Shown: positions 1-59,638 of the stretch, piece by piece | How positions within the stretch are numbered: position 1 is the first letter of the stretch | Layout of the letters: the number at the start of each line of letters is the position of its first letter | Source of the DNA: an uncultured Bacteroidales bacterium | GTDB taxonomy: Bacteria; Bacteroidota; Bacteroidia; Bacteroidales; Paludibacteraceae | Length of the DNA stretch: 59,638 nt | Direction of reading: 5' to 3' | Assembly: GCA_937911235.1 (NCBI GenBank) | Contig: CALDPN010000086.1 | Span: 1 to 59,638, forward strand | The notes under the pieces: model-generated | The model's input: only the letters and a program-made list of their open reading frames with translations | What the model was told of the DNA's origin: nothing | The model's database searches: none | Position numbers and translations under genes: made by a program

Positions 1-116
1 TTCTCATACGCAAATATTTCTGCACTACTATATCCCATTTCAATGCGTAATTGCTTAATCTGCTTACCTATAGCGATTAATCTTTTATCTTCTATGTTAT
101 TTTCTTTTTGTTCCAT
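1..116 (-). CDS. XRE-family helix-turn-helix regulator, N-terminal part only (runs off window start)
   Basis: Reverse-strand ATG at 116..114, open to position 1: MEQKENNIEDKRLIAIGKQIKQLRIEMGYSSAEIFAYE. This is the IGxxIKxLRxxxGxS layout of HTH_3 regulators. Absent from the ORF track because it is truncated. Confidence 0.45.
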   Translation of the reverse strand, partial: MEQKENNIEDKRLIAIGKQIKQLRIEMGYSSAEIFAYE

Positions 117-241
117 AAGACAAAATTTATTATTCAAAAATACACTTTTGTAGGATATAATTAAACCTAAATAATTAAACATAAAATACGCACTATAACA
201 TAAAAAACATAATAAATGCAAATATTTTCAAAAATTATTAT

Positions 242-249
242 TATGTTTG
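242..249 (+). promoter_or_regulatory. Bacteroides-type -7 box (TATGTTTG) upstream of the secreted-protein operon
   Basis: Matches the TAnnTTTG consensus, 46 nt upstream of the ATG at 295 in an AT-rich leader. Confidence 0.3.
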
Positions 250-294
250 TGCTGTAAATTATAATAAGTGATAAAGTAATATAATAACGTTGCT

Positions 295-747
295 ATGAAA
301 AAGTTAGTTTTTTCTTTTGTTTTAATGATTTTTCTTGCAGGTAGTCTTTATTCGCAACAATTCTCTAATTATTTAGTATTAGATGCAGAAGTAGAATCTT
401 CTTCAGTAGTAAAGTTAAAGATTAAGACATTTTGTAGGAATAAGAAATATGTTGATGCTGAAGCTCAATGTGTTGCTATTAAAACTGTACTGTTTAATGG
501 AATTCCTAATACGCAGTATAAAAAGCCATTATTAGATGAAGGAGAATATACGAGTTATGATGAACATCCAGTTTATTTTGAAAATTTATTTACATATCGC
601 TTTTTTGATTTCATTCAAAGTTATAGGATGCTATCTAAATTCCGGAAGGCTAATGATAAATCTACAGTATATGAGGTGAAAGTTAAAATAATCCAATTAA
701 GAAAAGATTTAGAGAAAAATAATATAAGAAGAAATATAGGACTATGA
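295..747 (+). CDS. secreted hypothetical protein
   Basis: N-terminal signal peptide MKKLVFSFVLMIFLAGSLYSQQ. 4-nt ATGA overlap with the next ORF. No family recognised. Confidence 0.5.
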   Translation: MKKLVFSFVLMIFLAGSLYSQQFSNYLVLDAEVESSSVVKLKIKTFCRNKKYVDAEAQCVAIKTVLFNGIPNTQYKKPLLDEGEYTSYDEHPVYFENLFTYRFFDFIQSYRMLSKFRKANDKSTVYEVKVKIIQLRKDLEKNNIRRNIGL

Positions 748-1616
748 AGAAGTTTATACTTGTGTGTTTTATTGTATTAATATGTACTTGTACCTATTCA
801 CAAGTACAACCTAAAATTATGGTTATACCATATACATCAGAAGGTCAAGACATTAGAAATGTTTTGGAAAGGGATGAAACAAAAAGAATTATTCTTACAA
901 AAATAAAAGAAGCTTTTGATAATCGTGGTTTTAGTACTGTTGATTTTGTTGCTCGTTTAAAGTCAGCAGAGACGAGTAGCGTGATGATGATGGATAACCA
1001 AGATGATATAAAAGCTGAGATAATTAACATGTCTGGAGCTGACATATATGTGGAAGCTGAAATGATATGTTTACAGACTATTGTTTCAGGTCAAACTAAT
1101 CCAGAAACCAGAGTTAAGATTATATTAACAGCGTATGATGCTGCGACTGGTACTTCTCTATCGAATAAGATAGGTGAAAGTGGTACATTTTATACTAAGG
1201 ATGTTGCTAAACTGGCGATGAAAGCTATAGAGTCGTGTGCAAATAGTTTCTTAAGTGTAATGCAAAGTAAATTTTCTGATATAGTAGAGAACGGACGTTC
1301 TATTATACTTTATATTGGTTTTGATGAGTCTTCAACATTTACAATGGAAACTGAGGTTGGTTCAGACGGAATGTTATTGCAAGACGAAATAGAACTATGG
1401 GTGGAGAGTCATGCTTATAATGGATATTATCATATACTAGGTGCGACATCTCTAACGATGATATTTGATGAAATACGGATCCCATTATATGATGATGAGG
1501 GTAAAACTTATACATCGAGTAGATTTGGTTTAGAACTTTTAAAATTCTTTAGAAGTAATAAAATTAAAGTAACAAGGGATACTAAAGGTAATACATTATA
1601 TTTTACAATTAAATAA
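744..1616 (+). CDS. secreted hypothetical protein (possible LpoB/CsgG-like small alpha/beta module, unverified)
   Basis: Signal peptide MKKFILVCFIVLICTCTYSQ. PKIMVIPY...ADIYVEAE pattern. Translationally coupled to its neighbours. Confidence 0.5.
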   Translation: MKKFILVCFIVLICTCTYSQVQPKIMVIPYTSEGQDIRNVLERDETKRIILTKIKEAFDNRGFSTVDFVARLKSAETSSVMMMDNQDDIKAEIINMSGADIYVEAEMICLQTIVSGQTNPETRVKIILTAYDAATGTSLSNKIGESGTFYTKDVAKLAMKAIESCANSFLSVMQSKFSDIVENGRSIILYIGFDESSTFTMETEVGSDGMLLQDEIELWVESHAYNGYYHILGATSLTMIFDEIRIPLYDDEGKTYTSSRFGLELLKFFRSNKIKVTRDTKGNTLYFTIK

Positions 1617-1617
1617 G

Positions 1618-2685
1618 ATGAGAAATATTTTAGTTTTAATAAGTATATTTTGTACACTATCATTGGTTGCACAAACTGTACGTGATATAGGGAAGGTTAC
1701 TTTAGGTGTTAAAGTGGAGGAAAATTCAACAGCGGATACAAAATTAGTTTCAAATCAATTAAGAAGCAAATTACAACAACTGGCTACACAAGCTGGTTAT
1801 TCTTCTTATGGAAATAATCAGTTCTATATATCACCTACTATTATTGTAAATATAGTTGATATAGCAGAAGGTGGAATGAGAACAATTTACGTTGTACAAG
1901 GAGAACTAAACTTGTCAATTGTTGGTGGATTTGAGAATACGATATATTCTAGTATGTCATTTTCATTTAAAGGCTCAGGAATTTCACAGGAAAAAGCAAT
2001 TCTGAATGGTGTATTAAAAATAAATTATTCTAATGTAGAAGATATATTTAATGTAGCACGTCATAAAATTCTAAAGTTCTATGAAAATAAGCAGGATGTA
2101 ATATTTTCCCAAGCTGATTTTTATGTAAAGAATAAGGAGTTTGAGAAAGCAATAGCATGTTTAATGTTAATACCTGAAGAACTATCTGACTTATATAAAG
2201 TGTCATTAACAAAAGCTATAGAAGTATATGAGAAACGTGATATTGAATTAAAAAGGCAAGCTGAAGCTAAGCGTAGAGAAGATAATGAGGCGATATTAAG
2301 AAAAGCTCAAAGTTTTATTTCTATGAGTAAGCCAGAGGAGGCGTTAAGAGTATTATGGAGTTATAGAGGTTTAGATAAGTATCAAAATAATTTATGTGAC
2401 TCGTTAATATTAAAATCAGAGAGGATGATAGGTGAGGAAAAAGCACGTGAATTAGAAAGGGAAAAAATGGAGTATGAAGATAGGCGATTACGAGAGGATA
2501 GAGAATGGAGATTGTATGAGAAAACAGTTGAACATGAAATGGATATAGAATCACAAAATGTGCAGTTAAATTATGCTATTTTAGAATCAGAAACAAAACT
2601 TGAGCAACAAAGAGTAGAATCAATAAAAACAATAGCATGTGAAGCTCTAAAAAATAATCCGAATTTACTTAACAATTTAAAATAA
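1618..2685 (+). CDS. secreted hypothetical protein with charged coiled-coil C-terminal half
   Basis: Signal peptide MRNILVLISIFCTLSLVAQ. The C-terminal ~150 aa is rich in E/R/K heptad-like sequence. Starts 1 nt after the previous stop. Confidence 0.5.
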   Translation: MRNILVLISIFCTLSLVAQTVRDIGKVTLGVKVEENSTADTKLVSNQLRSKLQQLATQAGYSSYGNNQFYISPTIIVNIVDIAEGGMRTIYVVQGELNLSIVGGFENTIYSSMSFSFKGSGISQEKAILNGVLKINYSNVEDIFNVARHKILKFYENKQDVIFSQADFYVKNKEFEKAIACLMLIPEELSDLYKVSLTKAIEVYEKRDIELKRQAEAKRREDNEAILRKAQSFISMSKPEEALRVLWSYRGLDKYQNNLCDSLILKSERMIGEEKARELEREKMEYEDRRLREDREWRLYEKTVEHEMDIESQNVQLNYAILESETKLEQQRVESIKTIACEALKNNPNLLNNLK

Positions 2686-2691
2686 TATATT

Positions 2692-4407
2692 ATGAAAAAG
2701 ATTTTAACTAGTTTATTAATGTACATCGTCTGTTGTAGTTTGCTTACAGCTCAAACAACAGATGAGAATGGTGCGAAAAACTATACTGCAAATGTAGCAG
2801 TATTTGTGAACGAAACTATGTATGAGATTGAAAATGGTAGCATACATAGGGCAGAAATAGAGGGAAGAGAACGTCTTAAAGATGCCCTAACATTGTATAT
2901 GTCTCAGTATTTTATGCAGAATGGTTTTCTTATAGTTAATTCTGATCCTGCTATAAACCAAAAAATTAATTCTATAGTCCAAGAAAATAAATTAGAAGAG
3001 TATATTGATGGTATGTCTATTCAAGCTAAGAATGTAGGAGCTCAATTCCTAGCTCTTTTAGATTATACATTATATATGGAGAAAAATACAGATATAACAG
3101 TAGATTTCGCATTTAGGTTTATTAATGTCTATACAGGAGTTTCTACACATAGACACGTAACGCGCACTGATGTATGTTATACTGCAAATGATGTTAATAA
3201 ATTATCAGTTGATGCATTTAAAGAGTTTACAATCGAATTTGACGATTTCTTTAAACATCAATTTATACCTTCTTTCGTGGTATCAGAAGTAAATGGAAAG
3301 AAGACAAAATTATTTGCTACACGTGCGATGCAATTGACAAATGATAATGTTGATTACTATAAATGGTACAATGAGGTACATAAATTTAATGGTAAGGAAA
3401 TAAAATTCTGTTGTTTAGACTACCTTACTACATCGTCAACTCCTTTAAGTAAAGCAAAAGTTGATATGAATACACAGGCTATAATGCTTAATACAAAGAA
3501 GGCGATTTCAGAAAATCCTCAATCATTAACAGCTACTGCTGGTGTTAAATGGTTTATAGTTGGAGAATCGCATTCTCCTGTGATTTATACTTATTTGGAA
3601 TTACCTTATACCGAAAATAGCAAAGAAGCTTTTGCAAGAAAGATGGTAAATAATGCAGTTTTTCAGGCAATATCTACTCATCCAAACCAAAATTTGATAG
3701 CCGAAAGTGAGATGAATCCAGAAATAAAAGCTGAGAGGGAAAGACAAAAATCAGAAGATTTTATGAATACAGAAAATAATAATTATCAGAATCTGATTGA
3801 TAAGTTGGGCTCAGGTGCAATGGGGGCACAATATTTGATTTCTATAGAAGACTTTAAATTAGATTCAAATGATATTAAGAAGGTGTCTTTTACACTTAAA
3901 TGTTATGGAACAGAAGAAAATATATTACATAAGGCACATAATGTGTCGTGTCATTTATCTAATATTAATGAAGTAATGGATTACTATATAAATCAGTATC
4001 TATTAACATTAGTAAGTGTTTCATCTTTTGATAATAAGTCTATATCTCTAGTGACAACAATGTGGTTGAAGGCAAATGTCGGTGACATTTTTGTGTTGAA
4101 TGGGATAATGGAAATTACTGACCCATTAACAGGTAAAACAGTTTATAAAAGGACTCCAATCGCTGAATATAAATATATAGAATGGAAAGGTCAGAAACAT
4201 GTCCTTGAGTTAAAGGCTGTGTTGAATAAAGAAATGTATAAGAATATGGCAGAATTGTGCGAGAGAGAAAGAAATGGTAAAGGCAATTTTACTTTGTCAA
4301 AACATGTAAATAAACCAGATAAAATGGATAGAGACAATTCTATATTTGCTAAAAAAGAAAAGGCAAATAATGTTTTAGATGCATTTAGTGGAGGTTTTGG
4401 CTTCTAG
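2692..4407 (+). CDS. secreted hypothetical protein (571 aa)
   Basis: Signal peptide MKKILTSLLMYIVCCSLLTAQ. Last gene of a tightly packed four-gene unit, followed by a strong hairpin. Confidence 0.5.
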   Translation: MKKILTSLLMYIVCCSLLTAQTTDENGAKNYTANVAVFVNETMYEIENGSIHRAEIEGRERLKDALTLYMSQYFMQNGFLIVNSDPAINQKINSIVQENKLEEYIDGMSIQAKNVGAQFLALLDYTLYMEKNTDITVDFAFRFINVYTGVSTHRHVTRTDVCYTANDVNKLSVDAFKEFTIEFDDFFKHQFIPSFVVSEVNGKKTKLFATRAMQLTNDNVDYYKWYNEVHKFNGKEIKFCCLDYLTTSSTPLSKAKVDMNTQAIMLNTKKAISENPQSLTATAGVKWFIVGESHSPVIYTYLELPYTENSKEAFARKMVNNAVFQAISTHPNQNLIAESEMNPEIKAERERQKSEDFMNTENNNYQNLIDKLGSGAMGAQYLISIEDFKLDSNDIKKVSFTLKCYGTEENILHKAHNVSCHLSNINEVMDYYINQYLLTLVSVSSFDNKSISLVTTMWLKANVGDIFVLNGIMEITDPLTGKTVYKRTPIAEYKYIEWKGQKHVLELKAVLNKEMYKNMAELCERERNGKGNFTLSKHVNKPDKMDRDNSIFAKKEKANNVLDAFSGGFGF

Positions 4408-4433
4408 GTTTGATCTATCTTTATTTAAGAATG

Positions 4434-4496
4434 TACTCTGAATCCTGCGGAATGTAGCAAAAATTTACACATTCCGCAGAGTTCAGAGTATTTTTC
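4434..4496 (+). terminator. rho-independent terminator after the four-gene operon
   Basis: TACTCTGAATCCTGCGGAATGT (4434-4455) pairs with ACATTCCGCAGAGTTCAGAGTA (4469-4490) at 20/22 bp with a 13-nt loop, followed by TTTTTC. Confidence 0.6.
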
Positions 4497-4513
4497 ATGA
4501 ACTATTAAAATAA

Positions 4514-4666
4514 AAGTTCCGGAAGTTTACAGAGGATATTAGTGGCTACTACCTAACAATAGATAACGAGAAATATCTTATCTGCGACCCTACATACATT
4601 GGTGCTCCAATTGGCGATTGTATGCCAGACTTCCAAAATGTATCAGCAGAAATCATCAAGATTTAA
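4514..4666 (+). pseudogene. possible C-terminal gene remnant (about 50 codons, no start codon)
   Basis: Open frame KFRKFTEDISGYYLTIDNEKYLICDPTYIGAPIGDCMPDFQNVSAEIIKI-stop, bounded upstream by an in-frame TAA at 4511 with no ATG. It has protein-like composition and lies in otherwise unassigned DNA. Confidence 0.2.
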
Positions 4667-4670
4667 CAAT

Positions 4671-6119
4671 TTAGCTTAAGCCAAACAAGTCATCCATTGT
4701 GATTTCTTTTTGAACTAGTCCACTATATTTACCATATTTGATACCATATGTGCTAATTATGGTTAGGTGTATGGCTTGTTTTGCAGAGAGTGTATCTTTG
4801 AGAGTTTCAATGCGATGTCTAAGTTTTGAGTCTTCTTCTTTGTCAATATTGTAGATGTCGCTTGCAAATTTCATTTCACAAAGATTTACAATATTATCTT
4901 TTCTAATAATTAGAAGGTCTATTTGTGCTCCTTCTCGGTTGTCATTGCCTTTTATGCTCCAAGCTGATATAGAGCAGTTGAGACCTTTTATTCCAAGAGC
5001 ATTTTTGATGTTATCAATATGTTGCCAACAAACTTCTTCGAATGCAATACCTCTCCAATACTTTAAAATGTCTGAAGTAATATTTTCAGTCATATAGTTT
5101 GTTTTGTTACTGTTTGCTTCTACATGCTTAAGCCAAAACAAACAGAAGTTGTCGATAAGTTTATATTTTACTACCTTTCCGTGCTCATTGTATGGAGTGT
5201 ATTTTTGTATGAAATCGCTTTCTATAAGTGATGTTAATGTATTTGTAAGTCCTCCTCCAAAAGGAATTCCAGTTTCTGCTGAGATTTCTTCTCTAGTGTA
5301 ACCTATATGTTTTGTAGAAAGTAGTTTGATTATTTTTTTGCAATCTTCTGGATTGCTGAATATTGCTTTAAATAGTCTATTGTATTCGTCTTTAAGTCGA
5401 GGATTCCTTCCAAAAAGTATTTCATCAATATTTGCAGATAGGCTAAAACCCTTTTTGAAATATCTTAGATAATATGGAATTCCCCCAAATACCATATATG
5501 CTTGAATAATGTCGTAGCGTGACATTATAATATTTTCGTGTTCAAAATATTCTTCACATTCTTTTAAAGTAAAAGGTGATAATTTAATCTCGTCTGTAAG
5601 TCTGCCATATAGTCCACCTTTATTACGAGATAAGTTTCCTAATATCCATGAAGTCGCACTTCCGCATACAATAAGCATAATATTATCCCTGCCGCTACAC
5701 CAACCATTCCAAAAACTTTCAAATGCAGGTAAAAATCCAGAGCGTGGGGTATCCATCCAAGGAAGTTCATCTAAAAAGATTACTTGTTTAGAGCCATCGT
5801 CAAATCTTATCAGTAGTTGTTTTAGTTGAAAAAAAGCTTCCATCCAAGTTTTGGGTTTGTCGTAGCCTTCTAAACCATGACTCAAAAGTGTATAGTAGAA
5901 ACTTTCTAATTGTGTTCTCATAAGATTCTTCTCACTTTCTTGATCTACAGGTGAAACTCCTGTGTGTTGAAAGGTGAAACGATTCTTAAAAACCTGATTG
6001 ATTAGAAAGGTTTTTCCAACGCGTCTTCTGCCATATACTGCAACAAATTCTGAACGGTCACTGTGATAGAGTTTTTCTAGCTCTTCTATCTCTTTTTTTC
6101 TGCCTATTATTACACTCAT
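4671..6119 (-). CDS. AAA+ ATPase of the archaeal-ATPase/DUF234 type
   Basis: Walker A VYGRRRVGKT and Walker B VIFLDELPWM. Size (~480 aa) and the C-terminal region are typical of ATPase+DUF234 proteins. Confidence 0.75.
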   Translation of the reverse strand: MSVIIGRKKEIEELEKLYHSDRSEFVAVYGRRRVGKTFLINQVFKNRFTFQHTGVSPVDQESEKNLMRTQLESFYYTLLSHGLEGYDKPKTWMEAFFQLKQLLIRFDDGSKQVIFLDELPWMDTPRSGFLPAFESFWNGWCSGRDNIMLIVCGSATSWILGNLSRNKGGLYGRLTDEIKLSPFTLKECEEYFEHENIIMSRYDIIQAYMVFGGIPYYLRYFKKGFSLSANIDEILFGRNPRLKDEYNRLFKAIFSNPEDCKKIIKLLSTKHIGYTREEISAETGIPFGGGLTNTLTSLIESDFIQKYTPYNEHGKVVKYKLIDNFCLFWLKHVEANSNKTNYMTENITSDILKYWRGIAFEEVCWQHIDNIKNALGIKGLNCSISAWSIKGNDNREGAQIDLLIIRKDNIVNLCEMKFASDIYNIDKEEDSKLRHRIETLKDTLSAKQAIHLTIISTYGIKYGKYSGLVQKEITMDDLFGLS

Positions 6120-6138
6120 AATGTATTGGATTTTGTTG

Positions 6139-6146
6139 CAAATATA
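6139..6146 (-). promoter_or_regulatory. -7 box (TATATTTG on minus strand) for the ATPase gene
   Basis: Plus-strand CAAATATA lies 20 nt upstream of the minus-strand ATG at 6119. Confidence 0.3.
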
Positions 6147-6236
6147 TAAATAATTTTTCTATTTGGCAAAATATATACCTATTTATTCTGCCAAATAGAG
6201 TGTAAAATGGTTGTATGTGGCAAGATAAGCCCTTGT

Positions 6237-6932
6237 TTATTCTGCCATCATATCCATACTGAATACTTGGTCTACGCCTTCGGCTGCTTGTTTTTCTTCG
6301 GTTGCTTTGCTTTCTTCTTGCTCTCCTGTTTGGAATGCTTGATATGCTTCTTCCACTTCTTTTTCTTTGTCTTCTTTTAGCTTTTTAACGGTGCCCATGT
6401 GCCAATCATAGATTTCTTGTAGTTTGTCTTTGGCAAGTTGCATGTTTTCTTCTGAGGCACCATTCATTTTTAATGCCACTTTACTACTACCATAAGAGAA
6501 AATAGCTTCAAGTTTTGTGTTGGTAATGTCGAATTGAGCCTTAATATATTCCATACACACATCGTGACGCTCTTTGTTCATTTTGGGCATGGTGTAATAT
6601 ATTACTATTTCATCTTCGCCAGTTATTTCATTTTTCTCTGTTTTTTCTTCTATTTCAAATTCTGGGTGTTCTAGTTTAATTGCTTTTGTGATAGGAAGGA
6701 CATATTCTTTGTCTTTAGCAGTAATGGCAAATTGTTTGTCATTTGGAATTGCCACAGATGCCACTTCTTCTAGGTTTAGTTCTTTACCTTCTATTTTAAT
6801 GGTGGCAGAAAGGAGTGCCATTGGATCTGCGGTGATACATAAATTTGACAAATGAAAATAAAACAGCATAGCGTGGCCGTTCATTTTTTGTTTGGTTTCG
6901 TCAAATAGTTCGTTAATAGTTTTGTTATTCAT
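6237..6932 (-). CDS. hypothetical protein with ribosome-recycling-factor-like layout and acidic tail
   Basis: By-eye alignment to Frr/RRF. [52 protein letters not shown] matches [69 protein letters not shown] matches LPPLTEERRKDLTKIVR. Lies 15 nt downstream of the DUF4280 gene on the same strand. Confidence 0.4.
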   Translation of the reverse strand: [231 protein letters not shown]

Positions 6933-6947
6933 AACTTGATGTTTTAA

Positions 6948-7337
6948 TTATTTACCTGTTGTGTTTGCTACGTGCCCCGGATTTGTAATTGAGATATTAC
7001 CACCGTAGGCACACATTGTTTTACAATTGTCGAGTAGTGCTGGCATGTTTGATACCAATTCTTTGCCTCCGGGAGCCCATGGAGACACAATCACTGGGAT
7101 GCAAGGCATAGGTGTTAACACTCCCATCGCTGCAGATGTGGCAGATGCTACCGTAGGATTTGCCATAGATTGGCACATGCCAAATGGCATTATGTTCATC
7201 ATTGGTGCAAAGTCCATTATATTAGCCTTGGGTTTGTTTTGAATCATTGGTCTCAATGGCACGGTAACCATAAGTGTGGATGGTGCCATTCCGAAACTGC
7301 ATTTTAGCATTGCTCCCATGCATACATACTTAGCCAT
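6948..7337 (-). CDS. DUF4280 family PAAR-like protein
   Basis: Hallmarks GAMLKCSFGMAPSTLMV, FGMCQS, PCIPV..SPW, ALLDNCKTMCAYGGNISITNPGH. Size 129 aa. Confidence 0.8.
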   Translation of the reverse strand: MAKYVCMGAMLKCSFGMAPSTLMVTVPLRPMIQNKPKANIMDFAPMMNIMPFGMCQSMANPTVASATSAAMGVLTPMPCIPVIVSPWAPGGKELVSNMPALLDNCKTMCAYGGNISITNPGHVANTTGK

Positions 7338-7375
7338 AACCTTAATTATTAAATACTTGTGATTAATACTGTGAG

Positions 7376-7383
7376 CAAAGGTA
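7376..7383 (-). promoter_or_regulatory. candidate -7 box (TACCTTTG on minus strand) for the PAAR-like operon
   Basis: Plus-strand CAAAGGTA lies about 40 nt upstream of the minus-strand ATG at 7337. Confidence 0.25.
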
Positions 7384-7618
7384 TTTAAAAATCAATGTCG
7401 CTATTTTTTTATTGCGTTTAATTAATTAAATTTTAATCTCTTTAGACTTGAAACGTTTGCAAATTAAAAAATTAACTATTTCTTACATAAAAGCCTGGTT
7501 TTAAGGACTTTTGTTTAACAATTTTAATCTTACACTTCTAAAACAATGCTCAAAAATAAAAATATGTTAGATATGTTAAACATTACTCTTAAAAGGATTT
7601 CTCAGTGTAAGTTTTACA

Positions 7619-7626
7619 TACATTTG
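7619..7626 (+). promoter_or_regulatory. candidate -7 box (TACATTTG) for the E1/baseplate operon
   Basis: TAnnTTTG match at the end of a 293-nt AT-rich divergent intergenic region. If used, the real E1 start is more likely the ATG at 7649 than the GTG at 7631. Confidence 0.3.
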
Positions 7627-7630
7627 CCAC

Positions 7631-8851
7631 GTGCTAAAAACAAATGGCATGGTAAAAAGATATGAAATAGAAACGGTAACGTTACAAGAGTGGGGAACCG
7701 ATATTTACCCTAAACTTTCTTGGTTTAAACAAAGCAAGGTTGCTTCTGCTCATGTTATGGTTGTGGGTTGTGGTGCACTAGGCAACGAGGTAATAAAAAA
7801 CTTGGCGCTTTTTGGTGTGGGCAATATTGTTTTGGTAGACTTCGATGAAGTTGAATACTCAAATCTTACTCGTTCTATTCTTTTTTGTAGTGATGATGCA
7901 AAAATGCATCGTTACAAGGTGGAAGCTGCTGCGGAGAGTGTAAAAAGAATCAATCCTAATATTAATGTGACCACGATAGTGGGCGATATAAGTAATAGTG
8001 TAGGACTAGGACTTATTCGTAAAATGAATGTGATAGTGGGCTGTCTAGATAATAGATGGGCTCGTTATACACTAAATCGCTTGTGTATGCGTGCAGGAGC
8101 TCCTTGGGTAGATGGAGGAATTAACGCTCTTGAGGGAGTGGCAAAGGTGTTTATCCCTGGCAAAAATTGTTATGCTTGCACACTTGAGCCTTCTGCTCTT
8201 GCAGAATTGAAGCGCAGTACTTCTTGCGCTGTGGCAATTAAAAGAAATCAAGAAAGTGGCAGAGTGCCTACTACTCCAGTGGTGGCATCTATTATAGGTG
8301 CAGTTCAGGCACAAGAGGCTATGAAACTGATTCATAAAGAAGAACTCCAAGGTGGAGAACTTACATCGCTTTGTGGCAAAATGTTTTGCTACGATGGAGC
8401 TTCTATGACAGTGAGGTTGGTCTCTCACGAGGCTTGGGACGAAGATTGTCCAGTTCACGAACATTGGTCTCCTGTGATAGAATCTCCTCTTACCAATCTT
8501 AATACAGTAGAAGAAGTTTTAGCATATATAAAAGATAAATTTTCAACAGACTCTGCCGAAATAGTTTTAAGAAATCAGGCATTTGTGGATTTTATTGAAG
8601 ATAGAATTACTGGTGAAAAATACAATATAATGCTACCGGAGGCTGAGGTGTCTAGTTTTATAGAAAATGATGAGGTGCTGCGCATCAAACCAATGGGGCA
8701 GTTCTATCAACATACCATACGTGGTATCAATGAAGATTTTAAATACAAAAACCTAACACTAAAACAACTTGGCATTCCAGAGCAAGATGTGTTACACGTT
8801 AGGGATGAGAGAGAATTTTACGTTGAGTTAGGGTCAACTCCTAACTTCTAA
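7631..8851 (+). CDS. ThiF/MoeB/E1-like adenylating enzyme (ubiquitin-activating-like)
   Basis: Rossmann motif VMVVGCGALGNEVIKNLALFGVGNIVLVDFDEVEYSNLTRSILF (GxGxxG...D.D.V..SNL.R). CYAC Zn-type motif followed by STSCAVA. About 130 aa of extra C-terminal domain. Start may be the ATG at 7649. Confidence 0.85.
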   Translation: MLKTNGMVKRYEIETVTLQEWGTDIYPKLSWFKQSKVASAHVMVVGCGALGNEVIKNLALFGVGNIVLVDFDEVEYSNLTRSILFCSDDAKMHRYKVEAAAESVKRINPNINVTTIVGDISNSVGLGLIRKMNVIVGCLDNRWARYTLNRLCMRAGAPWVDGGINALEGVAKVFIPGKNCYACTLEPSALAELKRSTSCAVAIKRNQESGRVPTTPVVASIIGAVQAQEAMKLIHKEELQGGELTSLCGKMFCYDGASMTVRLVSHEAWDEDCPVHEHWSPVIESPLTNLNTVEEVLAYIKDKFSTDSAEIVLRNQAFVDFIEDRITGEKYNIMLPEAEVSSFIENDEVLRIKPMGQFYQHTIRGINEDFKYKNLTLKQLGIPEQDVLHVRDEREFYVELGSTPNF

Positions 8852-8883
8852 CTCCTAACTCCTAACTCCTAACTCCTAACTTT
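8836..8883 (+). repeat. tandem heptamer array (AACTCCT) about 6.9 units
   Basis: AACTCCT AACTTCT AACTCCT x4 AACTTT. The E1 stop codon TAA (8849-8851) lies inside the array, and the next ATG (8884) follows it directly. Confidence 0.9.
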
Positions 8884-9666
8884 ATGAAAAACACAAACAT
8901 ATCAGAATTGAGGGCAGAGGTGCTACTAAATCACTTATATCCAGAGCAAACAGATAACTGGATAGTAAGGGATAAGGGTACTTTTTATCGTAATTATAGT
9001 AGCGATATTTTGCAATTAGATGAAAAACTATCTCAAGTTTCTCTTTCACGTGATGGTTTGTTGCGTTTGCTTCCTCAGGGATTGATAAGTGCAGAAGATG
9101 ACCTTAGAGGCAAAGATTTTCCAACAAAATATGAGGAACTTACTCGTCGCAAAAACAACTTAGAAGAACTTTTTGTTCCATTCGATTCTTGGCGTTTTAG
9201 AGATGCAGTAAGAGATGAAGAGGATTTAGCAGACCTACTTGCAAATAAGCTAAATATCTTACTTAAAACATATTACGGAGTAGATATAGAGTCGGAGCAA
9301 AATCCAGATGTGAGAGAACTGATGAAAATGTTGCCTTTAGCAAGTAGTATTCGTGGCAATTATCACAAGATAGGTGATATACTAATGGTCATTTTAAAAC
9401 ATAGAGTTACTACTCACATTTCTTGCTACAATTGGAGCGACAAATTTATTGATACACAACCAATGGTAAGTTACAAGGTTTGGATTTCTAAACTTACAAA
9501 AGAAGAATATATCAGCCTTGAAAAAAATATAGAAGACTTGGTAAGTTTTATTGTTGAATGGTTTATCCCTTTTGATACACGTTGTGTAATAGAACTTAAA
9601 ACCGAAGAAAAAGCTTCGTTAAACCACACAATGCTTCTAAACTATAATACAAAGTTGAGTTTATAA
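8884..9666 (+). CDS. hypothetical protein; possible TssG-like baseplate component (weak)
   Basis: Sits in the operon between the E1 and TssK-like genes. Only faint resemblance (IRGNYHKIGDILMVILKHRV...W) to the central region of TssG. Confidence 0.3.
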   Translation: MKNTNISELRAEVLLNHLYPEQTDNWIVRDKGTFYRNYSSDILQLDEKLSQVSLSRDGLLRLLPQGLISAEDDLRGKDFPTKYEELTRRKNNLEELFVPFDSWRFRDAVRDEEDLADLLANKLNILLKTYYGVDIESEQNPDVRELMKMLPLASSIRGNYHKIGDILMVILKHRVTTHISCYNWSDKFIDTQPMVSYKVWISKLTKEEYISLEKNIEDLVSFIVEWFIPFDTRCVIELKTEEKASLNHTMLLNYNTKLSL

Positions 9667-9688
9667 ATTTTCTAAATACTTAAATAAG

Positions 9689-10831
9689 ATGAATGTAAAT
9701 GCAAAAATAGATTGGCATGCCGGAATGGAGCTTACTGCTCAAACATTTATCGAATTAGACAAATGCTTAGAAAGAAATAGGCAAATAACAAACACAGTAG
9801 CATGTGGAAATCATTTTGGAATCCTTCCTACTACTACATTTTCTTGCAAAGGTGTGTTTGTAAAAAAGACATTGGAGATAACTCCACTTTCATTTATGGC
9901 ACTTATGCCATCTGGTAACCTACTTCATGTAGATGAAAATGTGGTGGTTGATATTCCTATTTTGTATGGAAAGGAATATTATTTAGGTTGCAAGCAAGGT
10001 GATAAAACCCGTAGTTTCGACAAAGAACAAGTGCCTTTTGTATCTCCAGTGGCAGAATGTGGTATTTACACTTTCGAAGATTTGGCGTCTGCTCAGGTGT
10101 TCCCTTTAATGAAATTTAAAGTGAACGAGGGTGTTTTCTCTGTAGATAAAGATTATATACCTCCATTTTTAACCTTAGCTTTAGATACACGTTTTCAAGA
10201 CTATATAAACACTTTTGCTTCAAAAATTTCTGTTTTAGCAAAACATAAAAATCTAGAATCATCAGAGGCGAAACGTTGCTTTCTACGTTATGCAAATGTA
10301 CTTAAAAACTACAGCACTACACATAGAGTTCAACATTTTATAGAACTACTACAAGAAATAGCAGCTGCTGTAGAATTTTATATAGTTCAAGTATTTACAG
10401 AGCATGTAATTGAACAAAAGAGTTATTCTCCATACGATATAGTATCTTACCTAACATGGCTAGATGGATATTTACATGGTGCTGCCACAATTCTAGATGG
10501 AGTTGTGCTAGAAGACAAATCAATAGACTTCGATGCTCTAAAACTACAGGTTAAAGAAGAAATTTACGAAAAAGTTTATCCAGAACTTAAAGAGGCGTTG
10601 TACAATGAATTGCACGAAGAACTTAAGAAAGAAATTTGGGATGAGCTATATTCTTCACTTTCAGATTACATCAATGGTAATTTCAGAAAAGAAATCTTTG
10701 AATTGTTAGAAGGAAGGCTTTCAGAAGAACTATACGAAAAATTGTATAAGACCTTGTACGATGGATTATACAATGCTCTATACGTGCCTGCTCCGGTAGA
10801 GGAAGAAGAAGAGTTTTTACCTTTAATTTAA
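9689..10831 (+). CDS. TssK-like baseplate protein with atypical helical-repeat C-terminus
   Basis: N-terminus IDWHAGMELTAQTFIELD resembles the TssK signature W.EGM.L.PQHFQQ.D. The last ~100 aa are EL/LY-periodic repeats. Confidence 0.45.
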   Translation: MNVNAKIDWHAGMELTAQTFIELDKCLERNRQITNTVACGNHFGILPTTTFSCKGVFVKKTLEITPLSFMALMPSGNLLHVDENVVVDIPILYGKEYYLGCKQGDKTRSFDKEQVPFVSPVAECGIYTFEDLASAQVFPLMKFKVNEGVFSVDKDYIPPFLTLALDTRFQDYINTFASKISVLAKHKNLESSEAKRCFLRYANVLKNYSTTHRVQHFIELLQEIAAAVEFYIVQVFTEHVIEQKSYSPYDIVSYLTWLDGYLHGAATILDGVVLEDKSIDFDALKLQVKEEIYEKVYPELKEALYNELHEELKKEIWDELYSSLSDYINGNFRKEIFELLEGRLSEELYEKLYKTLYDGLYNALYVPAPVEEEEEFLPLI

Positions 10832-10836
10832 AGCTT

Positions 10837-11274
10837 ATGATTACTCGTATTCCACTACAAATAAACTCAGGTGTTTTAGCCACTTATACAGATGTAAAAG
10901 AATCTATTGATGCACATGTAGAGTTGCTACTCACCACACCAGTAGGTAGTTGTGTCTCTGATCCAAACTTTGGTTTTATCTTAAATAATCTACGTTTCGA
11001 GATATTTAACGAAAACGAAGGTGTGGTGTTGAATGCAGACGAAGACCCTTCTGAACTATACGAGAAAAAGGTGTCTGGTTCTTCTAGAAATGTAAACACT
11101 TTTGCTATAGAACTTAAACAACTCATTGAACATTACGAACCAAGACTAGAAGATGTGCTTGTTACAATGTCATATGTGAGAGAGCATCGCAAAATTTACA
11201 TAACTATTAAAGGTGTTATCATAGAAACACAAACAAATTATCAGTATCAAACTTCTATTAGAATTTGGCAATAG
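10837..11274 (+). CDS. GPW/gp25-family baseplate wedge protein (TssE-like)
   Basis: SIDAHVELLLTTPVGSCVSDPNFGF matches the gp25 core I...L.T..G.R...P.FG. Size 145 aa. Confidence 0.7.
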   Translation: MITRIPLQINSGVLATYTDVKESIDAHVELLLTTPVGSCVSDPNFGFILNNLRFEIFNENEGVVLNADEDPSELYEKKVSGSSRNVNTFAIELKQLIEHYEPRLEDVLVTMSYVREHRKIYITIKGVIIETQTNYQYQTSIRIWQ

Positions 11275-11277
11275 ATT

Positions 11278-12972
11278 ATGAGAAAAAAAATATTTGCTAC
11301 AGGAGAGATGGCTAAAGAGCTTCAAAAAGAAGCTATGGCTATTTGGCGTATGGGAAGTAATGAAGAGAACTTTGAGGGGATGGAAAATGACCCAGTGGTC
11401 TCATTACTTATGACAGCCTTGGCGTATCAAGAATATACAGCTGATAATGAACTTTCTCGACTAAAAAATGAGGTACTAGAAGACTTCTCTCGTATGCTTA
11501 TCCCATACGAATTATGTCATGCGAAACCTGCAAGTGTGTTGGTGCGAACAAACACAGAAGAGCAAGTAAATAAGGTGTCGCTTCATTCTGGAATGTCATT
11601 TACGCTTAGTGAAAATAAATTCAATTTTATGCCACTTCTAGATACCACAGTTTACAATGCAAAACTAGACTCAGTGGTGCGACTAGATGCTCGTAGATGG
11701 AAGGTGAGCATAAACTTCAAAGAAGAAATTTCTTCTCTAGAGGGTTTCTCATTCCTTGTTGATAATCACAACTTCAAAGACCTAAACATTAGCCTCGGAG
11801 GTAAACGTATTTCTCTTATAAAACCTTGGCACTATGCAAATTTGCCACTTTCTAAGTGTTTCTCTATAGATTCAATGCTATACAATGAAACCTTGGCATT
11901 TGACGCTAGCACCACATGGTTCGATTTATTTGCTCAGCAAAACAAACGCATGTTTGTGGTAGAAAAATATGCAACAGACGATATTTTTACTTGCCCTGTA
12001 GACAAGATAGATTTAGTTTTTGAATTTGTGGGAATAACAGATGATTTTGTCTTTGATAAATCTCAACTAATCATAAACACAGTTCTACTTGTAAATACAA
12101 GTTTAAAAAATGCTACACTGTCTGTAAACAATCCTATTGTGCGTATTGCCGACGAAGAAGGAAATGCCTCAGAAAAACTTTTGCATTTAATGCGTCCTTC
12201 TTCTGAACAAATGTATAAAAACATTTCTTTCACTCTTCGTCGTTCTGCAATAGAGCGTTTCAATGTGGATAGTTTATTAAGACTTCTACACTGCCTAATA
12301 GACAAATATTCTACAGACTACTACGCATTTATGCAGATAGACAGACTAAAAAATGGTTTAGAAGTAAATCGTTTATATCAATGGCTTGTAAATCTAGCAA
12401 AATACCTAGAAGATTCACCAATGTCTGTGTCTTCTGGTGTGTATTTGTTACTTAAAAAAGGCAAAGATAGTTTGCTTGAAGACGAAAGTCTCACACTACA
12501 ATACCTTATCACTCAAGGTGCTATGATAAACCCATATTTAAGTACACGTGCGCAGTTCAATGTGCCAGTAGGCATCTCAATGCAAAAAACTAGCGTGGTG
12601 GCAGAGCCTGTTTTAGGCTTGGATGAAGTAGTTGGAGTGGATGTTCAAAACTCAATGTCTAGATATTATATGGTCACAAACAACAGACTTGTTACACCTG
12701 CCGATATCAAGATTTTCTGTTACAACGAGCTCCTAAGAAGATACAATATAGATTCTAGTATTATTCGCAATATAGTGGTGACAAATGCAATTCATTCAGA
12801 AAGAGGTCATTGTGGTTTTGAAACCAAAGTAGAGATACTTATTATAGATGATGTATTTGTCAAACGTAGTTTGGCAGGAAAAATAAACGAAGTAGAACTT
12901 ATTCTACAAAAAATGATAGAGGTTCGTAGTTCTTTCGCCTATCCAGTTCAAGTGAATATTCGTATTGTTTAA
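11278..12972 (+). CDS. TssF-like baseplate protein
   Basis: NDPVVSLLMTALAYQEYTADNELSRLKNEVLEDFSRMLIPYELCHAKPASVLV parallels the TssF N-terminal block DP.VERLLEGFAFL.AR....LDD.FP.....LL..L.P..L.P.PS. Size 564 aa. Sits immediately after the gp25-like gene, as in tssE-tssF. Confidence 0.55.
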   Translation: MRKKIFATGEMAKELQKEAMAIWRMGSNEENFEGMENDPVVSLLMTALAYQEYTADNELSRLKNEVLEDFSRMLIPYELCHAKPASVLVRTNTEEQVNKVSLHSGMSFTLSENKFNFMPLLDTTVYNAKLDSVVRLDARRWKVSINFKEEISSLEGFSFLVDNHNFKDLNISLGGKRISLIKPWHYANLPLSKCFSIDSMLYNETLAFDASTTWFDLFAQQNKRMFVVEKYATDDIFTCPVDKIDLVFEFVGITDDFVFDKSQLIINTVLLVNTSLKNATLSVNNPIVRIADEEGNASEKLLHLMRPSSEQMYKNISFTLRRSAIERFNVDSLLRLLHCLIDKYSTDYYAFMQIDRLKNGLEVNRLYQWLVNLAKYLEDSPMSVSSGVYLLLKKGKDSLLEDESLTLQYLITQGAMINPYLSTRAQFNVPVGISMQKTSVVAEPVLGLDEVVGVDVQNSMSRYYMVTNNRLVTPADIKIFCYNELLRRYNIDSSIIRNIVVTNAIHSERGHCGFETKVEILIIDDVFVKRSLAGKINEVELILQKMIEVRSSFAYPVQVNIRIV

Positions 12973-12988
12973 TAAAAAAAATAAGATT

Positions 12989-13306
12989 ATGGAAGAATTT
13001 TTCTTAAACATAGTTTATAAAAACAAGAAGGTACGCTTTCGCATTATAAATCCAGAAGCACCTCTTAGTACGTTAATGAGCAACCTACGCCATGCCATAG
13101 GTAAAGATGGAAGACTTATTTTCGATTTCCCATCTGTAGATAATACAGGTGCTCCACTAGATTATTTCTTTGGAAAAGAAGACGCTGAGATAAATGAAAT
13201 TAGAGTTTTACGTCCAAGAGTAGGTAAAGTGGATCAAACTTTAGCCGACTATAGCATCAAAAATGGCGATACAGTATATTTAATTCCAGACCCATTCCCA
13301 GGATAG
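12989..13306 (+). CDS. small ubiquitin-like (beta-grasp) protein candidate ending in Gly-stop
   Basis: About 105 aa from the ATG at 12989 (the track start at 12965 is TTG). Alternating beta-like segments KVRFRII...LADYSIKNGDTVYLIPDPFPG, with the C-terminal residue Gly directly before TAG. The stop is 2 nt before the E2 start. Confidence 0.5.
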   Translation: MEEFFLNIVYKNKKVRFRIINPEAPLSTLMSNLRHAIGKDGRLIFDFPSVDNTGAPLDYFFGKEDAEINEIRVLRPRVGKVDQTLADYSIKNGDTVYLIPDPFPG

Positions 13307-13308
13307 TT

Positions 13309-13869
13309 ATGAAAGAGTTAACTGGACGAAATAGACGATTGCAACACGAATGGAAAACCTTAGAAAAAAGGCTAGCCTCAAGGTCTGATATAGACTTTTC
13401 CATTTCAAAACTAAATGCACAAGGTATGCCAATAGGCTATGAAGTAACATATCATGTGAAGTCTATTTGTGGAGTTACAAACATAGAAAACTTAGACAAG
13501 CCAGGCATTGATAATGAACCAATATTTGCAGAAGAATTTAAAATGCAAATAGAAATACCAGAAGATTATCCTTGTATAGATGCAATGCCAGAGTTTTGCT
13601 TCAAAACAAAAGATTCAGAGGGCAATTCAATACCTCACCCTTGGCACCCAAATATTAGATATTTTGGAGAAATGGCAGGTAGAGTTTGTTTAAATGCACC
13701 AGATAGTTATATGGATTTGGTATGGTATGTAGAGCGAGTGGCTCTATATCTAAGATACGAACTATATCATGCCAAACAAGAGCCTCCTTATCCAGAAGAT
13801 ATTACTGTGGCACGTTGGGTACTTCGCCAGGGAGAACCAATGAGGTGGATATTTTTTAATCAAAAATAA
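13309..13869 (+). CDS. UBC-fold ubiquitin-conjugating (E2)-like protein
   Basis: EDYPCIDAMPEFCFKT...HPWHPNI (HPN at 13645-13653)...GRVCLNAP (Cys127 at 13687-13689). This reproduces the E2 pattern YP..PP...F...i.HPNi...G.iCLdil. Confidence 0.7.
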   Translation: MKELTGRNRRLQHEWKTLEKRLASRSDIDFSISKLNAQGMPIGYEVTYHVKSICGVTNIENLDKPGIDNEPIFAEEFKMQIEIPEDYPCIDAMPEFCFKTKDSEGNSIPHPWHPNIRYFGEMAGRVCLNAPDSYMDLVWYVERVALYLRYELYHAKQEPPYPEDITVARWVLRQGEPMRWIFFNQK

Positions 13870-13876
13870 TAAAGTG

Positions 13877-15055
13877 ATGAATAAAGCTGTTTGTAAATTA
13901 GTTTGTTCTTTGGTTGTTTTAACAACTGCATTTATGGCATCATGTGCTAGTAAAAAGGCCATTGAAATGCCTATAAAACCATACCAAGTAATAACAGTAT
14001 CAGAAGAAACTCCTTATACAGAAACAATTTCTACCAAAGAAGGGGCTAAAGATATGGATATGCTCCTTAAAATAGAGTATAGCGAGAACGATAATACATT
14101 AAATGTAAGTATTACTTCACAACATCATTTATTTGGTTTTAAAAACAATTCACTTTATAAAAATGTAATCAGAAACAAGAAAATTTCTCTAGTACGACTT
14201 CCATATAAAGTGGTATCAGAACCAGATATGACTTATAGATTGTCTAAAAATATCCGTAATAATATTTCTGGTTGTAACGATAAACATACATTTAAAGCCT
14301 GGATTTCTACTACAGGGTTGCATTCACAAATGTCAGACTATGAAATGGTTACAGAAATTCTAACCCAAAAGTTTGACATTGTAGGCGATACCACTATTAC
14401 AGTTACTTTAGGCGATATTATGATGATGGAGCGTTCGGTATCTAAGAAAAATCGTTACGACCTTACTTTCTATACCAACCTAAACAAATCATATGTGGTA
14501 AATATCAAGCGCAATCCGTGTTTAGGTAAGGAAGCAGAACTAGATTCTACCCAAACTTTGTTGGATGAAATTAAAGAAAACTATACATCACTAGCAAGTA
14601 AATACCCAAATGTTGAGAATCTTACACAAGAAACTCTTTTAGCTTTAGAAGAGGTGAGGGTGAAATTTGAAACTAAATACGAAAAGAAAGAAACTACAAA
14701 TGAATGCCCAGCCATAGCATCTATGCTAGAAAACTATAATACATACGTGGATTCTATAGCAAAACTAGCAGACGTGAAAGCTGAATTTGCTCATAAAAGA
14801 CCAAGACTTTCAATGCCGGCAGACCAACTATTAGCAGTGGCTCGTATGGTAGATACCAATGTGGCTTCATGGCTAGTGTCAAATGACGTGGTAGAAAAAG
14901 CCGATTTAGTTAAGCGAAACAGACACCTTATTGATGATATAAACAAGAAAATATCTAATAAAATGAGAATGGATACAGAGCAAACCAAAGCTTACGCTGT
15001 ATTCAAAAAAGCAGAAAGATACTTCAACGAAACTTGTCAAAACAAAAAGAAATGA
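13877..15055 (+). CDS. lipoprotein, unknown function
   Basis: Signal peptide with lipobox LTTAFMASC. ATG at 13877 (the track start at 13874 is GTG). 4-nt overlap with the next gene. Confidence 0.55.
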   Translation: MNKAVCKLVCSLVVLTTAFMASCASKKAIEMPIKPYQVITVSEETPYTETISTKEGAKDMDMLLKIEYSENDNTLNVSITSQHHLFGFKNNSLYKNVIRNKKISLVRLPYKVVSEPDMTYRLSKNIRNNISGCNDKHTFKAWISTTGLHSQMSDYEMVTEILTQKFDIVGDTTITVTLGDIMMMERSVSKKNRYDLTFYTNLNKSYVVNIKRNPCLGKEAELDSTQTLLDEIKENYTSLASKYPNVENLTQETLLALEEVRVKFETKYEKKETTNECPAIASMLENYNTYVDSIAKLADVKAEFAHKRPRLSMPADQLLAVARMVDTNVASWLVSNDVVEKADLVKRNRHLIDDINKKISNKMRMDTEQTKAYAVFKKAERYFNETCQNKKK

Positions 15056-15873
15056 GAAAGTTTTTTGTCTTAATATTATGCTTTGTTTGCTTTACGGCTA
15101 CTTGGGCGCAAGATACTCCTGCAGAAGCAAAAGTGGACCCATTTGCAGCACTAGAGGTGAGAGGTAGATTGTCTCTTTTTATAGAAGAAATAGAAACATT
15201 ACTTGCCAATGTGTCTTCTGCAAAACAAAAGCAACTTAAAAAAGCAGAAAAGTCGCTTAAAGCAGTAGAAAAGAAGTGGACTTTGTATAGCACTGCTCAT
15301 GGAGATGTTATTGCTTCAGAAGAAAGCCTAATGGAAGTAGTTGTGGCATACGAAGAGCGCAAACAATTATTGGCAGACTCTATAGCATCACAACTTCACA
15401 AACTCGACTCTTACGATAAGTTTGAGAGTGCAGAAGTTTTTATAGAATCTCAAATAGAACCTTATAACGAACTATATAACCAAGCAGTAGAATACTCTAT
15501 GCTAAAACAAACTGCATCACTACTAGAAAAACTTAAAACCAAAGAAGGACTTACTTTTAGTGATATTACAGCTCGTTACGAGGACTCTAAAACTATATCA
15601 GAAGAATATCCAGCCCTTAAAAAGAGAATGGAAGAATTAGAAGAGGAGTATATAGAAATTAAAGGACTTTCAGAAAAAATACAGGCTGCAGAATATAAAC
15701 CATTTCTAACTAGGATAAAAGATTACCTATATAGTTTTGCTGCAGTGGCAATGCTACTTATGTTTGCCAATATGGTACAAGCAAAAATACAAGCATCCCA
15801 ACAAATGCGTAAGAGCGCCAAAGAGTATCAAGAATTATTAAAGAAAAACGAAGAAGAAATACCTTCCATTTAA
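15052..15873 (+). CDS. exported coiled-coil protein with C-terminal membrane anchor
   Basis: ATGA overlap start gives MRKFFVLILCFVCFTATWAQ as signal peptide. Long helical E/K-rich body. Hydrophobic segment YLYSFAAVAMLLMFANMVQA near the C-terminus. Confidence 0.5.
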   Translation: MRKFFVLILCFVCFTATWAQDTPAEAKVDPFAALEVRGRLSLFIEEIETLLANVSSAKQKQLKKAEKSLKAVEKKWTLYSTAHGDVIASEESLMEVVVAYEERKQLLADSIASQLHKLDSYDKFESAEVFIESQIEPYNELYNQAVEYSMLKQTASLLEKLKTKEGLTFSDITARYEDSKTISEEYPALKKRMEELEEEYIEIKGLSEKIQAAEYKPFLTRIKDYLYSFAAVAMLLMFANMVQAKIQASQQMRKSAKEYQELLKKNEEEIPSI

Positions 15874-15880
15874 ATATATA

Positions 15881-18256
15881 ATGGCTATGAAAACTTGTAA
15901 ATTTTTATGTTTAGCATTTTTAATGCTAATAGCAGTAGGTTGTTCAGAAGGTAAATTAGATAACACTACCAGTGAAACTGAAAATCTTGAAATTTCTGAT
16001 ATTCAATTCGATGAGAATTATAAGGATTTCTCAATAGGGGTGCATTTCAAAGATGCCTTTATGCCAAAGAAAAGACTTCACATTGGCAAGATAAAACTAA
16101 ATGTTACAGAATATGATTCTGATATGAATAAGATTACAGAATCTGCTCAGCCAATTTTCAGAGGTGCTAAAAACCTTCATTCAGAAAAGATAAAAGATTT
16201 AGGCATCAAAGGTCTAGTGCTAGTGGACTTGTCTTTAGACGAATTGCAAATAGAAAAAGAGAAAGGGGCAGTAGAAAGTTTGAGAGAGTTTGTTTTTGAA
16301 AACCAACTATATGTAGCCTTTATGCAAGATGGCAAGGTGAGCCCAACTTATCCTGCTACAGATTATGTTCTAGACAATTACTTTATTCCAAATCAAGCTC
16401 CTAAAAAATTGTTTGGTAGTATAGTTGCTAAGATGGATGAGATGAAAAGTGAAGATTCTGAATTTTTCTCACAAACAGCAACAGAAAATAAAGTACTTAT
16501 TGTGTTTTCCGACGGACATATCTACAATGGTGATAAACCTATAGATCCTAAACACTTTGAGTATCAAGAAATATTACTAAACCAAACAAAGCAAGACGAT
16601 AAACTACAATTTTGTTATGTAAACTTCAACGAAGAAAAAGACGATGAGTTTGCAGTGGAGAATGATGTAGAAAACATATTCACATACATTTGCAAAGGCT
16701 TGGGTGGAGCGTATATTCCAGACGTGGATATGAAACAAATAGCTACAGAGGTAATGCGTGGTAGAGATAGTGAAAAAGTGGATTTTAGACTAAAACTTAC
16801 AAATCCAGATCATAAAATTTACCGTGGCGACGAAAGAATACTTAAGGTTAATTGTATGTATGATGGAGAACTACTTTTCACAGGTTCTAAATCATATTCT
16901 TTAGGTAGTGTGTATAAACCTGTTATAGTCAATGGTTCTGGTTTATATAGCGTATTAATACAAGCCGCAGTATTTACATTAATATTAGTATTATCCATCT
17001 ACGTGGTATTTCAACTAATAGAACCTTATGTGAAATATCGTATCTTCAAGTATAAATACGTAACCAAATATACAGGGCCAAATATGAGTTGGAGAGGCAT
17101 CCAAGTGCCAGATTCATGCTACTATTGTAAAACACCATTCGAGATAGGCGACGAGATAGTAGTGAAATGTGAGCACGTTATGGATATGTCTTGTTGGAAA
17201 GAAAATTTATACAGATGCCCTGAATATGGCAGAAGATGCAATTTAGGAAAGCACTATTACAACGACAAAAACATTTTCGATAAGAAAAATGCACCTTATT
17301 ATATGAAGTGGCTTTTAGCTGGTACATTGGCAGGGTTCGTAGCATGGTTCTTCTTTATATTAGGCACCTTCCACTCAGATCTGTCATTTATAAATGGAAT
17401 ATATGATAAGGTTTCACAATTTGACCCTTTAAGAGATATGGTGTTTGGTTTACACAATAATGTAACATCAGGCATGTTTGCTGCACCATACTTTGGTTTC
17501 TTTATGTGTTTCTGTTTAACCCTTGCCTTAAGTTTACTTTCTAGTCATGGTAAATGGTTGTACAAACGCACAGTTGTGGTACTTATAAAATCTTTAGTCG
17601 CAGGTATATGTGGTTATCTTACATATCTATTAGTAGTGTTGGCACTAATCGCATTCAAGCTAAAAGGTTATTATTATATGATAGACTGGATACCATGGGC
17701 ATTAAATGGTTATATAGTGGCATATGCAGTAGCATTTAAAACAGATATTAAACTGAAAAAAGCATTAATGGGTGCAACTATTTCTATGGGATTCTCAATA
17801 GCCTCAATGTATCTTTGGAATTATTCAACACATTCACACATAGATACTAGAGATTTATTATTGGTAAGTTGTTTAATATATGGCATCGGCTTAGCAGCCA
17901 GTCTTGCTATAAATTTTCCACAATCTGAACGCTATTTTATAAAGGTGGAAGGACCAATTAAAACTATGGAGTTGGCACTTTATAAGTGGATGAACGCACA
18001 AGTTATAAACCGCTGCGTTACCATAGGTAAGTCTGTGGATTGTAATCTGCAAATGTCTTGGGATATAAATAGTGCCATTGCCCCAAAACAAGCAGAACTA
18101 AAAATGATAGGAGGTAATATCTATCTTATTCCACTTGAAAACGGCGTCACTTTCAAAGGTAAACCAGCTATCATAGACAAACGCATTCACCTATATCACG
18201 GCGACAAGTTTGTGATAGGACAAACTAAGTTCACATATGTAGAACACGATGTGTAA
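15881..18256 (+). CDS. multidomain membrane protein: lipoprotein signal, vWA-like domain, TM, RING-like Zn finger, polytopic TM block, FHA-like C-terminus
   Basis: Lipobox LIAVGC. vWA-like strands GLVLVDLSLD and VLIVFSDG. C413-x2-C-x13-C-x-H-x5-C-x7-C-x6-C453 (17117-17239). About six further hydrophobic helices. C-terminal TIGKSVDCNLQM...AELKMIGGNIYLIPLENGVTFKGKP...LYHGDKFVIGQTKFTY has the FHA topology pattern with divergent pThr-binding residues. Confidence 0.6.
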   Translation: MAMKTCKFLCLAFLMLIAVGCSEGKLDNTTSETENLEISDIQFDENYKDFSIGVHFKDAFMPKKRLHIGKIKLNVTEYDSDMNKITESAQPIFRGAKNLHSEKIKDLGIKGLVLVDLSLDELQIEKEKGAVESLREFVFENQLYVAFMQDGKVSPTYPATDYVLDNYFIPNQAPKKLFGSIVAKMDEMKSEDSEFFSQTATENKVLIVFSDGHIYNGDKPIDPKHFEYQEILLNQTKQDDKLQFCYVNFNEEKDDEFAVENDVENIFTYICKGLGGAYIPDVDMKQIATEVMRGRDSEKVDFRLKLTNPDHKIYRGDERILKVNCMYDGELLFTGSKSYSLGSVYKPVIVNGSGLYSVLIQAAVFTLILVLSIYVVFQLIEPYVKYRIFKYKYVTKYTGPNMSWRGIQVPDSCYYCKTPFEIGDEIVVKCEHVMDMSCWKENLYRCPEYGRRCNLGKHYYNDKNIFDKKNAPYYMKWLLAGTLAGFVAWFFFILGTFHSDLSFINGIYDKVSQFDPLRDMVFGLHNNVTSGMFAAPYFGFFMCFCLTLALSLLSSHGKWLYKRTVVVLIKSLVAGICGYLTYLLVVLALIAFKLKGYYYMIDWIPWALNGYIVAYAVAFKTDIKLKKALMGATISMGFSIASMYLWNYSTHSHIDTRDLLLVSCLIYGIGLAASLAINFPQSERYFIKVEGPIKTMELALYKWMNAQVINRCVTIGKSVDCNLQMSWDINSAIAPKQAELKMIGGNIYLIPLENGVTFKGKPAIIDKRIHLYHGDKFVIGQTKFTYVEHDV

Positions 18257-18259
18257 TTT

Positions 18260-19045
18260 TTACTCACTCCACTTTACACCTTCCCATATCTCGTACGACT
18301 TGAGTGCTTGGTTTACGAACATTGGCCAACCGTTTTGGATGCGTGCCCCGCATGTTTCGGCTTGACGCAAATATAAGGTTTCAATCGGATTATAGATAAG
18401 GTCATAAACAACGTGGTCTCTTGTGATGCAGTGATATGGAATATTAGGGCATTCCTTCACATTTGGGAAAGTACCCACAGGCGATGTGTTTATAAGCACT
18501 GTGTGCGCTTTGATTATCTCGTCTGTTAGTTCGCCGTATGTAAGACCATTTTCTACATTGTTTCTAGACACAAACTTATATGAAATACCAAGTAAGTCTA
18601 GTGAATATGCAATAGCTTTACTTGCTCCACCAGTGCCTAGGATAAGAGCTTGTTTGTGACTATCGTTGATAAGTGGTTTAAAAGACTCTGTAAAACCATA
18701 CCAATCGGTGTTGTAACCTTTTAGGTATTTGCTGCCGTCTTCACGAGTTTCTACTTTCACTACATTCACTGCGCCCATTGCGCTAGCGTGCTCGTCTAGT
18801 TCGTCAAGATAAGGAATAACAGCTTGTTTGTAGGGAATTGTTACATTTAGCCCTACAAGCATAGGATGCTCCTTAATAATATTAGGGAACTCCTCTATAC
18901 TGCTTATCTCAAACTTTAAATACTCAGAAGGAATTCCTTTCTGGGCAAATCTCTCGTTAAAAAACGTAGGTGAAAGAGAATGGCACAGAGGATTTCCAAT
19001 GATGCCGTACTCTTTTGTAATATGTTTATTTGTTTTTCTTAGCAT
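18260..19045 (-). CDS. aroE: shikimate dehydrogenase
   Basis: YGIIGNPLCHSLSP, NVTIPYK, LGTGGASKA motifs. Confidence 0.85.
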   Translation of the reverse strand: MLRKTNKHITKEYGIIGNPLCHSLSPTFFNERFAQKGIPSEYLKFEISSIEEFPNIIKEHPMLVGLNVTIPYKQAVIPYLDELDEHASAMGAVNVVKVETREDGSKYLKGYNTDWYGFTESFKPLINDSHKQALILGTGGASKAIAYSLDLLGISYKFVSRNNVENGLTYGELTDEIIKAHTVLINTSPVGTFPNVKECPNIPYHCITRDHVVYDLIYNPIETLYLRQAETCGARIQNGWPMFVNQALKSYEIWEGVKWSE

Positions 19046-19748
19046 AGTGTTTGATGATAAAGTAAATAACTAAAATGGCAAAAAGAGCCATAATCACCAC
19101 AGAAAGTTCGTGGCTATATGCTTCAATTAGGTCTTGTTGACCTTGTGCAATGTAACCCAGTAATGCAAGAACGCAGTTCCAAGCGCCAGCACCTAGAGCG
19201 GTAAACAAGCAGAATGAAAATAAATTCATTTTAGCAAGACCAGCAGGGATAGAAATAAGTTGTCTTACCGCTGGTATAAGTCTGCCAATTAGGGTAGAGA
19301 TTTTGCCGTGTTTCACAAAATAGTCTTCTGCCACTTGTATCTTCTCTTTGCTTAGAAGGCAAAGGTGTCCTATCTTGCTATCGGCAAATTTATACATAAT
19401 AGGTCTGCCAAGCCAAAGGGCTAAAAAGTAATTGATTAATGCTCCAATAAGTGCGCCTAATGTACCAGAAATAACTACTAAATAGATATTTAAACTGCTT
19501 CCTTCTTTGCTTGCAATATATGCAGCAGGAGGAATTACAATTTCAGAAGGGAAGGGAATGAAAGAACTTTCCACAGCCATAAGAGCAGTAATGGTATAGT
19601 AGTTCATGTTTTCTTCATACCAATTTTCTACTACTTGAATTATGCTTGGGTTTTCTACTTTTTCAACTTTTTCTACTTTTGCACTGTCTTGGCTAAATGC
19701 ACATGTTGCAAATAGCATAGCAGCAATTAAACTAATTACTTTTTGCAT
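19026..19748 (-). CDS. DedA/SNARE-associated family membrane protein
   Basis: VESSFIPFPSEIVIPPAAY and GRLIPAVRQLISIPAG motifs. Multiple TM segments. Confidence 0.8.
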   Translation of the reverse strand: MQKVISLIAAMLFATCAFSQDSAKVEKVEKVENPSIIQVVENWYEENMNYYTITALMAVESSFIPFPSEIVIPPAAYIASKEGSSLNIYLVVISGTLGALIGALINYFLALWLGRPIMYKFADSKIGHLCLLSKEKIQVAEDYFVKHGKISTLIGRLIPAVRQLISIPAGLAKMNLFSFCLFTALGAGAWNCVLALLGYIAQGQQDLIEAYSHELSVVIMALFAILVIYFIIKHYAKKNK

Positions 19749-21135
19749 TATTAAGTGTATTATAAAATTCTTGTTTCGCTAGTTCGTCTGGTTCTTTGTC
19801 AAATGCTTTTTGTGCAGCATCAAAATCGCCCAATACGGTGTAACAACGTGAGATAAAGATGTTTACATGGTGCATATCAGGACAATCCTTTTCCACCTCA
19901 AGAGCAATTTTTAGTGCTTTATTAGGGTTGTTTGCATTCAAATAATATTGAGCCACTATCATGTGAATGTTAGGGTCTTTTGAGTCTCTTAATAGTTCTC
20001 TGTTAAGTTTGTCGGCTTGAGCACGTAGGCCTTTGTCTTCGCCTAAAATCTTAGCTACAAAAGACTTATAGAAATGATTCTCAGGGTCTAACTCCCACGA
20101 TTTCACAGCTGCTCTATATCCTTTTTCTGCTTGGTCGTCTAAAATGTAAGCCACTGCTAGTGAATGATATATCTCAGCTCTGTCTGGGAATTCTACTAGC
20201 ACAGTCTTAAATAAATTAATAGCCTTTTTAGGCTTGTTCATAAGCAGATAGCATTCTGCCTTTATGATTAATACCTCATAATCATTTGGGTCTAGCTTCT
20301 CTGCGTCGTCTAGATATTTAATAGCTTTATTAAGGTTGCCTTTCACCTTATATACTCTAGCTAGATTTTTAAGGCACGCAAGATTTGTGTCGTCTATGGC
20401 AAAAGCTATATCAAAAGCTTTAATGGCTTCGTCGAAGTCGTTGCTTCTAGCCATAAGATTACCAAAGTTTATCCAAGTGATATTGTCGTATGGGTCTTCG
20501 TCTAAGTGCTCTTGAAGAAGTTTAATGCCTTTTTCAACTTCACCCATCGATTCATAACAAAGTGCGATATTGTTTATAGCTGCTACCCTGTGTATAGAAT
20601 CGTTTAATATTTTTTTTAAGCATTTAATAGCAAATGAATGGTCTCCTGCTGTCATAGCAATAAGAGAAACATCATTATAAAGGTCTGCTTCCCTTATGTC
20701 TGTGGTGGCTAAGATATGGTCTATAGTAGGATATACCTTGTCGTAATCGCCCACTCTGAGTGCACACTCAATAATAAGTTTCATAAGATATTCTCTAAGA
20801 GAATCTATCTTGTCGTCGCTTCTTTCTTCGTCGCCATCTTCGATATCTTCCTCTTCCTTCTCTTCTTTATATTCTTCAGGTTGCTCTATATTATATCCTT
20901 CAGCGTCATCTTCTGGTAGTTCGTTGTACCATTCATCTAGCCCGTCGTCTATAAAATTATTGCTTATGCCCATATCGATAAGTGATATGGTATATTCTGC
21001 CACATCAATTATCTCATGGTATTTTCCAAGGCCATAAAGAATATCAGTTAGGTCCAATAATTCCTTCGTACTGAAATTATTGATGCCATCATCTAAATAT
21101 CTTTGATAAATATCTTGTTGATTAAAATTACTCAT
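19732..21135 (-). CDS. tetratricopeptide-repeat protein
   Basis: Repeated 34-aa A/Y/L-patterned units (e.g. AIKAFDIAFAIDDTN, AIKYLDDAEKLDPND). Start more likely at MSNFNQQ (21135) than at the track ATG 21162. Confidence 0.7.
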   Translation of the reverse strand: MSNFNQQDIYQRYLDDGINNFSTKELLDLTDILYGLGKYHEIIDVAEYTISLIDMGISNNFIDDGLDEWYNELPEDDAEGYNIEQPEEYKEEKEEEDIEDGDEERSDDKIDSLREYLMKLIIECALRVGDYDKVYPTIDHILATTDIREADLYNDVSLIAMTAGDHSFAIKCLKKILNDSIHRVAAINNIALCYESMGEVEKGIKLLQEHLDEDPYDNITWINFGNLMARSNDFDEAIKAFDIAFAIDDTNLACLKNLARVYKVKGNLNKAIKYLDDAEKLDPNDYEVLIIKAECYLLMNKPKKAINLFKTVLVEFPDRAEIYHSLAVAYILDDQAEKGYRAAVKSWELDPENHFYKSFVAKILGEDKGLRAQADKLNRELLRDSKDPNIHMIVAQYYLNANNPNKALKIALEVEKDCPDMHHVNIFISRCYTVLGDFDAAQKAFDKEPDELAKQEFYNTLNNAKSN

Positions 21136-22228
21136 TTTTTTTCTCCTCCTTTTGCGTTGCACCTATCTTTAATACATAATACTCATAATAAGAAACTATG
21201 AGTGTAGTAATAGGTAGTGCAATAATCATGCCTAAAATTCCAAACATCGCCCCCCAAATAGAAAGTGACAACAAAATAACAGCAGGATTTAGTCCTGTGG
21301 CATCGCCCATTATCTTAGGAACTAAAACTGCATCAACAATTACCTGTATAATACCAAATGCTAATACAATGTATAACACATAAAGTCCAAAACTATCACC
21401 ATATTGAGCCGATTGCACAAGTGCCACGAATAGTGCAGGGATTATGCCCAATGTGTGCATATATGGTATCATGTGTAGCACGGCAATAAGCAGACCAAGA
21501 CCAATTGACATTCCAAGCCCCATTATACTAAATGCAATAGCAAATAAAGTACCCACGATAATAGAAATTAGTGCTTGTTTTCTAAAGTAAGTATTCATAT
21601 AAGTTCCCATATCATGAATCAACTTAATAGAAAACTCTCTGTATTGTGCTGGTACATATTTGTTCCATTTGTCAGACAAATTATCAAAGTCTTTCATAAT
21701 AAAGAAAAGATAAAGTGTAAACAAAAATATAACTACTGCACCTGCCACGTACTTAAGCGAAGCAGAAACCACCTCGAAAGCCTGTGGAACTAAGTCGTTT
21801 ATAAATTCATCATATGTAAATTCTTTCAGCCATTGCTCAAAATTGAGTGAAGCAAGGAAAGTTTCTAAATGTGGTTTAATAAAACCAGGATATTGAGATG
21901 CGTTTTTATTCGAAACAAACTGCTGAGCAAGAAACTGTAAATCCGACAATTCTTTGCTCAAACTATTCAAAATAAAATAGAAAAAAGCCCCAATAAGTCC
22001 TATAAGTAGGATTAAAACTATTATTACACTAGCAGTTCTATTTTTAATTTTCAGTTTGTTTTGAAAAAAGTTTACAAACGGATTTAGCATATAAGCCACA
22101 AACCAAGCGGCCACAAATGGTAACAAAACGTCGCCTAGCATATATACAGCGTATATAAGTAGCGCAAATATGCTTAATCTAATAATTAATCTAACAGTAG
22201 AATCTAGTGTAAATGGTTTTTCAAACAT
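21128..22228 (-). CDS. AI-2E family transporter (PerM/UPF0118)
   Basis: About 8 TM segments. LPFVAAWFVAYMLNP and PKIMGDATGLNP motifs. Confidence 0.8.
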   Translation of the reverse strand: MFEKPFTLDSTVRLIIRLSIFALLIYAVYMLGDVLLPFVAAWFVAYMLNPFVNFFQNKLKIKNRTASVIIVLILLIGLIGAFFYFILNSLSKELSDLQFLAQQFVSNKNASQYPGFIKPHLETFLASLNFEQWLKEFTYDEFINDLVPQAFEVVSASLKYVAGAVVIFLFTLYLFFIMKDFDNLSDKWNKYVPAQYREFSIKLIHDMGTYMNTYFRKQALISIIVGTLFAIAFSIMGLGMSIGLGLLIAVLHMIPYMHTLGIIPALFVALVQSAQYGDSFGLYVLYIVLAFGIIQVIVDAVLVPKIMGDATGLNPAVILLSLSIWGAMFGILGMIIALPITTLIVSYYEYYVLKIGATQKEEKKNE

Positions 22229-22251
22229 TTGCTACATAAATTTAAAATGTT

Positions 22252-22267
22252 TACATTTGCAAATGTA
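22252..22267. promoter_or_regulatory. palindromic double -7 box TACATTTGCAAATGTA serving two divergent genes
   Basis: Perfect 16-nt palindrome that reads TAnnTTTG on both strands. It lies between the minus-strand start at 22228 and the plus-strand start at 22296. Confidence 0.35.
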
Positions 22268-22295
22268 ATTAATAAACATAGTTTATACAATTTTT

Positions 22296-22907
22296 ATGGA
22301 TAAAAATTCGTTAATATTAGAGATAAAAAACGATTTAAATTCAATTAAAAAACAAGTAGAAGTTACTCTTGCAAAGCTTGCAGTTCTAGAATCAATGATA
22401 GAACTCGATAAGAAGTTAGGGGTTTCGGTCGCTGAGCCTGTCGAAGAGTTAGGAGTTAGGAGTGAGGAGTTAGGAGTTAAAGAACCTAAACAAGAGAGTA
22501 GGGACAATGCGTGCATTGTCCGAGATGCTGAAGAGGTCGCTGAACCTGTGAAGCAACCAGAACCTGTTGTCGAAGCGCCCGTTGAAGAGTTAGGAGTTGA
22601 AGAACCTGCGCCCGTTGCAGTGCCAATAGAAGAGAGTAGGGACAATGCGTGCATTGTCCGTGAGTCAGAACCGGAAGAAGCACTAGAACTTCGTAACCTA
22701 ATGTCAGTGATTGGCTTAAATGATAGATTCCGTTTCCGTCACGATTTGTTCTCAAATAGCGACGAACTTTTTAAAGAAACCATAGATATACTAAACAAAA
22801 TAGAAGATTTTGACAAAGCAGTAGATTATCTAGTGCAAAAGTTTGCTTGGGACGAAGAAGATGCTACTGTGGTGTATTTTTATGATATTATAAAACCAAA
22901 ATTCTAG
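22296..22907 (+). CDS. hypothetical protein whose central linker is encoded by dispersed repeat modules
   Basis: Helical N-terminus and a compact C-terminal domain (LNDRFRFRHDLFSNSDELF...). The middle ~85 aa is translated from heptamer and hairpin repeat modules (ESRDNACIVR occurs twice). Confidence 0.5.
   Translation: MDKNSLILEIKNDLNSIKKQVEVTLAKLAVLESMIELDKKLGVSVAEPVEELGVRSEELGVKEPKQESRDNACIVRDAEEVAEPVKQPEPVVEAPVEELGVEEPAPVAVPIEESRDNACIVRESEPEEALELRNLMSVIGLNDRFRFRHDLFSNSDELFKETIDILNKIEDFDKAVDYLVQKFAWDEEDATVVYFYDIIKPKF
22427..22662 (+). repeat. cluster of dispersed repeat modules inside a CDS
   Basis: GGTCGCTGAGCCTGTCGAAG (22427-22446). GAGTTAG-type heptamers x5 (22446-22480). A 31-nt exact direct repeat AAGAGAGTAGGGACAATGCGTGCATTGTCCG at 22492-22522 and 22630-22660. 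A second GCTGAACCTGTGAAG copy and a short heptamer run near 22586. Confidence 0.8.
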
Positions 22908-22911
22908 TATA

Positions 22912-23580
22912 ATGAAACTATATGTTGTTCCTACGCCAATAGGAAATTTGGAGGATATGACTTTTAGAGCCATTAAAGTTCTAAAAGAAGTGGATTTCAT
23001 ACTTGCAGAAGATACACGTACATCGTCGGTTTTATTAAAACATTTCGAGATAGACAACAAACTTTGGGCGCATCATAAATTCAATGAGCATCAGTCAGTT
23101 GCCTCAGTAATTGAGCATTTAAAGGCAGGACAAACAGGTGCGGTGATTTCTGATGCAGGCACTCCAGGACTTTCTGATCCAGGTTTCCTTGTGGCTAGAG
23201 AGTGCATAAAAAACGGAATAGAAGTAGAATGTTTGCCAGGAGCTACAGCTGCAATTCCAGCACTTGTAAACTCAGGTCTTCCAATGGATAGATTTTGTTT
23301 CGAAGGTTTTCTGCCACAAAAGAAAGGTAGAAACACCCGTCTTACATTGTTGCAAGAAGAAACTCGTACCATGATATTTTATGAGTCTCCATATCGTGTG
23401 CTAAAAACTTTGAAACAATTTGCAGAATTCTTTGGGGAAGATAGACTGGCGTCTGCCTCTCGCGAAATATCAAAGCTTCACAATCAAACAATTAACGGCA
23501 CTTTGGCAGAACTAATAGAGCATTTTACCAAAACAGAACCAAGGGGGGAGTTTGTGCTCGTAGTAGCAGGTAAAATGTAG
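22912..23580 (+). CDS. rsmI: 16S rRNA (cytidine1402-2'-O)-methyltransferase
   Basis: MKLYVVPTPIGNLEDMTFRAIKVLKEVDFILAEDTR and SDAGTPGLSDPG motifs. Confidence 0.9.
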   Translation: MKLYVVPTPIGNLEDMTFRAIKVLKEVDFILAEDTRTSSVLLKHFEIDNKLWAHHKFNEHQSVASVIEHLKAGQTGAVISDAGTPGLSDPGFLVARECIKNGIEVECLPGATAAIPALVNSGLPMDRFCFEGFLPQKKGRNTRLTLLQEETRTMIFYESPYRVLKTLKQFAEFFGEDRLASASREISKLHNQTINGTLAELIEHFTKTEPRGEFVLVVAGKM

Positions 23581-23626
23581 GGACAATGCTTCGACAGGCT
23601 CAGCAACCGTGCGTGCATTGTCCGTG
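23577..23626 (+). repeat. REP-like palindromic element
   Basis: GTAGGGACAATGC-TTCGACAGGCTCAGCAACCGTGC-GTGCATTGTCCGTG, with GGACAATGC/GCATTGTCC arms. Reverse-complement copy at 41461-41509. The rsmI stop TAG lies in its first bases. Confidence 0.8.
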
Positions 23627-23667
23627 ATAAAAGGAATAATCAATCAATAACATTAATATTTAACATT

Positions 23668-24516
23668 ATGAAAAAACTTACAATTTTATCAGTATTAGCA
23701 TTAGCTTTTGCTTTTACTTCTTGTGATTTTGAAACACAAGCATTTAAAGACATGCGTGCTCAGCGTGACTCTATTCAAGCACTTCAACAAACTCAATTAG
23801 ACGAGTTGCTAGGTTATATGGATATTGTTCAAGACGTAGACTCTAGCTTCGAGGCTATTCGTGAATCACAAAACATGCTTTCAATGGTATCATACGAAGA
23901 AGGTTCACAAGGTGTAAAACAAAGAGTACAAGAAAATATCTACATGATTAGCAATCTTTTAGCAGAAAATAACGCTAAAATTGCTGAACTAGAAGAAAAA
24001 TTCAACGAAAGCGATCTTAAAAACACAAAACTTCAAAAAACTATCAATCGTCTTAAAAAAGACCTAAAAGCTAAAAACGCAGAGATTACTAAACTATACA
24101 AAGATCTAGAAAGCAAAAACTTCAAAATTGATAGCTTATTAGTAGAAAATCAAATCGTTGGTCAACGTGCAGCAGAGCTTACAGCGCTATCAGAAGCACA
24201 ACTTGCTCAACTAAACGCACAAGATGTTGCTCTTCACACTGCATATTTCTTCATGGGTACCAGAAAAGAACTTAGAGCAAACGATATTAACGTAAAAGAC
24301 AAAGATTCAGGCTATCGTACTTCGTTATTTACTCCTATTGACGTACGTACATTCGATCGTTTAGCTACAGATTCTAAATCTGCAAAAATCTTAACCAAAC
24401 ACCCAGAAGGTTCATACGAACTAACTCGTGGCGAAGACAAAAAATACACTCTAGTAATCAAAAATCCAACTGATTTCTGGAATGCATCAAAATATCTTAT
24501 AATACAGGTTAAATAA
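23668..24516 (+). CDS. coiled-coil lipoprotein, unknown function
   Basis: Lipobox AFAFTSC. Long Q/L/K/E-rich helical region. Confidence 0.55.
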   Translation: MKKLTILSVLALAFAFTSCDFETQAFKDMRAQRDSIQALQQTQLDELLGYMDIVQDVDSSFEAIRESQNMLSMVSYEEGSQGVKQRVQENIYMISNLLAENNAKIAELEEKFNESDLKNTKLQKTINRLKKDLKAKNAEITKLYKDLESKNFKIDSLLVENQIVGQRAAELTALSEAQLAQLNAQDVALHTAYFFMGTRKELRANDINVKDKDSGYRTSLFTPIDVRTFDRLATDSKSAKILTKHPEGSYELTRGEDKKYTLVIKNPTDFWNASKYLIIQVK

Positions 24517-25218
24517 TTGTATAAAAACATTTTTATAGACTTAGATAATACGCTTTGGGACTTTCAGACAAATTCAAAGAACGTCCTGAGCGTATTATTT
24601 TTTAAGTATGGTTTAGATAAGTATTTTAAAGACTTTGACGAGTACTTTAAAATATACAGTGGGCATAATGACTACCTATGGGAGCAATATGCTCTAAACA
24701 AGATTAATAAAGACGAACTAAACAAAGAACGTTTTGCCTATCCATTGCGAGTAAAAAAAATAGATATGCCTGAGGTGGAAGAGGGTATGCAAAACAATTA
24801 TTTGCCCCTGCTTTCCGAGCAAACTGTTCTTATGCCAGGTTGCAAAGAAACCTTAGACTATTTAAAATCAAAAGGTTATAAGCTATATCTTGTGTCTAAT
24901 GGTTTTGTTGAAATTCAACACAAAAAACTCTCAGGAGCAGGACTTTACAAATACTTTGACAAACTATTTTTCTCAGAAGAGATTAAGGCGCACAAACCAA
25001 GTAGAGAGTTTTTCGATACTGCTATAAAATCTACAAACTCCAAGAAAAAAGAATCTATAGTAATAGGAGACAATTTCTTGGCAGATATTCAAGGAGCAAA
25101 AAATGCAGGTTTGCACCAAGTTTGGTTTTGTACTTCAGCAAGTCCAGATAAGTTGGCACTTCCATTTACTCCTACATATACTATAACTCAGCTAACAGAC
25201 CTAAAAGATATATTATGA
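24517..25218 (+). CDS. HAD-superfamily hydrolase (YjjG-like nucleotidase type)
   Basis: IFIDLDNTLWDF (DxD), LVSNG, IGDNFLADIQGAKNAG motifs. Confidence 0.8.
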   Translation: MYKNIFIDLDNTLWDFQTNSKNVLSVLFFKYGLDKYFKDFDEYFKIYSGHNDYLWEQYALNKINKDELNKERFAYPLRVKKIDMPEVEEGMQNNYLPLLSEQTVLMPGCKETLDYLKSKGYKLYLVSNGFVEIQHKKLSGAGLYKYFDKLFFSEEIKAHKPSREFFDTAIKSTNSKKKESIVIGDNFLADIQGAKNAGLHQVWFCTSASPDKLALPFTPTYTITQLTDLKDIL

Positions 25219-25976
25219 TAGATACTCATGCTCATATTTATGATTCAGCGTACTCTGCCGATTATCAGGAGATGGTAAATAGATGCAAAGAGGCTGGTGT
25301 GCAACATGTTATCCTACCAAATGTAGATAAAGAAACTTGGGCAGAAATAAAGGCCTTTCATAGTAAATATCCAGATTTTACATCGGTGATGTTGGGTATT
25401 CATCCCACAAGTATAGGCGAAGATTATCTGGCAATGTTAGATTTTTTTGATGCTGAGGTTCAGAAAAATGATTATATAGCCATTGGCGAAACTGGTTTAG
25501 ACCTTTATTGGGATAAAACCTATATAAAAGAACAAAAAATTTCATTCGAACATCATATAGATGTGGCAATATCTAAAGACTTGCCTATTTGCATACATTG
25601 TAGAGATTCCTATGCAGAAATAATTGATAGTTTGAAGAAGTTTAAAGGTAAATCTATTAGAGGTGTGGTGCATGCCTTTAGTTTATATCCAGAAAATGCT
25701 AAGCAATATCTTGAATATGGTGATTTTTACTTCGGATTGGGTGGAGTTATCACATATAAAAATGCAAAATTCCCAGAAAGATTGGGTGAAATTCCATTAG
25801 ATAGGATTTTACTTGAAACCGATTCGCCATATCTTACCCCTCAGCCTCATAGAGGAAAGAGAAATGAACCTACATATTTAGTTCATATAGCAGAAAAAAT
25901 AGCCCAAATTTATGGTGTTTCACCAGAGGAAATAAAGAATAAGACTACAGAAAATGCCCAAAGATTATTTTTTTAA
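25215..25976 (+). CDS. TatD-family metal-dependent hydrolase
   Basis: MIDTHAHI, GETGLDLYW, PICIHCRD, LLETDSPYL motifs. Confidence 0.9.
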   Translation: MIDTHAHIYDSAYSADYQEMVNRCKEAGVQHVILPNVDKETWAEIKAFHSKYPDFTSVMLGIHPTSIGEDYLAMLDFFDAEVQKNDYIAIGETGLDLYWDKTYIKEQKISFEHHIDVAISKDLPICIHCRDSYAEIIDSLKKFKGKSIRGVVHAFSLYPENAKQYLEYGDFYFGLGGVITYKNAKFPERLGEIPLDRILLETDSPYLTPQPHRGKRNEPTYLVHIAEKIAQIYGVSPEEIKNKTTENAQRLFF

Positions 25977-26137
25977 CACCTTTGAGCGAAGTTTTTTCTT
26001 AAAATCTTTGTGTTTTTCTCGTTCTTTTTGTAACTTGCACTCGTTTTAGGAGCAGTGCGTCAAATCTCGTGTTCTTAGCATAGAAAAGTATTCAATAATT
26101 TAATTAACTAATAATATTCATTAAAATTAAAAGTAAC

Positions 26138-26947
26138 ATGAAAAAATTAATCACAATGCTAGCTGTATTAGCTGGTTTAAGTATGTTTAGTGTTTATGCA
26201 CAAGAAGAAGCTGCTCCAGTAGCTGATTCAGTAGCAACAGAACAAGTAGAAGCTATCTCAGAAGAACCTGCAGTAGTTGAAGAAGAAGCTGCTCCAGCAG
26301 AAGAAGCTCAAGGCGGTATTCACCAAGCTCTAAAACAAAAATTCATCGAAGGTGGTGCTGGCTTCATGAGTACTTGTGCTCTTTGTCTTGTACTAGGTTT
26401 AGCAATCGCTATCGAACGTATCATCTACTTAGCAATGGCTAGCACTGATTCTAAAAAATTATTAGCTGCTGTAGAAAAAGCACTAGAAGAAGAAGGTGTT
26501 GAAGCTGCTAAAGAAATCTGCCGCAACTCTCGTGGTCCTGTTGCTTCTATCTTCTACCAAGGTCTAATGCGTATCGACGAAGGTATCGACGTAGCAGAAA
26601 AATCTATCATCGCTTACGGTGGTGTACAAGCTGGTATGTTAGAAAAGAACGTTAGCTGGATTGGTCTATTCATCGGTCTTGCTCCTATGTTAGGTTTCAT
26701 GGGTACTGTAATCGGTATGATCGAAGCGTTCGACCGTATCCAACAAGCAGGTGATATCTCAGCTACTATCGTTGCTGGTGGTATTAAAGTAGCTCTTATT
26801 ACTACTGTGTTTGGTCTTATCGTTGCTATCATCCTTCAAATTTTCTATAACTTCATTCTATCTCGTATCGAATCTAACGTTGCAGACATGGAAGATTCTT
26901 CTATCACTATGTTAGATATCTTAATGAAATACAATGTAAAAAAATAA
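26138..26947 (+). CDS. exbB: MotA/TolQ/ExbB proton-channel protein
   Basis: Signal/linker region followed by three TM segments. LGFMGTVIGMIEAF signature. Confidence 0.85.
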   Translation: MKKLITMLAVLAGLSMFSVYAQEEAAPVADSVATEQVEAISEEPAVVEEEAAPAEEAQGGIHQALKQKFIEGGAGFMSTCALCLVLGLAIAIERIIYLAMASTDSKKLLAAVEKALEEEGVEAAKEICRNSRGPVASIFYQGLMRIDEGIDVAEKSIIAYGGVQAGMLEKNVSWIGLFIGLAPMLGFMGTVIGMIEAFDRIQQAGDISATIVAGGIKVALITTVFGLIVAIILQIFYNFILSRIESNVADMEDSSITMLDILMKYNVKK

Positions 26948-26965
26948 TTTCTAGGAGATTTGATT

Positions 26966-27415
26966 ATGTTAAATAAATTATCATCAATAGTATTATATAT
27001 ACTTAGCGCAGCAACTGTTGTGGTAGGTTTATTATTCTACTTAGGTGGCGATGTCGATCCTAATGCAGAATATATTGAACCTGTTTACACAAACAGTTTG
27101 ATATTGCTTATGTATTCTTTTGTTGCTATTGCTGCTATTATTGTAGTGATAGGTCAAACATTTGAATTCGTAAGAAAAGCTATTGCAAATCCAAAACAAG
27201 CACTTAAATCTATTTTAGTGTTTACTTTATTAGCTATCCTTTTAATCGTTACATATTTTGTATCAGATGGCAAACAAGTAGAAGTATTAGGTGTAGAACC
27301 TATCTCAGAAGTTTGGGTTAGAATAGTTGATATGCAATTATATTCTACTTATGTACTAACTGCAATTGGTTTAGTACTAATGGCTGTAGGTGGTCTATTC
27401 AAAAAAATTAAATAA
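26966..27415 (+). CDS. small polytopic membrane protein of the exbB-exbD cluster
   Basis: Four hydrophobic helices. ATG at 26966 (the track start at 26960 is TTG). Confidence 0.55.
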   Translation: MLNKLSSIVLYILSAATVVVGLLFYLGGDVDPNAEYIEPVYTNSLILLMYSFVAIAAIIVVIGQTFEFVRKAIANPKQALKSILVFTLLAILLIVTYFVSDGKQVEVLGVEPISEVWVRIVDMQLYSTYVLTAIGLVLMAVGGLFKKIK

Positions 27416-27429
27416 GAAAGGGGAATATT

Positions 27430-28020
27430 ATGGCAAGAGCAAAAAAGAAAGTGCCTGAAGTGAACTCAAGTTCAACAGCCGATATCGCGTTTTTGCTTTT
27501 GGTATTCTTCCTATGTACCACCACTATGGCGGTAAATAAAGGTTTGGCACGTCGTCTTCCTCCTCCTGTTCCTGCAGAACAAAAAACAGAGGACTTGAAG
27601 GTAAAAGAACGTAACGTATTCGTAGTGCTACTTAACAGTAATGACCAATTACTAGTACAAGGCGAATATGCAGATGTGTCTGAACTTAAAGATAAAGCAA
27701 AGGAATTTATCAAAAACGAAAGTAACGCCGAAAATCTACCAGAAAAAGAAGTAATTGAAGTAGAATACTTCGGTAATGTAGCTGTAACTAAAAACCACGT
27801 AATCTCATTACAAAACGACCGCGGTACTTCATACGCTGCATATATCAATGTGCAAAATGAACTTGTGGCTGCTTACAATGAATTACGTAATGACATAGCT
27901 AAAGCTAAATTTGGACAACTATATGACGATCTAAATGAAGATCAACAAAAGGCAATCCAAAAGATTTATCCACAAAAAATATCTGAAGCAGAACCTAAAA
28001 ACTATGGAGGAAAAAAATAA
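27430..28020 (+). CDS. exbD: ExbD/TolR biopolymer transport protein
   Basis: N-terminal SSTADIAFLLLVFFL single TM followed by a periplasmic domain. Confidence 0.8.
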   Translation: MARAKKKVPEVNSSSTADIAFLLLVFFLCTTTMAVNKGLARRLPPPVPAEQKTEDLKVKERNVFVVLLNSNDQLLVQGEYADVSELKDKAKEFIKNESNAENLPEKEVIEVEYFGNVAVTKNHVISLQNDRGTSYAAYINVQNELVAAYNELRNDIAKAKFGQLYDDLNEDQQKAIQKIYPQKISEAEPKNYGGKK

Positions 28021-28496
28021 TGGGAAGATTTAGAGATAATTCATCTACTAAAGAGATACCAGCTATTAGTACAGCGTCACTACCTGATATCATCTTTATG
28101 CTATTATTCTTCTTTATGATTTCTACCTCTATGAAAGAAGTGGATTATAAAGTAGGTATCGCAATGCCAGAAGCAACTGAATTACAAAAACTAGAAAAGA
28201 AAACTCTAGTTCGTAATATCTACGTTGGTAAACCAGTAGCTAAATTTAGAGCTCAATATGGTACAGAGCCACGTATTCAGCTTGACGACGCATTTGCTGA
28301 TGTAAACCAAATTGAAAACTATGTGGTTTCTGAACGTTCTGCAATGCCAGAGCACGAACAAGATTTATTGACTGTATGCTTAAAAGTAGATAAAGATACA
28401 AAAATGGGTATCGTAACCGATATCAAACAAGCTTTACGTAGAGCATACGCATTAAAACTTAACTATGCTGCTATGGATAGAGCAAACGAGCAATAA
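28020..28496 (+). CDS. exbD: ExbD/TolR biopolymer transport protein (second copy)
   Basis: ISTASLPDIIFMLLFFFM TM motif. 1-nt overlap with the previous gene. Confidence 0.8.
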   Translation: MGRFRDNSSTKEIPAISTASLPDIIFMLLFFFMISTSMKEVDYKVGIAMPEATELQKLEKKTLVRNIYVGKPVAKFRAQYGTEPRIQLDDAFADVNQIENYVVSERSAMPEHEQDLLTVCLKVDKDTKMGIVTDIKQALRRAYALKLNYAAMDRANEQ

Positions 28497-28520
28497 TACA
28501 CATTATACTCAATATTTTAA

Positions 28521-28552
28521 TAGGGCGACTTCAAGGTTGCCCTATTGTTTTA
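28521..28552 (+). terminator. hairpin after the exbBD operon
   Basis: TAGGGCGAC..GTTGCCCTA (8/9 bp) followed by TTGTTTT. Confidence 0.4.
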
Positions 28553-28560
28553 TTAATTAT

Positions 28561-30216
28561 ATGAAGAAGATTTTTTTAGTTTTATTTGTATTTCTTAATA
28601 TTTGCGCCTACGCTCAGGTGCCAAATCATCTAATATCTCCTGTAGATATACCTGTTACCCTTAGTGCAAGTTTTGGTGAACTAAGACCAAATCACTTTCA
28701 CTCTGGTATAGATATAAAAACCGAGCAGCAGATAGGGCTTCCTATGTATAGCATAGATGATGGTTATGTTTGGCGTATATCTATCTCAAAAGGTGGTTAT
28801 GGAAATTGTCTATATTTAAAACATAAAGACGTGATTTCTGTATATGCTCACTTAGATAGATTTACTCCAGAAATAACAGAGTGGGTAAGAGATTATCAAT
28901 ACAAGAATAAAACTTTTGAAATCGACGCTTATCTTAAGCCAAATGAATTGCCAGTTAAACAAGGACAGCAAGTAGCTTGGGGTGGAAATTCTGGTTCTTC
29001 TGGTGGTCCTCACCTTCACTTTGAAATACGTGATACAACAGGAGTGTATGTTTACGATGCACAACCTTTGTATAACGTATATGACAATGTTTATCCTCGT
29101 TTCAAGAATATTGCTATAAACCCAGTATCTGGTTTAGGTTTGGTAGATGGCTCTGCCGCATTTAAAATGTATGGAGTAAAACGCGTAGGCACTGGCCAGT
29201 ACACGGCTCCTACCATTAAAGCATGGGGTAAGATAGGCATAGAGGTGAAAGCATTCGACTATATGACAGGTCAAAACAACTTCTATGGTGTTAAGTCGCT
29301 AAAACTACTAGTTGACGATAAACTTACCTTTAGTTATACCATTGATAAGTTTTCACTAGACGACTCTAGATATATAAACTCATTTATCAATTATGGTCAG
29401 TGGCAAAAAACTAGAGATACATTTATGAGATGTTATCTACTTCCAAATAACCCACTACCTTTTTATACCTCTTACAATAAAGGTTATTTGGATATAAATG
29501 AGGAAAAAGACTATAAAGTGCGCATTCTTATTGCAGACGTAGTAGGAAATACATCAGAACTAAATTTTGTAATTAAAGGTGTGCAAAAGGAAATTCCGTT
29601 GGTATTAAAAGATAGTGGCACATATCTAGATTATAGATTTACATCTATCGTGGAAGGTGAAGGCTACGGAATGGTTATTCCAAAAGGAAGCTTTTATGAT
29701 AATGTATATTTCGACCATAAAGTGAAATTTGATAGCGCATTAAATGCCAATGTATATCAAATGCATTACCTTACAGAACCTCTACAAAACTATGCAAGAT
29801 TATTTATAAAATTACCTAAAGATAGTGTGCCTGCAGATAAGCATTATGTGGCTCGCAAATCGAGAAAAGGTGATTGGAACTATGTAAATACTAAGTTGTA
29901 CAATGATAGTATCTTGCTTGCTAAAACAAATACTTTAGGCGATTTCACAGTAAAAGTAGATACTATTGCTCCAGAGATACGTCCACAGTCTCGCACATCA
30001 AATAGAATACTTTTAAAACTAGTTGACAAACAAAGTGGTGTGAAAAGATACGAGGGCTATATCAACGGAGAATGGGTGCTATTTGAAGAAGACTTCCACG
30101 GCAGAGTGTCTTATAAAGTAGATAAAAAGAGACTAAAAGCAAAACGCCCATATAACCTAGAGTTTCGTGTCTACGACAACTGCGGAAATATGAGCGAATA
30201 TAAATTGAAATGGTAA
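28561..30216 (+). CDS. M23-family metallopeptidase
   Basis: Start at MKKIFLVLFVFLNICAYAQ (signal peptide); the upstream track extension overlaps exbD. HFHSGIDI and GNSGSSGGPHLHFEIR motifs. Confidence 0.8.
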   Translation: MKKIFLVLFVFLNICAYAQVPNHLISPVDIPVTLSASFGELRPNHFHSGIDIKTEQQIGLPMYSIDDGYVWRISISKGGYGNCLYLKHKDVISVYAHLDRFTPEITEWVRDYQYKNKTFEIDAYLKPNELPVKQGQQVAWGGNSGSSGGPHLHFEIRDTTGVYVYDAQPLYNVYDNVYPRFKNIAINPVSGLGLVDGSAAFKMYGVKRVGTGQYTAPTIKAWGKIGIEVKAFDYMTGQNNFYGVKSLKLLVDDKLTFSYTIDKFSLDDSRYINSFINYGQWQKTRDTFMRCYLLPNNPLPFYTSYNKGYLDINEEKDYKVRILIADVVGNTSELNFVIKGVQKEIPLVLKDSGTYLDYRFTSIVEGEGYGMVIPKGSFYDNVYFDHKVKFDSALNANVYQMHYLTEPLQNYARLFIKLPKDSVPADKHYVARKSRKGDWNYVNTKLYNDSILLAKTNTLGDFTVKVDTIAPEIRPQSRTSNRILLKLVDKQSGVKRYEGYINGEWVLFEEDFHGRVSYKVDKKRLKAKRPYNLEFRVYDNCGNMSEYKLKW

Positions 30217-30561
30217 TTATAGCTTAACACAAACTTGTGTAACTTGCCCTCCTAGTGGAGGGTTAAGTTTGCAAAGTTTCACTTCTGCTTCTACAATTTG
30301 AGGATATTCTTTCAGAACTGTGGTTTTAATTCTTTGGGCCACGTGTTCTATTAAGTGAGATGGTTTTTCCATCTCTTTTTTTATTGTTTGATATACAGAA
30401 AGGTAGTTTACAGCTTTAGTAACGTCGTCTGTCTCGATAGCCTCTGTGGCATCGTATTTCAAACGCATTGACACTGTAAAGTATGTACCCACCTTTTGCT
30501 CCAGAGAGTAGCAGCCGTGGTGAGCATAAAATTGCATATCGTTTATTTCTATCTCTACCAT
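30217..30561 (-). CDS. folB: dihydroneopterin aldolase
   Basis: FYAHHGCYSLEQKVGTYF... with the typical 114-aa size. Confidence 0.85.
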   Translation of the reverse strand: MVEIEINDMQFYAHHGCYSLEQKVGTYFTVSMRLKYDATEAIETDDVTKAVNYLSVYQTIKKEMEKPSHLIEHVAQRIKTTVLKEYPQIVEAEVKLCKLNPPLGGQVTQVCVKL

Positions 30562-30562
30562 A

Positions 30563-31303
30563 TTAAATGTTTAAGCCACCACAGCAACTAATTACTTGAC
30601 CAGTTACGTAAGAAGCCATGTCTGAAGCCAAGAAAACTGCCACATTAGCCACGTCTTCTACTTTACCTTCTCTGCGTAGTGGAATATTAAGAATCAATTG
30701 TTTTTTAAGGTCTTCGTTTAGCACGCCTGTCATATCTGTAGCAATAAAGCCTGGTGCAATGGCATTTACTCTAACGCCTCTACTGCCAAGTTCTTTTGCA
30801 ACAGATTTGGTTAAACCAATCATACCTGCTTTAGAAGCTGCATAGTTTGCTTGTCCAGCATTGCCACTAATACCTACCACAGATGTCATATTAATAATGC
30901 TACCTGAGCGTTGTCTCATCATAATAGGTGTGATGGCGTGAACATAGTTGAATGCAGATTTTAGGTTGGTGTTGATTACTGCGTCCCATTGTTCTTCTGT
31001 CATACGCATTAAAAGACCATCTTTTGTAATACCTGCATTGTTTACTAAAATATCTATTCTGCCAAAGTCTTTCATCACTTCTGCAATTACTTCAGAAGCA
31101 GAAGTAAAGCATGCAGCATCAGCAGCGTATGCTTTTGCTGTGCCGCCCATTGCTGCAATCTCGTTTGCCAAAGACTCGCTGCGTTCGTCGTGTTTTCTCA
31201 CTGTGAATGCCACTGTGGCACCCTTTTTTGCATACTCTAAGGCAATACCTTTACCAATGCCTTGAGCAGCTCCAGTGATAAGTGCTATTTTTCCTTTTAA
31301 CAT
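30563..31303 (-). CDS. fabG: 3-oxoacyl-[ACP] reductase (SDR)
   Basis: LKGKIALITGAAQGIGKG, NNAGI, YAASKAG motifs. Start taken at Met8 of the track ORF. Confidence 0.85.
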   Translation of the reverse strand: MLKGKIALITGAAQGIGKGIALEYAKKGATVAFTVRKHDERSESLANEIAAMGGTAKAYAADAACFTSASEVIAEVMKDFGRIDILVNNAGITKDGLLMRMTEEQWDAVINTNLKSAFNYVHAITPIMMRQRSGSIINMTSVVGISGNAGQANYAASKAGMIGLTKSVAKELGSRGVRVNAIAPGFIATDMTGVLNEDLKKQLILNIPLRREGKVEDVANVAVFLASDMASYVTGQVISCCGGLNI

Positions 31304-31305
31304 AA

Positions 31306-32067
31306 TTAATCTGCGCTTTTCCAAAATGGGAAATTTTGTCTAAATTTCTCCATTGGTTGTTTATCAATTGTAAATGTTCTAATTTCTTCTTTGCCTTCTT
31401 CTGCTTTGTCAATTACTTTTCCTCTGTAATCGATGCAAACAGAACCACCAGAATAACTTAAATGATTGTTGTCTTTGCCCACTCTGTTGCATGCACACAC
31501 GTAAGATTGATTTTCTATGGCTCTTGCAAGCAGTAGGGTATCGAAAGCAAACTGTCTGTTTACTGGCCATTCAGCCACAAATATCATTAAGTCGTATTTT
31601 AGGTCTTTATTTCTAAGCCAAACAGGGAAGCGAAGGTCGAAGCAAATGGCAAGGTTTATATTCCAACCTTCATATTCAAAGATAAGAGGTTTGCGTCCAG
31701 AAGTGAAAATTCTTTCTTCTCCCCCTAAAAACAAATGCTTTTTGTCGTAAAATAGTTTGTTTCCGTTAGGGAATACTGCAAAACCTCTATTGAAATATTT
31801 ATCGCCGTCTTTGGCTATAAAGCTTCCTATAAAAAGAGAATTATATTCCTTAGCCCATTTGCTCACGGTTTGCATGGTAGTGCCGTCGTTTCCTTCAGCA
31901 AGGTCTGGAGCAGAAACGGTAAATGCAGTAGTAAACATTTCAGGAAGAACCACTATGTCGCTCTCTGGGAGGTTTTGTAGTAGTTCTTCTACGTGGTTTA
32001 GGTTGGCATTTATGTCTTCCCAAATCACATCCATTTGCACTAGGCTAATTCTTAATGTCTCTTTCAC
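31306..32067 (-). CDS. carbon-nitrogen hydrolase (nitrilase superfamily, YafV/omega-amidase-like)
   Basis: LRISLVQMDVIWED, LPEMF, AICFDLRFP (Cys nucleophile context). Confidence 0.8.
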   Translation of the reverse strand: MKETLRISLVQMDVIWEDINANLNHVEELLQNLPESDIVVLPEMFTTAFTVSAPDLAEGNDGTTMQTVSKWAKEYNSLFIGSFIAKDGDKYFNRGFAVFPNGNKLFYDKKHLFLGGEERIFTSGRKPLIFEYEGWNINLAICFDLRFPVWLRNKDLKYDLMIFVAEWPVNRQFAFDTLLLARAIENQSYVCACNRVGKDNNHLSYSGGSVCIDYRGKVIDKAEEGKEEIRTFTIDKQPMEKFRQNFPFWKSAD

Positions 32068-32618
32068 GCTAGGCCTAAATCGAAATATTCTGGTTTTTTG
32101 GCTGTGATGCCTAAATATCTTTCTTTAATATACTTAATATCAAGAGCTTCGTTGTCGGTAGGTTTGAAAAGGTCTAAAATTTTAGCCTTTTTCTCTTTAA
32201 AGTCTAAACCAACAATTAAAATAGGAATATCTGCTTTTTTTGCAATATGATAAAATCCCATTTTCCAATCTGGGTTTGCTTTGCGAGTACCTTCTGGGGT
32301 GATAGCAAGGTGCAGTTCTTTTGCTTTTTTAATTTGTTCGGCAAGTCTGTCTGTTAGTGATGTTTTTTTATCACGTGCCACACCAATTGCTCCATGAAGT
32401 TTAAGCCACCAACCCACTAGAATATTGTCCACCCATTCTTTTTTGATAAGAAAAGATGTTTTTTTCCCTAGTGAGCCGTATGCTATTTTACCTATAAGGA
32501 AGTCCCAGTTTGAAGTATGGGGTGCAACACAGATAACTAATTTTTTGTCCTTAGGAAGTGTTCCTTCTATTTCCCAAGACGAAAGCTTCATAAGGAGTTT
32601 ATAAATTCTCTGTTTCAT
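32064..32618 (-). CDS. PlsC-type acyltransferase
   Basis: HTSNWD (HxxxxD) and ITPEGTR motifs. Confidence 0.7.
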   Translation of the reverse strand: MKQRIYKLLMKLSSWEIEGTLPKDKKLVICVAPHTSNWDFLIGKIAYGSLGKKTSFLIKKEWVDNILVGWWLKLHGAIGVARDKKTSLTDRLAEQIKKAKELHLAITPEGTRKANPDWKMGFYHIAKKADIPILIVGLDFKEKKAKILDLFKPTDNEALDIKYIKERYLGITAKKPEYFDLGLA

Positions 32619-32620
32619 TA

Positions 32621-32902
32621 TTAAGCAAGTTCTTCAAGTTCTTTACTGATGGCCATAACGTCGTTTAGTAAGTCTTGACCTAGTTTTCTGTAATATGCTT
32701 TTACTAATTTTGGATTGTCTTTGCCATCTGGTTTGCCAGCGCGGGTGATAAAGTCATTACTACTTAAGAATATTTTATTGAATAAAACTTCTATTTTGTC
32801 GTGGTTTTCTGCTGCGCTCACACAAGAAAGTTTGAAACATTCTGTTAGAAGTTCTGCATACAAGTAATTAATGTCTTTTTTAAGTGCTTTTCTACTAGCC
32901 AT
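32621..32902 (-). CDS. small helical hypothetical protein
   Basis: Start taken at MASRKALKKD. No family recognised. Confidence 0.4.
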   Translation of the reverse strand: MASRKALKKDINYLYAELLTECFKLSCVSAAENHDKIEVLFNKIFLSSNDFITRAGKPDGKDNPKLVKAYYRKLGQDLLNDVMAISKELEELA

Positions 32903-33016
32903 AACTATAAAATTTAAAATTTGTACTACAAATATAATGTTTTTTTTACGTAAAAACGCAATCAAATTCTTATTTTTGTACAAAATAGTTTGTTCACTTT
33001 TTTAAGTGTAAAAATA

Positions 33017-34432
33017 ATGGTAAAAAATATATTCTACATATTCATATCTGCGCTTGTTTTGCTCACAGCGCTTGTTTCATGCGAAGCAGACAAAATAAGT
33101 ACAGATACTTCCTTGATGCTGAAATTTTCCTCAGATACAGTACGTTTCGATACTATATTTACCAACCAAGGCTCAGCAACATACAAACTAAAAGTGTATA
33201 ATCCTTCAAAAAATAGAGTCTTACTAGAAAGTATAACACTAAACGAGGCAGAAAACTATAAAATGAGTGTCTCTGGTATTTCTGCAGATGTAGTGAGCAA
33301 TACCTATCTAAATGCAGGGGATAGCTTGATGATTTTTATTCAAGTTTTCATCGATCCAAACAACGATAAAACTCCTTTTATAGTGCGTGATAGTATAGAT
33401 TTCTTCTTTAATAATCACACACAAGTACTTCAACTTGAGGCGTATGGCAGAAATGTTAAGCGCTTTAAGAATAAAACCATATATGCAGATACCACTATCA
33501 CAGCCTACATGCCAATTCTTATTTCAGACACCTTAAAAGTAGTAGAAGGCGCCACACTTACCTTAAAAGAAGGCACTAAACTCTATTGCCAAAAGGCATC
33601 TGTTATTTTGGTAGAAGGCACTTTAATATCAGAGGGTGATATTAATAATATGGTAGAAATACGTGGTGATAGAGACGACTTTATGAATACCGTTCCGCCA
33701 CTAAGTTACGACCAAGCATCTGGTCAGTGGGGAGGTATCAAAATTGCATCTTCAAGTTTTGGTAATACATTAGAATATACAGATGTGCGCAATGCCGATT
33801 TTGGTATAGTAATAGACTCTACTTCTACAGAAAATACCACCCTTACGGTGACGAGTTCTGTTATTAGAAATATGTTGTACAATGTTATTTGTGCCAATAA
33901 TGCCAAGGTAGAAATATATAACTCGCTGTTATACAACGCAGGAGAGAATATCTTACATTTAGAAGGCGGTGAATATAAAGTGATACATTGTACACTTACA
34001 AACAATTATTCATTCTCTTGGGGAGGTAGAACACAACCAATTTTATATTATTCAAATAAAAGAAATGCCTTAAAGGCACAAATGTACAACTCTATAGTTT
34101 ATGGTAATTATTCTTCAGAGATAGATTATAAATTAGACGAAGAAGGTTTGCCTGCTGAGTATGTATTTAAAAATTGTTTGGTAAAACAACACATGAAAAC
34201 AGTGGATACCAATATCTATGTGGACTGTATTATAAACTCTTCTCCTAAATTTGTTTATGAAGAAATAAAAGATGATACATATCGTGTTTATGATTATCAT
34301 CTAACATCTGCCTCACCTGCAATTGGCTATGCTTCGAGTGAGTATTCTTCTCTATTCCCAAAAGATTTAGAAGGAAATGAACGCTTGTTAGATGGTTCTT
34401 CAGATATAGGTTGCTACGAATATATTCAATAA
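33017..34432 (+). CDS. lipoprotein with probable parallel beta-helix repeats
   Basis: ATG at 33017. Lipobox LTALVSC. Repeated short V/I-x-N/S-x-L strands in the C-terminal half. Confidence 0.45.
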   Translation: MVKNIFYIFISALVLLTALVSCEADKISTDTSLMLKFSSDTVRFDTIFTNQGSATYKLKVYNPSKNRVLLESITLNEAENYKMSVSGISADVVSNTYLNAGDSLMIFIQVFIDPNNDKTPFIVRDSIDFFFNNHTQVLQLEAYGRNVKRFKNKTIYADTTITAYMPILISDTLKVVEGATLTLKEGTKLYCQKASVILVEGTLISEGDINNMVEIRGDRDDFMNTVPPLSYDQASGQWGGIKIASSSFGNTLEYTDVRNADFGIVIDSTSTENTTLTVTSSVIRNMLYNVICANNAKVEIYNSLLYNAGENILHLEGGEYKVIHCTLTNNYSFSWGGRTQPILYYSNKRNALKAQMYNSIVYGNYSSEIDYKLDEEGLPAEYVFKNCLVKQHMKTVDTNIYVDCIINSSPKFVYEEIKDDTYRVYDYHLTSASPAIGYASSEYSSLFPKDLEGNERLLDGSSDIGCYEYIQ

Positions 34433-34436
34433 AAAT

Positions 34437-35456
34437 ATGAGAAAACTAATTTTACTACCATTCTTAATCTTTTTGCTCTCCACTTTGCAAGCATATTCAC
34501 ATTATAAAGTAATGTTTTATAATGTGGAAAACTACTTTGATACAAAAGACAATCCAGAGACCAATGACGATGATTTTCTTCCCAGCGGTAAAAGGCATTG
34601 GACCAACAAAAAGAATGAAGAAAAACGAAATTCTATTGCAAAAGTAATCACTGCAGTAGGAGAGGGTACTCCTGTGGCTATAGTGGGTATGTGTGAGGTA
34701 GAAAACGATTATGTTCTTACTTCTTTGGTGAGATATTCACCGCTAAAAAACTATGGTTATAAGTTTATACACTACGACTCAGCCGACAAACGTGGCATAG
34801 ATACTGCACTATTGTATCATCCAGAACAGTTTAGCCCTTTATCTAGTAAACCTCTTAGAAAAGAATTCTCAGATGGCAAACTCACTCGCGATGTGCTCTA
34901 TGTAAGTGGAAAAACTTCTTTTGGAGATACTTTGCATGTGTTTGTATGTCACACACCTTCTCGTTTGGGAGGCAAAAACAAAACAGAACATTATAGAGTA
35001 GGAGTAATGTCTATGGTGAGAGAACACTGTGATAGCATTTTCTCTATAAATCCTAATGCAAAAATCATTATAATGGGAGATTTCAACGATACTCCTAAAG
35101 ATAAAAGTATATGTGAGACCCTTGGCGCAAAGCCTCTTTCTCAGCCATACGAAACCACATCTTTGTATAATATGTTTTATCAATTTGTAGACAACCCTTT
35201 TATTGGTACTCATAAATACCAATCTCAGTGGAGTGTGCTAGACCAAATAATCGTATCGGGAAGTTTCTTTACCTCTGGTCTTCTAAAACCAACTAGTGCT
35301 TATATTTTTCGAGCACCATTCCTTTTAGAAGAAGATAAAAGAAATATGAATGTGCGTCCGAAACGTACGTATAATGGTTTGAAGTATAACGGAGGATATT
35401 CAGACCACCTACCTATAATTATAGATTTTGTCGTGTATAAAAAAATATTCGAGTAG
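34437..35456 (+). CDS. endonuclease/exonuclease/phosphatase (EEP) family protein
   Basis: Signal peptide. YKVMFYNVENYFD, MGDFND, SDHLPI motifs. Confidence 0.8.
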   Translation: MRKLILLPFLIFLLSTLQAYSHYKVMFYNVENYFDTKDNPETNDDDFLPSGKRHWTNKKNEEKRNSIAKVITAVGEGTPVAIVGMCEVENDYVLTSLVRYSPLKNYGYKFIHYDSADKRGIDTALLYHPEQFSPLSSKPLRKEFSDGKLTRDVLYVSGKTSFGDTLHVFVCHTPSRLGGKNKTEHYRVGVMSMVREHCDSIFSINPNAKIIIMGDFNDTPKDKSICETLGAKPLSQPYETTSLYNMFYQFVDNPFIGTHKYQSQWSVLDQIIVSGSFFTSGLLKPTSAYIFRAPFLLEEDKRNMNVRPKRTYNGLKYNGGYSDHLPIIIDFVVYKKIFE

Positions 35457-35478
35457 AGCTCTTCACGGGATTTTATTT

Positions 35479-35541
35479 ATGATTAACTACAAAAGCTAAA
35501 CTCGCTGCGCTCAAACAACGCTTTTGTTTAACGTTAATCAT
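35479..35541 (+). terminator. long composite hairpin in intergenic DNA
   Basis: ATGATTAAC-T-ACAAAAGC (35479-35496) pairs with GCTTTTGT-TTAAC-GTTAATCAT (35520-35541), 17 bp in two segments. Followed by three ATCGCA-containing direct repeats. Confidence 0.35.
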
Positions 35542-35609
35542 CGCATAAAATCTATTTCCGCTCATCGCAATATCGCATTTTTAACGTATAAATATATAAC
35601 ATACACCTT

Positions 35610-36296
35610 ATGCTAGGAACAATTATAAATACAGGAGCGGTGATTTTAGGCGGAAGCCTAGGATTAATTGTAAAGAAAAACCTACCAGAAAGATACCAAG
35701 ACATATTCTTTCAGGGTATTGGTTTATTTACAATTGCCCTAGGTATAAAAATGTCTCTAGACATGAGCAATGCCATGTTTGTTATCCTAAGTTTAATAAT
35801 AGGAGGACTATTGGGCGAAGCACTAAAACTAGAAGAAAAAACCGAACACCTTTCTGAGAAAATTAAGAAAATCACAAAATCTAAAAACGACAGATTCACA
35901 GAAGGTCTTATCACAGCATTCCTACTTTTTTGTATGGGTTCAATGAGCATAATAGGTCCTATAGAAGAAGGACTTAAAGGCGGAATTTCCGATTTACTTA
36001 TCACAAAAAGTTTAATGGACGGATTTAGTGCCTTTATGCTTAGTAGCACATTAGGCTTGGGAGTAGTTTTATCGGCAATTCCACTACTAATTTACCAAGG
36101 CGGAATTACAATTTTTGCCGATTTCATCGGGAATTCTATAGAGGAAGATACCATTAAAAATCTCACTGCTGTAGGTGGTATTCTACTAATGGGTTTGGGT
36201 ATTAATATTCTAAACATTAAGCACTTGAGAATAATTAATCTTCTACCAGCCCTTATATTTATCTGCATTTTTATGTGTACTTTGCACATTATTTAG
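35610..36296 (+). CDS. DUF554-family membrane protein
   Basis: MLGTIINTGAVILGGSLGLIVKKNLPERYQD N-terminus and polytopic profile. Confidence 0.65.
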   Translation: MLGTIINTGAVILGGSLGLIVKKNLPERYQDIFFQGIGLFTIALGIKMSLDMSNAMFVILSLIIGGLLGEALKLEEKTEHLSEKIKKITKSKNDRFTEGLITAFLLFCMGSMSIIGPIEEGLKGGISDLLITKSLMDGFSAFMLSSTLGLGVVLSAIPLLIYQGGITIFADFIGNSIEEDTIKNLTAVGGILLMGLGINILNIKHLRIINLLPALIFICIFMCTLHII

Positions 36297-36322
36297 TATT
36301 TTTACGCAAATTTTCTAGAATT

Positions 36323-37117
36323 ATGAAAAATATAGCTATTATCGGAGCTGGAAATATGGGCGGAGCCATAGCCAGAGGACTTTCACAAAGCAGTTTAGCA
36401 GGAAAAATTTCTGTTAGTGATATCAACGAAGATGCATTGAGAAGTTTACAAAACTTCAACAACAGTATAGACGTTACCACAGACAACTGTGCCAATGTAA
36501 AAGATGCTGATATCGTGATACTTGCCGTTAAACCATGGCTAGTTTCTCAAATAATATCACAAGTAAAAGAAACACTTGATTATAAAAACCAAATTATAAT
36601 CTCGATAGCTGCTGGAGTTTCTATAGAAGACCTTCTAAATCTTCTAGACAAAAATGGAGAAAGACCAGTGATTTTCCGTATTATTCCAAACACTGCAATA
36701 GATGTGCTTCAAAGTGTTTCTACAATTGCATCTTGTGGCGCAACTAAAGAACAAGAAGCAGAAATTCTAGAAATTTTTGGAGAACTTGGCAAAGCATTCC
36801 TAGTGCCAGAAAGCCAATTAAATGCTATGATGTCTCTTTCTAGTTGCGGTATTGCATACGCATTTAGATACATTAGAGCTGCAGTAGAAGGTGGCGTTGA
36901 AATGGGAATTTATCCAAATGTTGCAAAAGAAGTAGTGCTTCAAACTCTTCGTGGTGCAGTAGATTTGTTGGAAACAAACGACTCTCACCCAGAGGTTGAA
37001 ATAGACAAAGTTACCACTCCTGGAGGCATTACTATCAAGGGCCTAAACGAGATGGAAGCAAATGGCTTTACAAATGCTGTTATCAAGGGTCTAAAAGCGA
37101 GCCTTATAAAAAGTTAG
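36323..37117 (+). CDS. proC: pyrroline-5-carboxylate reductase
   Basis: MKNIAIIGAGNMGGAI start. VTTPGGITIKG motif. The stop TAG lies inside a heptamer repeat. Confidence 0.85.
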   Translation: MKNIAIIGAGNMGGAIARGLSQSSLAGKISVSDINEDALRSLQNFNNSIDVTTDNCANVKDADIVILAVKPWLVSQIISQVKETLDYKNQIIISIAAGVSIEDLLNLLDKNGERPVIFRIIPNTAIDVLQSVSTIASCGATKEQEAEILEIFGELGKAFLVPESQLNAMMSLSSCGIAYAFRYIRAAVEGGVEMGIYPNVAKEVVLQTLRGAVDLLETNDSHPEVEIDKVTTPGGITIKGLNEMEANGFTNAVIKGLKASLIKS

Positions 37118-37144
37118 GAGTTAGGAGTTAGGATTTAGGAGTTA
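37112..37144 (+). repeat. heptamer array (TTAGGAG orientation), about 4.5 units
   Basis: AGTTAGGAGTTAGGAGTTAGGATTTAGGAGTTA is the reverse complement of the 8836 array unit and contains the proC stop codon. Confidence 0.85.
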
Positions 37145-37174
37145 AAAATATAACAAATCAAAATATTTAGAATT

Positions 37175-37714
37175 ATGATGAAAGAAATTGCAGAACGCCT
37201 ACGTGGTCTTCGTGATTCTATGGATTTGAGTACAGCAGAAATGGCTGTACAAACAGGTGTAGAAGAAGGAATTTACGAAACCTACGAAACTGGCGAGGTA
37301 GATATTCCTATGAACTATATCTGCCAAGTGGCTAAGAAATTTAATGTTGATACTGCAGTGCTTATTTCTGGCAACGAAACTCACGCAGAAAGTTATTTCG
37401 TTACTCGTAAGGGTTTAGGAATTACCGTAGAAAGAAGTAAAGCTTACAAATATAGAGACTTAGCTGGTGGCTTTAAAAATGCAAAAGCTACTCCATTCCT
37501 TGTAACAGTAGAGCCAAACGATGCTCCTATTCACTTAAACTCACACCCTGGTCAAGAGTTTAACCTACTAGAAAAGGGCACTCTTCTACTACAAATTGAT
37601 GGTAAAGATATCATCCTTGAAGAAGGCGACAGCATCTACTTCGATGCTACTAAACCTCACGGAATGAAAGCATTAAACAATGAGAAAGCACGCTTTTTAG
37701 CGATAATTTTATAA
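37175..37714 (+). CDS. XRE-HTH plus cupin-domain transcriptional regulator
   Basis: IAERLRGLRDSMDLSTAEMA HTH region. C-terminal cupin GDSIYFDATKPHG. Confidence 0.8.
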   Translation: MMKEIAERLRGLRDSMDLSTAEMAVQTGVEEGIYETYETGEVDIPMNYICQVAKKFNVDTAVLISGNETHAESYFVTRKGLGITVERSKAYKYRDLAGGFKNAKATPFLVTVEPNDAPIHLNSHPGQEFNLLEKGTLLLQIDGKDIILEEGDSIYFDATKPHGMKALNNEKARFLAIIL

Positions 37715-37726
37715 TTTAAAGGAACA

Positions 37727-39382
37727 ATGTTAGAACGTTTTGTAGAAAAGACCCAATTCACTTCGCAAGAAGATTTTGTAAACAATTTAAAAATAAAAGC
37801 ACCTGAAAATTTCAATTTCGGGTATGATGTTGTAGATGCGTGGGCTAAAGAAGAACCAAATAAACGTGCCATTTGTTGGACCAATGATAAAGGCGAGCAC
37901 ATCGACTTTAGTTATGCAGATTTAAAAGAAAAAACCGATAAAACCGCTGCTTATTTCCAATCTTTAGGTATTGGCAAAGGCGATATGGTAATGCTTATAT
38001 TAAAGCGTAGATACGAATTTTGGTATTCTATTATTGCGCTTCACAAACTTGGTGCCGTAGTTATTCCTGCTACTCACCTTCTTACAGAAAAAGACATTAT
38101 CTATCGTTGTGAAGCTGCTGATATTAAGGCAATTGTAGCAGTTGGCGAAACTGTAGTGCTAGACCACATCAAAAATGCTCTACCAAAATGTCCTTCTGTG
38201 AAAAGCGTTATTTCTGTTGGTCCAGAAGTGTATGAAGGTTTTGAAGACTTCACAAAAGGCATAGAAAACGCTGGAGAATTTGTTCGTCCAGCAAATGTGA
38301 ATACAAACAATGATATTTCTATCATTTACTTTACATCTGGTACATCTGGCAACCCAAAAATGGTGGCTCACGACTTCACATATCCACTAGGACACATTGT
38401 CACAGGTAGCTACTGGCACAACCTAACAGAAGAAAGTCTTCACTTAACAGTGGCAGATACTGGTTGGGGTAAAGCTGTATGGGGTAAACTTTATGGTCAA
38501 ATGATTGCAGGTGCATCAATTTTCGTTTACGACCACGAGAAATTCACTCCTGCCGACATGCTAAAAATGATTCAAGAGTACAAAATTACATCTTTCTGTG
38601 CTCCTCCAACCATTTTCCGCTTTATGATTCGTGAAGATTTAACCAAATACGACCTTTCTTCACTAAAATGGGCTACTATTGCAGGCGAGGCTCTTAACCC
38701 AAGCGTTTACCAAGAGTTCTACGAACTAACTGGCATTAAACTACGTGAAGGTTTCGGTCAAACAGAAACCACTTGTACCGTGCTTACTACCCCATGGATG
38801 GAACCAAAACCAGGTTCTATGGGTAAACCAAACCCTGCTTACAACGTAGATATTGTAATGGGCGACGGACGTAGTGCAGAAGTGGGTGAACAAGGTGAAA
38901 TTATCATCCGTATAGACGAAAACAACAAACCAAACGGCTTATTCTTAGGATATTACAGAGACGAAGCTCGTACAAAAGAAGCTTATCACGATGGCATTTA
39001 CCACACTGGTGACGTGGCTTGGAAAGACGAAGATGGTTATTTCTGGTTCGTTGGTAGAAACGACGATGTTATCAAATCTTCTGGCTACCGCATTGGACCT
39101 TTCGAGGTAGAAAGTGCACTTATGTCGCACGATGCAGTAGTGGAATGTGCTATCACTGCCGTGCCAGACCCAATTCGTGGTCAGGTGGTGAAAGCTACTA
39201 TTGTGCTAGCAGCAGACTACAAAGACAAAGCAGGCGAAGCGCTTATTAAAGAACTTCAAGACTACGTAAAACGTGTAACTGCTCCATATAAATACCCACG
39301 TATCATAGAGTTTGTAAACGAACTTCCAAAAACTATTAGTGGTAAAATTCGTCGTGTAGAAATTAGAGAAAAAGATAAATAA
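37727..39382 (+). CDS. AMP-dependent acyl-CoA synthetase/ligase
   Basis: IYFTSGTSGNPKMV, GYRIGPFEVE, SGKIRR motifs. Confidence 0.85.
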   Translation: MLERFVEKTQFTSQEDFVNNLKIKAPENFNFGYDVVDAWAKEEPNKRAICWTNDKGEHIDFSYADLKEKTDKTAAYFQSLGIGKGDMVMLILKRRYEFWYSIIALHKLGAVVIPATHLLTEKDIIYRCEAADIKAIVAVGETVVLDHIKNALPKCPSVKSVISVGPEVYEGFEDFTKGIENAGEFVRPANVNTNNDISIIYFTSGTSGNPKMVAHDFTYPLGHIVTGSYWHNLTEESLHLTVADTGWGKAVWGKLYGQMIAGASIFVYDHEKFTPADMLKMIQEYKITSFCAPPTIFRFMIREDLTKYDLSSLKWATIAGEALNPSVYQEFYELTGIKLREGFGQTETTCTVLTTPWMEPKPGSMGKPNPAYNVDIVMGDGRSAEVGEQGEIIIRIDENNKPNGLFLGYYRDEARTKEAYHDGIYHTGDVAWKDEDGYFWFVGRNDDVIKSSGYRIGPFEVESALMSHDAVVECAITAVPDPIRGQVVKATIVLAADYKDKAGEALIKELQDYVKRVTAPYKYPRIIEFVNELPKTISGKIRRVEIREKDK

Positions 39383-39384
39383 TT

Positions 39385-40338
39385 ATGAGAACATATCAAA
39401 GAGCCGCAGATCTAGGTGACATCCAAAAGGCAGTTAAAGAAGCATTAGAAGTAAAAGCAAATCCATATAAATGGGATACCATGGGTAAAAACAAAACCCT
39501 ACTTATGGTATTTTTCAACTCTAGTCTTCGTACTCGTTTAAGTACACAAAAAGCAGGTATGAATCTAGGCATGAACACCATTGTGCTAGACGTAAACGCC
39601 GGCGCATGGAAACTAGAAACCGAAAGAGGTGTAATTATGGATGGCGACAAACCAGAACACCTACTAGAAGCAATCCCAGTAATGGGTAGCTACTGCGACA
39701 TTATCGGCGTGCGTTCTTTTGCCCGTTTTGAAAACAAACAATTTGATTATGAGGAAGTTATCCTTAACCAATTCATAAAATACTCTGGCAAACCAGTATT
39801 TAGTATGGAATCTGCCACATGCCACCCATTACAAGCATTTGCAGACCTTATCACCATAGAAGAATACAAAGAACAAGAACGTCCAAAAGTGGTGTTAACA
39901 TGGGCTCCTCACCCAAGAGCACTGCCTCAAGCTGTGCCAAACTCATTTGCAGACTTTATGAATGCTGCCGATGTAGATTTTGTTATCACACATCCAAAAG
40001 GTTACGAACTTGCTCCTGAGTTTGTGGGCAACGCAAGAGTGGAATACGACCAAAGAAAAGCATTTGAAGGTGCAAACTTCATCTACGCTAAAAACTGGTC
40101 TGCCTACAACGATCCAAACTACGGTAAGATTCTTTGTCAAGACCGTGATTGGACTGTTGACACAGAAAAAATGAGTCTTACAGACAACGCATTCTTTATG
40201 CACTGCCTACCTGTGCGTAGAAACATGATTGTGACAGACGACGTTATAGAAAGCCCACGTTCAATAGTTATTCCTGAGGCTGCAAACCGTGTGGTTTCTG
40301 CTCAGACAGTAATTAAAAGAATGTTAGAAAGTTTATAA
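39385..40338 (+). CDS. argF: N-acetyl/N-succinyl-ornithine carbamoyltransferase
   Basis: FFNSSLRTRLS (variant of STRTR), HPLQAFADL, HCLPVRRN. Confidence 0.75.
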   Translation: MRTYQRAADLGDIQKAVKEALEVKANPYKWDTMGKNKTLLMVFFNSSLRTRLSTQKAGMNLGMNTIVLDVNAGAWKLETERGVIMDGDKPEHLLEAIPVMGSYCDIIGVRSFARFENKQFDYEEVILNQFIKYSGKPVFSMESATCHPLQAFADLITIEEYKEQERPKVVLTWAPHPRALPQAVPNSFADFMNAADVDFVITHPKGYELAPEFVGNARVEYDQRKAFEGANFIYAKNWSAYNDPNYGKILCQDRDWTVDTEKMSLTDNAFFMHCLPVRRNMIVTDDVIESPRSIVIPEAANRVVSAQTVIKRMLESL

Positions 40339-40364
40339 TTTTACCGATAAAACCGATAAAAAAC

Positions 40365-41441
40365 ATGTATCGCTTCAAACGCATAGTAGTAAAGATAGGT
40401 AGTAATGTTCTTACCCAAGCAGACGGAACATTAGACCTTAATAGAATAGAAGCAATTGTTACAGACATTGCCCAAATGCATAAAGCTGGAATAGAAATTA
40501 TTTTGGTTTCTTCAGGCGCTGTGGCATCTGGCAGAAGCGAGCTTAAAGTGGATAAGAAACTAGATTCTGTCTCATCTCGTCAGCTTTTCTCTGCTGTAGG
40601 TCAAGCAAAACTTATCAACCACTACTACGACCTATTCCAAAAACATGGTCTTCATTGCGGTCAAGTGCTTACTACAAAAGAGAGTTTCGGCACCAGACGT
40701 CATTATCTTACACAAAAAGACTGCATAAGTGTGATGCTAGAAAATGGGGTTATTCCTATTGTGAACGAAAACGACACCATTTCTGTAACAGAACTTATGT
40801 TTACAGACAACGACGAGCTTTCTGGACTTCTTGCCACTATGATGCGCGCAGAAGCACTTATTATATTAAGTAATATCGACGGCATTTACAATGGCAATCC
40901 TTCAGACCCTGCATCTGAGGTTATCAGAGAAATCACTCCAGAAGGAAACTTTACCAAATACATTCAAACTGGTAAATCTTCTTTTGGCAGAGGCGGTATG
41001 CTAACCAAGTATAATATTGCTCGCAAAGTGGCTGGTGAAGGTATCTATGTGATTATTGCCAACGGCAAAAGAGACGGCATTCTTCCTCACTTGATAGAAA
41101 AAGACTGCACTATTCCTCATACCACATTTATGGCAAACCAAAAGAAAGCCTCTGGCGTGAAGAAATGGATTGCTCATAGCGAAAGCTTCGCAAAAGGATA
41201 TGTAGTGCTAAACGAAGGTGCTGCAGAAGCCCTAGCAAGCAAAGCAAGTTCCGTGCTTTTAGTAGGCATTACAGAAGTGGGCGGCGAGTTTGCAAAAGGC
41301 GACATAGTAAAAATCCTAAACCAAGAAAAAGAAGAACTTGGCGTAGGTATTGCTCAATACGATAGCGCAAAAACACGCGAATTCATCGGCAAAAAAGGCC
41401 AACGCGCCTTCATCCACTACGATTATTTATACTTAGATTAA
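40365..41441 (+). CDS. proB: glutamate 5-kinase with PUA domain
   Basis: RIVVKIGSNVLT, IILVSSGAVASG, NENDT motifs. Confidence 0.9.
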   Translation: MYRFKRIVVKIGSNVLTQADGTLDLNRIEAIVTDIAQMHKAGIEIILVSSGAVASGRSELKVDKKLDSVSSRQLFSAVGQAKLINHYYDLFQKHGLHCGQVLTTKESFGTRRHYLTQKDCISVMLENGVIPIVNENDTISVTELMFTDNDELSGLLATMMRAEALIILSNIDGIYNGNPSDPASEVIREITPEGNFTKYIQTGKSSFGRGGMLTKYNIARKVAGEGIYVIIANGKRDGILPHLIEKDCTIPHTTFMANQKKASGVKKWIAHSESFAKGYVVLNEGAAEALASKASSVLLVGITEVGGEFAKGDIVKILNQEKEELGVGIAQYDSAKTREFIGKKGQRAFIHYDYLYLD

Positions 41442-41460
41442 ACAGAACTCGGTTAATAAG

Positions 41461-41509
41461 ACGGACAATGCACGCACGGTTGCTGAGCCTGTCGAAGCAT
41501 TGTCCCTAC
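41461..41509 (-). repeat. REP-like palindromic element (inverted copy of 23577-23626)
   Basis: ACGGACAATGCACGCACGGTTGCTGAGCCTGTCGAAGCATTGTCCCTAC is the reverse complement of the rsmI-downstream element. Confidence 0.8.
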
Positions 41510-41529
41510 AGATAGCCTTATAAAAAACT

Positions 41530-41561
41530 AATGGCGACCCTTTTCTTAAAGAGTCGCCATT
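41530..41561. terminator. bidirectional terminator hairpin between convergent genes
   Basis: AATGGCGAC-14 nt-GTCGCCATT with A/T runs on both sides. Confidence 0.6.
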
Positions 41562-41583
41562 AATTTTTATAGTTGGTTACAGA

Positions 41584-42216
41584 TTATTCTTCGATTGCTT
41601 GTGGTTGTGCTTTGATGTCTTCGTATAAAGCAATTCTTGCAGCTTCGTGGTATGGAACCACCCAAAGAATAGCGATACCTAGAGTAACGATACATAGAAG
41701 ATACCAGCCAATGAAACTTAGGTCTAAAAGGAATAATTTCATTTTATAACCGTTTGTTAGTTTCATACTTTCATTGATGCATTCTTCAGCTGTTAGTTCT
41801 TCGTTGTCCATGCTAATGTATGGAGCAAAGCAGTATGAATATGCTTTAATGATACCAGGAATCAATAGTAAAAGACTCCATAGAAAAACGTAGATTGACA
41901 TTAAGCCAATTACTTTAATAGATTTTAAATAGTCTGCTTTAAATTTATCTACAAGGCTAGATGAAATTTCAATTTTTCCACCACGCACAAAGCCCAATAT
42001 TTCTTTTGCAAAAAGATATGAAAGTGGAATACCAACAAATATTTCTGCTAATAGATTTGCAAAAGAAGCTAATTCTTCACTAGCGATAACAAAGCCAAGC
42101 GCTGTAGAAATCACTGTGTTAATTAACATAATGATTAATAACAACAATACGGCGCCTCTCCAGTCGGCTTTAAGCATATTGAAGGCAGCATTTCTGTACT
42201 CAAAATTTTGTTTCAT
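41584..42216 (-). CDS. DUF975-like polytopic membrane protein
   Basis: N-terminus FEYRNAAFNMLKADWRGAVLL and a 5-6 TM profile. Confidence 0.5.
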   Translation of the reverse strand: MKQNFEYRNAAFNMLKADWRGAVLLLLIIMLINTVISTALGFVIASEELASFANLLAEIFVGIPLSYLFAKEILGFVRGGKIEISSSLVDKFKADYLKSIKVIGLMSIYVFLWSLLLLIPGIIKAYSYCFAPYISMDNEELTAEECINESMKLTNGYKMKLFLLDLSFIGWYLLCIVTLGIAILWVVPYHEAARIALYEDIKAQPQAIEE

Positions 42217-42245
42217 AATTTAGGTTTATTAAAGTTTTTCGCGTG

Positions 42246-42273
42246 CAAAGGTAGAAAAAAATCACTATATTTG
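42246..42273. promoter_or_regulatory. back-to-back -7 boxes for divergent genes
   Basis: CAAAGGTA (minus-strand TACCTTTG, 42246-42253) and TATATTTG (42266-42273), upstream of the starts at 42216(-) and 42316(+). Confidence 0.35.
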
Positions 42274-42315
42274 CATAATACATAAAATTAATAACAAGAA
42301 AACACTATAAAAAAG

Positions 42316-43560
42316 ATGAATAATTGGAAAGAAAACGCTCTTTTAGCATCTAGAAAACTAAATCTAGTTTCAACAGAAGAGATAAACAAAGTATTACTTG
42401 CTTTAGCCGACAAGGCAGAAGAAAAATGTGACGAACTACTAGTGGAAAACCAAAAAGACTTAGCGTCTATGGATAAGTCAAACCCACTTTACGACCGTCT
42501 TCTTCTTACAAAGGGGCGTATTTTTGATATCGCTTCAGACATAAGAAAAGTATCTTCACTACCTTCTCCTGTGGGTAGAGTGCTTGAAAGCAGAGAACTA
42601 CCAAACGGCCTAAAACTTACCAAAAAAGCAGTACCATTTGGTGTAATTGGTATTATTTATGAGGCTCGTCCAAACGTTAGTTTCGACGTGTTCTCTCTTT
42701 GTTTTAAAACAGCCAATGTGTGCGTGCTAAAAGGTGGTACAGATGCTTATAACTCAAACTTTGCTATTGTAAACCTTATTAAAGAAGTGCTTCGCGAGCA
42801 CAATTTAGATGAAAATATGGTTCACCTACTTCCTGCAGGACGCGAAGCTACAGGCGAGCTTCTTAGTGCAGTGGGTTATATAGACCTTATCATTCCTCGT
42901 GGTAGTGCAGGTCTTATTAAATATGTGCGAGAAAACTCACAAGTGCCTGTAATTGAAACTGGTGCAGGTGTGGTTCACTGCTATTTCGATAAAGACGGCG
43001 ACCTAGAAAAAGGAAAAGCAATTATAGAAAATGCGAAAACTCGTCGCGTGAGCGTTTGTAATGCACTAGACTGCCTTGTTATTCACAAAGATAGACTAGG
43101 CGATCTTGCAGCAATTTGTTCTGGTCTTATCAAAGAAAAAAATGTGGTTATCGAAGCAGACGAATCTGCATATAATGCTCTTAATGGAAACTACCCAGCA
43201 GAACTTCTTACCACTGTAAACGAAGAAAGTTTTGGTAAAGAGTTTATGTCTCACAGAATGAGTATTAAAACTGCTGATAGTTTAAAAGACGCTATCGACC
43301 ACATTAGCACATATAGTTCTAAACACAGCGAAAGCATTGTTACAGAAAACGAAGAATCTGCAGCAGCATTCCTTAAAGAAGTGGATGCTTCTTGTGTATA
43401 TCACAATGCTCCAACAAGCTTCACAGACGGTGGACAATTTGGTATGGGTGCAGAAATAGGTATTAGTACACAAAAACTTCACGCTCGTGGACCTATGGCT
43501 CTACCAGAACTTTGTACATATAAATGGTTAATCGTTGGCAATGGCCAAACTCGTTCATAA
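42316..43560 (+). CDS. proA: glutamate-5-semialdehyde dehydrogenase
   Basis: [23 protein letters not shown] motifs. Confidence 0.9.
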
Positions 43561-43578
43561 CACCCTAATTAGAATTTA

Positions 43579-45753
43579 ATGAAAGAACTACTATTCGACA
43601 TTTTCAACCTGCCACTAGAAGACCCTGTTCTTATTTTCTCAGTGGTGCTAGGTATTATATTGTTTGCTCCTATTATATTTGATAAAATTAGAATTCCACA
43701 TATCGTGGGTATGATTTTAGCTGGTATGATTTTAGGGCCCAATGGTATCAACTTATTAAGTCACGATAGTAGTTTTGAGTTGTTTGGAAACGTAGGAATC
43801 CTTTATATCATGTTTGTGGCAGGCATAGACATGGATATGAACGACTTTAAGCAAAACAAAAATAAAAGTATTGTCTTTGGTATTTTTACTTTTATAATAC
43901 CAATGCTACTTGGTTCTGTAACAGGTTATTACTTAATTAAAGAAATTATCCTTACAGCATCTGGTAGCGCAGAGGGCATTATATGGAACTGTGGAGACCC
44001 TTCAAACAATATCACACTTATAAAACATTGTGGGCTATCTGCAGTGGTGCTTGCCAGTATGTATGCTTCAAATACACTTATTGCATATCCTATTATTACT
44101 CGCTTTGGTATCTCTAAACAAAGGTCTGTAAATATCACAGTAGGTGGCACCATGATTACCACTATACTTTCACTTTTAGTGTTGGCTGTGATATTAGAGG
44201 TGGTACGCCAAGGTTCTATAGACTATATGTTTTGGATAAAACTTACCGTGGGGTTAAGCATATACTCTGTAATTTTATTTGTTCTTTATCCTATTGTAGG
44301 CAGATGGTTTTTCAAAAGATTTAATGACAATATAGTTCAGTATATCTTCGTGCTTGCTATGGTGTTCCTATCTTCCTTCTTGGCAAAACTGGCAGGGGTG
44401 GAATACATTATTGGTGCGTTTATAGCAGGTGTTACTTTAAATAGACTTGTGCCACGTCGTTCTCCACTTATGAACAGGATTGACTTTGTGGGTAACGCTA
44501 TTTTTATTCCATTCTTCCTTATTAGTGTGGGTATGATAGTAAACTTTAAGGTAATATTTGATGGTTATCTTACTATCGTTACTGCTATCATAATGTGCAT
44601 AGTGGCAACTCTTTCTAAATACCTAGCAGCAAAACTTACCCAAAAGGTATACAAAATGGAACCAGAAGAAGGTTCTATGATATTTGGATTAAGTAATGCC
44701 CAAGCTGCTGCTACACTTGCTGCCGTAACCATTGCATATAATCTAGTAATAGGTACTGCTGCAGATGGTTCTGAAATAAGACTACTATCAGAAGAGATTC
44801 TAAATGGTACTATCGTGATGATTTTAGTTACCTGTACCATAAGTTCTATTTTTACTGAAAAGTCTGCCAGAAAACTTGCATTAAAAACCGATTTAGAAAC
44901 CTCTGAAAACCACTATAACCCAGAAAATCGTATTCTTATACCAGTGGCAAACCCAGAGACTCTAGATAGCCTTATGGAGCTTGCTCTGCTTATTAAGGAA
45001 AAGAAAGATAAACAACCAGTTTATGCTCTAAAAGTAATAGACGATTTCCAAAATGCAGATAAAATATCTCAAGGTAAAAAACTTCTAGACCGTGCTGCAA
45101 ATATAGGAGCAGGAGCAGATATTAAGGTAAAACGCATTTCTCGCTACGACCTTAACATTTCTAGTGGTATTTGCAACGTAGTGAAAGAGAAGAATATTTC
45201 AGACGTAGTCTTAGGCTTACACAACAAAAGCACTGCATCCGACTCTTTCTTTGGAAATATGACAGACTCAATTTTAGGAGGTGTAAACCGAATGATTTAT
45301 ATCTACAAGTCTGTGCAACCAATGTCAACTATTAAAAGAGTTGTGGTTGCCACTCCTCCAAAATGTGAATTTGAATCTGGTTTCAACAAATGGTGCAATC
45401 GTGTATTCACCCTAACATCTCAAACTGGCGGTGAATTAGTGTTCTATTGCACTAAAGAAACAAAAGAAGCCATTATGGAGGTGGCAAAAGAAAGTAAAAC
45501 TAGCGTAAATATTAATTATTTCTTATTGGCAGATTGGGAAGACTTCTTAATACTAACCAGAGAGGTGAAATTTAACGATTTATTATTAGTAGTTACAGCG
45601 AGAAAACAAAGTATCTCATACACCCCAGAGTTAGAAAAACTTCCAAAACAACTAGGAAATTATTTCGCAGACAATAGCTTCATAGTTCTGTACCCAGAAC
45701 AGTTCAAAGAAGGGGAGTTTGACCGAAATATCTCCGAACGTAAGTTTATATAA
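43579..45753 (+). CDS. cation:proton antiporter (CPA family) with C-terminal USP-like region
   Basis: IPHIVGMILAGMILGP start of a Na+/H+ exchanger domain. About 12 TM segments plus ~300 aa of soluble tail. Confidence 0.8.
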   Translation: MKELLFDIFNLPLEDPVLIFSVVLGIILFAPIIFDKIRIPHIVGMILAGMILGPNGINLLSHDSSFELFGNVGILYIMFVAGIDMDMNDFKQNKNKSIVFGIFTFIIPMLLGSVTGYYLIKEIILTASGSAEGIIWNCGDPSNNITLIKHCGLSAVVLASMYASNTLIAYPIITRFGISKQRSVNITVGGTMITTILSLLVLAVILEVVRQGSIDYMFWIKLTVGLSIYSVILFVLYPIVGRWFFKRFNDNIVQYIFVLAMVFLSSFLAKLAGVEYIIGAFIAGVTLNRLVPRRSPLMNRIDFVGNAIFIPFFLISVGMIVNFKVIFDGYLTIVTAIIMCIVATLSKYLAAKLTQKVYKMEPEEGSMIFGLSNAQAAATLAAVTIAYNLVIGTAADGSEIRLLSEEILNGTIVMILVTCTISSIFTEKSARKLALKTDLETSENHYNPENRILIPVANPETLDSLMELALLIKEKKDKQPVYALKVIDDFQNADKISQGKKLLDRAANIGAGADIKVKRISRYDLNISSGICNVVKEKNISDVVLGLHNKSTASDSFFGNMTDSILGGVNRMIYIYKSVQPMSTIKRVVVATPPKCEFESGFNKWCNRVFTLTSQTGGELVFYCTKETKEAIMEVAKESKTSVNINYFLLADWEDFLILTREVKFNDLLLVVTARKQSISYTPELEKLPKQLGNYFADNSFIVLYPEQFKEGEFDRNISERKFI

Positions 45754-45758
45754 AAACC

Positions 45759-45790
45759 AATGGCGACTCTTTTAAAAAAGGGTCGCCATT
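45759..45790. terminator. bidirectional terminator hairpin, same family as 41530
   Basis: AATGGCGAC-14 nt-GTCGCCATT between convergent genes. Nearly the reverse complement of the 41530 hairpin. Confidence 0.6.
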
Positions 45791-45795
45791 TGTGT

Positions 45796-46410
45796 TTAAA
45801 ATAAACTTATCTCTGTGGGGTTTGGGTTGTATTCCTTTACTCCTTTGAAGGTGAGGCGGTGATATGGGGTGATGCCGTGTTTGGCTATGGCATCGCGATG
45901 CTTAGCAGTTGGGTATCCCTTGTTTTCTAGCCAGTCGTATGCAGGATACTCCTCGGCAATTTTATTCATATAGTCGTCACGATATGTTTTTGCCAAAATA
46001 GATGCAGCCGCAATAGACATCATTTTAGCGTCGCCTTTCACTACAGTGGTAAATGGAATAAGCAGTTTGCTCTTAAATCTGTTGCCATCTATAAGCAAAT
46101 GTTCTGGTTTCACGTTTAGTGCCTCAATGGCTCTTGTCATAGCCAGAAAAGAAGCATTCAATATGTTAATTCTATCGATTTCATCGGGAAAAACTATACC
46201 TACAGCATATGCAATAGCCTTCTCCTCTATTATAGGTCTTAACTCATAACGTTGCTTTTCTGTAAGTTGTTTTGAGTCGTTGAGAAGTTCGTTTTCAAAG
46301 TCTTCTGGAAGTATTACAGCAGCAGCAAAGACAGGTCCTGCAAGACAGCCTCTGCCTGCCTCGTCCACTCCACATTCCACTCGCCCTTTTTCTAAATATG
46401 GTAATAGCAT
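45796..46410 (-). CDS. rnhB: ribonuclease HII
   Basis: [26 protein letters not shown] motifs. Confidence 0.9.
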
Positions 46411-47048
46411 TATTGTTTAGCTAGAAGTGGTCTTTTGTTACTTACGTTGCAACCAATAAAGTTGCCAACTATGGTAGAAAGCCAAATGCAAAAGATTTGA
46501 CCTGCATTTTCTAGTAGCAATTCGGTGCTACCCATAGCATAATAATAAATATCTGCTATACTGTGGGCAAATCCACAAACAATGAATAATGGCACACCAA
46601 ATACAAGAGGAAGGTATCTTTCACCATTAAATTTTGAGTGATATACAGCTTCTGTCATTATGAAACCACATAAAATAGCTAGAAGACAGTTTTTGAAAAG
46701 TCCGTTTGTAAGTCGGGTATTTATAATGCCATCTGCGACCTCGGTTAGTGAAGGCGCCACATATCTCATTATAAGACCAAATAACACACAACCTACAAGA
46801 TTTCCTATAATAGAAATAGGAATCATTTGCCAAGTATCTTTGGTCACAAATCCTGCTGTGCCGGTATATAGCACGTGTTTGTTGTGCACCACCACAATAA
46901 GACCAAATGAGAAGAGAACTGCACCGATAAAGCCGCCAATTTCTGGAAATGCTGCACAGCTTTTTAGATAGGCTGTTCCACCAAAAGAAATACAAGCACC
47001 AGCAAAAATGGCATGTTTAAAATTGAAAAGAAAGTCTTTAAGTGTCAT
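46410..47048 (-). CDS. formate/nitrite-transporter-like membrane protein (short form)
   Basis: Six TM segments. [11 protein letters not shown] resembles the FNT fEHsiANm motif. Confidence 0.45.
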
Positions 47049-47049
47049 A

Positions 47050-48003
47050 TTATTTAAGGTTGTAAATGTAATTACTTAGTACTTTGCCCACCGCATTTAG
47101 CACGGTTTTATCGATATTTTCTAGGTTGTCGTTCACTGTGTGCCATGTAACTGGAAAACCTTCGTCTTTTGTGTAATCGATAATATCTATACATGGAATG
47201 CCAGATAGCATATTCACATAATAGTGATCGTCTATTAGACTACCACCCAAATCATTTGAAAACAAACTTGCATAACCCATGTCTGCTGCGATTTTCCACA
47301 CTCCGTTTACCACATCACTTGCAAAATGCATAGACACTACGTCTTTGTCGAATCTTGCACCTGCACCACCTACCATATCTAAAAGTATACCAAAACGTGC
47401 TCTATAGTTTGGAGTGTGAGGGTTGCGTGCCCAATATTGCGAACCAAGGCAATAGCTATGCTCCACGCTTGAGTTGCCATAGTCTTCTGAGTCGAAAAGT
47501 ACTATATCCACTGCCACATTTGGTTTTGAAACCGCAAAGCAACGAGCTAGTTCCATAAGCACAGCTACTCCAGAAGCTCCGTCGTTTGCTCCAAGCACTG
47601 GTGTTTTATGATTTTCTGCATTTGGGTCTTCGTCACACACAGGGCGACTATCCCAGTGAGCACAAAGCATAATTCTATTTTTAGACGCTGGATTGAAAGA
47701 AGCAATTATGTTTCTCGACTCTAGTTTTGTGCCATCAAAAGCAGTAAGATTCACATCTTGAGTAATCACCGTGTCGGCAAAACACTCAAGTGTAGAAACC
47801 AAATATTTTGCACATTCTTTGTGTGCTTTAGTATTTGGCACGCGAGGACCAAAAGCTACTTGATTTGCCAAATAGCTATAACAACTATCTGCATTAAATT
47901 CCACCTTTAAAGGAGCAGAAACTGATGCTGTAGTATTCTCGTTTGCCTTTTGGGCACAAGAAGTAAAAAGTATAAGCGATATTAAAAGAATTATTTTTTC
48001 CAT
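47050..48003 (-). CDS. M28-family peptidase / glutaminyl-cyclase-like protein
   Basis: Lipoprotein-type signal (LFTSC). FGPRVPNT, LCAHWDSRP, DGASGVAVLMELAR, FDSEDYG motifs. Confidence 0.75.
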   Translation of the reverse strand: MEKIILLISLILFTSCAQKANENTTASVSAPLKVEFNADSCYSYLANQVAFGPRVPNTKAHKECAKYLVSTLECFADTVITQDVNLTAFDGTKLESRNIIASFNPASKNRIMLCAHWDSRPVCDEDPNAENHKTPVLGANDGASGVAVLMELARCFAVSKPNVAVDIVLFDSEDYGNSSVEHSYCLGSQYWARNPHTPNYRARFGILLDMVGGAGARFDKDVVSMHFASDVVNGVWKIAADMGYASLFSNDLGGSLIDDHYYVNMLSGIPCIDIIDYTKDEGFPVTWHTVNDNLENIDKTVLNAVGKVLSNYIYNLK

Positions 48004-49034
48004 CCCATTGGTATTAATGATAGTAAAGCTGTAAGTATCACATACAAAGGATAATATAATGACACTACTGGTGAATATGCTAAAACAGAGCTCTTTTTAA
48101 ATTTAATTGCCACAGGTAGCAAGATAAACATATCAATAATGTATTTTGCAAGCACCCAAAGTAGCAAAATAGGTTTGTAAAAAGACATTATATAAATGCC
48201 CACCATTAGGCATTGCATTGTGAAAACTAACACTCCTGCCCTTATTATAGAATAGTCTGTATAGTGCGGAGCTTTAGATGTCCAACGAGCTCTTTGGCGG
48301 AAAAAATCTATTATATTTTTGCTACCATCAATGGTGACTACTGCATCTAACGAATTGCAAAAATGCACGGTTCCACCGAGTTTTTTGGTACTTTCTAGCA
48401 AAAACATATCATCGCCAGATGGCACATCTAAAAGCACATCACATTTACCATACCACTCTTTCGAAAATGCTAGTGAACAAGCATTGCACATAAGTGGATT
48501 TTTGTTGCCTGCACTGCCCGCAGTAATACCCATTATGCTCAAGTATTCCATACTTTGATATGGGTATTTTCTACTCATTTTCACAGGACCTATCACAAGG
48601 TTTGCTGCAGAGTTTTTGTACGATGCCACCATCTTTTCTATCCATTTCTTTGGATATGAAACATCGGCATCGGCAGTGAGTATAATATTGGTTTTAGCCT
48701 CAGAAATGGCTTGTTTTATAGCCCTCTTTTTCCCTTCTCCAGTGGCATGTATCAACCTCAGCCTACCTAAAGAAAATAACTTTGACAATCGTATAAAACT
48801 AGCGGTTTCATCGGAAGAATTATCATCTACAATAATAAATTCCACCTCTCTATAAGTTTGCAGACTAAGAGACTCTAAGCAGTTTTTTATGGTTTTAGCT
48901 TCATTCTTAACTGCCATTACCACAGTTACCTTTTCATCATAAGACTCCAGAGGTTTTTCCTTCGGCAAACGAAAAAAACCTATAGTGATATAGATAATGA
49001 AAATAAAGTAGAGAGTAAATACAACAGTTATCAT
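47991..49034 (-). CDS. family 2 glycosyltransferase (membrane-associated)
   Basis: VTVVMAVKNE, EFIIVDDNSSDET, ADADV motifs and C-terminal TM helices. Confidence 0.8.
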   Translation of the reverse strand: MITVVFTLYFIFIIYITIGFFRLPKEKPLESYDEKVTVVMAVKNEAKTIKNCLESLSLQTYREVEFIIVDDNSSDETASFIRLSKLFSLGRLRLIHATGEGKKRAIKQAISEAKTNIILTADADVSYPKKWIEKMVASYKNSAANLVIGPVKMSRKYPYQSMEYLSIMGITAGSAGNKNPLMCNACSLAFSKEWYGKCDVLLDVPSGDDMFLLESTKKLGGTVHFCNSLDAVVTIDGSKNIIDFFRQRARWTSKAPHYTDYSIIRAGVLVFTMQCLMVGIYIMSFYKPILLLWVLAKYIIDMFILLPVAIKFKKSSVLAYSPVVSLYYPLYVILTALLSLIPMGWKK

Positions 49035-49706
49035 ACAGATAGTGAGAAACCGCTAACAGAGCTAATTAGTGCCACTAAAGCTATCACAAAAATTAAACAA
49101 CCAGTAGCCTTATTTAGAATCCAAAGTCCTCTAATATTGAATCTTTTTCTAAAGATACTGGCAAGCAATGTTAATAAGAACCACCATAAACCTGCTCCTA
49201 CAAACACAGAAATAATGCCAATTGCAATTTCTAAAAAGTGAGATTCAGAAGTTACGAAGTTATATTGAGCAAACAGACCAATGTAAAGGAAAATCATAAG
49301 CGGATTGCTCAGAGTAAGTGAAAACGAAGTAATATAATCAACCCAGTAAGAAGACTTTTCGCCTTTGCTTTTTTCAATGTTTTTAGCAGGGTTTTGGAAG
49401 AAAATATAGATACCAAAAACAAGAGAGTTTGATCCTGGCTCAGGATAAACCAAATATCATCATAATAGCACTACCCGCTATTTGAATGATAAGTTTATTT
49501 TCTTCGATAAAAGATAACACCACAGAAAGACCCACAATAGCAAGCAAGGCATAGAACGTGTCGGAAGACGCCGCTCCAAGGCCAGAAAAGAACCCATGAA
49601 GTCTACCTTTTTGCAGAGTTCTTTGAATAATTAGTATTGCAATAGGACCTACAGGAATAGAAGTACAAAGCCCTATAGTAATCCCCTCTATTATGGTACT
49701 AAACAT
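49031..49706 (-). pseudogene. LysE/RhtB-family exporter interrupted by a 37-nt insertion (frameshift)
   Basis: Track ORFs 49440-49706 (N-terminal part, VGPIAILIIQRTL) and 49031-49453 (C-terminal part, LTLSNPLMIFLYIGLFAQ) are two halves of one gene in different frames. Removing 37 nt restores ...SAIMMIFG-IYIFFQNPAKN... Confidence 0.7.
49412..49454 (+). other. 37-nt insertion flanked by 6-bp direct repeat ACCAAA, containing the 16S 5'-end / 27F primer sequence
   Basis: ACCAAA(49412-17) AACAAGAGAGTTTGATCCTGGCTCAGGATAA ACCAAA(49449-54). AGAGTTTGATCCTGGCTCAG at 49424-49443 is an exact 20/20 match to primer 27F (M=C). Confidence 0.8.
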
Positions 49707-49778
49707 AATGCAAATATCTAAATTTTTTTCGTCTTTTTGCTATAAAATCTAGATTTTCTTTTATTTTTGTAGAAAATT

Positions 49779-50546
49779 ATGAGCCAAAACAAAAAAATAT
49801 ATTTTATTTCCGACGTGCACCTTGGAGCAAGGGCATTTGACGACGATAGAGAAAGAGAGAAAAAACTAGTTCGTTTTCTTTCTTCTATTGAAAATGACGC
49901 CAAAGCCATCTACTTTTTGGGTGATATTTTCGACTTTTGGTACGAATATAAAAACATCATCCCAAAGGGTTTTACTCGCCTATTTGGAAAGTTGGCAGAG
50001 CTTGCCGATGCTGGTGTGGAAATGCACTATTTTATAGGTAATCACGACATCTGGACAGGAGATTATTTTGAGAAAGAGTTTGGCATGATAATGCACTACG
50101 ATGCAGAGGAAATGCAGATAAATGGTAAAACTTTTTATCTTGCGCATGGACACAGAACAGGCTACAGACCGCTTGCCGTGAAGATTATGCACTTTTTCTT
50201 CCATTCAAAATGGGTAAGACGCATATACAACCTTATCCACCCTTCTATAAACTACTACTTTGGATTAAAATGGTCTGCTCACAACAGAACATACAAACAC
50301 AAACAAGAAGACGCTAAGTATTTAGGCGAGAAAAACGAAACTCTTGTATGTTTTGCAAAAGAGTATCTTAAAACAAAACAAGTAGACTTCTTTATCTTTG
50401 GCCACAGACACGTGGTACTAGATTTGATGCTCACCAAAACCTCTCGCGTAGTTTACCTAGGCGACTGGGTTACCAACTTCACCTACGGGGTGCTCGATGG
50501 CACCGCATTTTCACTTGAGATTTACGAGGAGAGTGAAAATTTATAA
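49779..50546 (+). CDS. lpxH: UDP-2,3-diacylglucosamine diphosphatase
   Basis: IYFISDVHLG, LGDIFDFW, GNHD, GHRH metallophosphoesterase motifs in LpxH order. Confidence 0.85.
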   Translation: MSQNKKIYFISDVHLGARAFDDDREREKKLVRFLSSIENDAKAIYFLGDIFDFWYEYKNIIPKGFTRLFGKLAELADAGVEMHYFIGNHDIWTGDYFEKEFGMIMHYDAEEMQINGKTFYLAHGHRTGYRPLAVKIMHFFFHSKWVRRIYNLIHPSINYYFGLKWSAHNRTYKHKQEDAKYLGEKNETLVCFAKEYLKTKQVDFFIFGHRHVVLDLMLTKTSRVVYLGDWVTNFTYGVLDGTAFSLEIYEESENL

Positions 50547-50629
50547 AATTCCTTAAAAAACCTCACAACAAGCAATAATTTGCCTGTTATAACGTTTGTA
50601 GGTTAAAGACAAACTAAAAAATCAAAATC

Positions 50630-52456
50630 ATGAAAAAACTTTTATTTACTATCGGCACTTTGTGTGCGGTATTGATTTCTTCTTGTACAAATCAAGGTAA
50701 ATACACTTACCAAATTCCAGAATCTTTAATCATTGATGCCGATACAGCAACAATTATCCCCGATTATCAAAAGAAAATTGGCGACACCAAAGTTGTTTGT
50801 TATATTGTAGATACTTGTAGTAGGAATTATAAATACCCTGCACAAATAACAATGAGAGAGGTGGGTAATCCTATACTAACAGATAATGACATTCTTGCTA
50901 TTCAACTTGCTAAAATAGAAAATGACTCATTCTCCTTTTCATTCCCAGAGATGGTTGGAACAGGAAATATTAGTTGTGCTTTTGCAATAACAGATAGTAC
51001 TGCTTGTTATATTGACGCTTATATTGAGCCTGGCAAAACAAACAATATCTGGATTGATATAACAAAACCACAAGGACAATATGGAGATCTTTACGCTGTT
51101 TATTCTGACAATGCTTACAATGCAATTAATAATGCAATAAACAAACCTATACCTTATATCAGAGATTGGCGTGGTATTCCAGAAAATAAGTATATAGATT
51201 TAAATAAAAAAGAATTTATAGAAATGGTTATGCATCAGCATGACTCAATAATTGAATGTATTAATAAAGATTCTATAGCAAGTACGATTCGTTTTTACAA
51301 TGTTGAATATGCAAAATACGAAACATATAGAGTAATAGAACAATATAATCACTTAAAAGAGAAACTAAGCAAAAGAGAGATTGCTAAACATGAGTATATA
51401 TCATCGGAAGAATTGCAAAAAGTATTTAATGAATTAAATTTTCTTCCAAAATCATTATTTTATCCATATTGTAATGAATTCATAAATGAGACATCTATAG
51501 ACTTAAAAGATTATCCTGCAGATGTATATTCAATGTCTCAGCTTGCTCGACTTTGTGATAAATTTGATGAAAATCTTTGGAAAGACGCGCCAGAAGATGC
51601 TGCCGATTTTATTGGCGATGAATTCTATATTGCAGCCTATAAACATTATCGCACTCAATGTATAGAAGCTCACAAAAGAGCAGAAGGCGTATTGGCAGAA
51701 GACACACCTAATGTTGCTGACGCCAAGTTATTTTCTTCTATGATGCAAAAATACAAAGGCAGACCTACTATTGTTTACTTTTGGAGTGCACTAGATTCTT
51801 ACTCTTTATATGATTTGAGAAGAAATAAAGATAATCAATCGGCTGATACCACATACGTTTATATCGCAAACAGTTGGTCTTCTAAATCAGACTGGAATAA
51901 AACAATTAATCACATTAAGGGGAACCATTATTTTATTTCTAATGAATCTTTCAATTATATACTAAAGCAATATGGAAACAAACATGGACTTATTCCATTT
52001 AAATTGTATGTAGATGAGAATAGTAAGACTTATTCTTATCAAGATAGAACTCCGCTAGATCCAGAAGCTAAAGAAAATAAGCGTCCTGTTTACATAGAAG
52101 AAGCACCAAATGTACCAAATGATAGCTTAGTTTCTGCTATTGTAGAAAAACACAAAGGAAAACCTACAATTATAGATTTCTGGGGAGTATATTGCATACA
52201 TTGTATGAAAGAGATTAGCATAAAAGAAAAAACAAAAACCGATGATGTAAACTATATTTATATCACATGTACGGCAGATTCCCCACAAGATAAATGGGAG
52301 GAAACAATTAAAGACATAAGCGGATATCATTATTATATATCTACCGATGCTTTCTATTCAATACTAGAAAGTTATCAGACACGTTCCATTCCATTTAAAC
52401 TATACTACTCCGCAGACGGAAAATTAGAAAATACTGTTGTAGGAGCAGAGTATTAA
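50630..52456 (+). CDS. lipoprotein with two thioredoxin-like modules (first degenerate, second CxxC)
   Basis: Lipobox LISSC. KGRPTIVYFWSALDSYS (no CxxC) and KGKPTIIDFWGVYCIHC. Confidence 0.55.
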   Translation: MKKLLFTIGTLCAVLISSCTNQGKYTYQIPESLIIDADTATIIPDYQKKIGDTKVVCYIVDTCSRNYKYPAQITMREVGNPILTDNDILAIQLAKIENDSFSFSFPEMVGTGNISCAFAITDSTACYIDAYIEPGKTNNIWIDITKPQGQYGDLYAVYSDNAYNAINNAINKPIPYIRDWRGIPENKYIDLNKKEFIEMVMHQHDSIIECINKDSIASTIRFYNVEYAKYETYRVIEQYNHLKEKLSKREIAKHEYISSEELQKVFNELNFLPKSLFYPYCNEFINETSIDLKDYPADVYSMSQLARLCDKFDENLWKDAPEDAADFIGDEFYIAAYKHYRTQCIEAHKRAEGVLAEDTPNVADAKLFSSMMQKYKGRPTIVYFWSALDSYSLYDLRRNKDNQSADTTYVYIANSWSSKSDWNKTINHIKGNHYFISNESFNYILKQYGNKHGLIPFKLYVDENSKTYSYQDRTPLDPEAKENKRPVYIEEAPNVPNDSLVSAIVEKHKGKPTIIDFWGVYCIHCMKEISIKEKTKTDDVNYIYITCTADSPQDKWEETIKDISGYHYYISTDAFYSILESYQTRSIPFKLYYSADGKLENTVVGAEY

Positions 52457-52535
52457 GATATAACAGAACTCGCTTACATCCCACTAGAACTGTAGGCGAG
52501 TCATTGTTTATGTATATATGTGCAAAATTAATTTA

Positions 52536-53810
52536 ATGAAAAAACAACTAAATCGTAGTCTATTATTGGTTTTATTATGTGTGTTGGCAACAAATTTTTC
52601 GTTTGCTAATAATGTATTAATAAAGATAGAAGACCCAGAAGGTTTTTTTAAGCATATTACTTTACAAAGAACATATTTGGGAGGTATTTTTGATATTCCT
52701 GTTAATCAAACAGAATCATTAATACTTGCTCGAGGAACAGAAATTCAGCTACAGGTAGATAGTTTCTTTGTAGGATTTCTTATGAATCAGAATAAATATT
52801 GGATTAATCAACCTATTTTTATCACGGCAGGAGATACAATTACTTTTACTCCACATCAATTAAAAATTGATGGAGAGATTTTCTACAAATTAGTTGCATC
52901 TGGTACAAACAAAGACAATTATAACTTTCTAGCAGATTCACAAAATAATTATGGTGAACACTACCAAAGAAAAAGAGACGAAAAATTAGCCTTATTAGAG
53001 GAAAGAAAAAATAGTTTGTCTGTTCCTTTTTATAAATATGCTTTAGCAGAAATACATAACGAATATGCTTGGCAGATATATAGAAATAACCTTGATAATG
53101 ATGCTAACATAATAATAAATTCATTATCACCATATTGTTACATAGCTAGTTGGGAGAAATTCTGCTATTCTTTTCATGAAAAAGAAAGAGGTACATATGA
53201 CGCTTTAAACTACCTAACAAAAAACTATTTTGGCAGACCTCTTGAATATCTTATTACAAATTATATCGGTTGGTGTGTTAAAAATAACATTCAAATGACT
53301 CCTTGGATGAGGTCTGTTACAGAGAAATATGTGCATGATGATTATTACTTGTCGTGTATAAATTTCTTTGAAAAAATCACACAAATAAGCAATAAAATCT
53401 TGCCAGATAGCGTTCTTAATGAAACATATCTAATAGAGTATAAGACTAATAAAAAGATAACATTAAAAGACTTCTTTGCTAAGCAGACAAATGAATTGCA
53501 TTATATAGATTTTTGGGCGAGCTGGTGTACTGGATGCCGATGGGTAATTCGTGAGGCAAAAGAGGGAAAAGAGGTTCTAAAAAACGAACAGAAACAGTTA
53601 GTCTATTTCTCAATAGATGCAGATGAGCAAAGGTGGAGAAAAGCCGTTGCCGAGGATAAAATAGAGAACTATCCTAATTATTTAATAGTAAATGGGAGTA
53701 AATCGCCTTTATGTAAATACATTTATTTAGGTCCTATTCCACACTATATATTGGTGAATAAAGAAGGTAAGTTAATCAAACCCCAAGCAACTCGATTAGA
53801 AGAATTATGA
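52536..53810 (+). CDS. TlpA-like thiol:disulfide oxidoreductase-domain protein
   Basis: Signal peptide MKKQLNRSLLLVLLCVLATNFSFA. C-terminal HYIDFWASWCTGC thioredoxin motif. Confidence 0.6.
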   Translation: MKKQLNRSLLLVLLCVLATNFSFANNVLIKIEDPEGFFKHITLQRTYLGGIFDIPVNQTESLILARGTEIQLQVDSFFVGFLMNQNKYWINQPIFITAGDTITFTPHQLKIDGEIFYKLVASGTNKDNYNFLADSQNNYGEHYQRKRDEKLALLEERKNSLSVPFYKYALAEIHNEYAWQIYRNNLDNDANIIINSLSPYCYIASWEKFCYSFHEKERGTYDALNYLTKNYFGRPLEYLITNYIGWCVKNNIQMTPWMRSVTEKYVHDDYYLSCINFFEKITQISNKILPDSVLNETYLIEYKTNKKITLKDFFAKQTNELHYIDFWASWCTGCRWVIREAKEGKEVLKNEQKQLVYFSIDADEQRWRKAVAEDKIENYPNYLIVNGSKSPLCKYIYLGPIPHYILVNKEGKLIKPQATRLEEL

Positions 53811-53863
53811 TTAAAGTAATAACTATGAAAAAACTTTTATTAGTTATCGGAGCTTTATGTTGT

Positions 53864-54433
53864 TTATATTACCAATACCCTTTGCATTGGGATGTCGTGG
53901 GGTTCGGTGGGGATGTCGAGGTAGAATTGTTCGCGGAAGCAAACGCCTACGGTGAAGAGGTTGCTGTATTTTGAAAGGAATTTATCGTAGTAGCCTTTGC
54001 CTCTGCCTAGGCGGTAACCATTTGGTGAGAAAGCAACGCCAGGAACGAGAATGAAATCTATTGAGTTAGGAGTTAGGACGTGTTGATGACCGTTAGGGAA
54101 TAGTGAGGAGTTAGGAGTTAGGAGTGAGGGTTCTTTGATCCCATATCTACCAATTTGGTACTCGCCATTGAATTCACACGCTGTCATGTCATCGCCGTTG
54201 ATTACTGGAAGATAGACCTTTTTGCCCATGGCAAAACATTTGTCGATAAGCGAAAAAGTATCGATTTCATCGGGAAGATTTGCAAATAACATCACGCTTT
54301 TTGCATCTAAAAATTCGGGCATAGAAAAAAGATTATTATGCAGAATCTCCTCTCTTTTTCGCCTTTCATTAGCAGAAATAGCAGAAACTCTTACCTTAAT
54401 AATCTTTCTAAGTGCTTTCTTTTTTTCTAGCAT
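53864..54433 (-). CDS. 5-formyltetrahydrofolate cyclo-ligase carrying in-frame heptamer-repeat sequence
   Basis: DFILVPGVAFSPNGYRLGRGKGYYDKFL core motif. The loop LLTPNSSLFPNGHQHVLTPNS is encoded by CTCCTAA-type repeats. Confidence 0.8.
   Translation of the reverse strand: MLEKKKALRKIIKVRVSAISANERRKREEILHNNLFSMPEFLDAKSVMLFANLPDEIDTFSLIDKCFAMGKKVYLPVINGDDMTACEFNGEYQIGRYGIKEPSLLTPNSSLFPNGHQHVLTPNSIDFILVPGVAFSPNGYRLGRGKGYYDKFLSKYSNLFTVGVCFREQFYLDIPTEPHDIPMQRVLVI
54063..54130 (+). repeat. two heptamer-repeat blocks inside the cyclo-ligase CDS
   Basis: GAGTTAGGAGTTAGGAC (54063-54079) and GTGAGGAGTTAGGAGTTAGGAGTGAGGG (54103-54130). Confidence 0.85.
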
Positions 54434-54843
54434 ATTTTTATAAGTCTTGTACCATCTTCCACCTCAGAGATTTCCACTCTTAAGGTTTCTTCTGGCAAGA
54501 TTTCTTCTACCTTTTCTGGCCATTCCATAAAGCAGAAGCAACCACTTTCCATATAGTTGTCGAAGCCAATACCAAAGGCTTCTTCAAGCGATTTAATTCT
54601 ATAAAAGTCGAAGTGGAACACACTCTCACCTTCTCTATCTGTATATTCGTTTACAATGGCAAATGTAGGGCTGTTTACCACATCTTCCACTCCAAGTTCT
54701 TCGCAAAGAGCCTTCACAAAAGTGGTTTTGCCCGCGCCCATGTGACCATAAAAAGCTATCAACTTGTTGTCTCCTATTTCAGCAAGGAAGGTGCGAGCCA
54801 CCTCTTTTATATCATCTAAACTATTTAATTTTATCTCCTTCAT
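54427..54843 (-). CDS. tsaE: tRNA t6A37 biosynthesis ATPase TsaE
   Basis: FYGHMGAGKTTFVKAL P-loop, SPTFAIVNEY, HFDFYR motifs. Confidence 0.85.
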   Translation of the reverse strand: MKEIKLNSLDDIKEVARTFLAEIGDNKLIAFYGHMGAGKTTFVKALCEELGVEDVVNSPTFAIVNEYTDREGESVFHFDFYRIKSLEEAFGIGFDNYMESGCFCFMEWPEKVEEILPEETLRVEISEVEDGTRLIKIC

Positions 54844-54854
54844 TAAAAAACAAT

Positions 54855-57443
54855 TTAAAACAAACTTATTTGTCCTTCTTCATCTGTCTTAATGCCATCT
54901 TCTGCTTCCACTTCCTCTGGCACTTCTTCTACCACCTCCTCTATCTTGCGTAAAGGTTCTAGTTCTACCACCTCAGCCACCTTAAATGTGGTAATTCTCT
55001 TACCTTTTGCTTTGTAGCCCTTCACAGCAATAAAGCTTTCTGCATCTATACGTGGGAATTCCTTGTCGGCATCTGCACCAGTAAGTTTTGCCTCAACGTA
55101 TGGATAAACAGTATCTGTAAGCAGATAAAGCACAGATTTAGGGTTTTCACCTAAATATGATAGTGGTTTAGATGTAGATTCAAAACAGAAACGCTTCAAG
55201 TATGCGTTCTTTTGGTCGGCATCATAAAGAGCCGCTGTCCACACCTTGCCTTCGTCAAATTTCTCTATCTTGAAGATATTGTCTGGGTAGTGATTGCCCG
55301 AGTCGAAGTTGGTGGTGTACCATGTACCGTTATTTAATACTACAAGGATTTCGTCGTCGCTATTAAATTCGCCAAGAAGTTCTCCTCTGCCATCGTAATT
55401 TAGGCGCATAACATCGTGGTCAAACCACACTTTTCTGCCACCAAGAGTAGAAACACCTTTGTGCTTGCAAGTGATTTTTTGAATATCGTTTTTAGTAAGG
55501 ATATTACCACGAGAAGAACGACCTTTAATGTCAATTTCAGAGAAATCTTTTTCCATTACCAAAATCTTCACTCTTGGACGTGGACGCAAGTTTATCTTTA
55601 TCACCTCAGCCTCGCCGTTAGGGTTTGCAGAGAAGTATAGCACTTTTGTACCCGCTGTGCCCATGGTTAGGTCGTATTCTTTGTCGCGCACAAGACCCGT
55701 AACAGAGAAACGTTTAATATAATTTATGCCATCTTTACCATCGCGATAAACCATATTATACACAGTGCGTTTATCATTTTTCTTAAACACACTCACGTGG
55801 ATAATATTTTTACCCACATAAACCTTTTCTGCCACTTTCACCACCTTGAATGTACCATTTTTGTAGAAAATAATGATATCATCAATGTCGGAACAGTTAC
55901 ATACATACTCATCTTTCTTAAGCGCAGTACCTATGAAGCCTTCTTCTTTGTTGATATAAAGTTTTTCGGTAGCTTCCACCACTTTCACAGCGTCGATGGT
56001 ATCGAATAGTCTAAGTTCTGTTTTACGTGGATATGCAGCACCATATTTCTCAATGAGGTGTTTGTACCAGTTAATAGTGAAATCGGTGATATGCTCAATA
56101 TTGTATTTTAACTCTTTTAGTTTTGCGTTTAGCGAAGCGATATTTTCTTCCGCCTTTTTAACAGAGAATTTCAAGATACGAGCCATCTTTATTTCCATTA
56201 GTTTCAAGATATCTTCTCTCTCTACAGGGCGAATAAATTTAGGCTTAAATGGTTCTAGGCATTTATCGATGAAATCGACCGCTTCGTCCATTGAAGCAGA
56301 CTCTTCAAAACCTTTTTCCTTGTAAATTCTTTCTTCAATGAAGATTCTCTCTAGCGATAGGTAGAAAATGCTTTCTTGCACCTCCGCCTTTTGAATAAGA
56401 AGTTCTTCTTTAAGAATGCGCAGGGTGTTGTCGGTAGAGAATTTTAGTACGTCAGACACGCCTAGGAAATTAGGTTTGTCGTCGTAAATTACACAACAGT
56501 TTGGCGCAATGCTCACCTCGCAAGAAGTAAACGCATATAGAGCATCAATAGTTTTATCTGACGAACGACCAGGTGCTAGGTGAACTAAAATTTCTACTTC
56601 CTTAGCAGTGTTGTCGTCTATCTTTTTAATTTGGATTTTACCTTTTTCGTTGGCTTTTAGGATGGAATCGATAAGTTTGTCGGTGGTTACACCGTATGGA
56701 ATTTCGCTAATGCAAAGAGTTTTGTTGTCTATTTTTGTAATCTTTGCACGCACCTTCACTCTACCACCAGAAGAACCATCTTTATATCTGCTCACATCCA
56801 TATAACCACCTGTTTGGAAGTCTGGGTATAGAGTAAATTCCTCGCCTTTTAGATATGAAATTGCAGCCTCTGCCACTTCGTTGAAGTTGTGTGGCAAAAT
56901 TTTTGTTTGAAGACCCACGGCAATACCTTCCACACCCTGAATAAGAAGAAGTGGGAATTTTACAGGAAATACCACAGGTTCGTTGTTTCTACCGTCGTAA
57001 GATTTTTTCCATTCAGTTACTTTTGGGCTATAAAGCACCTCTAGAGCAAATGGACTCAAACGAGCCTCGATATAACGTGGAGCCGCTGCACTGTCGCCAG
57101 TTAAAACGTTACCCCAGTTACCTTGAGTATCAATTAAATAATTCTTTTGACCAAGTTGAACCAAAGCGTTGCCAATAGAGCTGTCGCCGTGAGGGTGAAA
57201 CTGCATTGTATGGCCCACAATATTAGCCACTTTATTGTAACGTCCGTCTTCCATTCTCTTCATAGAATGAAGGATACGACGTTGCACAGGCTTAAGACCG
57301 TCGTAGATATGAGGCACCGCTCTATCAAGTATTACATACGAAGCATAATCCAAGAACCAGTTTTGGTACATGCCCGTCAACATCTTCTTATTTGACAACC
57401 CAGAAGGCATGCTTTCTTCTAACTCTTCGTCTTTTTCTATCAT
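54855..57443 (-). CDS. parC: DNA topoisomerase IV subunit A (GyrA/ParC family)
   Basis: RAVPHIYDGLKPVQRRILHSM, AAPRYIEARL (catalytic Tyr context). The 862-aa length fits Bacteroidota ParC. Confidence 0.8.
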   Translation of the reverse strand: MIEKDEELEESMPSGLSNKKMLTGMYQNWFLDYASYVILDRAVPHIYDGLKPVQRRILHSMKRMEDGRYNKVANIVGHTMQFHPHGDSSIGNALVQLGQKNYLIDTQGNWGNVLTGDSAAAPRYIEARLSPFALEVLYSPKVTEWKKSYDGRNNEPVVFPVKFPLLLIQGVEGIAVGLQTKILPHNFNEVAEAAISYLKGEEFTLYPDFQTGGYMDVSRYKDGSSGGRVKVRAKITKIDNKTLCISEIPYGVTTDKLIDSILKANEKGKIQIKKIDDNTAKEVEILVHLAPGRSSDKTIDALYAFTSCEVSIAPNCCVIYDDKPNFLGVSDVLKFSTDNTLRILKEELLIQKAEVQESIFYLSLERIFIEERIYKEKGFEESASMDEAVDFIDKCLEPFKPKFIRPVEREDILKLMEIKMARILKFSVKKAEENIASLNAKLKELKYNIEHITDFTINWYKHLIEKYGAAYPRKTELRLFDTIDAVKVVEATEKLYINKEEGFIGTALKKDEYVCNCSDIDDIIIFYKNGTFKVVKVAEKVYVGKNIIHVSVFKKNDKRTVYNMVYRDGKDGINYIKRFSVTGLVRDKEYDLTMGTAGTKVLYFSANPNGEAEVIKINLRPRPRVKILVMEKDFSEIDIKGRSSRGNILTKNDIQKITCKHKGVSTLGGRKVWFDHDVMRLNYDGRGELLGEFNSDDEILVVLNNGTWYTTNFDSGNHYPDNIFKIEKFDEGKVWTAALYDADQKNAYLKRFCFESTSKPLSYLGENPKSVLYLLTDTVYPYVEAKLTGADADKEFPRIDAESFIAVKGYKAKGKRITTFKVAEVVELEPLRKIEEVVEEVPEEVEAEDGIKTDEEGQISLF

Positions 57444-57513
57444 AATATGGTGATTTTTAGGTAGTATTTTAAAGTTTCGGTGTAAAATTACAAAAAATCA
57501 CGAAAAAAACACC

Positions 57514-57521
57514 TATATTTG
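57514..57521 (+). promoter_or_regulatory. -7 box TATATTTG upstream of glyQS
   Basis: TAnnTTTG match 29 nt upstream of the ATG at 57550. Confidence 0.35.
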
Positions 57522-57549
57522 CAGTTCATTTTTAACTAAATTTTCAGAT

Positions 57550-58986
57550 ATGGCTTCACAAGAAGATGTTTTTAAAAAATTAGTAGCACACTGTAAAGAA
57601 TATGGCTTCGTTTTTCCATCAAGTGAAATCTATGATGGCGTGGGCGCAGTGTACGATTATGGTCAAAATGGTGTTGAACTAAAAAACAATATAAAGAAAT
57701 ACTGGTGGGACAGTATGGTGCTTCTTCACGAGAACATCGTGGGTATCGACGCTGCCATCTTTATGCACCCTACCACATGGAAGGCTTCTGGCCACGTTGA
57801 CGCATTCAACGACCCATTGATTGACAACCGCGACAGTAAAAAACGTTATCGTGCAGACGTTCTTATCGAAGAACAACTAGCAAAATATGACGAAAAAATA
57901 GAAAAAGAATGCGAAAAAGCGGCTAAACGTTTTGGCGAAACATTCGACAAAGAAATGTTTATCCAAACTAACGGTCGTGTTGGGGAATATGTACAAAAAC
58001 GTACAGAACTTCACACACGTTTCGCTCAAGCTCTAAACGACAACAACCTAGACGAACTAAAACAAATCATTCTTGATTATGAAATAGTTTGTCCTATTAG
58101 TGGTACTAAAAACTGGACAGACGTGCGCCAATTTAACCTAATGTTCTCTACAGAGATGGGTTCTACATCAGAAGGTGCAATGAAAATCTATCTTCGTCCA
58201 GAAACTGCACAAGGTATTTTCGTAAACTACCTAAACGTACAAAAAACAGGTCGTATGAAAATTCCTTTCGGTATTGCTCAAATTGGTAAAGCATTCCGTA
58301 ACGAAATCGTGGCTCGCCAATTCATCTTCCGTATGCGTGAGTTTGAACAAATGGAAATGCAATTCTTTGTACGTCCGGGAGAAGAAATCAAATGGTTTGA
58401 ATATTGGAAAGAAACACGTATGAAATGGCATCTTGCATTGGGCATACCAAGTGAAAAATATCGTTATCACGATCACGAAAAACTTGCTCACTATGCAAAT
58501 GCTGCAACCGATATTGAATTTGAATTTCCATTTGGATTCAAAGAATTAGAGGGTATTCATTCAAGAACGGACTTTGACTTAAAGCGTCATCAAGAATTTT
58601 CGGGCAAAAAACTTCAATACTTTGACTCCGAACTTGGCGAAAGTTACGTTCCTTACGTTATAGAAACATCTATCGGATTGGATAGAACGTTTCTTGCCGT
58701 TTTCTCTCACGCTTACAAAGAAGAAAAGCTTGAAGGTAAGGCAGCAACTTGCACAGTAGCAGGTCTTACTGAGGGTAAGAAGTGTACTGTATGTGGCACT
58801 ACAACCGTAGAGCAGACAGAGGTTGAAGCACTTGGCCATAAGTGGCTTGATGCAACTACCGAGGCTCCCGAGACCGAAGCTCCCGCAAAGAGCGGCTGTG
58901 GTTCCGTAGTTGGCTTTGGTGCAGTTGCAATCGTAGCAGTAGCTGCAGTTGCAGGCATGGTTTCTTTCAAGAAGAAGGAAGACTAA
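57550..58986 (+). pseudogene. glyQS: glycine--tRNA ligase, native for about 396 codons then fused to unrelated Cys-rich/TM-anchor tail
   Basis: N-terminus VFKKLVAHCKEYGFVFPSSEIYDG and class II motifs run through ...GLDRTFLAVFSHAYKEEKLEG. After about 58738 the sequence becomes ATCTVAGLTEGKKCTVCGTTTVEQTEVEALGHKW...GFGAVAIVAVAAVAGMVSFKKKED, and the anticodon-binding domain is absent. Confidence 0.7.
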
Positions 58987-59058
58987 TCTGAGAAAATCAG
59001 TACATTGAAAATCTGCCCTGTATCTTTTTGATGCAGGGCGCTAATTTTAGGTGATGAT

Positions 59059-59638
59059 ATGAATAAAAATTTAAAAGTCATTTCAGGTGTGCTTTCTGTT
59101 ATATTAAGTATTACGCTTGTTTTTACATCTGTTATATCAATTCTTTTAAGTACAGCAAGAGAATATTTCGTTTCAAGTAAGTTCCAGACACAGATTGATA
59201 ATACCGATTTAGCTTCGCTTACATTTATTCATAATGGTAACAAAATTACGCTTGAAGATTATGTAAAAGAATATGTGAACACAAACATTGACAATATCAT
59301 TATTGATAAAGGCGGACAATATTATTCTGACCTCTGGTTTCCGTTTGCAGACGCTTTGACAGACTTTACTGTTGATAAGGTGTTTTCCTCTCATTACGTA
59401 AATAAGCTTGTTAAAGACGAAGTAAAGGGCATTTTTGACTATTTTCTTTATAGCAGTGTTACTGAGGCAAAACAGCGAATTAAGGATGGTATAGCTCTTG
59501 ATGAAAATCCACAGTTAAATCCCGAGAATACTTCGAATTATGAAGAGAAAATAAGTGCACAGGTAAAACTTGCCGTGCTTAAATTCATTGAAGAAGAAAC
59601 GGGAACAAGTTGTGATAAAATAATCGTATTGTTTGCGG
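59059..59638 (+). CDS. N-terminally membrane-anchored hypothetical protein, partial (runs off window end)
   Basis: ATG at 59059, open for 193 codons to the window end: MNKNLKVISGVLSVILSITLVFTSVISILLS... Absent from the ORF track because it has no stop. Confidence 0.5.
   Translation, partial: MNKNLKVISGVLSVILSITLVFTSVISILLSTAREYFVSSKFQTQIDNTDLASLTFIHNGNKITLEDYVKEYVNTNIDNIIIDKGGQYYSDLWFPFADALTDFTVDKVFSSHYVNKLVKDEVKGIFDYFLYSSVTEAKQRIKDGIALDENPQLNPENTSNYEEKISAQVKLAVLKFIEEETGTSCDKIIVLFA

Follow-up and report, generated by a model that had tools for sequence, protein, structure and literature searches.

A candidate membrane-embedded RING-H2 E3 encoded with a ubiquitin-like cascade in a predicted T6SS gene cluster of gut Bacteroidales

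What might a bacterial membrane protein with vWA-, RING- and FHA-like modules do, and with which partners? We asked this of a gene in a 59,638 nucleotide stretch of DNA from an uncultured Bacteroidales bacterium (contig CALDPN010000086.1). Below, this whole stretch is called the window. An initial sequence-only reading had described the product as an envelope-spanning, 791-residue candidate transmembrane E3. The open reading frame has an ATG start, and its limits are exactly those proposed. Its parts, all on the forward strand, are as follows.

15881..18256 (+): whole gene, encoding a 791 aa vWA-TM-RING-6TM-FHA membrane protein; last gene of its operon
15881..15943 (+): signal peptide with lipobox, residues 1-21, Cys21
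15974..16180 (+): periplasmic beta-sandwich 1, approximately residues 32-100, from AlphaFold secondary structure
16202..16756 (+): periplasmic vWA domain, approximately residues 108-292, from Foldseek and from Pfam in a distant homologue
16772..16915 (+): periplasmic beta-sandwich 2, approximately residues 298-345, from AlphaFold secondary structure
16943..17011 (+): TM1, residues 355-377; a cytoplasmic juxtamembrane stretch rich in K/R comes next
17111..17260 (+): cytoplasmic RING-H2-like finger, residues 411-460, from ligands, homologue alignment and model
17303..17914 (+): six-helix TM bundle, TM2-TM7, residues 475-678, from hydropathy and AlphaFold helices
17927..18250 (+): cytoplasmic domain with an FHA fold, residues 683-790; its pThr pocket is non-canonical

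Conservation was counted over 80 species-level loci. Note that a narrower set of 37 members was used for alignment and Pfam searches, and that the pThr Arg position was counted over 73 homologues. The lipobox, LIAVGC, had been spotted in the translation, and Cys21 is kept in at least 90% of the 37 aligned sequences. Distant homologues have an ordinary signal peptide in its place. Hydropathy and AlphaFold helices agree on one TM followed by six more, as originally proposed, making seven. The loops after TM1, TM3 and TM5 are rich in K/R. Since the N-terminus is exported, and given the seven TMs and the positions of these loops, the RING (after TM1) and the FHA domain (after TM7) are both cytoplasmic, and the vWA head is periplasmic. 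The two cytoplasmic modules are thus on the same side, a point that the sequence-only reading had singled out for checking. The label ‘envelope-spanning’ goes further than this topology, which is that of a polytopic protein in the inner membrane whose head is periplasmic. Foldseek searches with the full model also returned class C GPCRs (CaSR, GABA-B and the sweet receptor), with probabilities of 0.14-0.5 and an rmsd of approximately 40 Å. We take these matches as an architectural coincidence, resulting from an alpha/beta head joined to seven TMs.

The Cys/His cluster reads C413-x2-C416-x13-C430-x-H432-x5-C438-x7-C446-x6-C453. It runs from nucleotide 17117, where the C413 codon begins, to nucleotide 17239, where that of C453 finishes, and both coordinates and spacing are as first described. 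Across the family the pattern is C-x2-C-x13-C-x-H-x2-H-x2-C-x7-C-x6-C, with identical spacing in 80/80 species-level homologues. Only position 435 varies, being His in 76/80 and Asp in 4/80 (the window protein and its close relatives); the other seven ligands are present in all 80. Because the wider family has His435, the layout is that of a classical C3H2C3 RING-H2 finger. A Trp follows ligand 6 in 80/80 homologues and a Pro follows ligand 7 in 78/80; the CP had been remarked upon at the outset. H458, within the finger region, is likewise invariant. Moreover, the RING segment is the best-conserved part of the protein, with a mean majority-residue frequency of 0.84 versus 0.42-0.56 for the periplasmic part. 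Judged from these alignments, conservation of the ligands and their spacing is far beyond chance. There are two deviations from a canonical RING-H2 finger: ligands 7 and 8 are separated by x6, not x2, and the window clade has Asp as ligand 5.

In searches of Pfam, PDB profiles and Foldseek, no RING match had a significant E-value, and none attained the gathering score of Pfam. Below gathering cutoffs, zf-RING_2 was matched by 37/37 members and Prok-RING_1 by 35/37. The best isolated homologue domains scored 27.5 bits for Prok-RING_1 (cutoff 29.1) and 26.5 bits for zf-RING_2 (cutoff 27.3). For the window domain, the scores were 12.9 and 20.1 bits, respectively, against the same cutoffs. Since Prok-RING_1 scores are below the cutoff, the family is probably outside those used to build such models. 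The AlphaFold model of the RING has a pLDDT of 78.5, and its best Foldseek matches are RING-H2 E3s: RNF13, RNF38, RNF165, RNF12 and RMR1 (probability up to 0.94, rmsd 2-3.5 Å over approximately 60 residues, E-values of 0.16 or above). A PDB profile search also matched RING-H2 E3s, in register and not significantly.

The strands VLVDLSLD and VLIVFSDG, originally called vWA-like, are within an alpha/beta domain that matches vWA structures by Foldseek. These include ArnB (3e-5), integrin beta3 (2e-4), the anthrax toxin receptor and NorD. The distant homologue P0380 passes the Pfam VWA threshold (4.6e-12, 46.9 bits versus a cutoff of 23.8). An intact MIDAS (DxSxS...T...D) is absent from the window vWA domain, where the site is degenerate: D116-L-S118-L-D120, with SDG at 210-212. 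The third MIDAS position is variable across the Bacteroidales clade, and DxSxS is kept in distant homologues, including P0380. At the other end of the protein, an FHA sandwich is modelled for the C-terminus, as had been suspected. Foldseek matched it to Ki67, CEP170, DgcB and YscD (probability 1.0, TM-score 0.5-0.7 relative to the target). Pfam FHA was matched by 22/37 members (best 2.9e-10); the window protein itself had no Pfam FHA match at E<=1, and a PDB profile search with this region returned nothing useful.

The RING protein gene is the last of ten co-directional, tightly spaced genes. These, with two others that precede them in the window, are listed below.

6237..6932 (-): RRF-domain protein, which accompanies the cluster
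6948..7337 (-): DUF4280/IglG-type PAAR-like spike tip protein; Pfam DUF4280 2.1e-33, NCBIfam IglG 3.4e-13
7631..8851 (+): E1-like adenylating enzyme, first gene of the operon; Pfam ThiF 1.4e-53 plus a C-terminal extension; in 70/80 loci
8884..9666 (+): p260, a conserved protein; a possible TssG, by size and gene position only
9689..10831 (+): TssK-like baseplate protein; NCBIfam TssK 1.3e-9, under the family cutoff
10837..11274 (+): TssE/gp25-like baseplate wedge protein; Pfam GPW_gp25 4e-13, NCBIfam TssE 2.3e-10
11278..12972 (+): p564, a probable TssF-like baseplate protein, from a weak Pfam match in a single homologue
12989..13306 (+): ubiquitin-like protein (Ubl), 105 aa, ending PDPFPG then a stop codon
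13309..13869 (+): E2, with invariant HPWHPNIR...AGRVC(L/I)N and predicted catalytic Cys127
13874..15055 (+): lp393, a conserved lipoprotein and candidate membrane-complex partner
15034..15873 (+): p279, an exported protein with a coiled coil and, at its C-terminus, a TM, from the window translation and homologues

This ten-gene order, from E1 to the RING protein, is kept in at least 70 of the 80 species loci, which include Parabacteroides, Alistipes, Bacteroides and Prevotella. The ubiquitin-type genes are interleaved with those for the TssK-, TssE- and TssF-like proteins. Note that the p564 assignment comes from one homologue that matches the T6SS_TssF N-terminus (E 0.011); profile searches against the PDB gave no match for p564 and nothing useful for p260. 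No other protein of the operon is as well conserved as the Ubl. Its C-terminus, PDP[FI]PG, directly precedes the stop codon in 78/78 loci; the mature Gly is already exposed. The Bacteroidales cluster has no deubiquitinase or JAB peptidase. Two invariant features, the catalytic motif of the E2 and the free Gly with which the Ubl ends, argue for real conjugation. We considered a YukD-like identity for the Ubl and rejected it: Pfam gave only a weak Rad60-SLD match, and the PDB profile search matched ubiquitin, over its C-terminal half. In distant homologues, the RING protein gene stays linked to those for E1, E2, Ubl, gp25 and a JAB protein despite rearranged gene order.

In relatives, the operon makes up the latter half of a complete T6SS cluster, containing ClpV, TssB, TssC, Hcp, VgrG and DUF4280 genes. 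This cluster has approximately 20 genes, opens with ClpV-TssB-TssC-Hcp-VgrG, closes with the RING protein and is bordered by housekeeping genes. On the evidence of gene order, we conclude that the RING protein is encoded as part of a T6SS gene cluster. The sequence-only reading had drawn on the T6SS as an analogy, through PpkA and Fha1; the gene is in fact inside such a cluster. In the window, the adjacent T6SS genes are the baseplate and PAAR-like ones alone. A tblastn search of the window for homologues of Hcp, VgrG, TssB, TssC, ClpV and p598 was negative. The 6.2 kb upstream thus has no sheath, tube or spike genes, and the sequence diverges from a 97%-identical relative upstream of position 6249.

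How would such a machine be anchored? At the level of the gene cluster, relatives have no genes for TssJLM or TssNQOPR. The only products of the E1-to-RING operon identified as exported or membrane-anchored, from the window translations, are lp393, p279 and the RING protein. The remaining cluster genes have soluble-type T6SS assignments, leaving aside p598, p156/p163 and p260. None of the three membrane candidates matched a T6SS membrane-complex family in Pfam or NCBIfam, in which TssN-R models are perhaps not included. In some homologues, p279 is fused to the RING protein and, in one, it bears LysM. We infer a membrane-complex role for the RING protein by elimination and because of the fusion to p279 and the LysM.

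Our favoured explanation, to which we give somewhat better than even credence, is that the RING protein is the membrane-embedded, RING-H2 E3-like part of a T6SS-integrated Ubl cascade and probably also the inner-membrane core of the membrane complex. The earlier proposal of a transmembrane E3 stands insofar as the finger has a RING-H2 layout, is cytoplasmic and is encoded with E1, E2 and Ubl; ligase activity and substrates are predicted. In such a scheme, E1 would adenylate the Ubl and hand it to the E2 Cys. The RING would dock E2~Ubl at the membrane, beside the place where the baseplate docks, and the phospho-independent FHA domain may hold a baseplate protein or substrate. The Ubl could then be moved onto a T6SS component, or the RING membrane protein, to license assembly, firing or recycling. 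The vWA head, with lp393 and p279, would anchor the machine and may sense the envelope. The RING protein would be a functional analogue of PpkA (vWA-TM-kinase) plus Fha1, with Ubl tagging instead of Thr phosphorylation. Several observations weigh against the favoured explanation: the RING matches short of significance, the x6 between ligands 7 and 8, the Asp at ligand 5 in the window protein, the missing deubiquitinase, and the lack of nearby sheath, tube and spike genes in the window strain. A bolder version, which we put forward tentatively and would not bet on, is that the T6SS envelope anchor is itself a ubiquitin ligase, in a system widespread among gut Bacteroidales of humans and animals. 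With the E1, E2 and Ubl of its operon, it would covalently tag baseplate, tail or cargo and so gate assembly, firing or recycling, and it would replace both the Thr-phosphorylation switch and TssJLM/TssNQOPR.

Other explanations deserve weighing. The RING protein could be a structural scaffold, that is, a T6SS membrane-complex subunit whose zinc-stabilised finger serves interaction or oligomerisation and has no ligase activity. The Ubl would then be conjugated without an E3, or act non-covalently like YukD in the T7SSb. Some prokaryotic RINGs are reportedly not Ub-related (Burroughs et al. 2011). The sub-threshold RING matches and atypical spacing of ligands 7 and 8 would also suit a scaffold. 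Furthermore, the characterised bacterial Ubl systems have no E3 (Bub paper) and, because known E1/E2 systems such as Bil, Bub and CBASS Cap2 are E3-free, the E2 here might be too. In the T7SSb, FHA domains are reported to act alongside a Ubl that is not conjugated (PMC12637312). However, a scaffold does not readily account for a finger that is the most conserved segment and retains Trp and Pro residues of the E2-contact type. Nor does it explain why RING linkage to E1, E2, Ubl and JAB outlasts rearrangements, or why the E2 motif and free Gly are invariant. We therefore regard a scaffold as unlikely, albeit the most serious of the competing ideas.

Two further possibilities are phospho-signalling and defence. 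In Proteobacteria, FHA proteins and the vWA-TM-kinase PpkA regulate the T6SS. Given the confirmed FHA fold, the protein might be a phospho-dependent assembly factor, like Fha1/TagH, that reads phosphothreonine. Against this, the pThr-binding Arg/Ser/His/Asn set is not retained in the homologue alignment. The GK, APKQA and ENG substitutions first noted in the window protein are all present and, among homologues, the canonical Arg is Lys in 68/73, Asn is mostly Glu/Asp and His is mostly Gln. In addition, ten family members match the phospho-independent YscD-type FHA family, and no Hanks-type Ser/Thr kinase or PP2C-type phosphatase is encoded among the approximately 20 cluster genes. Phosphothreonine signalling is consequently the least credible explanation. 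Scarcely more credible is a defence system. Bil and CBASS, for instance, are E1/E2/Ubl operons with which bacteria defend themselves, and an anti-phage or other Ubl system might merely adjoin baseplate-like genes and have no part in secretion. Consistent with this, the E1 matches PADLOC E1-E2 models and the tail genes are non-adjacent in the window strain. However, the PADLOC match is to the generic E1 adenylation domain alone and the other nine operon proteins are unmatched. The interleaving within one tight operon also speaks against mere adjacency, as does the relatives' cluster, which begins with ClpV-TssB-TssC-Hcp-VgrG and has housekeeping genes at its borders. Membership of Bub or Bil was rejected on the same PADLOC result and since neither a RING nor a membrane E3 features in the Bub papers. 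Bil, Bub and CBASS Cap2 do share E1, E2 and Ubl chemistry with the cascade proposed here. Unlike it, they are without a RING E3, are in defence islands and usually have a dedicated peptidase.

Burroughs, Iyer and Aravind are said to have predicted prokaryotic RING families computationally in 2011. The Pfam families Prok-RING_1 (PF14446) and Prok-RING_4 resemble our protein in having a bacterial RING-H2-type finger, TM helices and E1/E2/Ubl neighbours. They differ in that the RING here is fused to a periplasmic vWA domain, six-TM bundle and FHA domain, within a T6SS cluster that, in Bacteroidales, has no JAB peptidase. Among eukaryotic proteins, the PA-TM-RING E3s (RNF13, RMR1 and GRAIL), along with ZNRF3/RNF43, similarly place a cytosolic C3H2C3 finger after an extracytoplasmic domain and a TM. 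Indeed, RNF13 and RMR1 rank with the top Foldseek matches of the RING model, short of statistical significance. Here, however, the ectodomain is vWA and not PA, there are six extra TMs and an FHA domain, ligands 7 and 8 are x6 apart, and the partners are an operon-encoded bacterial E1, E2 and Ubl. Like our locus, the Caldiarchaeum subterraneum operon encodes a eukaryote-like three-enzyme cascade with a RING E3 in a prokaryote (Hennell James et al. 2017, PMC5654768). There, the RING is small and soluble, the ubiquitin precursor is cleaved by Rpn11, and no link to a secretion machine is described (PMC5654768). By contrast, the Ubl here ends in one exposed Gly and the RING is part of a polytopic membrane protein.

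The T6SS threonine phosphorylation pathway (PpkA and Fha1/TagH) shares a periplasmic vWA domain, a TM and a cytoplasmic catalytic module, plus an FHA domain where the T6SS membrane and baseplate parts meet. In our protein, the RING takes the place of the kinase, and the FHA domain is in the same polypeptide and lacks pThr-binding residues; the cluster has neither kinase nor phosphatase. TssNQOPR of T6SS-iii is from the same phylum and has the same expected baseplate-anchoring role (Bongiovanni et al. 2024, PMC10781749). The sheath and tube Pfam families (TssC PF17541 and TssD PF17642) are common to T6SS-iii and the cluster here. A vWA domain is present in TssR and a beta-grasp domain in TssN, and TssNQOPR is stated to be the sole membrane-complex type of the phylum (PMC10781749). 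We rejected identity with TssN/O/P/Q/R, since their described domains (TM plus beta-grasp, PKD and the TssR vWA) include no RING or FHA. Detectable homology was rejected too, as no Pfam or NCBIfam membrane-complex family was matched; this comparison used descriptions and profiles.

If our favoured explanation is correct, the locus encodes a bacterial transmembrane RING E3 that works with its own E1, E2 and Ubl. To our knowledge, and within the literature searched, activity is yet to be demonstrated for any bacterial RING E3 of this type. The locus would, moreover, connect a contractile secretion machine with ubiquitin-like conjugation for the first time; literature searches, with Burroughs 2011 and 2012 outside their coverage, returned no paper linking the T6SS to E1/E2/Ubl in Bacteroidota. 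Since the RING protein gene shares its operon with those for E1, E2 and Ubl, inside a T6SS cluster, ubiquitin-like tagging may serve to build or control a bacterial nanoweapon. This would bear on the origin of eukaryote-like three-enzyme ubiquitination in prokaryotes, on a post-translational switch for T6SS assembly outside Proteobacteria, and on the anchor of Bacteroidota T6SSs without TssNQOPR. At least 134 gut and rumen Bacteroidales species carry the family. Cultivable carriers include Parabacteroides distasonis, Xylanibacter ruminicola and Mediterranea and, hence, the hypothesis is directly open to genetics and biochemistry.

The main addition to the sequence-only reading is genomic context. 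The RING protein gene lies exactly where that reading placed it (15881-18256, + strand, 791 aa), and closes a run of ten genes with shared direction and tight spacing, one of which encodes a ubiquitin-like protein (Ubl). Other products are named by length, with lp denoting a lipoprotein.

Genes of the operon (window coordinates, strand, product)
7631-8851 (+), E1, ThiF match (1.4e-53)
8884-9666 (+), p260, conserved protein
9689-10831 (+), TssK-like protein (NCBIfam, 1.3e-9)
10837-11274 (+), TssE/gp25-like protein (Pfam, 4e-13)
11278-12972 (+), p564, weakly TssF-like
12989-13306 (+), Ubl, ubiquitin-like, 105 aa
13309-13869 (+), E2 of the HPN...Cys type
13874-15055 (+), lp393, lipoprotein
15034-15873 (+), p279, exported coiled coil with C-terminal TM
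15881-18256 (+), RING protein, vWA-TM-RING-6TM-FHA

The E2 contains an invariant HPWHPNIR...AGRVC(L/I)N stretch, comprising the HPN motif and catalytic Cys. A profile of Ubl finds ubiquitin itself, over ubiquitin's C-terminal half (E 0.003-0.006). In 78 of 78 homologues, the C-terminal PDP[FI]PG is directly followed by the stop codon. Hence, Ubl needs no processing. Its conservation, at 70-83% identity, far exceeds that of every other operon protein, at 30-60% (35-63% for E1, E2 and the RING protein). A TTG at 12965 probably lies upstream of the true Ubl start, judging from homologues that begin MEEFF or MEDFF (12989). Among the window translations, lp393, p279 and the RING protein are the three operon products recognised as exported or membrane-anchored. 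The remaining genes of the cluster are assigned to T6SS components of soluble type, in a TM comparison that leaves aside p598, p156/p163 and p260.

Relatives were found in 134 species, scanning one genome per species, and the best 80 of the 134 were analysed. The window derives from Candidatus Enterocola (Paludibacteraceae). Other carriers include Parabacteroides distasonis, Alistipes, Bacteroides, Mediterranea, Prevotella and Xylanibacter ruminicola. At least 70 of the 80 loci share the ten-gene order, and the others fall short because contigs end. On Parabacteroides- and Prevotella-type contigs, a complete T6SS cluster has the operon as its second half, and housekeeping genes flank this cluster immediately at both ends. 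The order is ClpV/ClpB-like AAA+, TssB, TssC (PF17541), three to four Hcp (PF17642), VgrG, p598, DUF4280, RRF-like, then E1 through to the RING protein. Other genomes have an Hcp-VgrG module downstream of the RING gene instead. The sequence-only reading had drawn a parallel with PpkA (vWA-TM-kinase) and Fha1 of the T6SS; the RING gene of relatives sits in an actual T6SS cluster. The proteobacterial threonine phosphorylation pathway, to which PpkA and Fha1 belong, may be mirrored here, with Ubl tags taking the role of phosphate groups. Within the cluster no TssJ/L/M homologue is detectable, nor one of the TssNQOPR proteins of Bacteroidota. A 2024 study describes TssNQOPR, with no RING or FHA domain among its proteins, and states that the phylum has no other type of membrane complex (PMC10781749).

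The proposed Cys/His finger, C413-x2-C416-x13-C430-x-H432-x5-C438-x7-C446-x6-C453, is present at nt 17117-17239. A fixed-spacing scan, of ORFs from 80 species-representative loci, matched the pattern in all 80. Most homologues have an extra His at 435, giving the classical C3H2C3 RING-H2 pattern. This zinc ligand 5 is His in 76 loci and Asp in four (the Enterocola clade); in the window protein and its closest relatives, it is Asp (17183-17185), a RING-D-like substitution. Trp directly follows ligand 6 in 80/80 loci, Pro follows ligand 7 in 78/80 and His458 is invariant. Mean majority-residue frequency is 0.84 for the RING segment (the highest in the protein), 0.71 for the FHA region and 0.42-0.56 for the periplasmic domains. 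Because the ligands are fixed in 80/80 loci and the RING segment is conserved most, the cluster is, on sequence grounds, real and under strong selection.

Pfam RING matches to the window protein are weak (zf-RING_2, E 0.019). Among 37 aligned homologues (35-82% identity), zf-RING_2 was found in 37, Prok-RING_1 in 35 and Prok-RING_4 in 33. Isolated domains from homologues score at best 27.5 bits with Prok-RING_1, against a cutoff of 29.1, and 26.5 bits with zf-RING_2, against a cutoff of 27.3. Such scores, just below curated thresholds, explain why public annotation has no RING label, and gives 'FHA domain-containing' or hypothetical. A separate structure model of residues 390-474 (pLDDT 78.5) best matches the RING-H2 E3 ligases RNF13, RNF38, RNF165/Ark2C, RNF12, RMR1 and ZNRF1, with probability up to 0.94 and rmsd 2-3.5 A over ~60 residues. 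E-values are at least 0.16, in keeping with the small size of the domain. Against PDB chains, the sequence profile aligns RNF24, RNF126, Arkadia, Hrd1/synoviolin, Pirh2 and ZNRF3 in register (E 0.1-0.3). From profile and model we take the finger to be related to RING-H2, with each single match below statistical significance.

An AlphaFold2 model of the whole RING protein (pLDDT 76.6) has the following parts.

Predicted modules of the RING protein (residues)
~36-98, beta-sandwich
~110-290, alpha/beta domain
~300-340, second beta-sandwich
between second beta-sandwich and finger, long TM helix
394-445, small zinc-finger-like module
474-678, helical membrane bundle
683-790, C-terminal beta-sandwich

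The vWA-like periplasmic region was recovered by Foldseek against PDB, which pairs the alpha/beta domain with vWA domains of ArnB (ArnAB complex, 3e-5), integrin beta3 (2e-4), anthrax toxin receptor, NorD and TFIIH p44. P0380, a distant homologue, passes Pfam VWA (4.6e-12, 46.9 bits), and its MIDAS motif is the canonical DxSxS, where the window protein has D-L-S-L-D. The LIAVGC lipoprotein signal is also as read, being a signal peptide and lipobox with Cys21 kept in at least 90% of the 37 aligned sequences. All members have an exported N-terminus, by lipobox or plain signal peptide. Hydropathy and model agree on one TM helix (355-377) then six more (475-497, 531-554, 564-591, 598-618, 625-651, 657-678). 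Given the exported N-terminus and seven TMs, RING (after TM1) and FHA (after TM7) are predicted to share the cytoplasmic side. The charge distribution supports this placement: the stretch after TM1 has 6 K/R and 1 D/E, TM3-4 and TM5-6 loops have 3 K/R each, and the TM2-3 loop is acidic. In place of 'envelope-spanning', with its sense of reaching the outer membrane, the data describe a polytopic protein of the inner membrane with a head in the periplasm.

We consider it somewhat probable that the RING protein is the E3 of a Ubl cascade built into a T6SS. The analysis establishes what the domains are, how the protein lies in the membrane, how it is conserved and which genes it is linked to; the following steps are inferred. 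E1 would activate the Ubl C-terminal Gly and load E2 Cys127. The cytoplasmic RING would dock E2~Ubl at the membrane, while the FHA-fold domain would hold a baseplate protein or substrate. Conjugation may then license T6SS assembly, firing or recycling. The vWA head, lp393 and p279 would anchor the machine or sense the envelope. A doubtful alternative is that the finger, whose individual matches fall below significance, serves structure alone, as a zinc module within the scaffold of a membrane complex, and that Ubl acts non-covalently or independently of any E3; the conservation of the finger and its linkage to E1, E2 and Ubl count against this.

A phospho-reading FHA pathway would fit the C-terminal fold, for which Foldseek returned FHA domains of Ki67 (8e-4), CEP170, DgcB and YscD/PscD. 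Pfam FHA matches 22/37 homologues (best 2.9e-10) and the YscD-type cytoplasmic FHA family 10/37. The pThr pocket is substituted, as suspected. In a profile-profile alignment to an approximate sequence of the Ki67 FHA, G716-K717 and Q737 occupy the canonical Gly-Arg and His positions. Among homologues, 68 have Lys at the Arg position and 5 retain Arg, and the Asn position is mostly Glu/Asp. No kinase or phosphatase gene occurs anywhere in the T6SS/Ub cluster. Hence, the pathway deserves almost no weight, and the domain is best read, from these residues, as a phospho-independent scaffold like YscD or EssC. A defence system unrelated to secretion is very unlikely; the sole PADLOC match is to the generic E1.

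An exhaustive profile search with the RING protein gave 426 clusters (50% identity) at E<=1e-3, and the ~760-840 aa architecture holds down to E ~1e-54. The RING pattern is kept in most divergent members inspected; in P0347 and P0356 the first Cys pair has Asp as its second member, and P0356 carries Asn in place of His432. Gene order is rearranged in distant relatives and linkage to the RING protein is retained.

Distant loci
L090, RING protein, then 254-aa protein, then E1 (44% identical to window E1)
L091, Ubl, E2, three genes, RING protein, E1, p274, p305, gp25, p544, M23 peptidase
L089, 2-1384, TM protein with JAB/MPN+ metalloprotease motif (HTHPGHTPFLSQPD), directly upstream of RING/FHA homologue

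That linkage outlasts rearrangement is an argument for functional coupling of RING protein, Ubl cascade and baseplate module. The Bacteroidales cluster has no deubiquitinase-like gene.

A 2011 computational study reportedly predicted TM-associated prokaryotic RINGs beside E1/E2/Ubl genes. Pfam Prok-RING_1, under whose cutoff our family scores, derives from it. Unlike the RING operon, Bub and Bil systems are without a RING. In the archaeal Caldiarchaeum cascade the RING is small and soluble, and an Rpn11 peptidase is present (PMC5654768). A full-text literature search, with the 2011 paper outside it, found no published link of T6SS to an E1/E2/Ubl cascade in Bacteroidota. Prokaryotic RING E3s and T6SS are both known kinds. 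The system is found widely, also in gut species that can be cultivated, and lends itself to direct tests.

In the window, each of the ten genes of the operon is intact. Just upstream, on the other strand, are a DUF4280/IglG-type PAAR-like gene and an RRF-domain gene. No sheath, tube or spike genes lie in the 6.2 kb upstream, and none are detectable in the 59.6 kb window. L001, a 97% identical relative, parts from the window upstream of position 6249 (window 1-6249, L001 1-403). There, L001 has a p598-like T6SS gene, whereas the window has an ATPase_2/STAND-like gene (4671-6119, -) and four exported or lipoprotein genes (the DUF6175 cluster). Hence, the T6SS tail half is not adjacent in the window strain.

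Several minor observations concern neighbouring genes. In metagenomic P0239, P0280 and P0332 (1015-1100 aa), p279 runs on in frame into the N-terminus of the RING/FHA protein; this putative fusion, unless produced by gene calling, suggests that the two proteins interact. A p279 homologue at a Prevotella-type locus (L083, 8977-9984) has an N-terminal LysM peptidoglycan-binding domain (4.4e-10), recalling peptidoglycan-anchoring TssL/TagL variants. The RRF-domain protein (Pfam 6.5e-14) is a conserved cluster member (window 6237-6932, -; L083 648-1442 and 19976-20707; L085 10001-10699). Its gene usually adjoins the DUF4280 PAAR-like gene, at times in two copies, and the public label 'ribosome recycling factor' is probably wrong in this context. 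Exported and lipoprotein genes, including a DUF6175 protein (window 744-1616, 2.7e-74), cluster near the operon in Enterocola and Parabacteroides (window 295-4407, +; L081 16454-22400, -). A PEGA-domain protein is another recurring neighbour (L081, L083). After the lp571 gene, 31 aa at window 4565-4657 (+) match the C-terminus of a 477-aa Parabacteroides-neighbourhood protein (55% identity, E 3e-6), and are possibly a gene remnant.

Follow-up and report, generated by a model that had tools for sequence, protein, structure and literature searches.

We found that the 37-nt insertion that splits a LysE-family gene in the window (the whole 59,638-nt stretch of DNA analyzed here, which is the entire contig C86 of bin G000) most probably arose in silico, as a chimera formed at a coverage gap when the metagenome bin was assembled, and not as a mutation of the organism. 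We put the probability of this reading at about 0.8. After a word that LysE and a Clostridial rrn leader have in common, the window follows Clostridial rrn DNA for 33 nt and then reenters LysE 4 to 6 nt before the point at which it had left. As would be expected of an assembly chimera, the inserted text is identical to a genome segment of another organism from this kind of community, it is absent from conspecifics, and other inter-organism joins are present. The organism itself probably lacks the insertion, which is unlikely to hold any biological lesson.

Insertion site and the LysE gene of relatives

A first-pass annotation had reported that the insertion contains a 20/20 match to the 16S rRNA primer 27F. 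This match is exact: AGAGTTTGATCCTGGCTCAG occupies positions 49424 to 49443 of the plus strand with 0 mismatches. Raising the tolerance to 3 mismatches brought up no other match anywhere in the window, nor did any of 100 shuffles produce one. The direct repeat that had been described also was found, with copies of ACCAAA at 49412 to 49417 and at 49449 to 49454 (both plus strand) bracketing the 37-nt insertion. Both copies are native LysE sequence. When the window was compared by BLAST with conspecific contigs, the alignments stopped at 49417, the last base of the left copy, and restarted at 49449, the first base of the right copy, with the same 6 query bases used twice; the right copy, where native LysE resumes, is the right junction. 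The window text spanning the insertion junctions reads ...GATACCAAAAACAAGAG... and ...CTCAGGATAAACCAAATATC..., and at the junction ...CTCAGGATAAAC is followed directly by CAAATATC....

The gene lies on the minus strand and, as the annotation had stated, is split into two ORFs, 49706 to 49440 (88 aa, ending in ...MMIFGLS and a stop codon) and 49453 to 49031. Residues 1 to 86 of the N-terminal half-ORF of this LysE family gene (49440 to 49706, minus strand) are native and are identical to those of P0002, the intact conspecific protein of 212 aa, and its last two codons (LS) and the stop come from the foreign patch. The mechanically called ORF 49453 to 49031 begins at a TTG within the patch. The native C-terminal part, which runs from FGIYIFFQNPAKN... 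to the stop (49031 to 49417, minus strand), is 100% identical to P0002 over 128 aa. P0002 itself reads ...AGSAIMMIFGIYIFFQNPAKN... and matches both halves in the window with 100% amino acid identity, so that neither half has decayed. There is no rRNA gene at the site, as the annotation had held; a Rfam search of positions 48500 to 50500 found nothing rRNA-like.

The claim that removal of the 37 nt restores an intact gene was borne out by the orthologous genes. At this site, the window is exactly 37 nt longer than the sequences of 5 congeners and 10 near-conspecific contigs, and an empty site with an intact 212-aa gene was seen in 10 of the 10 near-identical contigs and in 5 of the 5 congeners. 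The 10 contigs come from independent metagenome assemblies (Logan, ENA) and carry a 639-nt gene with 3 to 6 differences from the window halves, corresponding to a LysE gene identity of 99.1 to 99.5%; at the site, all 10 read ...GGAAGAAAATATAGATACCAAATATCATCAT.... The 5 congeners are 75 to 82% identical, and each is exactly 37 nt shorter. Over 12.9 kb aligned to five conspecific contigs, the insertion is the sole window-only indel of at least 5 nt. At the protein level, 62 blocks of the assembly collection contain P0002, and the C-terminal half has many homologues that are 96 to 100% identical and 212 aa long. The Pfam family PF01810 (LysE) was precomputed for P0002 (212 aa) and 120 homologues, with a full-length match to the family, and the JGI name for the relatives is "threonine/homoserine/homoserine lactone efflux protein." JGI metagenome contigs scanned for the left junction gave 0 matches, and exact protein look-ups of the 88-aa LysE half and of the window's LpxH-like protein, in a collection that may leave out records of the window's own genome, found none on record. 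These comparisons suggest that in the real organism the LysE exporter probably is intact at 212 aa, as it is in all of the conspecific contigs.

P0001, a 131-aa LysE fragment from another assembly, was considered as a second case of the insertion and was rejected, because the 10-N gap of its scaffold sits elsewhere in the gene. The scaffold (L168:1256-1900; ENA ERZ28633477 scaffold_2141, same species) has a 10-N gap that replaces 8 nt inside LysE, and this gap is the reason that the gene caller reports the 131-aa P0001; it is a second instance of scaffolding damage in LysE, at a different position. Separately, LysE (49031 to 49706) is 99.1 to 99.5% identical in contigs L162 to L167, whose flanking kilobases are only 88 to 97% identical; in L164, for example, one flanking stretch is at 89% and the stretch with the LysE start is at 98%. 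This contrast between LysE and its flanks may reflect mosaic conservation or a recent exchange of a small region among strains.

Origin of the foreign 33 nucleotides

The 31 nt between the repeats (AACAAGAGAGTTTGATCCTGGCTCAGGATAA) were scanned against one genome per prokaryote species, which gave at least 119 matching loci. Among the matches listed, all were in MAGs of uncultured Clostridia, "Clostridium sp." or Eubacteriales, the hosts being the guts of humans, mice, rabbits, chickens and ruminants, and the listed loci (at least 119) lay mostly at contig ends. The listed matches continue as GCTGGCGGCGCACATAAGACATGC / ACGCTGGCGGCGCACATAAGACATGCAAGTCGAACG in all but one, and that one differs by a single base. 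The continuation ACGCTGGCGGCGCACATAAGACATGCAAGTCGAACG indicates that a 16S gene begins at each matching locus. In the donor, an rrn of Clostridia type, the sequence goes on as ...GATAAACGCTGGCGGCG, and in many donor genomes the upstream leader reads ...GAAAATATAGATACCAAA, the same text that precedes the insert in the window. The best match among those listed was L115 (UMGS1968, human gut), which is exact over 53 nt (49398 to 49450); five more of the listed loci match the window exactly over 51 nt and thirteen further loci over 46 to 50 nt. The 16S likeness that had first drawn comment is real, with the correction that the similarity to an rrn operon extends over 53 nt (49398 to 49450) instead of 25 and points to a foreign lineage.

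Part of this match belongs to LysE. Native LysE and the leader share a word of 20 nt in the case of UMGS1968 (L115) and of 18 nt in five other loci. In Clostridial leaders, the shared word sits directly before AACAAG; in the window, it is native coding sequence of LysE, read as F-F-I-Y-I-G from the minus strand. The word (AAGAAAATATAGATACCAAA, 49398 to 49417, plus strand) is present in 10 of the 10 empty-site conspecific contigs and constitutes the left crossover. Since the shared 18 to 20 nt are native in conspecifics, only the 33 nt from 49418 to 49450 (plus strand) are foreign. They consist of AACAAG, AGAGTTTGATCCTGGCTCAG and GATAAAC, are found exactly in at least 119 Clostridia MAG loci, and correspond to the end of an rrn leader followed by 16S sequence of Clostridia type, of which they include the first 27 nt counted from the 27F start. 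The final 2 nt (AC) are equally assignable to LysE, and the ambiguity between donor and recipient at the right junction is just 0 to 2 nt.

The 18- to 20-nt identity between LysE and the leader is due to chance. For scale, dividing 8e12 position pairs by 1.1e12 possible words predicts that several 20-mers will be common to any two random genomes of 2 Mb. Among 301 genomes of the donor's family, only UMGS1968 came up when a longer identity on the left was sought, and it reached 20 nt; JGI contigs yielded 0 donors in which this identity was 21 nt or more. BLAST of the 119 Clostridial loci against the whole bin revealed no further patches from that lineage beyond conserved genes and rRNA.

The first-pass annotation had suggested primer or amplicon contamination incorporated during assembly or, as another possibility, a short insertion templated by the rrs 5' end, which we read as that of the organism itself. 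An artifact of assembly is indeed the best-supported reading, but a primer or amplicon as its source is not supported. Carry-over of the 27F primer or of a 16S amplicon in the library would explain the 20/20 match to 27F, as would a copy of the organism's own rrs, which shares the 20 nt plus GAT. The sequence on either side of the 20-mer argues against both. The exact match extends 6 nt upstream, into the Clostridia-specific leader (AACAAG), and 7 nt downstream (GATAAAC), whereas primers and 27F-primed amplicons begin at AGAG. Leader sequence cannot be part of a primer or of an amplicon started from 27F, and the patch thus would be genomic rrn DNA. With respect to the 27F/8F universal primer site (E. 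coli 16S positions 8 to 27), the 20 nt found here are identical to it, but they are preceded by 6 nt of native rrn leader and followed by 7 nt of 16S, all from a single Clostridia lineage, flanks that point to genomic rrn DNA and not to an oligonucleotide. By its sequence, then, the patch is genomic rrn DNA of a Clostridium-like member of the community.

The organism's own rrs 5' end was located at the end of contig C172 (Rfam SSU, 264 bits), where ...TACAATGA is followed by AGAG...CTCAG and GATGAACGCTAGCGAC; it also was read as ...TATATACAATGA, AGAGTTTGATCCTGGCTCAG and GATGAACGCTAGCGAC. When the insert was compared with this rrn leader and 16S start, neither flank matched, the 27F sequence lying between ACAATGA and GATGAACGCTAGC in the organism's own copy and between AACAAG and GATAAAC in the insert. 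The GATAA variant that had been noted after the 20-mer is present, the insert having GATAAAC and the organism's own gene GATGAAC. The 16S starts of ten congeners read like the organism's own, bar one Mollicutes-like stray contig, and the common pattern of own and congener rrs, in which CAA[T/C]GA precedes the 20-mer and GATGAAC follows it, is unlike the insert. A templated copy of the organism's own rrs is contradicted both by the mismatched leader and by the absence of the GATAAAC variant from that gene. The flanks of the 20-mer would refute carry-over as well as an own-rrs copy, barring a tailed primer of the form ...AACAAG-27F, and we attach almost no probability to either.

Among the 16S starts inspected, L020 (G021:C52:360-540, from a congener bin) is on a 1.6-kb contig, and its 16S start (GATTAACGCTAGCAGGATGCCTAATACATG...) is not Bacteroidales-like. 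This contig is probably a contaminant in bin G021.

Assembly, in vivo capture and in vitro switching

Bin G000 comprises 214 contigs (2.08 Mb, 37% GC, N50 of 15 kb) and is estimated to be 90.9% complete and 5.6% contaminated. Within it, 21 contig ends overlap other ends by exactly 55 nt, and the only other end overlaps of 12 to 200 nt involve two ends, at 26 nt. Exact 55-nt end overlaps are what we take to be the signature of contigs made by (meta)SPAdes with k values of 21, 33 and 55. This is the default k series of SPAdes, with a final k of 55. Of the 119 leaders listed, 63 have A immediately before AACAAG, 47 have T and 9 have G. Given this variable base, a graph with a k of 33 would branch at exactly the foreign 33-mer. 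If an operon like that of G042, in which ...GAGAAA is followed by AACAAG, were coresident, the unitig would end 3 nt earlier. The 33-nt length of the patch fits branching at a k of 33, although not uniquely, and depends on the leader variants in the sample.

These features are accommodated by an assembly chimera along the following lines. The bin may have been of low coverage, with a gap in k-mer coverage at the LysE site. The left LysE path would have entered the Clostridial leader by way of the shared word and come to a dead end at the highly branched 16S start, the foreign 33 nt being the first 33-mer common to leaders that differ just upstream of AACAAG and hence, presumably, a branching vertex. 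With read pairs linking the LysE contigs and no long overlap available, the scaffolder then would have joined them via a 1- to 2-nt overlap. Such a scaffolding step matters, because a pure de Bruijn graph alone cannot make the right junction, at which 0 to 2 nt or a 6-nt repeat is shared. The left junction is a further point against the assembly chimera: it shares 18 to 20 nt, 20 nt with the best donor, and a graph with a k of 21 needs 21. The missing left link (20 versus 21 nt) could be supplied by a strain variant, by read error correction or by one chimeric read.

In a simulation of the join, the observed text was obtained only from a 32- to 33-nt foreign tail and a right contig starting with ATACC, ACCAAA or CCAAA, and no overlap of more than 4 nt reproduced the observed join. 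The rule presupposed for the join is that the SPAdes scaffolder would take overlaps as short as 6 nt and below. The simulation is consistent with a scaffolder join and is not proof of it. A join by the SPAdes "gap closer" (overlap of at least 10 nt, few mismatches) was considered and rejected; judged by eye, the 10-nt end overlaps had about 6 mismatches.

[quoted passage not shown] The insertion resembles interspecies chimeric MAG contigs (cf. GUNC, PMC8201837; DeepMM, 10.64898/2026.10.15.759294) in that a second community member is joined at a short shared word, marker-based quality scores do not see the join, and a spurious gene defect results. The classical form of such a contig occurs at the end of this same contig, where GlyRS passes into a foreign GlyRS and then into a Firmicutes segment. 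Unlike in classical chimeric contigs, the foreign piece in LysE is only 33 nt long, after which the sequence goes back to the right place in the same gene; because of this return, it mimics a frameshifting micro-insertion with a target-site duplication and not a contig that switches organism. The return junction also differs from that of classical chimeras in having no shared k-mer, and it needs a scaffolding or gap-joining step.

The combination of two junctions, a micro-insertion and microhomology also is typical of a real template switch or of SPDIR, and this weighs against an assembly chimera. In a real event of this type (like SPDIR or HFIR, homology-facilitated illegitimate recombination), single-stranded rrn DNA of a coresident Clostridium would have entered the Bacteroidales cell, annealed at the 18- to 20-nt identity, been copied or integrated at the replication fork, and returned to LysE at the GATA..AC / ACCAAA microhomology. 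The two junctions within 37 nt, the homologies of 18 to 20 nt on the left and 2 to 6 nt on the right, and a donor from another genome all would suit such an event. In SPDIR, the recipient segment between two annealing sites is replaced, and the process has been demonstrated, at very low frequency, in mutants of Acinetobacter baylyi (bioRxiv 10.1101/2023.11.22.568220). The likeness to the putative event here lies in a microindel of tens of nucleotides that reproduces ectopic (possibly foreign) DNA exactly and has its crossovers at microhomologies; the difference is that the recipient here has a 4- to 6-nt duplication. As to crossover homology, the 33-nt donor has 18 to 20 nt on the left and only AC, or the gapped GATA..AC, on the right. 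The recipient lost zero bases and had 4 to 6 nt (ACCAAA) duplicated, which is not a segment replacement of the SPDIR type.

We consider in vivo capture unlikely on several further grounds. The wild-type frequency of SPDIR is estimated at about 1e-12 to 1e-13, and a 4- to 6-nt duplication is not a replacement between two annealing sites. The donor piece stops precisely at the start of the 16S gene, a place where assembly graphs break and at which a biological event would have no reason to stop. No other assembly of the species has the insertion, and the gene halves on its two sides are free of decay. Finally, inter-phylum joins on the same contig truncate the essential GlyRS gene, whose continuation is on another contig, indicating that joins of this kind are produced by the assembly itself. 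Were the insertion real, it would document a rare, naturally occurring case of microindel mutagenesis with foreign DNA as the template. It then would represent, improbable as we hold this to be, the cross-phylum capture of environmental DNA by a gut Bacteroidales in a wild population, the captured piece being 33 nt of Clostridial leader and 16S start.

A chimera made in vitro is the other route by which LysE and the leader could have been joined. During library PCR or whole-genome amplification, the template could have been switched from LysE to the leader at the 18- to 20-nt identity, and at low depth the chimeric reads would enter the consensus. An identity of this length is long enough for priming in jumping PCR, and a single chimeric read could give the left link that lies beyond a graph with a k of 21 and a 20-nt identity. 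It is unlikely, however, that one molecule underwent two switches within 37 nt; moreover, the right junction is almost without homology, and amplification of the library would have to be assumed. In vitro switching is possible for the left link and unlikely for both junctions, and as an account of the whole insertion we find it very doubtful.

Joins in GlyRS and indels elsewhere in the window

The assembly chimera proposed for LysE has counterparts at the end of the same contig. The GlyRS gene (57550...) is 97 to 100% identical to conspecific contigs as far as 58370. A switch occurs at 58370/58371, within the conserved motif REFEQMEMQFF. From 58371 to 58737 (plus strand), the frame is kept and the identity to conspecifics falls from 97 to 100% to about 70%; we take this segment to be the GlyRS of another organism. 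The remainder of the contig, 58738 to 59638 (plus strand), is a Firmicutes-like tail that encodes a Cys-rich membrane-anchor C terminus, and a 193-aa open ORF, in frame with the truncated GlyRS. From 58968, the tail has 82 to 84% nucleotide identity to contigs that carry 3x FemAB and SdpI in a Gram-positive context. It was looked for in 25 congeners and was not found in them.

GlyRS truly continues on contig C175 (positions 1 to 891) of this bin, with 97.5% identity to the conspecific gene. C175 starts at position 958 of the GlyRS gene, about 136 nt past the point at which C86 departs from the true sequence. The real genome had a gap in assembled coverage at GlyRS, and the contig end was extended by foreign sequence via shared words. 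Because the true continuation lies on C175, the apparent 478-aa GlyRS fusion protein is not real. We infer that the GlyRS extension came about by the same process as that proposed for LysE. A common origin of the tail and the leader in one Clostridial lineage was considered, but the tail was not found in the five best donor genomes, and the two foreign pieces are therefore probably of different sources.

The practical value of these results is a warning. The bin is a species representative, and one of its contigs has at least three inter-organism joins. A 33-nt inter-phylum patch can be taken for a frameshift accompanied by a target-site duplication, and the chimera detection tools known to us are unlikely to see a patch of that length. 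In low-coverage short-read MAGs, pseudogene calls, flags of "primer contamination" and statements on gene content need a check against conspecifics or reads.

A 3.3-kb block at 50502 to 53860 also was considered as a chimera and was rejected, since it is syntenic and 95% identical in a congener (G011, C23:174496-176391). The block contains thioredoxin-fold lipoprotein genes and is absent from 6 of 6 near-conspecific contigs, which have about 50 to 60 nt in its place; it has the appearance of a native variable region. Just one more window-only indel of at least 4 nt was present in the 12.9 kb aligned to conspecific contigs, a 4-nt insertion, GAAT, at 54098 to 54101, in a repeat-rich stretch of the 5-formyl-THF cyclo-ligase gene.
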